Source: Catajapyx aquilonaris (Eukaryota). From it: a DNA stretch of 64,000 nt. The stretch lies in contig KZ537982.1 in the NCBI GenBank assembly GCA_000934665.2, forward strand, positions 62,001-126,000, read 5' to 3'. The notes beneath the pieces are model-generated. The model was not told the origin of the DNA. It did no database searches and worked only from the letters and a program-made list of their open reading frames with translations. Positions 1-64,000 of the stretch are shown here, one piece after another; the stretch's first letter is position 1; every line of letters starts with the position of its first letter. The position numbers and the translations under genes were made by a program.

Positions 1-730
1 AACACTACTCATGTGCCTAGCCTGCGAGAGGTGACGTGCTATTTCAATTTTTCAAGCCTCTAAGAATTTGAGAACGAAAATAGCGACCGCAAATATGACA
101 AATATGAGGAGAAGGAAACAATTTTCAGTTTTATGCATTCTGGCCAATTAAAAATAAGAATAATAAAAAAACACTGTCTATGCAACCTAGATTGTTTTCA
201 CTCATGTTTTTACTCTTGCCATATTTTAAAGTTCTGGCATGTCATTCTTTGCATCACCAACCACTTTGAGGAGCACATGGATAAAGGGTGTGATGCAGTG
301 GCAAATTACAAGGATATATGAATATTTAACCTCATGTGGACTGTGTGAAGGCATCTTCAGACACAGATCACTGCCATCGAATTATAACTTTTGACAAATT
401 AATTCAGTTATTTATAATTGCAGAGGTTGCTGACTCCACCTCTGAAATGCCAGACAGCCCTGAAAATAATTAAAGTGACAGTGGATTAATGACGTTTCCT
501 TCTCCTATTGAAACCAAGAGGCATTCACCATTGCGCATGATCAAATAGATGGCAATAACGTAAGATTTGTCTCTGACTTACAGCTCAAACTATTATTATC
601 TAATCCTAACCTAGTAGCATACCCACCTGTTTGGTATAACTGCTGGCCAGTTCAAGACTTGCTAATAAAACATGCAACTTACCTCATAATGGTGGCAATG
701 GGGAAAGATTATAGGGCAGGGTAGGGAAGA

Positions 731-1422
731 CTAGGAGGAAGCCAGGCCAAGCAGGAATCCACCAATAAAGCCCACACTCAGGTAATTGTTGTCTTGGGTG
801 AAGCGTTTGGCCTGGAAAAACAAAATTAGGTAAAACTAGGTGGGGTGCAGTAGTGTATAGTATGAGTATGGGCTTTACGGCGCCAAATATGCTTGTGACG
901 CAGGCTTCCGGGGAAAAATCACATGCCTACTTTTCCAAAACTACAAAATTAAAAAGGTGGCTGACGTGCACACAAACCCGCCATACCTTGTCAATCCACG
1001 TTGGCGCCTCAACCCCGACCTCGTCTTGTATCTTATTGGTGACCTTCTCCACATCCCCATATACCTTGTTCCAGTTGATCTTGATGTATCCTTTGTGGTT
1101 TGCAACCTGCAGCAGGATGAGTCCACCTCCCAGAGCCGTTGCAGCCACCTTGCCCACCTTCATAGACAAATATCCGGTGCACCTGCAATACAAAACCAAT
1201 GAAAATGGAACCTACTAAATAGAGATTTTCACAGAAAACAAGCCTTTCCTACCATCCTGAGACACCTCCCAAAGCTAGTTGCTTGGTAGCAGATGTCTTT
1301 CCAACATCGCCAAGGGCCCTTTCGATCCACGTCTTTGAGTCTTTGGCCATTCCCCTGATGTCCAATACTTCAACTTTGTCACCATCAGCTGTTGCGGCTG
1401 ACTTCTTGTCAACCTTGGCCAT
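731..1422 (-). CDS. FUNDC1: FUN14 domain-containing protein 1 (mitophagy receptor family), 148 aa, 3 coding exons
   Basis: Exons (minus) 1422-1253, 1182-987 and 811-731 with GT-AG introns and consistent phase. Product MAKVDKKS...[50 protein letters not shown]...NYLSVGFIGGFLLGLASS* matches the FUN14 signature (GGVxGWCxG...KVGKLAAxAxGGGxxLLQxA.H.GY...W...GFxGGFLLGLAS). Confidence 0.93.
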
Positions 1423-1642
1423 AATGTGGTTTCAAGATAGCTCTTTCACTGAGGGAAGATATGAAGTGATTCATTGCTTGACTACACACTGGCATGGGCT
1501 TGGTAAATTATGCAACACTAAAAGGCAGCTGCATGAGGCACCTTAAAAAATATTCATGATATGACATCATACAAATGGTGGACCCACGTTTTGGTCTACA
1601 TCTAGAGCTCTGAGCACCCCCCTTGAACTAGTTTCAGTAATA

Positions 1643-1747
1643 TGTTGCAAATGCAGTTCAGGGCAATTGAGTGAATCCTGTACATTCAAGAGGACATGCC
1701 TTTAAATGCACAGGATTCACTCAATTGGCCTGAACTACAATTGCACA
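1643..1747. repeat. ~105-nt near-perfect inverted repeat (hairpin or MITE remnant) upstream of the FUNDC1 ATG
   Basis: Left arm tgcaaatgcagttcagggcaattgagtgaatcctgtacatt pairs with right arm aatgcacaggattcactcaattggcctgaactacaattgca, with few mismatches. Confidence 0.8.
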
Positions 1748-3799
1748 CATTTGACTATGGCGTTTGTTTAGTCATGGCACACTGATTTCATACAGGGTAA
1801 TTCGACAAGAAACACTGCTTGAGAATTCAGCTCCCCAATTTGCTAGTAAGCAGAAAACGTTATCTGATGCTGATCCGGTCAGTTTTCCCAGCAATTACTG
1901 TAATTATTGTTGGAACTACGGCCTATTTCTTCCCTTACGCTCATGGTGCATTATTTCGTACGTGTATTTTTAGCCACTTTCACATGCTGTCACATGCTTC
2001 TCCAAACCATGACTTAACTGCCCGGCAATTACGGACAATTGATCTCCTGCCAACATTGCATAAAAAGTACACACTGACACCAATCCCGACCGCATCGGCT
2101 TGCAGTTGCACCAGACCGGCCGGCCTTCTGAACCCAGGTAATTGTGGACGCTGCTATGAATAAATCCAGGCCATTCACCCACCCACCAACCAGGTAAAAA
2201 TATAATGGCTCCCATGCAGGTGCAACGACACCACAAATATGCGTACCCTGCTTCTCCTCCTTCTGGTTGCAACACAGTGGGCAGTCCCTGAGTCTTCGGC
2301 CGACTGTCCGAGGGGGGGGTCACCCTCCAACAGAGGTCACAGGTGATGGTTGGGCTTGAGGCCAGCGAGTGTTCCTCTTGGCAGGCGAATGTCGAATTCC
2401 AGCCAGGGAGTGACCCTTTTTTTTCTTTCCTTACTTTCCTTCAGAGGGAGCAACAAGACGGGGGGGGATTCAGCTCCGATTCAGCCTCTAGTTGCTACTG
2501 CGGATGGAAAGTGGCGCTGCCTGACCACATTCTGCGTTGGTTGGACCAAGGTTGTTGTATGAAAAGTGAGCGCAGCATGGCAACCTCGCGGCGAAATATT
2601 CAAAATAAACAGCGTACAATATGGCCGATCACGCCGGGTCGTGGTCCTTTGTCAGCTGCGGAATGAAGGTGGTGGAAGTTTGGGGCGTTGCCGGGGTGAA
2701 TTATGGGTCGTGGAGTCGGAAATATATTACTGAAGGAGGGTTCGCTAATAATGCTACATTGTTTGTACTGTACTTTTTCGGACACGGTGTGGGCCACTTG
2801 TTGCAGACGGTTACCTATTTTGCTTTCATGGTGCCTTCATTTTTTGGTGAGATATACGAGTGTATTGAAGTTGATTTAATCTTGCAGATGATTAGTGGGA
2901 TTCCTGCTCCTTGATGGGCCAGTAGTAAACTACAGGAGGACTTCAGACAGTCACTAAAAAGGAGAAGAAAGAATGGAAGGTGTGTATTGTATATCCAATG
3001 AGAAAAAGAGAATAATGGTGTGAAAAATAGCAGGTGAAGCTTCTTATGTCACTTTCGAAGTTTAAGCCGTGTTTACAAGTGAGCGATTTGACGAGCGAAG
3101 TCTTCACCGAGCGATAACATCGCTGAGTTACCCAATATTGTTTAAGGTGAGAGTAACTATTGATGTTCGGCTCAAACAATACTGGTTACTCGGGTTACTC
3201 AGCAATGTTATCACTCTGCGAAGACTTCACTCGTCAACACACACGCTCATATGTAAATGCGGCTTTACTGCGACTGCATATGCAGCGCTGGATTTACCAG
3301 TAGGCAGAAAAGGCCTGCTAGGGGCAGGGGATGGCCGTAGGGTGGATTATATATTTTGTTAAATAAAATAGTGATAAAATAAAGGAGTGAACACAAGAGA
3401 AACATAGAATTTTTAAGCGGCATGCGGGTGGGCGGTGTCCTGATCGCAAGTGTCTACGCCTCTGCAGGAAGCTGGGGGGGGGGGGGGGGGGNGATTATCA
3501 TGATAAGGGTAGAACCCTCCGATAGGAGGATGCAACCCCTGTTGTGATATTCTGAAACTTTGCAGTTATTGCTGGCTCATCACAGGCATACTGGTGTGTC
3601 TGAAAAGTTAGGTGACTGTTACACTACAACAACAACAACAACATCACGACATTTTCTATGAGGGGTAGTCAGCGATGAAGGGAGACGCAAGCTAACCCAA
3701 CATATGAACTAATAAAACTCATAAGAATAAACCTAAAAACAACCTGTCCCACCCCCCACCCATGCCCATCTCAGACATCACCTTATCCTCACTAAAAGG

Positions 3800-4270
3800 A
3801 GCAAAATAGAAGGTACATAGGAATTACCTTAATTGGCCGTCAAAGTCTGCTCTATCAGACACAACACACGTTTGAAAATTTTTGTAAAGCTTCTGAAATG
3901 AGCAAAAAAAATAAATAATGGAACCCACTCTAGATCTGTTGTCACAGGGGCCTGAACCTCCACGACATGCACAAAACGTGATCCCTTCATGAATCCTTTA
4001 CATTTCAGTGTGCTATCATTGTTTTGGATCACCTACTGTACTTTGACTTTTTTCCTGTTGTCTTTTTTTTGTTTGTCTCATTACCTTAATGAAGGGATCA
4101 TGATTTACAGACGTTCAGGCCCATGTGACAACGGATCCGGAAAGGGGTTCCAAAAACACATTTTTCACTCATTTCAGAAGCTTTACGAATAATTTTTAAA
4201 ATGTGCTGTGTCTGATGGAGAGCACTTTGAAGGCCAATAAAGGTAATTCTATGTGGCTTCTGTTTTGTTT
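3800..4270. mobile_element. Degenerate foldback/MITE-like element with ~190-bp inverted arms
   Basis: About 3800-3995 (…gaattaccttaattggccgtcaaagtctgctctatcagacac…ttgtcacaggggcctgaac…gatcccttcat) is the diverged reverse complement of about 4085-4270 (atgaagggatc…gttcaggcccatgtgacaac…gtgtctgatggagagcactttgaaggccaataaaggtaattc). Ends and TSD are not clearly defined. Confidence 0.75.
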
Positions 4271-4564
4271 ATTTTATTGTCACATTCACCAAACATTTTA
4301 GACACCCCACATATTACAGTATACGTCAGGGTTGGCAATAATCAATGATTATTTTAAAATAATCCAATAATCGGATTATTTTGATTATAATCGGATTATT
4401 TTGATTATAATAAGATTATTTTAATATAATAATATTATTTGTAGTACAGCACTTTATTTCATTTTCCTGATAAAAACCCCACCTGCTATTTGAAGAAAAT
4501 CAAGAAATGTATGTCAATATTGTCAAACATGTTACATTCCAAGGAAAGTGCATGATACAATATA

Positions 4565-5019
4565 CAGTAAATCCTCGTTTAACACGGATTCAGCTTACTT
4601 GGGAGCGACTAGCCGACTACACTATTCAGTAGTGTACGTGTGTACATACCTGTAAGGCCGGGTACACTTACAGTATTATTGTACGCTACTGTATCTGTAT
4701 TACGCAGAAAGCAGTGCCTGATGTACTACCTCTGTGGCTCTGTCATGTTCTCATGTACTGATTATGATAATTAAACTGTATTTTACTACACATATACAAT
4801 AAGTCAAAACTCAAGAGTCAAGAGTTTTAAGTTTTAACTTTTTGACTGGTGAGTTTGTGATTATTGGTAGGATAAATGTATGACGAACCTGGTCCCCCAG
4901 GAACCTATCCCCCTATTTCCCAATTCCCATAAGATTAAATGATTAATGTAATAATGTTTCACTTTACACGAAGTCACGAACCTATCCGGCTATCCCCGAT
5001 GTTAAACGAGGATTGACTG
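4565..5019. mobile_element. Tc1/mariner-superfamily (pogo/Tigger-like) MITE nested inside the hAT element
   Basis: 20-bp TIRs CAGTAAATCCTCGTTTAACA and TGTTAAACGAGGATTGACTG (1 mismatch), flanked by TA on both sides (4563-4564, 5020-5021). Confidence 0.85.
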
Positions 5020-5082
5020 TACATGGTACTATGGTTCTATGGTAGGATATTTTTTTAGCCTTTCAACATTTTAACTTCTTTA

Positions 5083-5140
5083 AATTATTGTTATTATTGT
5101 TGTTGTTGTTATTGTTATTATTATTGTTATTATTATTAGT
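5083..5140. repeat. (TTA/TTG)n microsatellite
   Basis: attattgttattattgttgttgttgttattgttattattattgttattattattag. Confidence 0.85.
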
Positions 5141-5741
5141 GATTATAATCAAGATTCTTCATTATAAATCAGTTGATTATAATCATGATTATAATCAATG
5201 ATTATAATCAATTGATTATAATCATGCCAACCCTGGTATACGTACAGTCCCACTCATAAAGAATGGTACGACTCTATGAGCGAAATGTTTATTCTCCATG
5301 TCCAGCAGTGTTCCCAACCTTATTTCGACGTGACCCTATGGACAACCTTTCCCTGACCTCTGCCGACCTGTATGACCCCTCCCCCGCATCCAGATTTTTT
5401 CTCGAAAATTTTTTATTACCAAATCGTTCAACAAGGTACAATCTTACGTAGATTTCCCCCTGAAAATTTTCCAACTTGCCTGGTTTTTCTTCTATTTTTG
5501 TCTTTATTTCCATTCCCTTTTCCCAGCCTTCACCACAACCATTAAAAACATGCTGGTGACCCAGTGATTGGGAACAGGATAAACATTTCGTCCATAGAGT
5601 CATACCATGACAATAAGTAATTTTTGGTGCTGGTACTTGCAGATTTGAATGTTAAGGGTGCCTATAGCTATCCCAAAGTTCATTAACTAGAGACTGTGGT
5701 GTACATGATAATGTGCTGAATAGCATTGCTTCGTTACTCAA

Positions 5742-6882
5742 TTGAATCATGGAATCAAAACCGTGCTTGTTGCATTTTCGAGATTCTCGATCTTATTGAA
5801 CGAAAATGCGGATCACACATACGTGATATTGGTATCCACTGAAAGATACGGAGAAACTGTCGACATTCCAGGTGGTACGACGCCCTTGAGTTGAACCATG
5901 AGTGAATGGCAAGCGACAGTTGGACCCCCCTGAAAAAAAAATACAGCGTGGTTTTGATTTCCACACTGTCGTGGAAGGTAAAACCACACTATGTTGAGCA
6001 AAAATCAAATATGGTGCGCGCAACTCGCAATTATGATTCGCAGAATAGAGTGCAGGAAGAATAGTTCTGGTGAAACTGAACCCATACAGGTGGTTTGACG
6101 CTCGTCACTTGAGCATGAGACTTACGGTGATCGGTAGTAGTACACCCCCCATCTGCAACTCACCCCAAGCATAGCGTGGTTTTAGGTTCCACGGAATATT
6201 GAGTGAAAAGGAACATGAAGGGACCAAGGAAGTGCACGGAATGTTGGTCCTAATATGCGACACACCATATACGTATTTAGAAGACCACATGTGTCACTGG
6301 ACCAAAGGAATGAGGATCTCAGTGTACCTAGATTCTGTGCTATTCCTTGGTCCACCCATTTTCCCTTTCACTCGATATTCCATGGAACGTAAAACCGCGC
6401 TATGTTCAGGGTGAAGTGCTCCTCGTCACTGTACTGCTCCTGCTCGAGCTATGTGTGTCGAACCACCTGGTATGAGTTCAGTTTCACCAGAACTATTTTT
6501 CCTGCACTCTATTCTGCAAATATTGAGGGTTATGTACACCATAGATTTTCTCTGAACAAAGTGTGGATTTACATTCCACGACAGTGTGGATTTACATTCC
6601 ACGACGGTGTGGAAATCAAAACCTCCCTGTTTTTTTCGGACTCTGTTGGGGGGGGGGGGGGCCNTGTCCGTCCAACTTTCGCTTGCCATTCAGTTATTGT
6701 TCAACTCACAGGGGTTGGACCACCTGGGATGTTGACAGTTTCGCCGCATCTTTCGGTGGATGCCAATATCACACAATCATGTGTGATGTGCATTTTCGTT
6801 ATTATAGGCTTCTTTCAACAAGATCGAGATTCGAGAATCTCGAAAATGCAACATAGGGCAGTTTTGATTCCCATGATTCAAT
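5742..6882. mobile_element. ~1.14-kb foldback element with ~380-450-bp inverted arms and an inner ~230-bp hairpin
   Basis: About 5742-6120 (ttgaatcatggaatcaaaac…gcagaatagagtgcaggaagaatagttctggtgaaactgaac…) is the reverse complement of about 6436-6882 (…gttcagtttcaccagaactatttttcctgcactctattctgc…gttttgattcccatgattcaa). Inner pair 6171-6250 / 6330-6403 (atagcgtggttttaggttccacggaatattgagtgaaa / tttcactcgatattccatggaacgtaaaaccgcgctat). The right arm carries a 23-nt tandem duplication at about 6561-6610. Confidence 0.85.
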
Positions 6883-6931
6883 GTCATCCAAGATTCTGGG
6901 GGCAGGGGAAAAGTGTAAAGTAGTTATTATA

Positions 6932-7369
6932 CAGGGTGAAGTGAAACTCGCGGACAATCGCCAGGTAAACTTATAGTACTACTCGCAAAACTAATGTAGG
7001 GATGTACAATTAGTTTTTGGCTCCGTTGTGTAGTTAATGCGTACTGCACCCTTAAAGTGTAGAGGTCCGGATGGTGGAATATGAGGCAAAAACTACAAGT
7101 GCATGGGTGTCGTACCCGGATTCTTACTCTAACGGAATTTGATGCCTATTTGCACATGGACAATGTGGTAGGGGACCAAGGCTCCAGAGGCCCTCGAACT
7201 GACTTTTGCATTTTAGAAGCTGGCGAACGGATGTGATGTCACGAAACTTTGACAGTGCCATACGCAGTAACTATGCAACGGAGCCCAAAACTAATTGCAC
7301 ATCCCTATATTAGTTTTATGAGTACTGTCAGTCTACATGGCGATTGTCTGGGAGTTTCCCTTCATCCTG
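6932..7369. mobile_element. Tc1/mariner-type MITE with ~120-bp TIRs
   Basis: TA|CAGGGTGAAGTGAAACTCGCGGACAATCGCCA… and …TGGCGATTGTCTGGGAGTTTCCCTTCATCCTG|TA. The arms continue through aaactaatgtagggatgtacaattagtttttggctccgttg / caacggagcccaaaactaattgcacatccctatattagttt. Confidence 0.85.
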
Positions 7370-7434
7370 TATGCTAAATCAGGCAAATGGACTTTTATTT
7401 ATAACACACTCAATTTTCTCCAAATCTTTGGCAG

Positions 7435-8228
7435 GAATGACCATAATGCCAGCCAATGAGGATGTTGTGGAGGATGATGTCACCACTGTTTTGATCACTA
7501 TAGATCTGGTATGTAGTGAACAGGAGACTCTTTTAACACCGAGTGCAACTTTCAACAGTACTGTTGAAAAGGTTCAATCAACAAGAGAAGAAGAGAATGT
7601 GTTTCAGGCAGACTCCAACATCATCATAGAAGCAACACCTCTGTATGATTTGCAAACTGAAACTGTGCCAAATCCAGATGGTTCCATGACCCTCTTCACT
7701 TGTGATAAGTGTTACCAAACATTCGTCAGTAAAGAAATACTGGAGGATCATCTAAAGTCTCATGCACAAGAGAAACCTCACATATGCCAAATATGCAATG
7801 AATTGCTTACCACCAGTGGAAGTTTGTCAAAACATATGCAGAATCATTCTGGAGGTATGGCAAAACATTTGCCAATTCCTACTGGAAATAAGCCCACCTA
7901 CACTTGTAATGTCTGTGACAAATCATTTGACCTCAGAAAATCTTTACAAAAACACAAACTACTGCACACTGGAGAAAAACAGTGGACTTGTAACCTGTGC
8001 CCAAAGTTATTCTCTTCACTAGCTAATTTAAGGATGCATGGGTATACTCATTCAAACACCTCCTTCATATGCAAAGTATGCAACAGAGCATACAAATACC
8101 CTGGCTCTCTGCGGAGGCACAGGATAAAAGAGTCTCACTTTTTGACCAAAGCAGTACCAGAGGTAACCCGGGCAGGGAGGTCAGCTTTTTGCCACATCCT
8201 TCCTAAGTCAGAGCCAGTCGTGTGTTAG
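7435..8228 (+). CDS. C2H2 zinc-finger protein (5 fingers, acidic N-terminal region), main coding exon
   Basis: Acceptor ...tctttggcag| at 7434, in-frame ATG at 7437. Fingers CDKC..HLKSH, CQIC..HMQNH, CNVC..HKLLH-TGEKQW-CNLC..HGYTH and CKVC..HRIKESH. A possible upstream phase-1 exon ends ATG GAA G|gtgtgt at 2973-2979. A possible donor GAG|gtaacc near 8162 makes the 3' end uncertain. Confidence 0.85.
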
Positions 8229-10639
8229 TTCCACATCCCTATCAGTCAAGATCAGCCATAGGAAATAGTGCTAGAAAGTAAGGTAGCTAATCTGTGGGAC
8301 ACCAGTTTTTCTTTGAGCATGAAGATTTTTGATGAGAAAAGTGCCTTAAAATGTGGGTTTGAAAAATGAAAGCAAGGATTGTGAAACATTGGCAATTAAT
8401 TCAATGCAGGAGTAGCAAAAAGAGATTGGAAAGTGCAGATGCTTTTATTTTTATTGTTATAAGAATGGTAAATGAGACACACCGGGAGGCCTCACTTTAT
8501 GACCCAGTTTTGCTGGATAATATAACCCTGTCGTAATATGGGCCTTTCTGTAACGGATGTAGACACCAGATTTTGTAATCCTGATTTGAGCACTCACTGC
8601 TAAGATTATGTTTGCCTTTTGGTCACTCCCTGAAAAATTCTGGAAGTAGAAAATCATGCAGGGTTCTCTTGATATGACATCCAGACTGTGGTCGTAGTGC
8701 TGAGAGAACCATCACATGAACTTGAGTTTGAGTGGGAAGGAGCCGAAGCAACTGTAGCTCTAGGAGCAATGTGGGTTTCAGTCATGGTTCCACACTTGTA
8801 TCGTATTATGAGCTGTTTTTTAGACTGCCTTTATGTGTTGACAATATGAAGACTGAGATATTCTGTCAGACATAGAGTATTGTCATGCATCTTTCTCAAA
8901 GAGCTCAAATGGGATCTCTAGGACTATCCGTCAAATACTCCAGACTTTCACGTGTGTCACCACCTCTAGAAATTATTTGGTATGTGACAGCTTAGGAGTG
9001 ACCAAAAGGAGAAGGAATAGGCTTAGCAAGCAGAGTGCTGAACACATACTGACAAATCTGGTCCCATAATTCAGCAAAATGCTACCTGAGATACGAAAGG
9101 GGCAGTCACGTTTTGGTCGAAAGAGTGCTATGCCCCGGATGCATAGCCTACTTTTTTTTATGGTCAAATCATATTTCTGATAGATAAATGTTTAAAAAGA
9201 AACTATCCTGTAAGAGCTGATGCAATCATCAAACTTCAAACACCAGTATTTAAAAATCAGATAAGTGACTCAAATCATTCTTCATATTGGGTCTTCAAAC
9301 ATTTCAAATGGCATGTCTGTGACCAGTAATGTGCCATTAATGGGGCTATTTTGATTTTTGGGGAAATTTTTGAAAATTGTTCCTGGCCAAACTGTACTTA
9401 TCTTATCTTTGAAATATATAATTGTAGTAAGAAGTAGTAGTAAGTTGCAAGTTAGGAAGGTGCAATAATGTTTTAGCAGCCTGTACAATCAGCACTTGGG
9501 GTGTTTTCACTGGGCCAGCTGAAGTGTTAAATACTCGTACGTTCCAATGGAAATCTCACAGATGCTCTTGTCTCACGACTGAGATCCAGCACTTTGCAAT
9601 CTGCCCCACTGTGATAATATAATCAGCCACATGAGAAGATATGTGTTTTCAGAAGATTGATTGAAAATGACACTTTTTTTTCTTTCTTGATATCATTATG
9701 CTGGATATGAATCAAACGATGAAAAATGCCTCATGTGCATTTGCACCAGGAGCAAAAGTGTAGAAAATGCAGTCTATTTACATTGACAAAAGTCCTATTG
9801 GTTGTTCCCCCCAAGACAAAATTTCTGTTAGTGTTTAAGTACAGTAAATATTTTACACATTTTGGGATGTTGGCAATGATTTCTCTGCGATGACTTTTTT
9901 TTTTTTTNNNNNNNNNNNNNNGGGGGGGGGTAGGAATTCCCTACGCCCATGCTCTCTCTAGTGCTGACCCTGTATTTGTTTGACAGGTAGTGAAAATATT
10001 TATGTCTAGTACCACCACCCTCCTGGAAAAAGACAAAAGTTTATTATTTATTCATTTATTGTTTACGTCACTGTTGACAAAATTCTGGCTCTTTTCCAGG
10101 CTTGAGGTGATACGAGACTTTACAATTCACCAAACTATCGTGAGGATCACATTCAGTGCCTGCAATTAGCATTAGTTTCATAATATTGTATTTTCTACCC
10201 AGAAATAGTCAAAAGTGCATAACTAATCTACAAGTATCACTTTCATATGTGCCAAGAGCAAATACTTTGTGTGATAGCTTGGATCCATTTTTATATTGAC
10301 AACTGTTTTGTACAAGGTATTTTTTGTGTCTTAATAGTATTTTCTTCACTAGACTATCTCACTGTGTCACTGAAAGAATTATCAATTACACTCCAGGAAT
10401 CTGAGGAATGTGTAAAGAGATTGGTAAAATAAAACAAGATTAATTGCATTTGAAAAAGTTTATTCATTACAGCATAACGCTTCCTTAATGTCATACAAGT
10501 CATACAATAGTAAGTAACATGAAGTCTGGCAACGTCGATGTCAGCTTCGAGCGTAAAAGCGCCTCTAGTGCCCGCAATGCTAAAGTCCAATTTATGACTT
10601 CAGATTAATAACCACAATAATTATTCTCAATTTACATTA

Positions 10640-11160
10640 ATTGCCTAATTCCAAGAACAGCCCGCAACACGAACATTACACCAAATTATAAGTGTAGATT
10701 AGGATCCCACCTCCCGCCCCACCCCTTCCGTCCTCCGTCTGCGGGCCCCGAATCGCGTGGAACATTCGCTATCACCCGAAATATTTTTTTCTCTTTCGAT
10801 TTCCTCCTGATCCCCTTCCCTTTGCATCGGGGCCGTGGTGCGATGGCAATATTCGCGATACTCCGAGGCGAGTCCGGCCCGCGACACTGCAGCACCATGC
10901 CCAAGTGAAAAGGGGAAGGAAGGTTGGCACTGCCGAGAGACGAGGAGGGTTTGTTTGGCGGCGGGGGCGGTCGGTGCGAGAGAGTGCTTCCCCCCCCAGC
11001 CCGCCCGGGTAGAAGAATATCTCGGCGGCCGGCGCGGTGCAGGCTGTGCCCGCCTTTGGTTTTCGGCCTCTCCTTGCCCCCGCCTGGCCGGGCGGAGAGA
11101 GGGCCAGTGGGGCTGGTTTTTTAAAAGGGGGCGACGACACCGGTGGTGGGGGCGAGCAGG
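10640..11160 (+). promoter_or_regulatory. GC/CpG-rich promoter and 5' UTR of UTX
   Basis: Abrupt switch from AT-rich, CpG-poor DNA to a CpG-dense block containing CCCGCCCC GC boxes, immediately upstream of the ATG at 11161. Confidence 0.6.
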
Positions 11161-14100
11161 ATGTCGCAGGAAGGGGATGACATCAATATGACCCAGCAGG
11201 AGCTGCAGGTGCTCTCGGAGCTTGACAGGTGAATTTGCAAGGAGGGACGGATCAGGCCTAGCCTCTCTTTTGCCGGGTTGCCACTCCAGTTGCGTTGGAC
11301 TGGGGTGCTGCCTAGTTGTTGTGCAGTTCAACGAGTGGCCAAGGTTCTCGTGGTTGCAAACAGTAAAATGCAGCATTAACCAGCCGTACAATCAATGGTG
11401 TACGCAAGCTGAATAATGCACGGTATTGATGAAAAATGCCGCTATTTGTGCACCGGGGCAGCAGTTGAGTTGCATGTCGTTGGCAATAATTTTATAACAA
11501 CTGCTTCACTAGGGGATCTGTAAGACCAGGGAGGTACAAAATTATCAGAATATTACCATGTTTATTGAATTCTCAAAATTAGCCCAAGTAAGTTTGGAAT
11601 GCAGTACAATTGACAACCTTACAGCATAAAAGCTATGCCCATAATTACCATAATTACAATGGCATACATAGGATAATGCATATGGATGTCACAAATCTGC
11701 ATGCTATCGGTCATTTGAATTGCTACTGTACAGCATGAAAGGAATTAAATGTATCATTTATTTTTACTTCCAGTCGCCAGTTTGGGTTCTTGCGACTGAA
11801 TGTGCCGGAGCAGGCTAAAAAGAAGACACTGGTGCTAAAAGTAGGTGCCTTTTAAATGTTATGATGCTTTGTATCATATAACTAAATGATTAATTTGCCT
11901 TTTAAAACCTCAGGCTGTCAAGTACCTTGAGCGCATGATTGTGCAGGTGCAACAGCAGAAAGAACGCCAGAAAAGGATATCACGGGATGAGAATGGCAAT
12001 ACGACATCGAGTGAGTTGGAAGATAACAGCAGCGGTTCCAAGCCATCTAAAGAAATCAGTATTGATCCCAAGACTTATTGCAAGTTGGGGCATTTCCATC
12101 TGCTTATGGAGGATTATGCCAAAGGTGCAGCATTGAATATGATGACTTCGAGTGTCACTTCTCATGCACATGGATGGAAAATTTTAATTATTGGTGTATT
12201 TTTTAATTGTAGCAATGTCAGCTTATCAAAAATTCTTCAATCTGAAACCTGACTACTGGAAAGATGCTTGCTTCCTTTATGGACAGGGCTTGGTCTACTT
12301 CCATTACAATGCTTTTCAATGGTGAGTACTGAGCATGATTTTCTGCCATATAAATGTGTTGAATTGTGAGGCATTTCGTGGTTCATAGTTTATTGCTACC
12401 ATATGCAAATGATCTAATGGGGTCAATAAGTCACCTTTTTTTTCTCAATTGCCTGGTGATGTTTTCAAGTGTGGCTTGCTCACATATGAAATGGGTATAC
12501 TCCATTGAAATAAGGTGAATTGCATCATTAATAATTTCACTATTAGTGAGATCCAAGTGTATCATAATGTATCATGTTGCAATATTGGTATTTTCATGGC
12601 GCAAAATCTAGGGCTTGACCGTGCACACATCTGACTTTTTTGTGGAGACCTGTGATGTTTATTTCCAGGCAAGTGATGGTCTGGCTCTAGAATAAACCAA
12701 CAGTAACATCTGTGTCGAATGTCGACCTTGATCAGTTCTTTGGGTGAATTAAAATTTAAGAGATAGTCCCACAAGGGGTATAAGTTTATAATGGGTTAAA
12801 GAATTGCTCTTGGAAATTAACGTTACAGTAACCTAGTCATGCTGTTTCATAATGATTCCGACAAACTTTTAGGATAACCTGCAGACCTGACAATCACTCT
12901 GTGTAGCAGTGCCATTTGGTCTCAGCAGCCTCGATCCCAAAATAATAAGCTTCAAGCACAAGGTATCAAATGTTATGGCAGGGATGAATCTGTGCAACCT
13001 TGTCTGTTATACTTACATTTTACGTGTTATTATGTACAGTAATTAAATTTAAGCTACAATCTCATTAGATGTAGCGGTAGTAGTCAGTGCCTGAGGTAAT
13101 GAAGGTGTTATAGCTTATAGGCTATATCCACTGCATAGAAGATGGTATTTATAATGCACTCTTTACTTTATGCTATTTAATTTGATAATGCGGCTGCAGA
13201 GACCATATGGCAACACTGTAATCCACCTGTGCCAGGAATTAACCCTAGATGCCTAGAAGCTTGTTCAAATAATTATGAAACACCTTGTATACTGCATGAT
13301 GATTTATTTTATGAAAAGCAAGCGTTATTTTAATTTATTCATCAGTCACACAGTATTGTAAAAGTGGTGCTTAATGCAGTGGTTCTCAAGGCGGGCCTGA
13401 AACTGATGTAAAATTCAAACTCTCCATTAGAATTTCACTCTCTGAAGACAATGTGCGTATCTGGTAAGACGGTAAGTGACTAAAATGACCCACTGGATCT
13501 TTTGCCCTTGGTGAAGTGGCCCTCAGGCAAAAATGAGAAACACTAGCTTGGTGCATACTTGCAGCATCACACGCTTGATTCTCGAGACATTAAAATAGTG
13601 ATCCGCAGCCTAATTGCAAGGTGGTCCCTACATCGTAATATACCCAATCGCTCATGTGCAAAGGTACTCATTTGAAGCATGTAGGTATCAATCTCTCAGG
13701 GCCCTGAATACTTGCAACAGGTGCACAAAAAAAGGGTCCCCAAGGATTTAAAACTCTCCCCAGACAAAATAAAGGGCTTGGGGGGAGAGGGGGGGGGGGG
13801 GAAGAGAAAGTAGGTGGTGTCCAGACTCCATTGCCAAGGTTGCCATTATATACACGTGTTATGGGGCTTTGGGGTTGTGGGAGAGGATGAAGGAGGGACT
13901 GGTGGGAGGTGGGAGTATGGTATACTTCTTGTGGAATCCATGGCCAAATTTTGAGGCTGTTGTGAGTTGTCTTGAGAGGGAAGGGGTCGAGGACCCAAAC
14001 GGCCTTGGGCATGCTTGTGGCTGCTTGGAGGGCTTTTTGGGCATGGGTGAGGCCAGGCTGGGCTGTGAGGGGATGTTGGGGATGTCAGTGCCCTCATGGG

Positions 14101-17100
14101 CATTTTAAAAAAAGAACTTTACATGGCTCATTCTCTAAATCTTGTGGCCAGAAAGTTTGCTGTGAAAAATGTCTGCCGCATGACTGTATACCGGTTGATG
14201 ACAGCTCATGCATCATGCATAGTTTCCTGTGATAGTTGCTTTGATTAAGATCATATGACCAGTATCACAGTGTGACAGCCCATTTGTGTGACATAATTTA
14301 TGAATGGCCCCTGCTATGTTATAGACGCCTGACCTTAGCTATGGTCAATAGACGTCTAGGAAGACGGAATCCCCGACGCGTCTTAAATGGCTTCGCTATA
14401 AAAGCCTGTCCGAGACAGTTTAGAGGCCAAGGACCCATGGTGTCAGTGGGCGCGATAGTAAAAAGCCGTAGTAAACATTGCCTTCTTATCAGCTGGTCCA
14501 TCTCGCTTCACCGTCTGGCCGACAGGTAGCTCTGCACTAGCTATGCCTTCCCTACACGTGTCTGGACCGCCGGCAGATGGCAGCCTGGGCGCTAGTGTGA
14601 CTCCAATGCGATGTTGCCGGATTGTGAAGCCTTGCAGCACATGGCCGCTTGGTTTAACCCCAAATGGCGGGTGTATGATTGGGCACTGAGAGGACCCGGG
14701 GCCAATCAGAGACTAGGTGCAAGTTGCGTTTCGGGTCGTAATTGGAAAGGTGAAATTGTTCCCTTTGAAGTCGGAAATTGTTTCCGCAGTCGGCTGCTGG
14801 GTGGTTGGGAGCACGCGGGAAACTTCTTGCGGGTTTGCAGGAACGGTATGCGGGAGGGAAGGACTGCGAGTATCGATTGACCCCGTTTTCACATCAGTGT
14901 TCCTGTAAAACGCCGCTGACTTTTTTTTGTAAGGGAGTAACTAGACCCTTGTTATGTCACACTAGTATGTAATGAGCAATAATGCAATGGTCACCATTAT
15001 CGAAACCCGGAACCCATTTTTGTATGCTAGTAATGATCGTTGTTTGTCTGCCGGTAGGGGAATGACCTAGTACTACGCCACTTTATTGAATGGGTTAGCT
15101 AGAGACTATTTTGGCCAATATTTTTTTTTCACTCAATTACGTGCACATTACGCACACAAGGCAACTCTGTCAGGCAGAATGCACCCTGCGGCTACACAAA
15201 ACTGGAGTCAATATTTAACAGGCAGGTTGCCAAAGTCGATCCATTCAGTCCACTAACGTAGCAAAAAAACCGACGATTTTTAGCCTGCAATTTGGGGCGT
15301 TTGGCATGGAGTTTGTTACGGGCTTTTTAGAAATGTAAATTGGTGGGTTCCCCTCCGTTACTGAAACCCAACTAACAAGTCTGGTTTCCTTTCCCTCTGC
15401 CATCTTTACCACAACTGCTTCCTGTGTTGTTTTCCACGACAAACCTTTTGTATACAGGGGGGGCCATGTGTGAAAAAGATGTCCTTTCTCAAGTGACCAT
15501 ATTGGAGGGATGGTTGGTCACTGGGGGAGCAACACGCGAGACCTTGCGGTAAAAAAGAGGGTTTGCATGTCCTACCGATGCGTTCCATGCCTTTTTATTT
15601 CCAGCATTTCTGTACCGAGGAGGCACGTGGGGTGTAATTTGATTCGTAGGAAGAAACGAAGTGGCTACGCCCCTTTTATGTACTGGCTGGTTTTGTTAAG
15701 TTCAGCTAGATTTTTATTATTATTAAAGTGATGACGAATTAAAGGCTTGATTATTAGGTGGCTGTTTACCTTCGCCAAAAACTGTGCGAAAAGAGTGAGT
15801 TGGGGTAGGAGGAAATAAAAAGATGAAAATCAGTCACATTACGAAAGCCACGTGGAAAGCATTATTGTGTGTTTTTTCCGCTTAAAAAATGTAACTCGCA
15901 GGAAGCGAAGTAAAAATAGGCACATTGCAAACTTCCGCATCCTCTTTACTTCTGGCAGACATCCACAGCTGGAATAGGTAGGCGACAATTTGCACACGCT
16001 CCTCCGAGCATACTGGCCTACTTTTTCATAGACGTTGCCATAATGATGTTTGGAGAGACGCAAAAAACGGATGGAATACCATTTAATTAATGGAAGTTGT
16101 CCAAAGGGGACGGGTTACCATAGAAGCAGCCATGACCTTAGATGTTTCGTATGTTACGGCCCGTGACAATTTACTGAGCGGTATTATAGAAAGGAAATAT
16201 CAGCAGTTTTTAAATGTGTTTGTGGGTGCTGGTTGTTTTGTGATAAAATGCGCGCCTGCTTATCAGCCCACCTGTATACCTGGGGAAGAATCAAGAGGGC
16301 GGATTTGGGTCACCTGCATGTTGCCAGGTTTTTTTTTTCGAGCCTTATCACAAGGGGGTTTTAAAAAAAGCGACAAAGGAACTATGCCTTTGACGGTTCT
16401 AGTGAAGATACTCAGGGGTGAAGTCACTATTTTGACGGAGGCTTCGGTTTTTAAACATTGCGTGGGTGTGTGTGTGTGTGTTAGGCAAATTCAATTTGGC
16501 ATGTTAGCACTGGGTAAGTGCAAACGCGGGTAATGCAACTATGTAGGGGCGAATATTGGTTTGTTTGTAAACACACGCGGGGTGTGCGGATCAGGTTTAC
16601 CGGGGGTTGGGGGATGAACACATCTGTCGAGACACTTGGCGGGCTGTTTGCAATGTGCGAAATTGGGCCCTAAGGGAAAAACCGGCGTGACTGGTCATTG
16701 CGAAAAGGACACCTGTCCCGGTCCGGACGGGTAATGAGGAAGGTCAGTACGGGGGAGGTTCATAAGGCCCCAATTGAGAAGGGGGGTATTGCAATATGTA
16801 ACCTGCAAAAAAGGGGGCGTTTCGTATAATGAGAGGAGAAGCCATTTGGGTGGGAAACTTCCAACACTGCACTGGAGCAATGCAATAATAGTGAAACAAA
16901 TTATAAATTTATTAAAATAAATAATAGACATAATATGAAATAGACTAACATAATTGAATTAAAAATGAATAAGGCTAATAATAAATTTTGATTGAATATT
17001 CGGGCTATTTAGGCTATTTTCCCCTATTTTCTTGTCATAGCTGTTACAATATGTATGCTCCAGTCTTGGGGGTTGAGCCAAATTAATATGCGCGATGGTA

Positions 17101-20100
17101 TGCCTTTCCCTCCCTTCCTGAATCGGCCATAGGGTTGAATATAACGAGCGGGTGGCCAAAGGAGGGGTAAACCGGGAAGTCGATTCCTGAATGTGCATGG
17201 GGAGAGCCTAGGACTGGCTCGTGCTGTGGCAGCCATTACGTGTGTGCTATGGCTGATGCAAGCCAGGGACCGGAACCGACCACATATGTGGACGGTCGGA
17301 GTCTTGCTCTTGCTTGCATGCCATCTTCTGATGCCAAGGTTAAAGGGAAGGAGGATAAAAAATGGAGGGGCATGAAGGTCATTCCCCTGATGCTGCAACA
17401 CCATCGATTTTCTCGGCTCGGTTGGGATCTTAACGGCGATTCTGTCACTGTAGGGGAAGGAACCGGGTGTGGATGTGATGTAAGACCCGGTTCTAAAGCA
17501 GGACTCGTTTTTGTTTTTTTTTGTTTTTTCCTGAGTGGGTTGGCAAACCAAGTACCGCTTTTGTTCACCGGGTGGTGGGATTCGCAGGGGGTACCAGTTT
17601 GGTTCATGTACATAGGAACTGTGCCAGAAAATAAATGTGTCGGCCAAACTTAACCTGGCAACAATCATCACTTTGCAGGGGCGAAGTTAACGAAAAATAG
17701 GTGAAACGTGTACAGGGTGTTCAAACTAATGTAGCAGTTTGGAAGCCTGTCGTTCTGCAAGTGTGTCATTCCTTATTTAAAATTTTCATGTACTGAATAG
17801 GTGCTTCGATTCAGTATGATATTAGAAGTCAATAAATAACGACCTTTAAGAAAAAACTGCTTATTAACAAGCAGTTTAGTGTCATAACGTCTGTGCATTG
17901 GACTGCGGGTTGAATTGGAACACTTATTTTCAAGGACCAGCACATTGGTTGACAATGCAATATTTAATCTAGCTGTCATATCATAGCTCCCAGGCGTGCG
18001 CTTGACAGATATTTTGTGATCTATATTACGCCATTGTGCATTGTGCCATATAGTATGTGGGAGTAGTGTAAGATCGAAATGCTCTGGTAATTTGTAAGCA
18101 AGACTTAAGAGCTGCAATTACATAAACGAGGTATTATAATGCCTTGCAGCAAGCGTTAGTAAATCGATAACAACGGAAGCTACAGGTGTAAGGGTAGAGT
18201 GCATGAGCCTAATATAATATGTTGTACCCGAGCTTGACAGTATGCCCTACCTGCCCTGAAGTGCGTAATATTTTTTTGGCTCCTTTTTGGCATTGTAAAT
18301 TTAGGGCTAGGACACTAATCAGGACAAAAACAAACCCGGTCACGTTCGCCCACGGAGGCTACTTATTATAATAATGATTAACGGCCGAGATATAACGATC
18401 TGGAGTCAGTAAACCAGCAGCGCTTGTTTGATAGCTTATTTTCTGTGTGGGCCCACGCCCACAGGAACAAACCAAAAAGCGAAGGTACACATTGTAAGAG
18501 CCGGCGATGGCATAGTATGCACATTACGTGAGAAATGAAGAGTAACGTGTTCCGATGCGAATTTAAGTGCGGTTCTGCACGCAGGCACGGTTATCGACAT
18601 ATTGAATCAGTATAGTTATGGAGAGATCGATTTTGGGGTGAATTTTGTTATGTATACTTGGTGGGAAAGTGATGCCAAGTGGGGTGCATTTTTGTTTCGG
18701 AAGCTGCCACGAGATGTGTCACGCTATGGTGCGCTGGGGTAGCCGGAGGGGGTGCTGGACAACGATTAGTGATGTCAGCACTCGGTTGACACAATGGACC
18801 TCCCTTCTCATTGTGCAATCCCCTTCTGAGTTCATAAATGCTCTGATTTTTTTTTCATTTTTTTTTCATTTTTTTGAAAGTTCAAAGTGTGCGGAAGGGG
18901 GACGACGGAAAGTCACGGTGACTTACTTAGTGAAAAAAAAATGGCTGAACTTTTGCAGGCAGAAATTGACAAACCGAGAGGGATACATAAATCATTGGTT
19001 GGTGGCAACCCTTTTTCGTTGAATAATTAATGGAAGGGGGGGATTTGGAAATAGAGTGTCGATTTTTGAACTTCCCCCCCATTTCCAATCCCCTGGTGCG
19101 TGCTACATTACTGGTGATAATTTGGGCATATTAAATGGATAGAGCTTGACAATTAACGAAGTTAATATTTGCCATTTGGTACAGTATAAGGGGGATCACA
19201 ATGCGGTGTTTTTGACACGAATTGCTCCTTGAAAATATTTAGGAGCAATCGGATTATACCGCACGAACCCAGCAGCTTCCGCATCATTTTTGTGTGTTAT
19301 TGATGACCAGTGTTGGAATGAGAAATTGTTACTTTAACTGCAAACGACCTTGTTACGTGCCTGACTGCACTTGATAAAGATCACCCATGCCACCACTTAC
19401 GCACTTGCGAAAGCATTAGTACAATGCCGTGACTCATTAATGATACAAAGGGGTAGGTGCTGTAATTTCACTCCCTGTTATAGCGAAATTTTGATTAGTG
19501 GGGAGAGAGGGGGGGGGGGGGTCATCTGAATTACGTAACAATTTTAAGAAGTTATGTACAGTACACCAAGGACTGCACATTAATGTAGCCTTGTACAATG
19601 GGGATTACATGACTTTTTTTTAAAATATATAAAGAAGCTGATTTTGTGTATTGGGGCGACACCTATTCATTGCTGATTCCGCGTCAAGCCAATTTTGCAC
19701 CTTGCCGATAATCCACATTGCAAATTCATCCGGATGTAATTTCCGCACCCTAATTGCACCTTGGCAAAACCAGTACCGATCCGTACTTTCCTCCGTAAAA
19801 AAAAAAATAGTGAGTAAATAATTTCCAAGCCCCCATCGCGTGGTGGACGTGGCAGCATCGCCGCGCGTCCCCCCCGCTCCAGCCCTTCCCGTCGCTCCCC
19901 CGGCCTGCCTTTGCCGCTCCCCTCGGATCCCCGGTTCCCTCCCCTTCGAATCGGCAGTGGGCCCTGCCCTATCCTCGGCCCGAACCAGCGGAGAGGACAA
20001 AGGACCAGAAGTGGAAAAGGGGAGAAGGTGGTAGGTTGGGTAGGCTAGGAGCTCCGGCCGCGGGGTCGGCCACCATCCCGAAGAGGAAGAGGAGGAAGGA

Positions 20101-23100
20101 GGAGGTGGGAGGAGAGAGAGAGAGAGAGAGAAGGGTTGAATAGAAAGAAGACGAAGCCTGGTTGCATACAAGCGAAGGAACAGTGAAGTGTGTGAGAAGA
20201 AGAAGAAGAAGAAAAAAAAACGGATTACGCAATCCACGTAACAACCCCTGGAGTTCATTGCCGTCTAGGAAGAATCGAGGTTGCCGCCTTGTCATCCCCT
20301 GCCCCCCCATCCAAAAACCCTCAGGATTTTTTTGGGGTTTTTTTCCAGAATCGTGTTCAGTCACCGCCACTGCCAATATCGTCACTGCCACGGCCTTCCA
20401 AGCCCAGAAAAAAGTGTAGTGATTTAACCCTACCCCCCATTTCCCGCCGATCACTGCCTATGCACTGCCATTGCCTTCAACCAGGGGGTAACCACATACA
20501 TACAGTCCAAAGACAGTATATGAAGACAAGAGAGTGACAAGTACTAGTCGGATTTGTGTTGTTTTTTTTTTTTTTTGGGAAGATCTCAAGGAAAAGTTTT
20601 GCTCAGACGCAACTCCCTCCTGCCTCCTCTCTTGCCCCTTACCGTCGCATATACCGCTAAAGGAAGCCTGCAAGGTGAGTGGTCACACGATTCCGTATGG
20701 GTCTTTCCCATCTCAAAAAAGAAAAAAAAACCTGTCTGTAAATGGAGTTTCGGTGTATCGCCCGGGCGGAAATACCCCCCTTTCTACAGTACTGTTGTCT
20801 GTATCTTAATCCGGTAATCTGACGACACTGGGGCGACCATACTTGTGCATAATGTGTAAATGTGGCGCCAACACTAAATAATGCACTTCGCCATTTAAAT
20901 TTGTGTATTCGCAATAAGCAGTCACTGAGGGTGTCAAATATTCGCCATTTAAATAATTATTCTATGAATTATGACCTCAGAACAGTCCAAAGAATCACAG
21001 AGTTGAGGTATTTTCTCACAGAATTCGCACTATGGACCCAGTGTGTACGTTTTTCACAATTTGTACCAGGTGTGTCAAATTATTCGGCAACTTTATCTTG
21101 AGGATATTTTGGCTATTGTGTGTAACATTGTTCTGTTCATTTCTGCACATATTGCCGGATATGATCCCGCATTCCTCATTCATATAGAACCTGTCTCCGC
21201 CGTGAGAGCATGCAGTTGTTGGAACTGGATGTACCGTTGGGGCAAAAGGGAAAGGGGTGAATCGGAGTATAGGTTGGGTAGGTCGTTCGCATAGTCATCG
21301 TGCCCACTCTCACCCCATTTTCGTTATCGGGGTCCCCATTGCAAGTGTTTGTGTCACGTACGAGGCGCGACCTAACCTTGCTTTGGTGCGACTGTTACGT
21401 AACGTAAACAACTGATATTCGAACTTATTGTATGCGGTCATGTGAAGAAAGAAAGAAAAAAATCGCGATTACGTAATGGGAAGTTGGCCTGCATTCCCAT
21501 TCATAATGTCATGGGATGGGGTGGAGTGGTGGGGGTAGAAAGTGAGACGGGAAGTTAGGAGACATTATGAAGGGTAATGGTGGGGAGGATTCCCTTGTCA
21601 CGTTGTGAGGTAACTAGGGCAAATTCGGGAGTTTTTCCACATGTGCGAACCCCCCCTCTTTTACCGGTCGGTGCGTTCTCACAGTTTTTGGCCATTCGGG
21701 ACAATAGCGGTGGGGGGGGGNGGGGGGGGGGGGGGGTGAATAAAACGGGTTTGTTGAGAAGGGGAGTCTTAGGCAGCTGCAGGTTTTTGTTTTGGGGAGG
21801 CACTTAATGAAAATGCGGGATAAATAACAGGCTCATTTCGTGGGCACCCTTTGGGGGGGATTAGTTTTTGTGGGACACCGATGATTTCAGGGGCTATTTC
21901 TTGCACGAGAGCCGAAAAAAGCAGGTGCGATTTCAGTGAACTCTGGTAACCCCGACACAGCGGCCATTTGTCCGGATCTTTTTGGTATGTTCCACGCTTT
22001 CCTGCGGACATTACCTGTTATCTCAACAGAACCGGTATTGCGTACGGTACCATGTTCGTCATTTTTTTTCCTCCCGGCCTACACGTGCTGAGGGTTGATC
22101 TATATATAGGAGTGATTAGATGGAAACTATGCAGAGTTTCCGCGAAGAACTTGGTAAGGCGAGATGTTGCACAAAACGGCCTTGGTGCCAGCACCGACCT
22201 TGGGTGTCATTGGCTTGCGGAGTCTGCCCTTCCTGTTGCAGAAAAAAAAAAAAAAAAACGAATGCCATTTCTAGCTAAGATGGCGGCCTCCTTATGAGGC
22301 GCGTGCGTGGCCAGGAATTTAAATGCGAACAGGTTTTGCTTGATATAAATATTACGGTATTGGGGATATCTTGACACTGGACAAATTCTTAGGACTTTTT
22401 CCTGATTTAGTCGCGTTTTTTTGTGGGTGGGTTAGTCAGGGTAGGGGGGAAAAAAGGGATCGTTTTTGTCTTCCACTGCGATGCGATCGTTTTGTTAGAG
22501 GAAGCTTCCCCAAGTTATTTCGGAAAATGAGCTTGGGCGGTAGATCGATAGGGTCACGATTGCCTTTTGGGATGGAGAAGGGGGAATTGAATGGGGGATG
22601 TGGAGGAGTTTTGTGCTTGGCTTTGTAATTTTGTAATCGTGTCGTGGAATAAAAGGAATGGGAATATGTTGTGGGATTTCAATTGTTTGGGGGAGGGGGG
22701 GTTGTATTGGGTAAATATGCACATTGGCTCCTTGTTGGGGGTGTTCAGAATGGAATGAAATGCGAGTAGCGTGAGGCGGACGGGTCGTAGCATTCCCTCA
22801 ATCAGTAGTTCAGAATTCGAAGGTCGGCCAATTATACGTTTGGGCTTAGGCGGCCTTGAAAGGCGATAAATGAAAGCTGGAGGGGGGGGGGGGGTGGAAA
22901 AAATGATGCGGGAATCCTACACTTCAAAAAAAAAGGTTGGTCAATGGATGTAACCCAGATTATTTTGTAAACAGTTTCGGATTTCAACATCGTAAACTAT
23001 AAACGGGGCGGCAATGTTATCAGGCATACGTGTTTACAAGTGAAATGGTTAAATAGTTCAATTGTTGGTAGCTTGCTACAAATCGGTGGGGTGAAAACCA

Positions 23101-26100
23101 GTCCTTCAAAAGCCAATTGGATGTCACTCACAGCTATGGCTATTGATTGTATTACAACCTTAAGAGACATTATAGGATATTGCCCCTTTTATGACACTGT
23201 TCACGGTCGCTCGTACTTTCTCCAGTTGTATTTCCCCCGGCTCTGGAATGTTTTATTGGTACTCGAGTATCATCCAATGACGTCACGGAGTAATTAACAC
23301 TCAGGAAATTTTTTGGATGGCTGCAATTCGGTGACAAAATTCGGTGCAGTAAATCTTCCTGGGGTCCTATTGCCCCCTGTAAACCCCAGGTTTTTATGAG
23401 GGTCACAGATGGCACCCTCGTTGTAGGTGGTCAGTCTCGAGAAAATTTTCGGGAGTCGGCTCCAGTTTCATGGTTGCGACCTCTGGGTCAGCAGGCACAC
23501 CTGGGGTTCTCACCGAGCCCTATTGTAAGAGGAGGGGGGGTTCCAATTTTTTTGGTTGGGGGGTTCATGGTAGGCAGCACTCACGCAATGGCTGCACCAT
23601 CAGGGTGGGATGATTATTCAGGGCCTGTGGAAGCGCGGAAAAGCAGGAAGCGTCAAGCTTTGCTGGGGTGATCAATACGGGGACGGCCGTAACACGTGCG
23701 GAGTCACTCAGGGATTATTCGGGATGTGTAACCAGCACCGAATCAGAGTTTGGAAGGGACAAGTCACGCCGACAAAAGGCTTCTAAGACTTATGCAGGAC
23801 AGCATCCGTATAAGACATTCAAATCTAATGCGGCGATCAAAGTACCTGAGTGGTGTTGCTACCTGCGCATTACTGTTGGACTGTATTGCATGTTTGCTCA
23901 GGAAGCTCGCCTGACCTACCCTGTCGTAGTTAGCGACCTGACGAATGCAAAGGTAGCTTGTCAGGACCCTGAGACACGGTCTGACGGCCATGAAAAGAGG
24001 CTCTCGTGTGTGTAGGAAAAACGGGCAAGAAACAAGCTACATCCCCACACAATCATGGAGATCTGTCAATCGTGAAGGGAGATATTCATTACCGGGGCCA
24101 TCTTGGAAGGGACCAAGGAGCCGGTTGGGAGGGTTCGTCTTCAGATTTTTTTTTCTCTCCCCGTCTTCTATCCCTGTACTACCCTCCCTTCTGACCACTC
24201 TTTTTGGAATCCTCTTCCTCCCATCTTGTGGAGGCCCTCGGGCCATGGTGGTTGCCGCTTTCCAGCTGGGCCCTTTTGACATTGTTGCCACTTTGAAAGA
24301 CTGAAAAAAAAAACTGAGATTACCAGCATCCGCCATCTTCGGCGTGGGTTTTTTGAAAGGGGTTATTAAATCGAGTTTATTTCACATTACATGTGAGTGT
24401 ATGACTGCAATTGACCTATTTAAAGCATGTGGATCTTGATACATTCCCTGGAGATGTAGAGGATATAATCGAAGTGGGAAGAGTTGGGTTGAGAGGAAGG
24501 AGGGTTGGGGGAATAGGTAAAAGGCCCCCCTCCTCCACCACCCCCCTTTTTTCCTTCAGGAAGAAAAGAAAAAAAAGGGACCCAGCAGTAGCTGTGGGGG
24601 TCTTTTTGAGAGCTTTAACGGTCCGGGAACGTCAGATCGGGAGGAGGTATCGGTAAAATTCTCCTGTGGTTTTGTGCGTGCCCACGTCGACATTTTAGCA
24701 CTGCAGATGCCAGTAAGTAATGGTGGGAAACAAATGTGTACAACCAGTGATAGGTCATTACCTGCCAGAAGTGTCGCCTATTGTGCTTGGCAAATGCGGC
24801 GTTGAAACTACATCACACGCATATATGACCGGGAGCTTATGTGACGTGGCATTTAAACACACCCCCCCCCCTCCCCTCCAGGCGTGGTGTTTTAAATTCC
24901 GGCTTATCTCAGCAATTCGCCGTCTCCACGGATATTTTCGTCTCGTGTTTATCACACCGTTGTGCTATTATCAGCCCTCCACCGATAGGATTGTGCTGTG
25001 GTGCAAGGCCACTAGTTGCTAAGCGGCTGGAACTATCGAGCCAGGAGAGAGGAAATGCCCACTAGGAAGTTATAGTGAGCAGGATAGTTTTGTGGGCGGG
25101 GCTCCCCCATTTTTGCTATGAAAATTTTTTCACCGAGATCCTTCACATCCCGTGCAGCTGTAGTAAGTCAATTCCTGCCTTGGTCACGCGAGTTTTTTGG
25201 TTGCATACATTATAAGTAGAGTCAGTGGCCCTTCGAGCCGGAAACAGCGATTTTTCCGGAGCTATAGCGGAAAAAAAGAAAGGGCAAATATAGTGGAAAA
25301 ACGCAATGGGGGGTAAGTCCCAGACATTGGTCACGAAAGAATGTGGCCTACTTATGGAGCGTCTGGTTGTTGTATGGATTTTGGCACGCATGATTTATAC
25401 AGGTGGCGTGTGAGCGTGATGTGTTGCGGAGACAATCATCAGGCCAGAGGGATATGGAATCGGTTGCGTACCTTCGTGAGGAGGTGTGCACTAATGTTGC
25501 CCGAGGAAAAGGGGGAGAGGAAAATTAGGTTGATTATTGAATCATGTAAAGGGGGGATGTACACAGTGGCGGAACAAAGAAAATCAATTTTGGCGGTTTT
25601 TTAGTAAGATTGTATCATGGTTGAGGGGGGGGTTTATTGCAGGATCCGACCAATTAAGTGTTTTGAGGGGGGAACATTTGAGCTGGGTAATCTGTATTCG
25701 GGTTGTGGTTATGTAACGGTGGGATCATTTTAGAAATGTAGGAATAATTACGGTTTTTTTTTTTTTTGGGGGGGGGGGGGGGGGGGGNNNGGGGGGGCTG
25801 ACCGCGTGTGAGGTCCTTGCCACTGTGTTTTAAATTGTTCGGTGTTTATTTATAAATGCGGCTAATTTGGAGACGGGCGACCAGGTATTTTTATACCTGC
25901 TCCCAAAAAGAGCATGCGAAAATAACAGGCTGTGTAGGAAGGTGTGGCTTTGGCTTTAATTAACCCTACTATAAAACGTGTATGAGATCATAGGTTTGAC
26001 TGGCTTATGAAAGGGACCAGACGTACACCATATTTGGCGTTATGCACTGTATACGATTGTATGCGAAAATGCATTAATGCGGCATTACACATCGTTAACT

Positions 26101-29100
26101 CCGAGTTAACTCGTACCTCTTGCTTGATGGACCTTAGGGATTTGCCGCATTATGGCTCATCCGGCAGACAACAAAAAGTCGCATGGATTTACAATTCAGA
26201 TGGAGAAGCGGAAGGAAATGGGTGTAGATTTCTCGCGGGATTTCAAAATGTGCTTCAGACCATTTTGAGGGGGTTATGGAAGTGAGAAGCGAGCTCAGAC
26301 TGCAATCCCAGTCCTTAATTGTTGACACAAAAAAATTGGCAGTGAACAGGATGAGCCTTAAGGTGCGTATATATGTATGAGAAAACGGATGCATCTGTTG
26401 TTCACCTTGAGAATCAAACGGAAATCGAAGTGTGGGGTAATCCTGTTGCCATCGGATATTGGGAAGTTCAGCCAGCTTCTATAGAGAGGGGGAATCCAGT
26501 CGCCGTTTTGGTACATTGGGGGATATCCGGATAATCGATGGAAACTAACCCCGGGGTAAGTTTTGCTTCAGAGGGGCATCCTCCCCTTGACCACAGTTGA
26601 TGCGATGTCCAATTTGACGACCTGTTGCGTGGCAACTGCTAATCCGGCAATGGTCCAAAATTATTTGTCCGATTTCATGACTTAACAGGAGGTTGGCAAA
26701 ATAACAAGTGGTATCAGAGAAAAAAAAACACACAGGTGGGAGTGTCTGAAAAATCCCGCAATCCCCAGGCAACCCGTTAACAGCGTAATCGTTTTATCAC
26801 CCGGTGTGCCGCGGCGCACAGTAAATAAAACAAGGCACATGAAACATCCGGTTTCCTGACTAGGGAGGGTTTCGCGGGAAAACCCCCTCCATCCACTGGA
26901 AGGCCGCCCTTCAAAATTGCTATTTGGACGAGCAGCAGGATCGATATTGTGCGAATCTGCAGGCTGGTGTAGCCGGAGTTTGTTCCTCTGGAGCTTCTTG
27001 GCAACTGGGCTAATCTGGCGAGTATGCTGTTGAAGGACGGTAACCTGCGGGGGTTTGTTTATTTTGCAATATTTTGCAATTATTGTGGGTAATTTGGCAG
27101 GATTCTTGATTCTGTAACACATTCGGATGGTACAGGTTAGAATGGGGGCATTGTGCTGCCTTGTCGAGTTGAGGTAAATGGCCGGGGTTTGTCGTACTGT
27201 AAGTTCCAGTTCGATATTTGCCTGTTTCCCACGCTCCACGATACTGTATGACTAGCATCGTGAGACCTTGCGTCATAGCAGACCTGTCTACTGCCGCATT
27301 GAGAGGACTTGCTAGGTGGCCTTCAAACGCCTGGAGATACACATAGGTTCTTCTGGATAATATGCAACCATTAGAAGTGACATGGCAAATACCTTCAAAG
27401 GGGCCGGTTGTACGATCGCTGGTAAATTCTGAACAAGTGATTGAACTATGTTATGAATATACCATCGATCACGCAACCCGACCCTTAGGTTACTGCATCA
27501 TTGAGTTGGGGGTAATCCATGGCTGTGTGACCAATTCCTCAGTGGGGGACACCCTAAAAGCCAGGGGGGCTCTTGAATTTTCCAGACCCCGGAATTATGA
27601 CACGTATATTCGCGCTCGACGACACCTTTTGTCCAGTTAGAAAATTTACGCCCAAACTGCGCTGTATATTTCCAAGCAGTATTCCAACGGAGGCGAAGGT
27701 TTTACAGCTGGCCTAACAGGGTCGTTCATCTTGGTAAACGTCCTGTGACAGGTATCCATCCGGACAATCGCAGCTCGTTGTGAGCGACCTGAACGAATCG
27801 TGGGGAGGAGAATATTGACGGGAAAGGGATTGTGTGGGGACCTTCTTAGAACCGGACCCAACCGGGCTACAACCCAAATCTGTTGTCCTTTTTTCTTGTC
27901 CACTACCCCCACGGCCCAGTCAGTGCTGGACTGTGCCACGGAGCAGGTTGAGTATATTCTGGACGTTTCTAGTTATCTGTTTTTAGGGGGGCGGGTGTTT
28001 ATCCAGCTGTGGGCTATCACCTGTTTGATAGGTGACATTCAGTCAACAGTGTGATGTTGACCTACTGCAATTTTTCTGATTTGGTTACCGTGTCGCACGG
28101 GGGTGCCCGCTGGATATGTTTCAACCGAAGTTGGCGACACTTCCACATCTAATGGTCGCGAATTAGCATCGCCGAGTTGTCATCCGGGGAAGAGGATGAT
28201 GGTTGTTAGACCCTGGGAGCTAGGGGTGCTGAATCCGGATGAAGGGAAGGCCCGGAGAGGAAGAGCGGCACGAGCGGCATCTATCGATTCCGGGGTGCTA
28301 TACGGAGGGTTTTTTAAAAAAAGAAAAAAAAAGTAGGGGATTGGGGTGGCCATGGTAACCACCGCCGAAGACTTTTGACTCTGCGAACTCTACCGATGGC
28401 AGACACAACCATTCATGCCTGCTAATGGGGCGCAATGTAACTGCAAGGGTGATCCACGGCGAAAGGAATGCACCGAGATCCGCTTCCTTGCCGCGGGCGA
28501 CCTTGCGATTCGGTGCGCCGTCAGGTTTTCCTCCCGTGCAATCAGGGGGGGTAATTGATCTCGCAGCACATGTAAGTTGAGACGGGCTTGGGTTCCGGTT
28601 TTTTTATCCTGAGGACCAACAGGTCGGATTTTTAGCGACCGGTTGTGACTGGCCAACACTGCACCGGTTGTGTGGTCAGTGATCGCTGGATGGGGGGGGG
28701 GGGGCANGTGGACCTGGGTGGGTTTCAAATGGACGGAAGCGGAATGGAGGTCAATTGGCAAGGGAGCGGTGGACCTATTTGTGGAATTTATGCACGGCTG
28801 GGATTTTCGGGTGTTGTCTGGTGTCTGAGCAAGGAGCAAATCCGTAGCATTTGAAGCGCAATCGACGCATACCTCATGATTGTGCAATGTGTTCGTGCAA
28901 AGGACAGGTTCGGAGGCTGCTGCTGCCTTGAACAAGAAAACTGGGTGCTTCAAGGATAAATGACCACAGCGGTTCCGGAACACCCCCAACAAACGTACCG
29001 CCCATTTTCTCACCCGCTTGACGTCAGGCCGCATCCCACGCGAACCCACAAAATATATGATGTTTTGGCCTAAAAAAAAGTGGCTGATTGTATGTAAATC

Positions 29101-32100
29101 CTGTCCGCCTTCTGTAATGCGTAGGGTAATTCAAGCAAGGTGTATTGAAGTATGCGTGTATGGCTTGTCAGTCACGGGCCATTCGAGAGCGTGTGCAGAT
29201 GTGAATATGGAGCAGGTGAGCAGGCGCTTTTTTTGTGTGTATAGTGCGCCGGCGACGTGCGTTTTGGCGCAAGGACGTCAGGCTGGAAATAGCTTCACGG
29301 GCGGTTTTTACAAGTAACCGGCGACGCCATGCGCCACTTCCAGCCAGGTCTCTCAACCTGGGGGGGGGGATATTCCAGATGGATATTGTACAGTAGTTAT
29401 TTATTGGAGAAAATGGGGCAGGTACCAATCGCGGCATCCTTGCCTGTTTTTGGGGCTGCTAAGCTCAGGTAGAGCAGCTGAGACATGGGAAGGGAAACGG
29501 CCTTGCAGCTGTCTTTGTTCGGGGTTTGGGACCATCGGAGGAGGAGGAGGAGAAAAGAAAAGAACCTGAGCAGCTGCTGGCTGCTGGCATGGGAAAAAGG
29601 AAAGGCGGTGGTGGTGGTGGGGGATTGTACAGGTAAAAAGCGAACCCCCATGTCCTCCTTGTGTGCTTCTTCCTGTCTTTCCACGCTGTGCGAATCTGTG
29701 TGCAAATATGGGGTGGTCAATATAAGGAGTGCGCGCGCATGGGCACGTGGCCGGACATACCCTGCATGGCGGGGGAGTATAGGACGCATGAGCGAGAAAA
29801 GATGTTTGCGAAAAGTTTTTTTTTTGCTGGGGGTTATCGAGCGTACGGAGGGTATTTATTCACGTGGGTGATATTCGTATGTGGCCTAGTGACGGGGCAC
29901 GCGAAGGCCTTGGGATGATGAGGGCTTGTTGATGCGGTTGTACTCGTTGATGACGACAAGAGAGCACCTGAACTTCTCAACTTGACCGCTTTCATATTTT
30001 TGTAGCTAAGACATAAATCACGTGGAAATGTCAGCCAAGTAGTTTACCAAATCGCGGAAAACACGTGGGCTCGTTACTCGTTAGCAGTACCTGCCAACCA
30101 CTAACCGTATATTAACCCGTATTGCAACAAATTCTTACTAGCAGAAGCACGAGGCTTCTCAGAAGGACGCGGTTATTTGTGAGAGCGGCAAGTTCAATGA
30201 CAAAGATAATAATGGCCTGTTATGATCCGAAACGATGAACCCGACCTGGCGGAGAAACTTGAGAGAGATGAACCGATATCCAAACATTTTTGAAAGCCTC
30301 AGGCCTTGGAACCGACCTTGGCCTCTTCAGACTTTATTTTTGCCTTTTGGCGATTCCGGAGGCCATTTTTGCTACCGAGTTAGAGGGAAACCCAGGGTCG
30401 AAATGATCAACGTGGGCGAAAGATGCGAACATGTGACCAGCTGATCCCGTGGGAACAGACAGCATTGGTGGAACTAGTGCAGATCAAAATCAGGGAAGGA
30501 ACTGGCATAAGGGGAGGAAGAAATACGACCGATGGATACAATGCAACGAAAGGCCAACCTGACGAACAAAAGCACCCCCCGGCTGAGCTGGCCAGATTGT
30601 GCGTATCGATTCGATGGGGACTTTGCATCATCGTCATCATCATCATCCACATGCTGGCCCCCTTGTCTACATACTCCCCTTCGCCAACAGTGGGGTTCAG
30701 GGTTTTTGCATATGATGGTAGGAAGAAGAGGGTGGCCAACTGGCTTGCTATTCACTTGTTGCGAATCACTGCTCGCCAGCTGGCGATGAAATCCTGGAAT
30801 TTTTAGGAAGAATTTACATGGTGCAAGTGTTCCCCACTGACTATAGGTCCCGAGGGCCCGGATTTCATTACCTGCTGGCATATTAGAATGTTGCAATAGT
30901 GATTGCATCCGTGATGACATCTTGGGGAAGGGCGGTCGTAAAACCGTGTCGCCTTCCTGAAAGATACGGATCGGTTACAAACGTGGGGTGTCGAGTATGG
31001 GGCATCTGAGTCACGAAAACACTTTCTCTCGCCACACACTCACACGTTCACCCTCATTGATCTGGAGTGAAGTTTGGCAACAGTGGGCTGCAGATTCTGG
31101 GCACTAGGGCTACACACACACCCCCCAAATCGATGGGACCGGTGTGCCATGTGGCAACCGGGCGCCCAAGAGTCTTTTGCCCGCCATGTTGTCCGTGTTC
31201 ATGTAATGATGCGTGCTTGGGAGGCCACCTGCAATGGAAGAGACCCTATTTTTATTTTTTTTACAGAGCATGCAAATCGGAAGGGCGAAGGTCGATTGGA
31301 GGTGTACCGGCGGTACTGTTGGGCCGTTGAGGACCCAGGAAAAAAAAAGGGTTGAGGAAATATGACGGGTAGCTTCTCCCTATTTATCGTGTGGATTTTT
31401 GCGGTGTCCCCTCGGTTCTTTTGTGTACGTGCATGGGAGCATGGGGGACTAATAGATGCCGTGGAGGTGCCATCTGTCATTACCTGAGAGCCAGATCTTA
31501 TCACCACTTAACCTTTTCCAGGAGTGACGTGTTGACTAAGGTCTTTAATGGATGGATTGGATGGGTGCATGGGGGAAGTTAAGAGAATCTCACGTGAGAT
31601 TGCAACCTATTAGCGATTTTCAGAGCATCCGGATGACACAGTGCGATTCTTCAGCGTTGTTGTTTTAAGAAAATTCCAGGCTTTGACTTGGTCAAACTTT
31701 GCACCTGTTTCCGACACATATGAAATGACTTTTTTCTGGCCATGCGTGCTCTTCTTCCTTTTTGTTTATGCGGGGCATGTGAGTGTCGCGTGCTCTGGAC
31801 AAGTGTTTCCTGCTCGTGTACCTACTACTGATTTTTACTTTCAACTCTTTCCCCACTTTCTGATCCTCAGGTGCGAACGAATGGATGGGGCGGGTGGGAA
31901 GAAGGAAGCTATTTGTCAGTCCTATCTTGGCAGAATCCGCCCTTTTTGTTTTGTACAATTTTTTGTTGGTTATGCCACATAGCGGGCTTGTTTTTTTTTG
32001 AAGACTGCCGTCGTAAAGTAAACATTGTGTATGTTGATGATGAATATAGGGACAATGTTGGTCATACCGAAGGGAAATTCCGAGTTTGCAAACACATGGC

Positions 32101-35100
32101 AGGGGTGTGCTGTAAACATTTTATAGGACGCTTGATTATGTTTGTGCTGAGAGTATATCTTGTGTACTTTACGCTGTTGAATAACATACTATTTGTAGAT
32201 GGTGTTAGGATTGATTAATTTTTGTGATTGTGTGTCGGTTGGGGGACGCAAAAAAATTGTTTGAGCGTACGAACGTGGCTCATGTACATTGCACATGTCA
32301 AGGTCTCGATTGGGAATCACATTTTTTGTTTTGATAGGTGGATTGACAGTAGAGGTCGCCGTTGTTGTTCGTGGGAGGGTTAGTAATGTGCGGAACTTAC
32401 GTGGTATGACACGTGGCTTGCGACAACATGCTGGTATTTATGAAAACATCTTATTGCAATATTTTGTGTGTCATCACCCAACCGGTTTTGGGATACCATT
32501 CCGATGCCATTGCACGCTTGCTCTGATGGAGTGCGACGAATGCGACTCACCGACAGATTGGAGATTTGCCGTGAAACTTTTTTTTTTTTTTTTGGAGGGA
32601 CTGAAAATAAGGAATCAGCGCACGTTTCCACTGGTGGGAGCGCCACTTCGGAACAAAGACAGGAAAAAAAAACTTGGAACCACAATACTCATAAGCGATT
32701 TAAAACCCCTGGGTGAACAGTGTAGGAAAAAAAAGAAGAAAAAAAAGAATGCGTGGTGTCTCGTCCTTGAAAGAGGCCGTTGCCTTACTGGGAAGTGGAT
32801 TAACCCGCTCTTCGGCAAGTCAGCCGCGGAACAAAGGTTGCTTGAAATCTTCTAGATGACCACTCCTGGGAGATGCAGCTTCAGTGATCCCCACATGCTG
32901 GAATGCGAGACAGGAAACTGGACATAAAAAAAAGCCAAAATACCTTTCCAGGTAGACGCCTGAACATTTTTTCGCACAGTATGGACACTTATTGTTGGAA
33001 CACCTGCAGAATTTTTGCATGTCCATCATTTGGAGAGGGGGAATCAGGTGGGCAACAAAATGCGAAATGAGGCCAGGTGCTGTGACTTTGTTGGCAGCAG
33101 GTTCTGTCGTTTCACCTGCTACAGAAGAGAACCCCGCCCACAGTTACCACCCGTAATGATTAGGATTATTATTTTTTTCATGTTGGATTTAACGTTCACT
33201 TGCACCCTAAGCAAGTCCCGGATATTACTCAGGGTCAACCATTGCCAGGGCGAAGAATTCAGAGGGCGCCATAAGAATGTTGGTGAAAGGAAACCAGCCC
33301 TTCATTGTAGAAATTTTGGGAGCCGTGTCCTGTGGCCCACCCGCTGGGTTTGTCACCTGGGGAGAAGATACAGTAATGTCAAATCCTTGTGGGAAACCTG
33401 GCAGGGTTTTGGAGAAAACTGTTCAGGGCAGGTGTATTTTTGACCCTCCCACCCCCTCAGACCCCACCCAATTTACCTGAGGGGTTTGCGTGTAGTCTCA
33501 GCTGTCCCGCTTTTTCCAAGGGGGTGGACCGGATGGGGAAATTAACGTGGACAACTGCCGATAAGGGATTGCATCAAACAAAAATTGCCATTGTTCAACC
33601 GCGATTTCAATGATTGCATGAACTGGTCACTTTCACTTAAACATGGAGACAAGATTTATCGGAAAACGCTTACGGGTCATTTTCGGGTCAGTTCGGACAC
33701 AGTAATGGGCACGTGTGTCTGCCAGATTGCGCATCGGAAGTATGAGATACGGCTTTTTTTGCTGAATTCGCTTCTATTGGCTGGTTTGTGTCATGTGGTT
33801 TCTGGGAAACCTGCCCGCATTGGCGTGTGTTGTTGCATCGCATGGCCATGGCCCGGTTGACGGCCGGAATTGCCGGAATTAAGTTGCACCTGCAAGGGCA
33901 CGTGGCGCCGGCCCACCTGCTTGGACATGCCGATCAAAAAAAAAAAAAAAGAAGTGCATGGTGCAACAGAGAGTCCAATAATGATCCCTTTGTTAGATTA
34001 AATTGCGAGATTCAGAGAGGGGGTAGGAGACAATGCGTGCTTTCCCCCTATACAGAGAGGCAAAACCCTAAGTCGTGAATTATTGGAGGAGGTTAGTCCT
34101 ACATCATCCGAGACGGAAATTGCCGCTCATAAATGTTGCAGGGGCGGACGGACCTCTCCCCGGATCGATTGGACCGAATTGTCACTTTTCAAGGGAGGCT
34201 GAGGAAAACGAGGCCCTAGGGATCGGGTGCGGCACACGTGTCCGCCAGTCTTACTTCCTGCGCATATGTAACACACGTGGTCACAGATGCTGACCCAGAA
34301 TAGAGTAAGAACCAGGGAGGGTACTGTTACCTGCGTTTGAGTCTTTTGATGGTGGTGCTAGGGAAGGATGGGATTATTATCGGATGCTGTTTGGGGGGTT
34401 CAGGGACCAGGCGAAACCATGGGATAGAGCGTCTGCGGGGTTGCCAGGCGGCCGTTTTATGGGTTGCGGCTTTTGTTCAAAGGGGGAGGGCAACGTTTCC
34501 GGTCGGTAGGACACACTGGGGGATCAAGTTGGCGGTGCGATGCGAAAGGGTGGGGGGTGATTCATATCGGCAGCCATTTTGATCATTTAAAACCCGCACC
34601 CCAAAATAAACACATTAAAAAAAATCATGTATGTTACAAGTATTGTGAATAAAAAAATATTGCGTAGGAATTTGGCGCGTGTGTACAAACTGTATACACA
34701 TTTAATTTAGGGTCGTAATTTTGACGCGGGTGGTGACGCTTGGCCAATCCGTTTGTGCTTTGCAATTAACTTTATTTTTTGCGCGCACGTGTTTACAACA
34801 GGCAAACCGGAATATGTTGATGGCCAGAAAGAAAAGGGGCAGCCACATTTAAACCGATTTTATTGGCAGTCAGTGACCCGGATGTCAATCTCCAAGGCGA
34901 TTTGTTGAGAATCTTGAATCATTAAAGGGAGGGTGATTCACGAGGAAGCCGGTGGCGAAAAAAAAAGAAAAAAAAATCGGAAGTGCTTATCGCATTTGCC
35001 GGAATGAATCTCAAGTCGTGATATCTGGAAGTGAAATCATTCAGATTGGTGTACATCTGTTAATAAAGCGGAAACTAGTGGCGTAATGCATATATTTTTA

Positions 35101-38100
35101 AATGTACTGTACAGTGTGTATATAAAAAGGTGCGTGGGATGTATGATGTCACGCGCGAGTGGCGTCCTTCGGCAAGCAAGTGCAAGTGAAGGAAGGGCTA
35201 GTACTACACCGATGCAAATTGGGAGAGAAAGTAAAAGGTTCCTGACCTTTGCATAGTCTTGTGGGTCCTTGACCCTGAGTGGGTGGAAAAGTGGGTCAAG
35301 GCAAAAAAAAAAAAAAGCGACGGATGCTGTGAATCTAGAACCACGTGACCAAGTATGTCTTTCGAAATTTGACAGGATGAGTGAGTCATGGTTGTAAGTA
35401 CCGTAACTTCGCAGATTCTGGGGAAGCCCTGAGTATGCCTGTGATTTGGCAACGGGATGAGTCAAATGACCTCAGGTAGTATAGTGATTCCAGGAATTGA
35501 GCAGTGCATAGGGTTCAAATGCATGACGTTATAAAGGCATGGGAAAGGAGATTTTGGACCGGCTTCATAGAGATATGGCACAGATTCTGGGAAAAGTATC
35601 AGGAAAGCTCAGAGTTCGCTGATTACAAAGGGAAACAACATACGAGATGCTGTGTGGTTTCAAGATATTTGGGAGGCTTCCTTGAAAAGGGCGCTTTATC
35701 AAGGTGTAGTTGGAATGACGTCCTGATGGGGGATATGCCCCGCTCGCAATTCCCGCCCACACAAAGCAATATTTCCGGGAAATATGAGGGAGTCATTCGA
35801 CGTGGGTTTTTGCGAGGCCTGGTAGTGAGCTAGTGATGCTGGGGATTTTGGGGAGGTTGGATGTGTGCACGTGCTCCGGTGTCATTGGTACAGTGTTATA
35901 TGGGAAGAAGGGATTTGTGATATTGTGCAATGTTTAATGAGCCTTTTTTTCATTTTCAGGGCCATCAAATCATTTCAACAGCTTCTGTACATTGATCCAG
36001 GATTCAGCAGAGCCAATGAAGTTCATCTGCGCCTGGGGCTTATGTTCAAAGTGAACACTGATTTTGAATCGGCTTTGAAGCACTTTCAGCTTTCGCTCCT
36101 TGACTCCAGCTCGTGTACCTTCTCCAGATTGGAGAGTAAGTGCATTGCATTTTCATTGTCGCAGGATTAATAACGATGGATGTGTAATTTGTTTTCAGTT
36201 CGCTTTCACATTGCTCACCTTTATGAAGTTCAGGGAAAACACAAGACTGCCAAGGAAGCATATGAACAGCTAATTAAAGAAAAAGACCTGCCTATCCACT
36301 TGAAAGCTGACATATTCCGCCAAATAGGTACGTTGTCATTCACACCTAGCCTCCTGTTAGCCAGTTCAGCTTGCGGTATAAAATGTTGGCATTTCAGGAT
36401 GGATGTACCATACTGTTGAGCCATTGGGAGAGAAGAATCAGCGGGAAACACTAGCCATCCGTTGCCTTGAGAAATCAACTGAATCCGACCCGAAATCGGG
36501 CCAAAGCCTGTACCTCCTTGGCCGCTGTTATGCAAGTATCGGAAGAGTTCACGATGCCTTTCTTGCCTACCGCAAGTCGGTGGACAAATCCGAGGGCAAT
36601 GCTGACACCTGGTGCTCCATAGGGTGAGGCAATTTAAAGCGACAGTATTGCTTTCCTAGTGATGATTACAGTTGTTATAATGTGCCTTTGTTGTTTTATC
36701 TCGCAGAGTGCTTTATCAGCAGCAAAACCAGCCTATGGATGCCTTGCAAGCCTACATATGTGCTGTGCAATTGGATAAGTGTCATACAGCTGCGTGGACT
36801 AATCTAGGTAGGAACGAGTTCAAGTGGGCTTCTCACGAAGGGCTGAGGATGTGGACATGCTCATTTATAACTGAATGTTTGCTTTCTAATGCCTTCAGGA
36901 ATTTTGTACGAGCATCAAAACCAGCACAGAGATGCTCTGGCATGCTATGTAAATGCGACCCGAGGGACCAACAAGCCAATGAATCCCAACCTGAGTCAAC
37001 GGGTTAAATTCCTTCAGACCCAACTGAATAATGCACCAATGCCTAGCCTAAGTAACAGGTTTGTTATTCTTACTTAACCACACACACAACCAAACTCCTT
37101 TTCAAATGCCCATATGCCCAACTCTGACCTTCCTGGCAATACTGGATAACGTGTAGTTGCAGTGAGTTACAATAATATTTTTCCACAGGCCGAGACAATT
37201 ACCCACGATAGAGGAAGCTTGGAATCTGCCCATTTCAGCAGAGATGACGACGAGACAGCAGCAACAGCAGCAGCAGCAAGTGCACGTGGGTCACAGACCC
37301 AACGTTTATCAGAAGGGCTATGCCCAGGTAACGTATTTAGATAACGTGTCATTTACTGAATGTCGTTGACTTTTCCTTCGCTTTAATAAATAGGGAGGAC
37401 AGGCCCATCCAGGGATGATTCCTAATGGAATCAATGGCCACCCGCAAGGTCCACCACCGCCATATCCAGGACAGTCGCAGGTGCAGGTCCATAACATGGC
37501 AGGCCCAAAGCGATTCAAGGTGAGCCACTTGTTCTTCAGTGGGGTAGTTCCGAAATTGAACCATGGCTGCTCTTGTTCCTCTCATCTCTCCAGTGGCGAC
37601 AGTATGAATACAGATGAAAAAGTACCTCCCTTGAGAGACCTCACCCCTATCTCAATAGTTAAGATTATTATAATTGATAGTAATACATATATTGATTATT
37701 CTCATCTCATTGATAAGTGTAATAACTGTCTGTCAGGTGTACATTTGTTGTCTCACTTTTAAAAGAAATGGTTTGTATGGTTACCACCTGATAACTTTGG
37801 ACCAAGAGACATGGGCAAATGTGTAATCTCTTCCTTCCAGAGGGTTGGAACTTCGTGATGCCACACCCATCTATTGACTTGTTACATATCCCCTAATTTG
37901 CATTGTTAAAAATCCACACATGAAGGTGGGAGAGAGTACTTAATGGATCAGCCCAAACAGAGTTATTGTGTAGCTTGACTAGCGACTGTACGAGGTGCTA
38001 CCAAAAGTTCCCGAACAGATTTTTTTCTGAAAAATGAGCTTACCGCATGCCTTATTTTCATTAATCACCGTCGAAGTAGTCCTCTTTTGAACATAGATAC

Positions 38101-41100
38101 CAATCCCAGTGCTCTTCCCATGATTGGAATGCTTGTGGAAGTATTTTTTGTTGGGGCACTTGGCACCCCCTGCAATTCTTCGTGGACCTGGTTTACCAAG
38201 TGAAATCTTCTTCCTTTCAACTTAATTTTTATTTTTGGGAATAGGAAGAAGTCACAGGGAGCTAAATCTGGCGAAAAAGGTGGGTAATCTTCATGTTTTG
38301 GGACGCCAAAAACTGCAGCGCGGGGTGAGAACGCGAGTTGACATGTTGTTGTTCTCGCGCCACTTCGCGAGGTGTTTCTTTTGAATGTCCTTCCTCAGCC
38401 GCCTTTTTTGCCAGATTTAGCTCCCTGCGACTTTTTCCTAACCTGAAAATGAAAATTAAGCTGAAATAAAGAAGATTGGGGAATTTTACCAATTTTCTGT
38501 GGGGCTTCAAAGGATGTCCAGTCTTCAATCGAAATGGGGCCATCTTTGAACCCCGATTATATCATATCCATGTCCCTAAAACGTTGTCACCGAATGCATC
38601 TTGTAAGTTTGCAGCACTTTTGCCAAGTTTGAAACAAGTTTTACACTGTTCTTTTAGGCCATCCATTTTCACCCCCAGATAGAATCGCAGAACGCACCAA
38701 ACACAACACTACAAAACCGCCCACAGAAACTGATCCATTCAACCTCAGACGTTGCCACTTGGCAGAGTAGTTCAGAAAGGTCACCTGCACCACTACCTAG
38801 AGTGGTAGCGACTACTATGCGCTGTTCAAAAGTACTGGGGTCTGTTCGTGAACTTTTGGGTAGCACCTCGTACAGTACTTGGTTTGAAATGGGATTGAGG
38901 TATCTTGATTTAGGAATTGAACTGTGCTACTTTTCAAGTGATGGTGTAAATACCTCAATGACAGAATATCATCATAATATGGGGAAACTATGGGATGTGT
39001 GTTTTGTTGAGGGGGGACGAAAATAGGTCTCAAGTTACGTAATAGGCTGTTATACAGCAGAAGGCTAGAATTTGCAGAGAAGTTATCTGGAATTGAGAAT
39101 TAACATTATGAAATCTTAATTTTTTTCTAGTATCAATTGACTGTAGGATTGGACTGCAATATGCAAGAATTTTAATTTTAATTTTCATGGTAATCATACA
39201 GGAGTTACACAATAAGTGGAACCATCAATCAGCTTGCTGTCTGCCTTTGTTAAACATAGCCTTTGATCTATCAAGATGATATTAAACCTATACTAGCAGA
39301 AGGAGGGTTGGAGTAATGGGAGAGACCGGAGGGAAGGGCTTAACCAAACCTGGCATGATTGACAGGTTCAGATTTATTGTGTAGCGACGGTAGATGGTAC
39401 TAAATTTTTTGAGTGGTACTTTCCCAGCCAGGAATGTTTTCAGGAGGCAGTGCCACCATTCCTGAAACCTGCATTTAATAATACTGATAACTGTATTGAT
39501 AAATTCCTTCTTGCAGCCTCTTGTAAAATTTGGCACTTTTGAATGTGCACACCTGGTGAGTGTCAGTAATTACTCTGGAGTTAAAATCTTGTTTTGTGTT
39601 ACTTGCAGCCTGAAGATGGCCCACCACCAGGAGTGGGTCCCATTCATCCTGGTCAAGCCCAGCCACAGCGCCCAACATCTTACTACCTGTCACCCCAACA
39701 AATCCAGATGCTGCAGTACCTTCAGTCTCAAACAAATCTATCACCGCAGCAGCAGAACCTTCTTCAGCAACTACAGCATCAGTATCGTTTGATGCAACGT
39801 CAGCAACAGCTCAGGCTCCAGCAACAACAGCAGCAGCAGCAACAACAACAGCAACAGCAGCACCAACAACAACAACAGCAGCAACACCCAGCTCTTGCAC
39901 CACAGTCACAAGGTGTGAGTAGGCCACCACAATATCCAGGTGCCCCACCTCCTAGGACTCCTCCAGTGGGTGCCCAAGCTCCACCACATCAGATTCCACG
40001 CACTTTGAGCCCATGTTATGTGCAGCCCAGCCGCTCACCTGGTGCAATCAAGGGATATCAGATGCAGCAGCAGCAATCACCACTACAGCAGCCACAGCGT
40101 GACTACATGACAGCACCTGACCGACAACAATTTTCACCCCAACAGCAGCAGAAGGTGCCTTACAAGACAGAGGTCCATACGCAGGGGACATACCGAGTTC
40201 CCACGCCTGGATTCAACACTGGGAATCAGTTTGGGTTTGGGAACCAGATGGTGTCAAGGAGGGTAACCAGTCCTGGTTCGTTCCAAGAGGCACCAAATTG
40301 CCAGTTTTCACCAGGCAGCAGTGGTATGCAAAACAATACCACACCGAAAGACCCACTGGGTAGCCCACTAGCTGGGAGCCCCTTAGGCCCAACTGTGAGT
40401 GACCAGGAGCTTCAAGCACTACTCTCGCAGAAGGACATTGCAACCTCACTGGCAGAGGACCTCCTAAAGCAGTTCACTCAAGGTGAAAGCCTGGGACTGG
40501 AAAAGGAAGAGGAAAAGCCAACACCAACAGTTCAAAGCCCACATCCACCAACCAAAGAAGAGCTGACCTCCACCTTCACCCAGCCCACGCCGCCTCCGCC
40601 CCCTCCGCCTCCATTTACACCACCTGTAGAGGTCAAGCCGAGGATAAAACCGGAAGAGATCAGGTCGCCACAGCTGGAGGTTGGAGGGGATGTGAAGGAG
40701 CATAAGATAGTGCTACCAGAACCGGAAACGGAAGAGCCAGAACTGAGCATTCACATGGTGGCCAAGGAGATACTCACAGCATGCAAAGGGAGGGGTGTCA
40801 ATGGTGTGTCAAACTGCAGCATCCTTGGTGACAAAGTGCCACCACCACAGCCTCCTGAGCCTCCTAAAGTTCGACTAACCAGGGAGCAACTGCTGCCACC
40901 AACTCCTTCAGTCTACCTCGAAAACAAGAAGGATGCTTTCAGCCCACAGCTGCAGGAGTTCTGTCTGCAGCATCCTATAGCAGTTATACGTGGGATGGCT
41001 GCTGCTCTCAAGCTTGGTAAGTCATAATTAAAGTCACTGGGTCAAACATTACTCTCTCAAATGTTATGTGGACATGTGTGGAAGCTATGAAAATAGAGCG

Positions 41101-43929
41101 TTAGTTACTCATAGCCAGCATCTAGAGAGACCTCTGGAATGGCAAGCTTTTTACATAGTAATTGAACTTTTTTGAAAGTTCAAAGCTATTCAAAGTAATT
41201 GTTGCTGGTTGTTCCAGTTGGTTATGCATTATATCGTACTGATAAGAATTTCTTGATTAAGCCTGCAAATATGATTATTTCAATGTAATTTTTCAGACTT
41301 GGGCTTGTTCTCAACCAAAACCTTGGTGGAGGCCAACCCGGACCATGGAATTGAGGTACGAACCCAGATGCAACAGACGTCAGATGAAAACTGGGACCCT
41401 CAGCTAGGACGGAAGGTGTGGGCATGCATCAGTCACAGGTCACATACGACTATTGCCAAGTATGCCCAGTACCAGGCATCATCCTTCCAGGAGTCACTCA
41501 GGGTGAGTTGTACTTTTGATACAGAGACGGGATATGCTATGAAAAGGGAACACCTCAAGTAATTTGGAATTAGGCTACCTGTGTGTCACACTAACTTATC
41601 TTACTGTTTTACTGGGTTTTATTTTTATAAAACTCGTCAACTTGATTTCACATGTTCACGACACATGTTCAGTGGTTTCTTAAATTTCAATAGTTTTTTG
41701 AAGTCCGTAAAATTTGCCATCTCTATTGGAGGGTGTTTATATTACTAATCACTATTGGGCATGTAAAATAATAATTGCATCATTCAAAATTTATAGGAAG
41801 AGCAGGAGAAGGCACAGGGCATCCATAAAGACTCCGATTCGGACTCGAAGGATTCCTCGGGGTTGTCCCGTAAGAAAAAGAAAGGCCCAAAGATGATCAA
41901 GTTTGGCACCAATGTGGACCTCTCGGATGAACGCAAGTGGCGTTCCCAACTGCAGGAACTTATGAAGTTGCCCGCCTTTGCGAGGGTGGTGTCTGCTGGC
42001 AACACCCTCTCTCATGTGGGCCACGTCATTCTGGGCATGAACACAGTGCAGCTGTATATGAAGGTGCCTGGAAGCAGGACCCCAGGGCATCAGGAGAACA
42101 ACAACTTTTGTTCCATTAATGTCAACATTGGCCCTGGTGACTGCGAGTGGTTCGCTGTACCTGACGCCTACTGGGGTGTTGTGCAGAGCCTTTGTGAAAG
42201 GTATGTCAGCTTTGTAGTTTTATTCCTGAATGGACAATCCTACAATGCTTGCCCCAACCACTGTTGTGCAGAAGTAGGCCTGAGTTTGAGGGCTGTCCAA
42301 CAAGGAAGGATCACTGCTTACAGAATCTGCCTTGTTTAGCTCATATCCAGTATCCACATTGCATAAGGTTATTTGCAGCATTTAAAAGTAACCTCTACAC
42401 TCCTTGTTCCCTTACCTGAAGCCAATTGTGTGGGAAGAAAAAAATGCAGATGCTCTTGTCCACCTGTCTGCACCCTGCATTGTGCATGAGGTAGAGACTT
42501 GGGGGACACATTTCCAATGCCTACAATATTATGGCCATCTCTGATAATAATCATTGGGGAAACTCATGGGTGTTTCAAAGAGCATGCTTAGCAGTCTCTT
42601 CCCTTTTTCCTTCCATCTGCCCCCTACAAATAACTTAATACAGCATGGTTTATGGATAACACCTCAAATATCTGGAAGCAGTGGTCCTTCCCTACTGGAC
42701 CCGCTCTGCGTATGATGACCATATTAACAGTATGTTATGGCTTCACCCTACATTTAATGTAGGGTGAAGCCATAGCATGCCATAACAGTAAATTTTACTC
42801 CAAACTAGTCAAGCTGTCGGACAGTCTTGTGTGAATCTCTTAACATCCAACCCCTCGAACCTAGCTGACATATCCAATGGCATTATATGAGTTGACCCTT
42901 GCAATACAATATTTATCGAGCATCGTAAAATATTTGACTTGAATGTCTGGCATTTCAGGAACAACATCAACTACCTGCATGGCTCATGGTGGCCTGTTCT
43001 GGAAGACCTTTTTGAAGAGAATGTCCCTGTGTACAGGTTCATGCAGAGGCCAGGAGATCTTGTCTGGGTCAATGCTGGTGAGTTCATTTCCCCTCTCCCT
43101 GACCCAAATCTTAATTTCGGAATATTACATGCTGCATTCCTGATCCTGTTTAGGTTGTGTTCACTGGGTGCAAGCTATAGGCTGGTGCAACAACATTGCA
43201 TGGAATGTAGGCCCACTGACTGCTAGGCAGTATGGCTTGGCCATAGAGCGATATGAGTGGAACAAGCTGCAGAGCTTCAAGAGCATCGTTCCCATGGTGC
43301 ACCTGACCTGGAACTTGTCCATGAACATCAAAGTGTCTGACCCCAAACTATGGGGGCTGCTCAGGGGGTCCCTCCTGAGGACACTCAGGCAGTGTGCCCT
43401 GACCCTTGAGTTTGTCAAGGCGAAGGGTGTTGAGGTTAAGTTCCATGGCAGAGGAAAGAACGAGGCATCACATTACTGTGGGCAGTGCGAGGTCAGTAGT
43501 ATTGTCAACAACATTCATTTACAACTTCGGCACTGTGCGCCTTGTTCACATTAAGCTTAAGTACTGGCATGGGTGCCTAGCACTTCAATTTTAAAGTACC
43601 ATTGCAAATAGGATGACACCTTGTGAAATTAACAACACTGATCTCTTTCATGTTGTGCAGGTTGAGGTGTTCAACATCCTATTCATCCGTGAGCAGGAGA
43701 AGAGGCATGTAGTTCACTGTTTGGACTGTGCTCGAAGGCAGAGTGCTAACCTGGAAGGGTTTGTCTGCCTCGAAGAGTATAGACTCGAAGAACTTATGGA
43801 GATCTATGACAGCTTTGCACTCAATGCGGTAAGTAAAACGCATGGCAATTCTAAATTGAATAGGAATCCGCTACAACATTTATTTTCTTACAGGTGCCAG
43901 GACAGCAATTACCAAACACAGCTTCGTGA
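11161..43929 (+). CDS. KDM6A: Lysine-specific demethylase 6A / UTX (TPR repeats, low-complexity Q/P region, JmjC and zinc-binding domain), ~1396 aa, 18 coding exons
   Basis: Exons 11161-11228, 11774-11840, 11914-12124, 12213-12321, 35960-36135, 36199-36327, 36398-36623, 36707-36807, 36899-37058, 37189-37327, 37394-37519, 39609-41016, 41297-41502, 41797-42200, 42959-43077, 43154-43491, 43661-43828, 43894-43929. All introns are GT-AG and all phases join (4191 nt). Motifs: [114 protein letters not shown] (Fe ligands HxE), [35 protein letters not shown]...HCLDC. Confidence 0.96.
20081..20220 (+). repeat. Polypurine tract with (GA)n and (GAA)n microsatellites inside the large UTX intron
   Basis: aagaggaagaggaggaaggaggaggtgggaggagagagagagagagagag…gagaagaagaagaagaagaaaaaaaaa. 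Confidence 0.8.
37991..38870 (-). mobile_element. Internally deleted and rearranged mariner transposon relic in UTX intron 11
   Basis: TIRs TA|CGAGGTGCTACCAAAAGTTCCCGAACAGA and TCTGTTCGTGAACTTTTGGGTAGCACCTCG|TA. Minus-strand fragments translate to a mariner N-terminus ([19 protein letters not shown]...AFGDN...FKDG..SIED) and C-terminus ([27 protein letters not shown]...FQSWEEHWD...EDYFDGD), with frameshifts. Confidence 0.88.
39819..39885 (+). repeat. CAG/CAA polyglutamine tract in UTX exon 12
   Basis: Encodes Q14-H-Q8 approximately, within a Q/P-rich low-complexity segment. Confidence 0.9.
42732..42778. repeat. Perfect 19-bp palindrome with 1-nt spacer in UTX intron 14
   Basis: tatggcttcaccctacatt-t-aatgtagggtgaagccata (42736-42774), extendable by about 4 bp with one G-U pair. 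Confidence 0.85.
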
Positions 43930-46272
43930 CAGCAATGAGACAGCTAGCACCATGTGTTTGTGAGGTAGAAGAGAAACACTGACATTTTCCTTGGAAAAAA
44001 AAGTTCAAGAAATCGTGTTCGCAAATGTGCCATCGATCATGATACAATCCCAAAAAACCTCGCCCTCCCCACCACACGCAAAAAGGCTGTGCTCCTGATC
44101 ACTTCATAGAAGGAAGGAAAGAAATCGAAACACAACTCTTTATTTATTACCCGCTACTGCAACAAAAAAAGGACGATTTTTCCCTACCCCCCAAAGAGCT
44201 TTACTTTTTCACTGAGAAATTTTTTTTTTTCTCACCCTTACCCCTCCCAATTCTTTGTTCAAGCAACTGTTTAAGCATAACACAAAACATCACAGGTGTA
44301 AACTGTACAAATTTTTAAAACGGATGAAAGTGTTTTATGATCTCGTAACGTCTCGAAGGAACTATCGCTTCGAGTATTAGAATATGTAAGGAAATCATAT
44401 AGCAGAAAGAAAAAACAAAAAAATAGGACACTAAGGTGACTTTTTTTTCCCACTTGTCAACTTCCTGTGATGACAAACGAGTTTTTAGTTTGCGAAATCC
44501 ATGATGTGCCTCTTTAAGAAGAAAAAAATGGTAAGAAGACAAAAGAAGACAGGTGTCTTGTCAGTTTTCTCGGGCAATAATGAAAAAAGTGTAAGTCTAA
44601 GGAAGGGGACACAAGTTAGTGCTCCTTTTTTTCTTTTTTTTTTCGAAACCATCTCACTGCCATTTGTGTTCAGTGTGAGAAAAGTGTGAGTGAAGACAAT
44701 TGGGAACAAATGTGGACCAGATTTTTTTTTTCTCTCTCTCACCTATGGAATCAACTGTTTGCAAGATAAAGAAGTCACTCGATGGGAATATTTCAAGGAC
44801 TGTGATGTGTACAGTGAAGGTGTCCAGTTTTTTTTTTTTTTAATGTTTTGTTGATTGCAAATTGGATTATTTCGAATATTCATTTCAGATGCCGAATTGG
44901 TACATGTAATATTTTTGACAATTCTTAGACTAGTACTCAATCTGGCTTGATGATTTTCTTGTCCAATTGTAACCACTTAATTCAAATCATGGCTCCAATG
45001 TTGAGTATTGTTGTAAAATTGTTGTGATTTGAGTTATAGGATTATAGGAAATGATGACAGGAAATGGAATGAAAACCAATGGGAAAAAAAAAAAGATTGG
45101 TTGTAGAGCTTGTACAGGAAAATGTGGTTATAAGTCTATTGCATGGGAAAGAGATACCACCTTCTAATGGATGTGTAGTTGTTATGGTAATAGTCCGGAA
45201 TAATTTCCTATAATGACAGCCCTCACAGAATGAAATAAAAATAAATTATTGCATCCTTCACTAGGGAAAGGCGTCCATTTTGAGGAAAAATAAAATTCTG
45301 AAACGGAATAGCACAACAGTTTTTTCTTTGGTCTCTCGTGTTTAGGGTGAAGTGTAATGGAGTGGATCTTGCAAGAAAAAACAAAAGAATCATTGTCACT
45401 GTTTCAGCTAATCACTGCCAGGGTCTTGTGATAATATTTTTAAATATTTTTTTATTTTTTGTCCCCCCCTCCAATCCCTCGAGTCCGCCATTCCCCTCAC
45501 TGAATTTGTACCCACCTGAAACACACAGTGACTGCTCAAATTCACGTACATATTTTCTTTTTGCTTCCGGTTCCGTTAGATAATTTAAGGGTTTCTGTAA
45601 TGTAGTGCATAAAGATTTTAGGTGGGACGCCATTTCCACAGATCTTGTGTAGACATTTATTTCTTGTTCTTGTGTACATGAAAGGAGTTTAACCTTTTTT
45701 TTTTGTGGTTATGTAGAGATTTGTGCTTGTTTTCTTTTTAATACATGTAGATGTAATGCTATTTAAAAATTATTATGGATGATACCAGTATTTTACATTA
45801 TGACAAATGGAGTGAGGATATTCCCTCTTCAAGTGTGACTGCTTTCTCTCCAATTAAATAATGTAAAGTGAAGAGGGAACATGCTCACATTTCAGCAAGT
45901 TATTTGATCACGATAAGACTTCGGGTCCTGTCAAAAAAATGTGTGAAAGCGTTAAAAAGTTCACATGAGCATGACATTGGCTGCTACTGTGAGAAGTATT
46001 GATGGAAATATGGCGTTTTATGCTGTTTTTTCTTACACTAATTCCTGGACTAATGTGATTAAAATCAGGGCCTCAACCATAATCATGTCTATTATTATCC
46101 TTTACCTGTTTTTCACCGCCTCTTACACTTAACCAGGTGACAGTTGACACAAATGAGGCCGACAGGTGGCTGGATGACTGAAAATGTTCAGTGGTCATGA
46201 GAGCAGAGGGATGTCGCCCATGTCGGCAACCATATAAATGGACAAATGCACATGGGGTGGAATTTTCGTCGC

Positions 46273-46345
46273 ACTACTAGTTACTTTTAACTTAGCAATA
46301 CCAGTGTAATGTACTGCTAACTGTACGTTAAAAGTAACTAGTAGT
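46273..46345. repeat. Inverted repeat (decayed MITE core or hairpin) upstream of glycogenin
   Basis: actactagttacttttaac…gttaaaagtaactagtagt (19 bp perfect), with inner ttagca/tgctaa and weaker outer arms (atgcaca/tgtgcat). Confidence 0.75.
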
Positions 46346-46808
46346 ACTTACAATATTTCCAATGATATTGTGCATCAAGTGTGCCCACATGGCATTTGAA
46401 CTTGACGCCACATTCGCTGCTTCTCACACGAGCCGGCAGATGCCTCCTCCAGCAACTTCTCTTTGTTATGTCAATTTACAGCGTTGCCAGGTGAGTCCCC
46501 CCCCTCTGCAACAATCGGCCATCCCCAACAATTAAATTTAGTAGTCCAACCTGGCAGCAGGCCTCTTTCCGGCTTTTCCCCCTCCTCCCGCATTCAATGG
46601 CTGATTTATCCAAGCTGGAGTTCGGCTTGTCTCGGAGTGCGTCGGTCCTTGCCGAACGATAGATAAGAAGAGGGGAGGCTAAGGAGGGGGAGAGGCAAAG
46701 TGTAGTCACCAGCACCGCGACCCACTCCTTTTTGACCGGCCTCGACGGATCAGCACGGCCTGAGAACGTCGGTGCTGCTGAGAGGAAGACCACCCATACA
46801 CAGCAGCC

Positions 46809-49800
46809 ATGAGCAAAGGTAACGTCAAGGGGTCGGGGGATGGGTGACACCTGAGTTGGGGGCATTAGAAAAATATTGGAACAGTTCGGCGGGGCAGATG
46901 GGGTCAATTAGGGCTAATGAGGAAATGGAGGGGAGATGAGTCAACATGGATCAAGTGCACTGCCACAACAGCCAGCGGAGGAGTTACCTAAATGACATTT
47001 TTTAAAATGCATGTTAAGTAACCCGTGAGGATGTCAGCGTTGCATAAGGGAGGGCGATATGTCATCTCTGGCAGGGCACTGGCGTAGGTGAATTTCTGGC
47101 GTAAGGTGTGCATGCGGCTAAAGATATCCTTGGCTCCATCAAGGTGATCGTATTACTACTTAAAGTACCCATGCACACTTTGTCAAGGGACAGAAAGTTG
47201 GGCAGTGGGTCAACCAACTTGCAGGATGTTAATAAATTATTTAAGGAATATTCTGCATTACCTTGTTTCCACAATGTGCTTGCCCAACCACGTATTGTTG
47301 GAAATGTGAGGTGATTCAACTGATGATGATAGTTTTCAAGTCCAAAATTTTTTAAATTAATAGGGGTACTTCTGATGGATTGTGGAACATGGAGCCTTAT
47401 TACGAAGTTGCATGCAGACTGAAAGGGAGGCAAAAATAATTGGCGTTGTCATCATCTTATTGTTTGTCACATGTCACATTGGGTTGTACACACACAAGGT
47501 GCCATAATTATCCCCTGTCACCTCAGTTGTAATATAAAGGACATCAGGACACTCCTTTCACCTGAAATGAGCCAGACTACTTGGAACTTGACACCAGAGG
47601 ATAGCAATGTTTTGTAGCATGTATAGGAAAATATTTTACATGCAAGAATTTGGCTAGGTGTGTGAAGCATGTGGCAGTTTATGACACTTTGGCATTGGTT
47701 TTACTACGTGGTGGTGTGGCTGACCTTGCGCGCCTTGGCCAATGAGGCCAGTGGCAGGGTTTTATGCAGGCAGGGATGGACAGGTTTGACAACTCCTAAT
47801 ATGGTGAGCTCTTCATTCACATGGGACTAAAAGTGTTGAGTGGAATTTCTAGTGAGCCAACTAATGCTTTGCCACGAGAACAACGTGTCTGGCAGGTTCA
47901 ATGTCAAGTGCAACAAAGAAAATAAAGATATATTGCCAGTGCCTCAACCTTTCAAATGCGACATGTAAAGTATGTTATATCAATGAGAATCTCAAAGACT
48001 ACACATCCAAAGTTATTTTTGCCATCCTGTGAAACATTTGGCACATGCTTACCTCTGCCTTTTGTTTTCAAGTGATGACAGTGTTGCTAACTTCTTGTAT
48101 TTCTCATCAAAGGCCAAGCATGGGTGACACTGGCAACAAACGACTCCTATGCCATAGGTGCCATAGTCTTGGCCCACTCCTTGAAGAGGGTGGCCACAAC
48201 CCGCCCTATTGTCATCATGGTCACCTCTGGAATCACACCACCCATGAGGTAACGATCTCCATGATGTCAGTGACCCTAGTTTTACCTCCATGCTTTGACT
48301 TTCAGGGAGCTTTTGACCGGCGTGTTTGACGTGGTCAAGGAGGTGGACGTGATGGACTCTCATGACGAGGCCAACCTAGCACTCTTGGATCGTCCAGAGT
48401 TAGGAATCACCTTCACCAAGCTACATTGCTGGCGTCTCAAAGATTACAGCAAGTGTGTCTTTCTCGATGCGGACACCCTGGTAAAGTTGTCCAGAGCAGT
48501 TCTAGGAAGTTGCATGGTAGATTTTTGGTAATCTGCATAAACTGTGTGGCACTTATGAATTTATAACTCTGTCAGGTTGCCAACATTCAGTGTATATTTG
48601 GACTTCTATAGATGCATTTTTTGTAGTGGAGGCTGGAAGGGAGATAAAGGCAGGCAGAAACATTCTTAACTTACAGTGGGTTTCCAGTATGTTTTAATAC
48701 TTACGTGGGATGGTATTTGGTTGCTATTGCGCCTCTCCATGGGGGGAGTTATTTAAAGGTTAGCTATTTTTGGGGCAGGCTTGCTGCACGTGCCAAGAAC
48801 GAGGTGGAGGAGGAATTGGCAGTAGTTAGTTGGCACTGAGGCCCATTTTTGGGGGGAATGCGGAAATGGGAGTTTTGCCCCCCACCTTCCTCATTAACAC
48901 CATGAATAGATGGCAGGCACACATTACGTGCTAATACAGGGTTGGGTAAGGGACAGTGCAGTAACACTTATCTATGCCCACTTATCTGTATTGCAACATG
49001 GGAGTTTTTAGTTGTTTGGTTTAATGGAGCCACCTGTGTGAGGGATTATTGGGAATTATATGCTTTGCACTTCTCATTTGCCAAGTTACAAATGACTAAA
49101 GGCATATGATGCCTCTAGGGATCGATGCTGGGTACATAACCAGAGTTTTGTTTACTTTTGTTCTGGTTGTATCTGCATTTGCTAAATGGAAAAATGTCTT
49201 ACAGAGCACATGTAGCACTCGGTTAAATCGTGATTAGTTGTTGAAAGGTAATTGAGCACGAAGCTTTTACTCTGTATGCAATTGTTTGTTTATACTGGTG
49301 CATTATCACCACAATTTACAGTAACTGCAGTTATGCCATTGCATGATAAAGTTGTGCCCTTGACCAAGTCCTTAGAACGACAGGACTTTTGACCTTGATC
49401 AATGGTCTCTGTAATGATAAAGTGTGGTAGGGACTGCTGCCTAGTCATGAATCAATGAGGATTCTGGAAACAGTCCTTGGTCATGTTTGCAAAGTGGTAC
49501 AAGCAGTAATCTCAGCCATATCCCATATCGTTTTACTTGAGGTTTCATCCCCAGTTGCTCATGAAAGACACATCTGCAAGAGAGGAGGAGAGAAAACAAT
49601 TATCTGGCTCCCCTAACATTTCAAGAAAATGTTCACAGAAATTAGGGGTATTAATGGAATGAGAGGTGTTATAACATGTGATAATACATATTTGTAAATA
49701 GCATCACTCACAGTCAGTACCATCAATAGGCTTATTGCAACAGAGATATCGGATGTAGTGTACTGTACCACGCTCCGAATTTTTAAAGCTACAATTTGCA

Positions 49801-52800
49801 TCATCGACACATTCCATATTCATATACCTGGAATTTTTCTTCCATACCATTCCTTACCATGTATTTCCATTTTCATTGCATTGGTCTAGCACAGATACTG
49901 CAATGCACACTTTTCCTTGCAGGTGGTGGAGAATTGTGACGAACTCTTTGACCGTCACGAGTTTTCTGCTGCTCCTGATGTGGGCTGGCCTGACTGCTTC
50001 AACTCGGGAGTATTTGTGTATCACCCCAGTGACACAACATACCAGGGGCTGTTGAATCTAGCAATGACATCTGGCAGCTTTGATGGTGGTGACCAGGGGT
50101 TGCTGAACATGTACTTCGGTGGTTGGGCAACTGAAGAAATCTCGAGGCATCTGCCCTTCATCTACAATATGGTCGCCACGGCAGCCTACTCTTACTTACC
50201 TGCATTCAAACAGTGCGTGCATGTTTGTTGAAGGTGTTGGTTGCTATTTCTAACATTTCTACTGGGCCTGCAGAATAATTTATACATTACCGATTTGACA
50301 AAGAAGGTGTCAATAAAAGCACAATATTGTGTAGGATTAAGACATTCAGAGAAAACATGGCATCATTTGGTGCCTGTGAAGTTATTGTATCACTTTGTCC
50401 AAAAATTACTCTGCAGGGTTCAGTACGGAACAATTGTGACAGAGTTATTCTTTGAGAATTCCAGTTGGAACTCAGGATCTCTCAGATTAATTTTTCCATG
50501 GTTAGCCAGCTGTATTTTATATCTGCGCTGTCCTAATTCACATAATGGTAGTGAGCCTCGTTTTGTTTGCTGCTGTTTTGTTCCAAAAATGCATGAGGAA
50601 GAGAGGACACATTTCATTCCATACAGTTAAGAAATACAGAGTTTCACATTTTTTTCTCACTTTATTTTTTGAGGTTTGCATCTCAAGTGAGGATTGTCCA
50701 TTTCATCGGGGCAAACAAACCCTGGATGCAGTTCTACGACTCAGTTACTGGGACAGTTAGACCAGGTCCTGACGAGGTACATCTACAAGGGTTCCTGCAG
50801 CTCTGGTGGGATATCTTCTGCTCCAGAGTCCACGAGCACCTACGTACAACAATGGTCAGTCACAGGCAAATTCTCCCAGAGAGGCAGTGGGATTTTCAGA
50901 GGAGATTAATATTGGGCACACATTTAGATTCAGTAAACCTTCATTATTTCAGTTCTAGAATTTGCAATTCCAGTCACAGTTTTCTTACATCCTATTAATC
51001 TAATTTTATGTCGCGGTTGTCAGGAAATTGCTGTAATTTGGTACCAAGTGAATGATAAGTTGTTGACTATGAGGCACTGACTGGCATGCCAAATCGTGAA
51101 CTGAGGAATATCACAGATCAGGTGTTAACATTGTTTAGCGTGGGAGGCGCTGAAACTACTTCAAACATATTTCCCACTCTGTAATTTATCAATGCGGTTT
51201 TTCCAGGATGTCATAGCCATCCTGCACTGTTTTGATCACGTTGTTCAACATAAAGATTATCAGCACTGAATTGTTGAAGGTTTACTAATTAATCGTGCCT
51301 TTGCTGATAGCATAAGTGGTGCAGCTACATGTTGGGCTAGTACAATGGAAAGAAATTGTAGATGTTGAGTTGGAATTTGCCTCTGTTTGTTGCTGCAAGT
51401 TTTCATCGGGATACCATCAATATTACATAGGTTTTGCAACATCAGCATTAGTGTACACGTTAAACAGAGGGACATTTTGACTCATGTACAGGTTATAGTG
51501 TTGGGTACATAGTTGGTGCAACTAACATGGTTGAAATTTTATGGGAAAATTGTTTACTCTTGTTAATGCAAGCCGGTTATGGACCTCCTGCCTTGCTGCG
51601 AACCGCAGGTAGTCATGTCAAGCATGCTGGCAAAACTGGATTGATGCATGCATATTTTGTTATGTTGGTGGTAGCTTTTTATTGATCACTGTGGAGAGAG
51701 TGCTGGGAATATAGCATGGACAGAGACTTGTGTCTGTCTTAGCAGTATTGTTCTGCTCTTGGTGTCTCACATTGTGTTGGCAGCGCAGGGTTTTAAGAGA
51801 GAAAATGATAGAGCAATTGTTGGTATGTTGTGGGTGGAGTGATTGCGTTTCGCTTGCGGGCTTTGCAGAATGATGAAAATTTGTGGGAAAGTGGTAAAAT
51901 GGGAGACAAGGCAACATTTTTCTTAATTTGCATTTCTTCCTATGCACCACCTGGGCCACAGCCAACATTCCCTGAACTTATGTACGAAAGTACCCATCAG
52001 CAAGCTGAACACATTCACTCCAAACAACATTCCGACAGTCACGAATCTAGTGTCAACCGACATACTGAGCCACATTATGGCAATCAGCCGTATGAGGAGA
52101 ACCAGTGGCATCAGCATGCATCTCATTCAGACCAGTCTGAAAGTTCTCAGGAGCAATATGGCAATACCTTGCACTCGCAACATCATTCTGATCAGCATGA
52201 TGAGCATCATAGTGGAAGCCATTCTTTCAGTCCTTATGAGAAGCACACAGAGAGCCACTCTGATCAGCCTTATGAGCAGTATACACAGAGCCACTCTGGT
52301 CAACCTTATGAGCAGCACACACAAAGCCATACTGGTGGGCATTATGAGCAGCAAGCAGGAAGCTATTCTTTCAAACATGATGAGTGGCATTCACAACCCA
52401 CTGGCAGCCATTCTGCTGACCAGCATTTAACATGTCATGGCGATAATTCCGGGGCCAAGCAGACTAAGCCCGCAATACCCAAGAAGCCAGCTGACCCACG
52501 CCTCCGCAAGTTGGCATGGGAAATGGGCATGGCAGACTACATGGGTGCAGATTCCTTTGATAACATTCTTCTGAAGATGGCTGAGTCAGGGGTGGGCCTG
52601 ACATTGGAGACTCCAAAGACAGACCTGGATCTAAGGCTGGAGGACAGGGTTCGAAAAGCAGCTTGGGAGAGAGGGCAGGCAGACTACACAGGGCGGGATG
52701 CCTTCAGCAACATATTAGGAAAGATTGTGGAGGCAGGAGTCGGGGTAGTAGTGGATGGGCCACTGAAGACTATGGGAAAGCCCAGGACAGGGACTCAGAG

Positions 52801-54972
52801 TAAAGGTCAGGAGGCGCATAAGAAGTTCTGGGATGATGATGAGGAAGACGAGGATGACGGAGGCGAGCTGGATCTGCTCTGAAACTGTATTTTGAAGCGT
52901 TTTTTTCAAGGATATTTGGGGGTATCATTGTATCTTGTAGTGATACGACTTTGATATTATTGTTTGTACAAGACTGAGGTGAAAGTTGCTCAATTGATGA
53001 TTATTATCATGAGGTCGTAACAAATCACTGCACATGTAACATGTGTGCACAGGTCTTGTCTTTTGTTATTGACCATGTTGCGAACAAGTTAATAAATACG
53101 CTGCCAGCATGATGTTTTGCTTCTTCCCAGCACTCTCTCTAAGTCTATGTAAAATTGTTTCTTTGACTAGCATGAGTTGCATAAAGGTACAGTAGTTGGT
53201 GATGAATATATGAGAAAGCATATTTGCTTCAGTGTGTAGTCAAGTTTAGATCTCCACAGTTCTTAGTGACACGTTTCCAAGGGATGAATATTGGATATAC
53301 ACTAATTGCACAAAAAAGAAAATGGAATTCTTGTGCACGCTCACGAGATGTTGCCTTCACTGAAGGGCACTGCTTGTACTTAGGCGCGCTGATTCCACCA
53401 AGTGATAGACAATGTCCTTTTCATGCCATGCTTTTAGTTCAGTGGTTTCTGACTTCCCAAGGGTGTGGTTTCCACAAGAAAAATTTAATTATTTGAATAA
53501 TTGTACTTTCATAATCTACTATTGAAAAGAAAGATCTGAGACCATGTTAAAATGGCATTGCTGCTCCAAATATAAGCAATGGAATCTGTTAAGTTGCATT
53601 AATGAATATACAGGAAAACTTCTAAGTCGAATCTGCATGGGACCGGGAAAAAACTTCGCGTTATAGAAGATTCGGGTTAGAGAAGTTTGAAAATTTTGAA
53701 GCACATAACTCTATAAGGAAACCTACCTTTATACCCAGCGACGAAAGGTGTTCATAACTTGAAAATAACTATCACTATCACACTTACAATGTTCCTCGCT
53801 GTTTTGTTGTGAAAAAATCTCCATTATGGACATTTGCCTACTCTTAGACTCAAGGATTCAATTGTCACAATCGAGTCAAACACTTCTTTCGGTACATCTG
53901 GTTGACGGAGATCAGGAAATTGAGCCTTCCTGTACATGTGGCCTACTCTCTACCCTTCGGCTGGGAAATGAGAAAATTTTCCGTACTTGCCAACATGAAC
54001 TTCGACTTAGGGAGACTGAAAATGCATTGACATCCCATAGTAAGGCCCTGCCTGCACTTCGAGTTATAGAAATTCGAGTTAGGGAAGTTTATTTCCTATT
54101 ATTTTACATTAAGACCAACCAAGCTCAATTTTCTACGACTTATAGAGAACTTGGACTTAGCGAAGTTCGACTTAGAGAAGTTTCACTGTACATAGCATTA
54201 AATTTAAAATGATATTGCTTGCATTTCAATAAAGTGGATCAACTAGGTTCACATATTAGGGTAGCATGACAGTACTGCTTCCTGCACAAAAAAAAAACTG
54301 ATGACAATTTGTGAACAGATAAGTGCTGCTTAGCTCCCTGTCTGGTTGAGTAACATTTGAAAGATATTGCACATTGCAGTTACACCTTTTACGTAAGAGC
54401 TTAGTGTATGACAGGGTAGTAGAGTGAGGCCAAAAATTCAAAGTGGAGAGTAGCAGCCCCTTTGAGGCATTGTAAGTCAACCTTCTGTTATGTTTTTTTA
54501 TCACTTGCATGTCTGACCCTAAGATCCTGCATGCCATTCAGTAGGAGATGTCAGGAATGGAATTCCTGCCACCTCTTGCTGAGCACACCGGGGGTTAAGA
54601 TTGTGCCTCTACTTCTGGTGACGAAGCACATGGTTTCAATGCAATGACGATGCTTGCTTTATTCAGGGAGGAATGGCAGCTACCTTGGCAAGAATGAAGC
54701 TTGGAAAAGACATGAGCCCAGAAGAGATTAGCTTGCAACGGAAGGCTATGTGGGAGATGGGTCAAATGGACTATACCGGGGAGGATTCCTTCACTAACAT
54801 CATGAACAAGCTGGAGGAGTCTCTTCAGGGTGCCCCTCCCGCATTGCCAGGAGTTCCCCCGCCCTGCCCCCCATCCAGGCCCTGTGTGCCCACATGCCCT
54901 TGTGCCAGACGACAGGCTGCTATAAAGAAGGAGGCGGAACGGAAGGAGGCAGAACTACAGGAACCCCAGTGA
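46809..54972 (+). CDS. GYG1: Glycogenin (GT8 self-glucosylating initiator of glycogen), short-linker isoform, ~365 aa
   Basis: Exons 46809-46818 (ATG AGC AAA G|gtaacg), 48113-48248, 48306-48480, 49923-50212, 50674-50854 and 54667-54972; phases join. Motifs: [84 protein letters not shown] (acceptor Tyr), [10 protein letters not shown], and the C-terminal glycogen-synthase-binding [27 protein letters not shown] at 55036 and 55221. Confidence 0.92.
51962..52882 (+). CDS. GYG1: Glycogenin alternative terminal exon (His/Gln/Ser-rich linker plus two glycogen-synthase-binding motifs; isoform ~570 aa)
   Basis: Phase-0 acceptor ...gggccacag|CCA at 51961/51962, after a pyrimidine tract, fits the phase-0 donor at 50854. 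The 306-aa open frame contains [21 protein letters not shown] and [21 protein letters not shown]. It has its own AATAAA at 53091. Confidence 0.8.
   Translation, partial: PTFPELMYESTHQQAEHIHSKQHSDSHESSVNRHTEPHYGNQPYEENQWHQHASHSDQSESSQEQYGNTLHSQHHSDQHDEHHSGSHSFSPYEKHTESHSDQPYEQYTQSHSGQPYEQHTQSHTGGHYEQQAGSYSFKHDEWHSQPTGSHSADQHLTCHGDNSGAKQTKPAIPKKPADPRLRKLAWEMGMADYMGADSFDNILLKMAESGVGLTLETPKTDLDLRLEDRVRKAAWERGQADYTGRDAFSNILGKIVEAGVGVVVDGPLKTMGKPRTGTQSKGQEAHKKFWDDDEEDEDDGGELDLL
52232..52375 (+). repeat. 36-nt (12-aa) coding tandem repeat, about 4 units
   Basis: Units start ccttatgag/cattatgag at 52232, 52268, 52304 and 52340: [48 protein letters not shown]. Confidence 0.85.
53611..54188. mobile_element. 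Tigger/pogo-like MITE between the two glycogenin terminal exons
   Basis: TA|CAGGAAAACTTCTAAGTCGAA… and …TTCGACTTAGAGAAGTTTCACTG|TA, with repeated subterminal ttcgacttag/ttcgagttag motifs. Confidence 0.7.
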
Positions 54973-55482
54973 TTCCTTGTTCCAAGCACACGATCCCTTG
55001 GGGCAGAATTATGCAAAAGAAGCCGATCACAGACGAATAAAGTTTATATCAGATAGGCATGGAATTTGTACAGAAAGTTGTTTAATAAGAGAGCAGATTG
55101 GCCTCTAGTTTTTTGGAAAGGTCAGCATGGGCCTGTTGACCTGCTGGGAATCTGTCACTAATTTGGAAAGAAAAGGGGTGGGAAGAAAGAGTGTTGTTAC
55201 AATAATTTGCTACTGGTTACAATAAATTGCATGTGCCATATTGACAAATAGGTGTTGCTTAGCAAGGAGGATTCTTTTCAGCCCCACAATGCAGAGGTAA
55301 GCCCTTACTATGAGGACATTGGGAACAGTTTTTTTTTTTTTTAAATGAGACGGGGCAAATTGGCAACAGCGTGCGCGCTTCATCTGGCCACTCTTTCTCC
55401 CTGCTCCTCCGATGTTGACCTGGCAACCTCCACTTTTCGCAAATGGTGGCCGTGGTGGCGACTACCATGGAAGCAGCGACCG

Positions 55483-56131
55483 ATGCCGAAGTCCAAAGAC
55501 CCGTGTAAACCATTCGCCTGCGAGTTGCAAAGGTGTCTCGTCGGTAAGTGAAGCAGCCTCGTCGTCTTCCGCTGGACTCAACCTGGCCATTGAAATGAAA
55601 TTGCGCATGAAAATACCCGCACAGGTCGTGTTGGAGAAATTGAAGTGCTTTTTTTTTTGTACTCCACCTGTATTGATCTTGGGGTTGGGCATGGTTGGAA
55701 TGTAATTTGCCCCCACACGATGAAATTCTTATTATTAATATTATCATCATATTCATGACGTGTTCCTAACTAGCAGTGGAGCATGTTCTTCACACGGCTT
55801 GTTTCCATGGCAACCTCCTGCCATGGACAAACAAACGAACAAACTATTCCTTATATGTGTGTAAGGTAATGATGCTGTTGAAGTAGAAAATGACAATGTG
55901 TAATTTCTTTATCTTATCGCTTTATTACTTTGGATTTATTTTCATACGTTTCTTTGGTTTTTATGTGAAGATCATGACTACCAAGAGTCCAGATGTGTTG
56001 AAGAGGTGAAAAGGATCTTGGAGTGCTGTGACCTTTGGGGTGAAAGTAGTGGATCTATGACTTGCTCTGGATTTTGGATCAACCGACCAGGGGAACCACC
56101 TAGGAAGCCCACGAAACCTGATAGTAAATAA
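55483..56131 (+). CDS. CMC4: Cx9C motif-containing protein 4 (CMC4 / p8-MTCP1), 73 aa, 2 exons
   Basis: Exons 55483-55543 and 55971-56131 (phase 1). MPKSKDPCKPFACELQRCLVDHDYQESRCVEEVKRILECCDLWGESSGSMTCSGFW… matches the CMC4 pattern MPxKDPCxxxACExQxCLxxxxYxESxCxxxxxxxxxCC…CSGF. Confidence 0.88.
55801..55814. promoter_or_regulatory. RFX X-box consensus
   Basis: GTTTCCATGGCAAC, a 14-bp near-palindrome matching the RFX X-box, in the CMC4 intron. Confidence 0.45.
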
Positions 56132-56506
56132 AGTGGAGGTCAGAGGTTGTGTTGAATCATTTTAATGCAATTTTGAGTTCATATCTTTTTTTTAAAAAAT
56201 GCAGAACACCTCAACCTATTTGTCATTTGGAGTAGTAAGCGGTTCTCAAAAGTCGAGGTTGTCAGACTTGATTGCTGCAACTTGAAGGTATAAATTTTTA
56301 TTTTATGCATTCATTTTATTTTTTTCTAATGTCACTCTTACTGTTAGTAAATTATTATTATGAAGATGGGCTCTAGCAAGTAATATTACATCATGAGGTT
56401 TCTATTATGTTGATGAGATATTTGAAGGAAAATAAACATTGGGTCAGACAATTCACACTTCATTGTCCATTTTGAAGTGAAAAGAACCTTCTTCTCAGGT
56501 GATGCC

Positions 56507-56701
56507 ATGCCTGGTCCGGGACCTCGTCCATCCCCTGTGGTGAGGAAGGCTGCCTACATCACTGCAAAGCGTAGTTGGCGGCAACGCAACCCACGCCTCT
56601 TCACTTCATTATTTGTGGGCGGCTCCCTCTTGGTGTTATTCAGTCGCCCCTTGTATGATGGCTTCATAAGGGACATCCCACCTGCACCAGCCCCCAAATA
56701 A
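56507..56701 (+). CDS. Uncharacterised 64-aa single-pass membrane microprotein
   Basis: ATG in gccATG context 8 nt after the acceptor cttctcag| (56498). MPGPGPRPSPVVRKAAYITAKRSWRQRNPRLFTSLFVGGSLLVLFSRPLYDGFIRDIPPAPAPK has a basic, acid-free N-half, a hydrophobic stretch (LFTSLFVGGSLLVLF) and a Pro-rich tail. Its GC content is coding-like against an AT-rich upstream flank. Confidence 0.6.
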   Translation: MPGPGPRPSPVVRKAAYITAKRSWRQRNPRLFTSLFVGGSLLVLFSRPLYDGFIRDIPPAPAPK

Positions 56702-56708
56702 ACTTTAC

Positions 56709-56906
56709 ATGGAAGCAGTGAAGCGAGCAAAGACCCGCCTTGGAATGTACCCAAAGGTCTTGGCTCAGTGTGGGCCTCAGGCAACAACATATGCACACTG
56801 TGTAGCCACTCATGAAGATTTGCCGAAAGGTGCATGTGACAAGGAATTCCAGGAGTTCAAGGAGTGCTTGAAGAGTGCCGCTAAGAAGATGAACACTCGC
56901 CTGTAG
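56709..56906 (+). CDS. NDUFAF8: NADH:ubiquinone oxidoreductase complex assembly factor 8 (twin CX9C), 65 aa, intronless
   Basis: MEAVKRAKTRLGMYPKVLAQCGPQATTYAHCV…GACDKEFQEFKECLKSAAKK has two CX9C motifs and the NDUFAF8 pattern RLxxxPxxLAxCGxxAxxYxxCV…CxxEFxxxxxCxxxAAKK. Confidence 0.88.
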   Translation: MEAVKRAKTRLGMYPKVLAQCGPQATTYAHCVATHEDLPKGACDKEFQEFKECLKSAAKKMNTRL

Positions 56907-57005
56907 AGAGGGTTTGGGATAAAATCGGAGTGTTACTTAGAATTTAGTAGTAGTTGTACTTTAGAGACAGCCAACTAGTCAGCCATATCATAAAAGACAG
57001 CCAAC

Positions 57006-58217
57006 ATGCATATTGGCTATCATGTTGCGCTGGGCTTTGCCCTTCGCCTAGCCCTCATTGGATATGGAGAATACCATGATCGCACCTCTGCAGTGAAGTA
57101 CACTGACATCGATTACCATGTATTTGTGGATGCTGCTCGCCACATGAGCGAAGGGAATTCTCCGTATGCACGCAGTACCTATCGCTACACACCCTTACTG
57201 GCCTGGTTACTACAGCCTGCTGTGTGGGGACATTTTGTTTTTGGCAAGGTCCTTTTTGCAGCAGCAGATGTCTTAATTGGATTCCTCATTCATGTGCTGG
57301 TGTGCATGGAGTCACCTCGCATAAGGTGGGCAAAGTGGTGGGCTCAAATGGCTGCTGCCTTATGGTTGTACAACCCTCTCCCAGCTGTGGTGTCAACAAG
57401 AGGAAATGCAGAATCTGTAGTGGCAAGTTTGGTCTTGGGTATGCTTGTCCTGTACCGGAGCAAGGTGTTTGTACTGGCTGGTATATTGTATGGATTGGCA
57501 ATCCACTTCAAGATATACCCACTTGTGTACGCACTTCCTTTGTACTGGTCCTTATCTAATGGGGGTTGGAAGTCACTATTCAAAATGAACACGGCCCAGT
57601 TTCGCTTGGTTCTAGGCACTGCTGCCACTCTGGTCCTAGTCACCCTTGCATTCTATTCACAGTACGGGGATGATTTTGTTAAGGAAGCATACCTGTACCA
57701 CGTGACCCGCAGGGATATACGTCACAACTTTTCTGTCTACTTCTACTTCCTCTACCTGACAACCGAGTGGGAGTCTTCCTTGCTGGCCCTCCTGCCCTTC
57801 CTGCCTCAGTTGGCTCTTCTGATAGCAGTGGCCTTCTATCACCACACCCCGGAGGACCTTCCTTTCTGCCTGTTCTGCCAGACATTTGTGTTCGTTGCTT
57901 TCAACAAGGTGGTCACCTCCCAGTACTTCCTGTGGTACCTCTCCCTCCTTCCAGTCTGCCTCCCATTCCTCCACTTCTCCCTCCTCGAAGGCGTAATCCT
58001 GGTATTGATATGGTACTTTGCACAAGGGTCCTGGCTTCTCCCTGCTTACTACCTGGAGTTTGAAGGGCGCAACACATTTCTCTATGTCTGGCTAGAAAGC
58101 ATAGCTTTCTTCTGCGCCAACATCGGGATACTGGCCCGAGTCATCAGGCGGTACAAAGGGACACTGGTGGTCCACGACCCTTGTTCTCACTCGCATCCAC
58201 ACCCAAAGTCAGACTGA
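57006..58217 (+). CDS. PIGM: GPI mannosyltransferase 1 (PIG-M), 403 aa, intronless
   Basis: VKYTDIDYHVFVDAAR (DxD), SPYARSTYRYTPLLAWLL, FGKVLF, WLYNPLPAVVSTRGNAES, HFKIYP, YLYHVTRRDIRHNFSVYFY, FVFVAFNKVVTSQYFLWYL, WLLPAYYLEFEGRNTF; multi-pass hydrophobic. AATAAA at 58314. Confidence 0.96.
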   Translation: MHIGYHVALGFALRLALIGYGEYHDRTSAVKYTDIDYHVFVDAARHMSEGNSPYARSTYRYTPLLAWLLQPAVWGHFVFGKVLFAAADVLIGFLIHVLVCMESPRIRWAKWWAQMAAALWLYNPLPAVVSTRGNAESVVASLVLGMLVLYRSKVFVLAGILYGLAIHFKIYPLVYALPLYWSLSNGGWKSLFKMNTAQFRLVLGTAATLVLVTLAFYSQYGDDFVKEAYLYHVTRRDIRHNFSVYFYFLYLTTEWESSLLALLPFLPQLALLIAVAFYHHTPEDLPFCLFCQTFVFVAFNKVVTSQYFLWYLSLLPVCLPFLHFSLLEGVILVLIWYFAQGSWLLPAYYLEFEGRNTFLYVWLESIAFFCANIGILARVIRRYKGTLVVHDPCSHSHPHPKSD

Positions 58218-58688
58218 TGTGCTTGCTGTCTAGTGCGTATAATTGGTCACGTTTGTAGTAAATGTTGGGTTAGTTTTCTACTGTATTTCTGGCTGTCCTT
58301 TCTAGTACTGGAAAATAAATGTGATATTGTGACCCGCATGTCTCTGTAGAATACATGTCATTATCCTGCAGCAGTTGTCCATGGTGTAGCACAGTGTGAA
58401 CAGATTTGAACTTCCCGGCTTGCTCTCTGCTGGTTTGCAATTTGGCCAGTAGATGTCGCTAGCTCCAACCCGTCCTTACCAGTTGGGCTGCCATCTGCCG
58501 GCCATCCCCGCCGTCACTCGTGCGCTACTTTCCACCGGCGGAGGCACCCATCGCCAAGAGGGTGAGAGGTCCCGAAGGCGGGCACGGTTTGGGATTCGGT
58601 CTGGCAGTAAACATAGTGAAGTCTCAGGAGGAAGGGGTTCGGGCTGCTCCTCCTCCTCCGAGTGGTGTCCACCAGTCAATCCCCGAAG

Positions 58689-59281
58689 ATGGCCAGCGGT
58701 GGGAGCGTGTCCCCGACCGGGTCGTCCGGCGTGGGAGGATCTGCCACCAACAGCCCGCAAGATATGGTGCTGGACCAGCAGTCGCAGCAGAACAAGGGCA
58801 ATCAGGTGGTGCACATTAGGGGCGACTCTGACTCCGAGCTGCAGGCCCTCTTCGACTCAGTGCTCAAGCCGGACTCTAAACGCCCTCTCCAAGTCCCATT
58901 GAGGATGAGGAAGCTGCCCAACTCATTCTTCAACCCTCCAAACACTGGATCCAAGTCGCCCTCCGTGTCCCACAGCAGGGAGAACAGCTCTGATGGGTTC
59001 GGCACGGGGACGACCACCAGCACAACCACCTCGGGGCCGCCCATATCCTCATCGGGACTGCCAATACACCACCCGAGGGCGCACAGCTCCCCAGCCACCC
59101 TCCAGCAGACCTACGCGTCCGCACAGCAGTCCTCCACGTCCCAGCAGCAGCCTGGTGGACCTCAGGGACAGCCCCCACCTGCCTCCGGACACATCAAGTC
59201 CCACAGCTACGACCTGGCAGACGACCTGCCCTTCGGATGGGAACAGGCCAGGACGCCAGAGGGACAGGCCTACTTCATCAA
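58689..59281 (+). CDS. yki: Yorkie/YAP transcriptional coactivator, first coding exon (gene continues beyond the window)
   Basis: TEAD/Scalloped-binding domain GNQVVHIRGDSDSELQALFDSVL…QVPLRMRKLPNSFFNPP. LATS/Warts motifs HSRENS and HPRAHSSPA. Start of WW domain LPFGWEQARTPEGQAYFI. Donor AA|gtaagt at 59281/59282. Confidence 0.95.
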
Positions 59282-62200
59282 GTAAGTCCAGCAAGGTGCA
59301 CCACCGTTCGTAATGGCCGCGCGGGACAGGCGCGCAAACGCAAAACTGGAAGCGAAAGCAGCCCGGGGGACATGAAAGCGCTTTCGTAACACTCAAACGG
59401 ACACTCTTACTTCAGACATTGGCACCCCTGATCTGTTCACTAGTGCCAATGTCGCCTGAAGGAAAGCCGAACCGGATTTATGGACGATTTTTCTGGACAA
59501 CAATCAGGATATACGCCAAGTTTCCGCACAGATTTTACACCAAAAAATTGCGCGCATATACACCTGCATTGGCATTCAGGTGGGGGCTCCCCTGCACCTG
59601 CACCCACCCTGTATTCAGGCAAAGCAACGGAGCATAACCGTACATTAATATTCATGATATGGTGGCTTGATTTAATTCGGGTGCCCAGCAGCATCCACCA
59701 TTTTAGTCTAGCCACAAAATTTTTGGTCTGACCTCCGCCCTCGGTTTAACTCAACCCTCCTCTCTTGGGGTCTGTGTTGGTTCCTTTTGTCCCTCACTTC
59801 ACTCCACCCTCTTCAATCACGCCCATACTGCTCTGGCATTACAAAGCGAGGTCGACGGACTCACTAATTGCGCTAGATGGGAACCAAAGACATATTGCCA
59901 ATGAAAGAGAAGCGACGATTGCTGCTTACACTGTTGTCGCCCTTTGCCTCCTTCTGGATGCAAAGGCAGAGCGAGGATAGCATTTAAATTAATATTAATC
60001 TTTTCTGGTTTACTTATGCTAGCATCAATTTTAGCGCCATCATTTGTGTGTATAACTAATTTTATAAGGACCAGTTTTCTCTGTACCCATGATGTATTTT
60101 AGACAAGTTTATCTGCTCAGTAAAAACCTGTCTGCATAGAAATCCAAGAAAAATTATTTTACTGGACAAGTTTCCATTTATGACAAACTACCACTACTAC
60201 AACAACAATTTAATTGTCAAGTTTCATACGTGCAGTACTGCAGTATGTGCACTGCCGGTTAAAAATAACGCCTAATTAGCTAATAGCAATAACATTCACG
60301 GCATAAGAAACGCTTAATGGAATTGGTGGCGGGATTTTGTGACATGCATCAAAATTTCCCGAGTCGAGCATACGCCCATTTTTTTATATATAATCCGGTG
60401 CAACGACCTATAGGCATGTACGGGGTGGTGTCGTCACTCCGGACAATTTGCAAAATAGATGTAGCAACCATGGTGTTCTTGCTGAGTAGCCTGAACGCTC
60501 TCAGCATTAACTGTAATCTGGTCCTAATAATGTTTTGACGCCACAGCTCCCCCCGAGTGTGGCCGCGAAACAGATGGTCCAGATGACGGCATCCACCATG
60601 AGCCAAGAGAGAATTTTCAAATTGCACATTTTTTTAAAGGGGACAACCATTGCTGCGGTTACCACTTTGGGCAATTGCTCCAGGTCGTACAAAAAAAAGA
60701 GAGCACTCAAGTCCCCCTGTACATAGAGTTAACAAGGGTTTCCCCATCTCATACTTGACTCGTTTATTTTTGGCCTGCTGACCCTCGCAGTCTGGACTCA
60801 TGCTTCCGACTCTCTTGCCATTTATGTACAGGCTTACAGGTTGTGTAGTACGGGTTTTTCGGTGTTGTGGAGGCTCGTCTTCGACACCGTTCTCTAGGGT
60901 ACAGACGTGGGATTGGTCCCAAGAATAGGGCTGGGATTTTACCACCTGAAAATTTTTGTGAGTGCTTGGAAAGGACTGAAGTGCATTCACGTGTAACCAG
61001 ACAATCCTCGTCTCACGGGAAGTTTCCGACTATCGCACTGGGGTTGAGAAAGCTGGGCTGGAGCCACGTACTCTGGACTGTCAATATCCTACTATCAGTT
61101 TAGATATTGGTGGGTTGACAGGTGAAAAGTCTGTTGCTCCAGGGGATGTGTACGCCCCCGTACTGTCCCCCGAAACTTCCAAAAAGTGGCAGGGAGGTCC
61201 TATCCGGAATAAGGGGGGAGCCGAGCCCAAAATAGGTGGGGCAATTTTTAGATTAGCATTTCTCTTGTTTGTATGGAGAGTGAGGCTGTGGGACGTGGAG
61301 CTGAACGTACCCCCAGAATGACGACGTGAACGCGCCCGGTACAGTACAGGGTCCAAATAAGGCCACATTACAACTTATACTATGTACGTTTAATATTCAA
61401 CGAACTTCACACAAAAAAAAATATCTAACGGGTCTCACCTAATGAGGTACACGTTCCAAAAAGGTCATACCTTGACACCTGCCAGCGTCCTAAATAAGTG
61501 CTGTAAAATGTCTATTCGTTACTACCTTCCTGCCCAGGAGCTCGTTACACTCTTTCCTTGAAGTGGAACGGGTGAGTAACAGTGGAACGATTTAATAAGA
61601 TTTTTAGGAGGGGGGGGGGGGTGTAGGCCCACAAAATGGCGGCTTAAGCTTCACACACTTGATACGCACTTGAGCTATTTTCGGGGGGAGAGCGAAGTCT
61701 GGTGAAAGTAATTAGACACCCAGCCGAGATCCGCTTTGGGAGTTGAGGGTATACCATTTGTACCGTTGGTCAGTTCGCAAGTTTAGACCTGTTTAGACCC
61801 CCCCAGAAATGGATACCCAGTTTGGGTTTGGAAGGTCGAGAAAAATTGAGTTTGTATCCGGGGTCGTGGTGGTGACCATGGGAAGGTCACTGCAGGTTGA
61901 CTGTTTAGATACGCCTATCGTGGGACTGACAGCCAAGCGTGTAGGGAATAACCTGTTGCGAGCAGTGGGAATCGAGGCATTGGGTGTGAAAATTTTTATA
62001 TGGGTTTTTGGGTATCTGTGAAAGTATCCCGCTGTATTGGCACGCGACTTGAAGCGCTCGAAATTGATATCTGAGCAATTTTTTTTTTACTCTGCAAATG
62101 AATAAACAGACGCAAAAAAATATTGTCGCACTGTATCCATGTGGTGTCCCGCGACTTGTTGTTTATCCTAGGCGAGTACATTAACAATAACCTGCACCTG

Positions 62201-64000
62201 TACAGATATTGGTCCCACCTGTCAGCATTGATTGAACCGTTGTGTTACCATATGACATGAAGCATGCCGCACGTCTGCGTGGTCGTGTCTTCCGACGCGT
62301 TTTCATGGCCGGGGTCTGGCTTTTTTTTTTCTTTTTTTTCCACGGACGTCCCAGGGAAGAGGAAATGACGTGACCGACATGGGAAATGTGGAAATTAGAT
62401 AGCATGGCAGAATGAGCACTTAACGAACCTACCTGTACACTTTGAAGCGAATCGGAGAAACATTTGAAATTTTAAATACTGTCGTTGAGGAAGTGCAGCC
62501 GACGGGTTTACGGTCTCCACGTGTAAGTGTTGTCTATATGCGAAAAATTGGTTGTGAATGGCGATTCTTTTTTGCACGTGTGTGTTACGTGCTGAAAAGT
62601 ATAGAGGAATCTCATTCGTGGCGATAAAAGGGAGCAGAGTAGGTGGAGTTACGTTTTTTTTGCATAAAAATAATAGGCCGTAGCCTCGTAAATTTGTGCG
62701 GAATTTGTCCGAAATTGGACAATTCCAGCAAAAGAATGTGGACACCAGGTTTTTGGCCTGTTGAATTTTCCTGCTACCTGCACGCACGACACGCATGGTC
62801 TTACCTAGCAATTGCGCGGATTTTTTTTTCTCGTTACGAGTTTATAACCTGGCGTCTTCGATGATGAATGGAGCAGGCGTATGTTTCCTGGAGTGAGTCA
62901 CCTAGCGATGACCTCAGGTATCGGCCCGCGCACCTGTGCTGATATTCGTGACTACGTAATGTCAATAACGGAAAGGAGGACGCGTCATGATTTTTTCCAC
63001 GTTGAATTCGGCGATCAACGAACCTGAATCAATATGAGGCCGGAAATTGAAACTGGCGGCCATGACAGTTAAGGGCAAAAGCTGGTGTGACTTCTTCCAA
63101 ATGGATGTCACCAGGACGTGCACCCAGCTGGTGTCAAAATGAGTGCTCGCAGGTGTGAAACGAGAAGGGTTTGACCTTGCACTACCTGATTCGCCCGAGT
63201 GCATCGGCGGCCAGGAGAAAGGATGGGACAAGGTCATCTTCTTTCTCCCCACATGCCCCCTTATCAAAAGGTGAGAGTGTACGTGCCATATTGCCACTCG
63301 GAGACACGTGAGCCGGATACGGAAATGCAGGAACTGGCGGAACCGGATTCTCACATTGTCACCACCTCGGACTTGACCACCTGGTATTATAAGATGGTGA
63401 GGTCCATCCAAGTCGCCCATCTTTTATTGCCTAACTGTTGGGCTGATATCCCGTTGGACTCTGCAAGTCGTTTGTTGATAGCGATGCATAACGGTAGTAT
63501 CGGATAGAACCATTTAGAGGCCTCATCACACCCCTCATTACACATGCATGAGCATAATTTGGCGGACCCAGCAAGACGTGGCCTACTTATATTTGGCCAC
63601 CCCTTTTGGTCAGAGCAGGGTAATTATTATCGTAGTGCATATGTGTCCTAAGTGCGGGCTTATTAACCTTTTGCCCCGTGTCGCATGGTGCGTTTTGTTG
63701 AGGAGAAAACAGGCACGCAGGATGCTGACGTGCGTGGGAATGAGCCAGTTTTGGTAACTTTGACCCCTGACTGTGGACTTCCATAAAGCAGACCTCCCTG
63801 AGAGCCATAAAAGCCACGGGGTAGCTCAAGTGACTACCGCAATGGGTTTCTTATGTAATGTTCGAAAATTTTCGGTTTTTGGAAGTTAGTGTGTGAAGGA
63901 GTCGGTTTCTTCATTTCCTTTTTTTTTTTTTCGGTGGATAGGGGGAGCCATGTGGGGTGTGGAAAAAGCTCCACCGAAAATAAACCCGACCCCAACTTGA

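What the first reader, a model, noticed from the sequence alone, without database searches (positions are those of the whole stretch)
50854..55226. Glycogenin alternative last exons swap linker length and number of glycogen-synthase docking motifs
Seen: after the catalytic exons (phase-0 donor at 50854) there are two phase-0 terminal exons, each with its own stop and AATAAA. Exon A (51962-52882) places the first WExGxxDYxGxDxFxNIxxK motif 185 aa downstream and a second copy 49 aa later. Exon B (54667-54972) has a single motif only 28 aa downstream. Established: this C-terminal motif is the glycogen-synthase-binding peptide, and glycogenin linker length has been linked to glycogen particle size. 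Inference: an isoform switch could tune granule size or synthase stoichiometry, and the tandem motifs could bridge two synthase subunits or tetramers.
Basis: partly seen in the sequence, partly recalled or inferred. Interest (0 to 1): 0.72.

Follow-up and report, generated by a model that had tools for sequence, protein, structure and literature searches.

The report
Glycogenin gene with two alternative endings
An arthropod-like glycogenin gene makes two transcript forms: one last exon gives a short tail with one glycogen-synthase docking motif, the other a long histidine-rich tail with two, a new twist on a known design that could help test how this tail shapes glycogen granules.

Summary
Five catalytic exons of a glycogenin gene (+ strand, ATG 46809) end at a phase-0 donor at 50854. 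Two phase-0 terminal exons follow, each with its own stop and AATAAA.

- **Exon A (51962-52882):** 306 codons, a His/Ser/Gln-rich linker, then two docking motifs at residues 186 and 235.
- **Exon B (54667-54972):** 101 codons, one motif at residue 29.

**Splicing:** intron-skipping contigs of the one public run that holds this DNA carry both junctions, 50854>51962 (word depth 18) and 50854>54667 (depth 515).

**Motifs:** all three match the glycogen-synthase-binding C-terminus of glycogenin in solved complexes. Between copies, synonymous sites are near saturation while the motif residues are kept. So exon A is old and constrained, not a chance ORF.

**Relatives:** exon B matches the standard arthropod module, 49% identical to a wasp glycogenin at the same position. 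Two-motif ORFs occur elsewhere: 6 of 17 library hits, one a barnacle "Glycogenin-1" fragment.

**Untested:** synthase binding by each motif, granule-size tuning and bridging. The tether between the two motifs is only about 12 residues in a model, which argues against spanning one synthase tetramer.

Verdict: a real new variant of a known kind, of moderate interest.

The parts
46809..46818 (+). Glycogenin exon 1, coding part (ATG AGC AAA G); the 5' UTR reaches back at least to 46673
   Evidence: Sequence. Contig record 1 covers 46673-46813 and is joined to exon 2 by the joint 46813>48108, GT..AG with the cut shifted by 5.
48113..48248 (+). Exon 2, N-terminal part of the GT8 catalytic domain ([10 protein letters not shown]...)
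   Evidence: Frame and splice sites; joints 46813>48108 and 48246>48304.
48306..48480 (+). Exon 3, holds the DxD motif (FLDADTLV)
   Evidence: Translation; Pfam Glyco_transf_8 at E 0.0036, which is below the curated cut-off because this is a single exon piece; joints.
49923..50212 (+). Exon 4, catalytic core with the acceptor tyrosine ([10 protein letters not shown])
   Evidence: phmmer to human and rabbit glycogenin-1 structures at E 1.1e-41; query Y89 aligns to residue 195 in 7q0b numbering.
50674..50854 (+). Exon 5, end of the common region, with a phase-0 donor ATG|gtcagt
   Evidence: The joint 50212>50674 and both outgoing joints are. The five exons sum to 792 nt, or 264 codons.
51962..52882 (+). 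Terminal exon A coding part (306 codons plus TGA), giving a 570-residue isoform
   Evidence: Joint 50853>51961 at depth 18.4; contig record 3 covers 51961-53109 with 0 other letters.
51962..52489 (+). His/Ser/Gln-rich low-complexity linker (176 residues: 28 S, 28 H, 22 Q, 16 E)
   Evidence: Composition count; no Pfam family.
52227..52353 (+). 36-nt (12-residue) tandem repeat, 3.5 copies, inside the linker
   Evidence: Tandem Repeats Finder, 82% matches, score 154.
52517..52576 (+). Docking motif A1 ([20 protein letters not shown])
   Evidence: phmmer aligns query 13-42 to glycogenin-1 residues 299-328 of 7zbn_E at E 4.5e-5. Helix-turn-helix in the model.
52664..52723 (+). Docking motif A2 ([20 protein letters not shown])
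   Evidence: phmmer aligns query 66-88 to 4qlb_G residues 5-27 at E 2e-4. Helix-turn-helix in the model.
52826..52879 (+). Acidic C-terminal tail specific to isoform A ([18 protein letters not shown])
   Evidence: Translation; function unknown.
52883..53109 (+). 3' UTR of exon A, with AATAAA at 53091-53096
   Evidence: Contig record 3 stops at 53109, 13 nt after the signal ends. A contig end is only a hint of an RNA end.
54667..54972 (+). Terminal exon B coding part (101 codons plus TGA), giving a 365-residue isoform
   Evidence: Joint 50853>54666 at depth 515.2. 49% identical over 59 columns to residues 278-336 of a wasp glycogenin, starting at the exon's first residue.
54751..54810 (+). Docking motif B ([20 protein letters not shown])
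   Evidence: phmmer aligns query 17-54 to the last 38 residues of glycogenin-1 at E 6.9e-5, and to 4qlb_G at E 2.5e-4.
54973..55248 (+). 3' UTR of exon B, with AATAAA at 55036 and 55221
   Evidence: Contig record 4 ends at 55248 and runs on into 11 A's (loose end).

Best explanation
This is a glycogenin gene, the self-glucosylating GT8 primer of glycogen synthesis, with alternative last exons. One donor at 50854 is spliced either to the nearer exon A, which uses the poly(A) signal at 53091, or past it to exon B, which uses the signal at 55221. Splicing to B gives the standard 365-residue protein: a 264-residue common part, a 28-residue spacer, and one helix-turn-helix synthase-docking module. 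Splicing to A gives a 570-residue protein: a 185-residue disordered His/Ser/Gln-rich spacer, two docking modules 49 residues apart, and an acidic tail. Shown here: the exon structure, both junctions in transcript contigs, the match of all three motifs to the solved synthase-binding peptide, and the long-term conservation of the motif residues. Inferred: each module can dock on one glycogen synthase subunit, so isoform A holds synthase on a much longer leash and offers twice as many docking sites per glycogenin dimer. That would raise the local concentration of sites, and might link separate synthase tetramers. Exon B is the main form in the one sample seen, and exon A is a minor form.
For: Gene identity: exon 4 matches glycogenin-1 structures at E 1.1e-41 with the acceptor Tyr aligned, and the DxD motif is in exon 3. 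Splicing: all 8 joints listed have GT..AG ends. They include 50853>51961 (depth 18.4, side 29 plus 1 ambiguous letter) and 50853>54666 (depth 515.2, side 28 plus 2). Side plus ambiguous letters equals 30 in both, which I read as a k=31 assembly graph breaking at a true branch point. Exon A's depth is about 8 times that of the unspliced read-through contig (record 2, 50826-51264, depth 2.31). There is no cover in 51376-51759, just upstream of exon A. Each exon has its own AATAAA, and the contigs end 13 nt (A) and 22 nt (B, then an A run) after the signals. Motifs: searches give E 4.5e-5 to 2.5e-4 against the glycogenin C-terminus in 7zbn, 7q0b, 8cvx and 4qlb_G. The alignment columns invariant across 13 sequences (W, G, D, Y, G) are present in all three copies. 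Constraint: over 31 codons around the motif, the proportions of synonymous and non-synonymous differences are 0.92 and 0.34 (A1 vs A2), 0.93 and 0.39 (A1 vs B) and 0.69 and 0.38 (A2 vs B). In the 18 codons after the motif they are about equal: 0.62 and 0.51, 0.82 and 0.66, 0.68 and 0.69. Fold: AlphaFold2 on a 13-row alignment gives helix 15-23, turn, helix 32-44, then helix 57-72, turn, helix 81-93, with block pLDDT of 73-84 over the motifs. This matches the helix-turn-helix described for the solved peptide (PMC9188544 and PMC9287172 passages).
Against: Only one run holds the locus. Its kind is not on record, and I infer that it is RNA from the intron-skipping contigs. The junction contigs carry 28-29 letters on the exon-5 side, under the tool's 31-letter rule for 'bridging'. 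Contig depth is a poor measure of level, so the 18 versus 515 ratio is rough, and it is also what one would expect if A were splicing noise. No ortholog of exon A could be fetched: three word-index searches found nothing, and the best library hit scores only 49.7 bits. No binding test could be run, because no glycogen synthase of this organism is available. The model's overall confidence is modest (mean pLDDT 64.6), and Foldseek found no PDB match for it.
Confidence: 0.75

Rival explanations
1. Exon A is a relic or low-level splicing by-product. A duplicated terminal exon is still recognised now and then, but its protein does nothing that isoform B does not do.
For: Word depth is 18.4 for exon A against 515.2 for exon B in the only run. 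No ortholog of exon A was found. The linker is low-complexity and partly a recent-looking 36-nt repeat.
Against: A 306-codon frame is kept open, and it is the third longest frame in the window. Synonymous differences between motif copies are near saturation, while the motif's fixed residues are intact in both exon-A copies. The exon has its own poly(A) signal and a contig that ends just after it. Two-motif ORFs recur in 6 of 17 library hits.
Confidence: 0.13
2. Exon A belongs to an independent transcript that starts in the intron. Its product would be a catalytic-domain-free protein with two docking motifs, acting as a decoy for glycogen synthase.
For: An in-frame Met lies 7 codons into exon A. 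16 of the 17 library hits are ORFs without a GT8 domain, though these are most likely exon-level gene calls.
Against: The exon-A contig begins with the last 29-30 letters of exon 5, joined at a GT..AG boundary. Depth is 0 in 51376-51759, upstream of the exon.
Confidence: 0.03
3. Both isoforms are real, but the second motif does not add a second synthase. The two copies are alternatives, bound one at a time (rebinding, higher effective affinity), or one of them has moved to another partner.
For: In the model only about 12 residues (piece residues 45-56) lie between the last helix of A1 and the first helix of A2. The four peptide sites sit at the four corners of the synthase tetramer (PMC9287172 passage). 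That such a short tether cannot span two corners is my inference and was not measured.
Against: Both copies keep every residue that is invariant in the alignment. Nothing here measures binding.
Confidence: 0.4

Closest known systems
Human glycogenin-1 (GYG1) isoforms GN-1 and GN-1L
   Same: GT8 catalytic domain with the acceptor Tyr, a variable linker and a C-terminal synthase-binding helix-turn-helix. Splice isoforms differ in linker length: the same terminal peptide sits at 296-333 in the 333-residue chain and at 313-350 in the 350-residue chain. The isoform names appear in the PDB titles and in the PMC9287172 methods.
   Different: The human isoforms share one terminal motif and differ by 17 residues. 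Here two mutually exclusive last exons each bring their own motif or motifs, the spacer differs by 157 residues, and one form carries two motifs.
C. elegans GYG-1 C-terminal peptide bound to glycogen synthase (PDB 4QLB) and the linker-length experiments cited with it
   Same: Motifs A2 and B align to the peptide chain 4qlb_G at E 2e-4 and 2.5e-4. PMC9188544 reports that linker length governed particle size in vitro (their reference 22).
   Different: The linker lengths in that work were engineered. Here nature supplies two lengths from one gene. I could not read the original paper, which is not held.
Polistes canadensis glycogenin-1 isoform X2 (XP_014604133.1, P0018)
   Same: Exon B is 49% identical over 59 columns to residues 278-336, starting at its first residue, directly after the common region. 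The GT8 domain is confirmed.
   Different: The wasp protein has a single motif followed by a 570-residue tail. No two-motif form was seen in this record.
Amphibalanus amphitrite KAF0287417.1, a 146-residue 'Glycogenin-1' fragment (P0003)
   Same: This is the best library hit (E 3.3e-8, 49.7 bits). It has two motif copies 67 residues apart, and the second closely resembles A2.
   Different: It is a fragment without a catalytic domain. It ends 7 residues after the second motif, and nothing is known about its splicing.
Human glycogenin-2 (GYG2)
   Same: A long-linker glycogenin (501-residue chain 8z0a_E) with the same terminal peptide. A separate form has been linked to particle assembly (PMC12267440 abstract and passages).
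   Different: It is encoded by a separate gene, not made by a splice choice, and has one motif. The match to exon B is weak (E 0.0074).

Membership tests
Glycogenin (GT8 self-glucosylating glycosyltransferase) | GT8 / GT-A catalytic domain | tested here: met
   Exon 4 matches glycogenin-1 structures at E 1.1e-41 over 94 residues. The Pfam Glyco_transf_8 hits on single exons are sub-threshold (E 0.0036-0.014, below the curated 24.3 bits) because each query is only a piece of the domain.
Glycogenin (GT8 self-glucosylating glycosyltransferase) | DxD metal and UDP-glucose motif | tested here: met
   FLDADTLV is read in exon 3. That this is the catalytic DxD is from established knowledge of GT8 enzymes.
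Glycogenin (GT8 self-glucosylating glycosyltransferase) | Acceptor tyrosine (Tyr195 of human GYG1) | tested here: met
   Query Y89 in ...[10 protein letters not shown] aligns to residue 195 in 7q0b numbering (query 3-96 to chain 109-202). The role of Y195 is stated in PMC9188544.
Glycogenin (GT8 self-glucosylating glycosyltransferase) | C-terminal synthase-binding peptide of about 34 residues | tested here: met
   Three copies are present. E-values are 4.5e-5 to 2.5e-4 against the peptide in 7zbn, 7q0b, 8cvx and 4qlb.
Glycogenin (GT8 self-glucosylating glycosyltransferase) | Self-glucosylation and physical binding to glycogen synthase | not testable with these tools
   This needs the protein, or at least the organism's synthase sequence. 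No genome is held.
Alternative-last-exon gene architecture | One upstream donor joined to two different terminal acceptors in transcripts | tested here: met
   Joints 50853>51961 and 50853>54666 are both GT..AG, in contigs of one run. Caveats: the exon-5 sides are 29 and 28 letters, and there is a single run of unrecorded kind.
Alternative-last-exon gene architecture | Each terminal exon has its own stop codon and polyadenylation signal and site | tested here: met
   Stops at 52880 and 54970; AATAAA at 53091 and at 55036 and 55221. Contigs end at 53109 and at 55248, the latter followed by an A run. A contig end is a hint, not proof, of a cleavage site.
Alternative-last-exon gene architecture | Regulated (tissue- or state-specific) choice between the exons | not tested
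   Only one run was available, and no RNA holder is listed.

The most novel reading that the evidence does not exclude
The two-motif isoform is a switchable scaffold. A glycogenin dimer carrying four docking modules on long, histidine-rich, possibly pH- or metal-sensitive leashes recruits or cross-links more glycogen synthase than the standard 4:4 complex allows. Turning on exon A would then change granule size or clustering, from beta-like towards alpha-like particles. Two-motif terminal exons would be a widespread and so far undescribed feature of invertebrate glycogenins.
Probability: 0.2. Interest if true: 0.7.

Novelty: new variant of a known kind. Interest (0 to 1): 0.45.

Why it matters
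How glycogenin's variable linker, and the ratio of glycogenin to synthase, set the size and shape of glycogen particles is an open question. The papers I read state that the function of the flexible linker is "yet to be explored" (PMC9188544), and that how particle size is regulated across tissues "remains largely unexplored" (PMC12267440). This gene offers a natural pair of proteins with the same catalytic domain but a 28- versus 185-residue spacer and one versus two docking modules. That is a ready-made experiment. If two-motif forms are common in invertebrates, as the 6 of 17 hits suggest, the textbook picture of one docking peptide per glycogenin chain is incomplete.

Tried and rejected
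- **Word-index protein searches:** exon A at near and longer lengths, and exon B at longer lengths, found nothing at E <= 0.001 (3 of 3 used). The motif is short and the linker is low-complexity.
- **Sequencing runs:** no RNA holder is listed. One run of unrecorded kind holds 0.41 of the sampled words. It was laid.
- **ESM Atlas** on the exon-A C-terminal part gave no usable hit.
- **Foldseek** of the model against the PDB gave no match at E <= 10. This is expected for two short helix pairs in a modest-confidence model.
- **Promoter/terminator scan** uses bacterial consensus patterns and says nothing about a eukaryotic intron, so I disregard it.
- **Own genome:** not held. No glycogen synthase of this organism was available and complex prediction was not run, so binding remains open.
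- **Papers not held:** the 2014 structural paper on synthase recruitment and a 2015 review. What I say about them comes from citations in PMC9188544.
- **Earlier scan notes:** nothing relevant.
- **Literature on tandem motifs or alternative last exons in glycogenin**: I found no such description in the titles and abstracts listed. 'Glycogenin' together with 'alternative last exon' gave 0 papers. The library lacks most subscription papers, so this does not prove the arrangement is unpublished.
- **A three-motif form made by splicing from inside exon A to exon B:** 8 phase-0 GT sites exist in exon A, but none of the 8 listed joints uses one, so I did not pursue it.
- **Independent transcript for exon A:** rejected, see rival explanations.
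Full report
**What is in the sequence.** The + strand between 46.8 and 55.2 kb carries a glycogenin gene. I read five common coding exons from the frames and splice sites:
- Exon 1: ATG at 46809, ending at 46818.
- Exon 2: 48113-48248.
- Exon 3: 48306-48480.
- Exon 4: 49923-50212.
- Exon 5: 50674-50854.

Together they make 792 nt, or 264 codons, and end in phase 0. Exon 4 matches solved glycogenin-1 structures at E 1.1e-41, and the acceptor tyrosine is aligned: query Y89 corresponds to residue 195 in 7q0b numbering. Exon 3 carries FLDADTLV. Pfam hits on the single exons point to Glyco_transf_8 but stay below the curated cut-off, as expected for pieces of a domain.

**The two terminal exons.** After the donor ATG|gtcagt at 50854 there are two phase-0 exons.
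- Exon A (51962-52882) has 306 codons and a TGA stop, with AATAAA at 53091.
- Exon B (54667-54972) has 101 codons and a TGA stop, with AATAAA at 55036 and 55221.

The motif W-E-x-G-x-x-D-Y-x-G-x-D-x-F-x-N-I starts at exon-A residues 186 and 235 and at exon-B residue 29. A looser form of the pattern occurs three times in the six-frame translation of the whole window, only at these places. About 1e-6 occurrences are expected by chance, and 100 shuffled windows gave 0. The predicted proteins have 570 residues (isoform A, motif W at 450 and 499) and 365 residues (isoform B, W at 293).

**Are both exons used?** One public run holds this DNA, with 0.41 of the sampled words. Its kind is not on record and no RNA holder is listed. 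When it was laid on 46000-57500, its contigs skip introns. All 8 listed joints have GT..AG ends, and 4 of them are the introns I had predicted between exons 1 to 5. I therefore treat the run as transcript-derived.

Two joints leave exon 5:
- 50853>51961: depth 18.4, on a 1178-letter contig that covers 51961-53109 with no differing letters.
- 50853>54666: depth 515.2, on a 642-letter contig that covers 54666-55248 and then runs into 11 A's.

The exon-5 side of these contigs is 29 and 28 letters, with 1 and 2 ambiguous letters. That is 30 in both cases. This is below the tool's 31-letter rule for a bridging record. It is also what a k=31 assembly graph gives when it breaks at a true branch, which is my inference.

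A third, thin contig (50826-51264, depth 2.31) reads on into the intron as unspliced RNA or DNA. Depth is 0 in 51376-51759, so nothing suggests a separate start upstream of exon A. No joint leaves exon A for exon B, although 8 phase-0 GT sites exist there. In this one sample both forms exist, and B is roughly 28 times deeper than A. Contig depth is a poor measure of RNA level.

**What the motifs are.**
- Exon B aligns to the last 38 residues of glycogenin-1 in the synthase complexes and apo structures (E 6.9e-5 to 7.8e-5), and to the 36-residue C. elegans peptide chain 4qlb_G (E 2.5e-4).
- In the exon-A tail, motif A1 aligns to glycogenin-1 residues 299-328 (E 4.5e-5), and motif A2 aligns to 4qlb_G residues 5-27 (E 2e-4).

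Passages of PMC9188544 and PMC9287172 describe this peptide as the minimal synthase-binding region. They report a helix-turn-helix that binds one synthase subunit each, in a 4:4 complex, at the four corners of the tetramer.

An AlphaFold2 model of the last 142 residues of exon A, built on a 13-row alignment, has mean pLDDT 64.6. It gives two helix-turn-helix units, helices 15-23 and 32-44 and helices 57-72 and 81-93, with block pLDDT of 73-84 over the motifs and a disordered tail. Foldseek found no PDB match for this model.

**How old and how constrained.** I compared 49-codon units around the three copies.

| Pair | Motif segment, 31 codons (synonymous / non-synonymous) | Next 18 codons (synonymous / non-synonymous) |
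|---|---|---|
| A1 vs A2 | 0.92 / 0.34 | 0.62 / 0.51 |
| A1 vs B | 0.93 / 0.39 | 0.82 / 0.66 |
| A2 vs B | 0.69 / 0.38 | 0.68 / 0.69 |

The values are proportions of differences. In the motif segment synonymous sites are saturated or nearly so, while non-synonymous change is much lower. After the motif the two proportions are about equal. The copies are therefore old, and selection has kept the motif in all three, including both copies in the minor exon. The comparison is between paralogous copies within one genome over few codons, so it is suggestive rather than a formal test.

The residues after each exon-A motif also resemble each other ([14 protein letters not shown] against [15 protein letters not shown]). 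Exon A therefore contains an internal duplication of a unit of about 49 residues (output). The linker before the motifs is 59% H, Q, S, E or Y and includes a 36-nt repeat of 3.5 copies.

**Relatives.** The word-index searches found nothing. A full HMMER scan of 1.84 billion representatives with the exon-A tail gave 17 proteins at E <= 0.001, the best at 49.7 bits. By my reading of their sequences, 6 of the 17 carry two motif copies: P0003, P0005, P0007, P0008, P0009 and P0019. A regular expression caught 5 of these and missed the first copy in P0007. The query itself has two copies, which favours such hits.

Only 1 of the 17, P0018, has a GT8 domain. The rest are short ORFs, most likely exon-level gene calls, so their being glycogenin ends is inferred from the motif alone. 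Of the 10 I looked up, 2 carry names:
- P0003 is a 146-residue barnacle fragment that UniRef names Glycogenin-1.
- P0018 is a paper-wasp glycogenin-1 isoform X2.

Exon B aligns from its first residue to the wasp protein at 278-336, 49% identical over 59 columns. In the multiple alignment, the stretch between A1 and A2 lines up with the same "...TLG...RK" lead-in found in the single-motif insect sequences. My reading is that exon B is the standard arthropod docking exon, and that A2 with its lead-in is an old copy of that module with A1 added in front. The nearest PIG-M clusters for the neighbouring gene are mostly arthropod, which fits an arthropod origin but is weak evidence.

**How it most likely works.** This is an alternative-last-exon choice. 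If the acceptor at 51962 is used and the transcript is cleaved after 53091, the long two-motif form results. Otherwise the exon-A region is removed as part of a 3.8-kb intron and the standard form results.

By a crude count, both acceptors have 12 pyrimidines in the 20 positions from -23 to -4, against 13-18 for the constitutive exons. Nothing in the sequence tells me what controls the choice.

The functional step is inferred. A longer leash and double the docking sites should change how synthase is held near the growing chain.

Bridging two subunits of the same tetramer looks hard. Only about 12 residues separate the modules in the model, while the sites lie at the tetramer's corners. I did not measure the distance. 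Rebinding or avidity, or linking different tetramers, seems more plausible.

**Comparison with what is known.** Linker-length isoforms of glycogenin are known in humans. The same terminal peptide sits at 296-333 in the 333-residue chain and at 313-350 in the 350-residue chain, and the isoform names GN-1 and GN-1L appear in PDB titles and in PMC9287172. A long-linker paralog, GYG2, has been tied to particle assembly (PMC12267440).

What is different here is that the ending itself is swapped, the spacer differs by 157 residues, and one ending has two docking modules. My literature searches turned up no description of tandem docking motifs or alternative last exons in glycogenin. However, the key 2014 structural paper and a 2015 review are not held, and I saw only listings for most hits.

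**Verdict.**
- The splice-isoform interpretation is supported by one run.
- The functional consequences are open.

It is a new variant of a known kind, of moderate interest. It provides a natural test case for an open question, but it is an incremental change to a well-understood design.

Noticed in passing
window 55480-58214 (+): Directly after the glycogenin poly(A) site, transcript contigs join 55542>55970 and 56136>56497, and a 1867-letter contig runs on from 56497 into the PIG-M frame. This stretch holds three ORFs: a CMC4-like Cx9C protein split over two exons (PF08991, E 0.0026 and 3.5e-6), a second twin-Cx9C/CHCH ORF at 56709-56903 (weak Pfam hits), and an intronless GPI mannosyltransferase PIG-M at 57006-58214 (PF05007, E 3.5e-80). 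It may be a single mRNA with three reading frames, but contigs across genes do not prove one transcript.
   Followed up: partly
window 53650-54200: The intron between exons A and B holds repeat-like DNA with short 15-16-nt tandem arrays. It is covered at depth 57-106 by contigs that carry differing letters and loose ends. These look like transcripts of other copies of a dispersed repeat rather than part of this gene.
   Followed up: no
window 52826-52879: Isoform A ends in a strongly acidic tail ([18 protein letters not shown]) that has no counterpart in exon B or in the library hits I read. It might be a sorting or interaction signal, but this was not tested.
   Followed up: no
window 39585-43554 (+), 7314-8228 (+), 58620-59285 (+): Neighbouring genes. 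There are large exons of a JmjC-domain protein with a long poly-Gln stretch (PF02373, E 1.5e-11); I recalled it as KDM6/UTX-like but did not test that. There is also a C2H2 zinc-finger ORF, and a YAP/Yorkie-like exon with a TEAD-interacting loop and the start of a WW domain.
   Followed up: partly
window 12000-36000: GC skew stays positive (0.07-0.25) across about 24 kb. No long ORF explains it, and I did not examine it.
   Followed up: no
window 48249-48305: The intron between exons 2 and 3 is only 57 nt. It is confirmed by the joint 48246>48304.
   Followed up: yes
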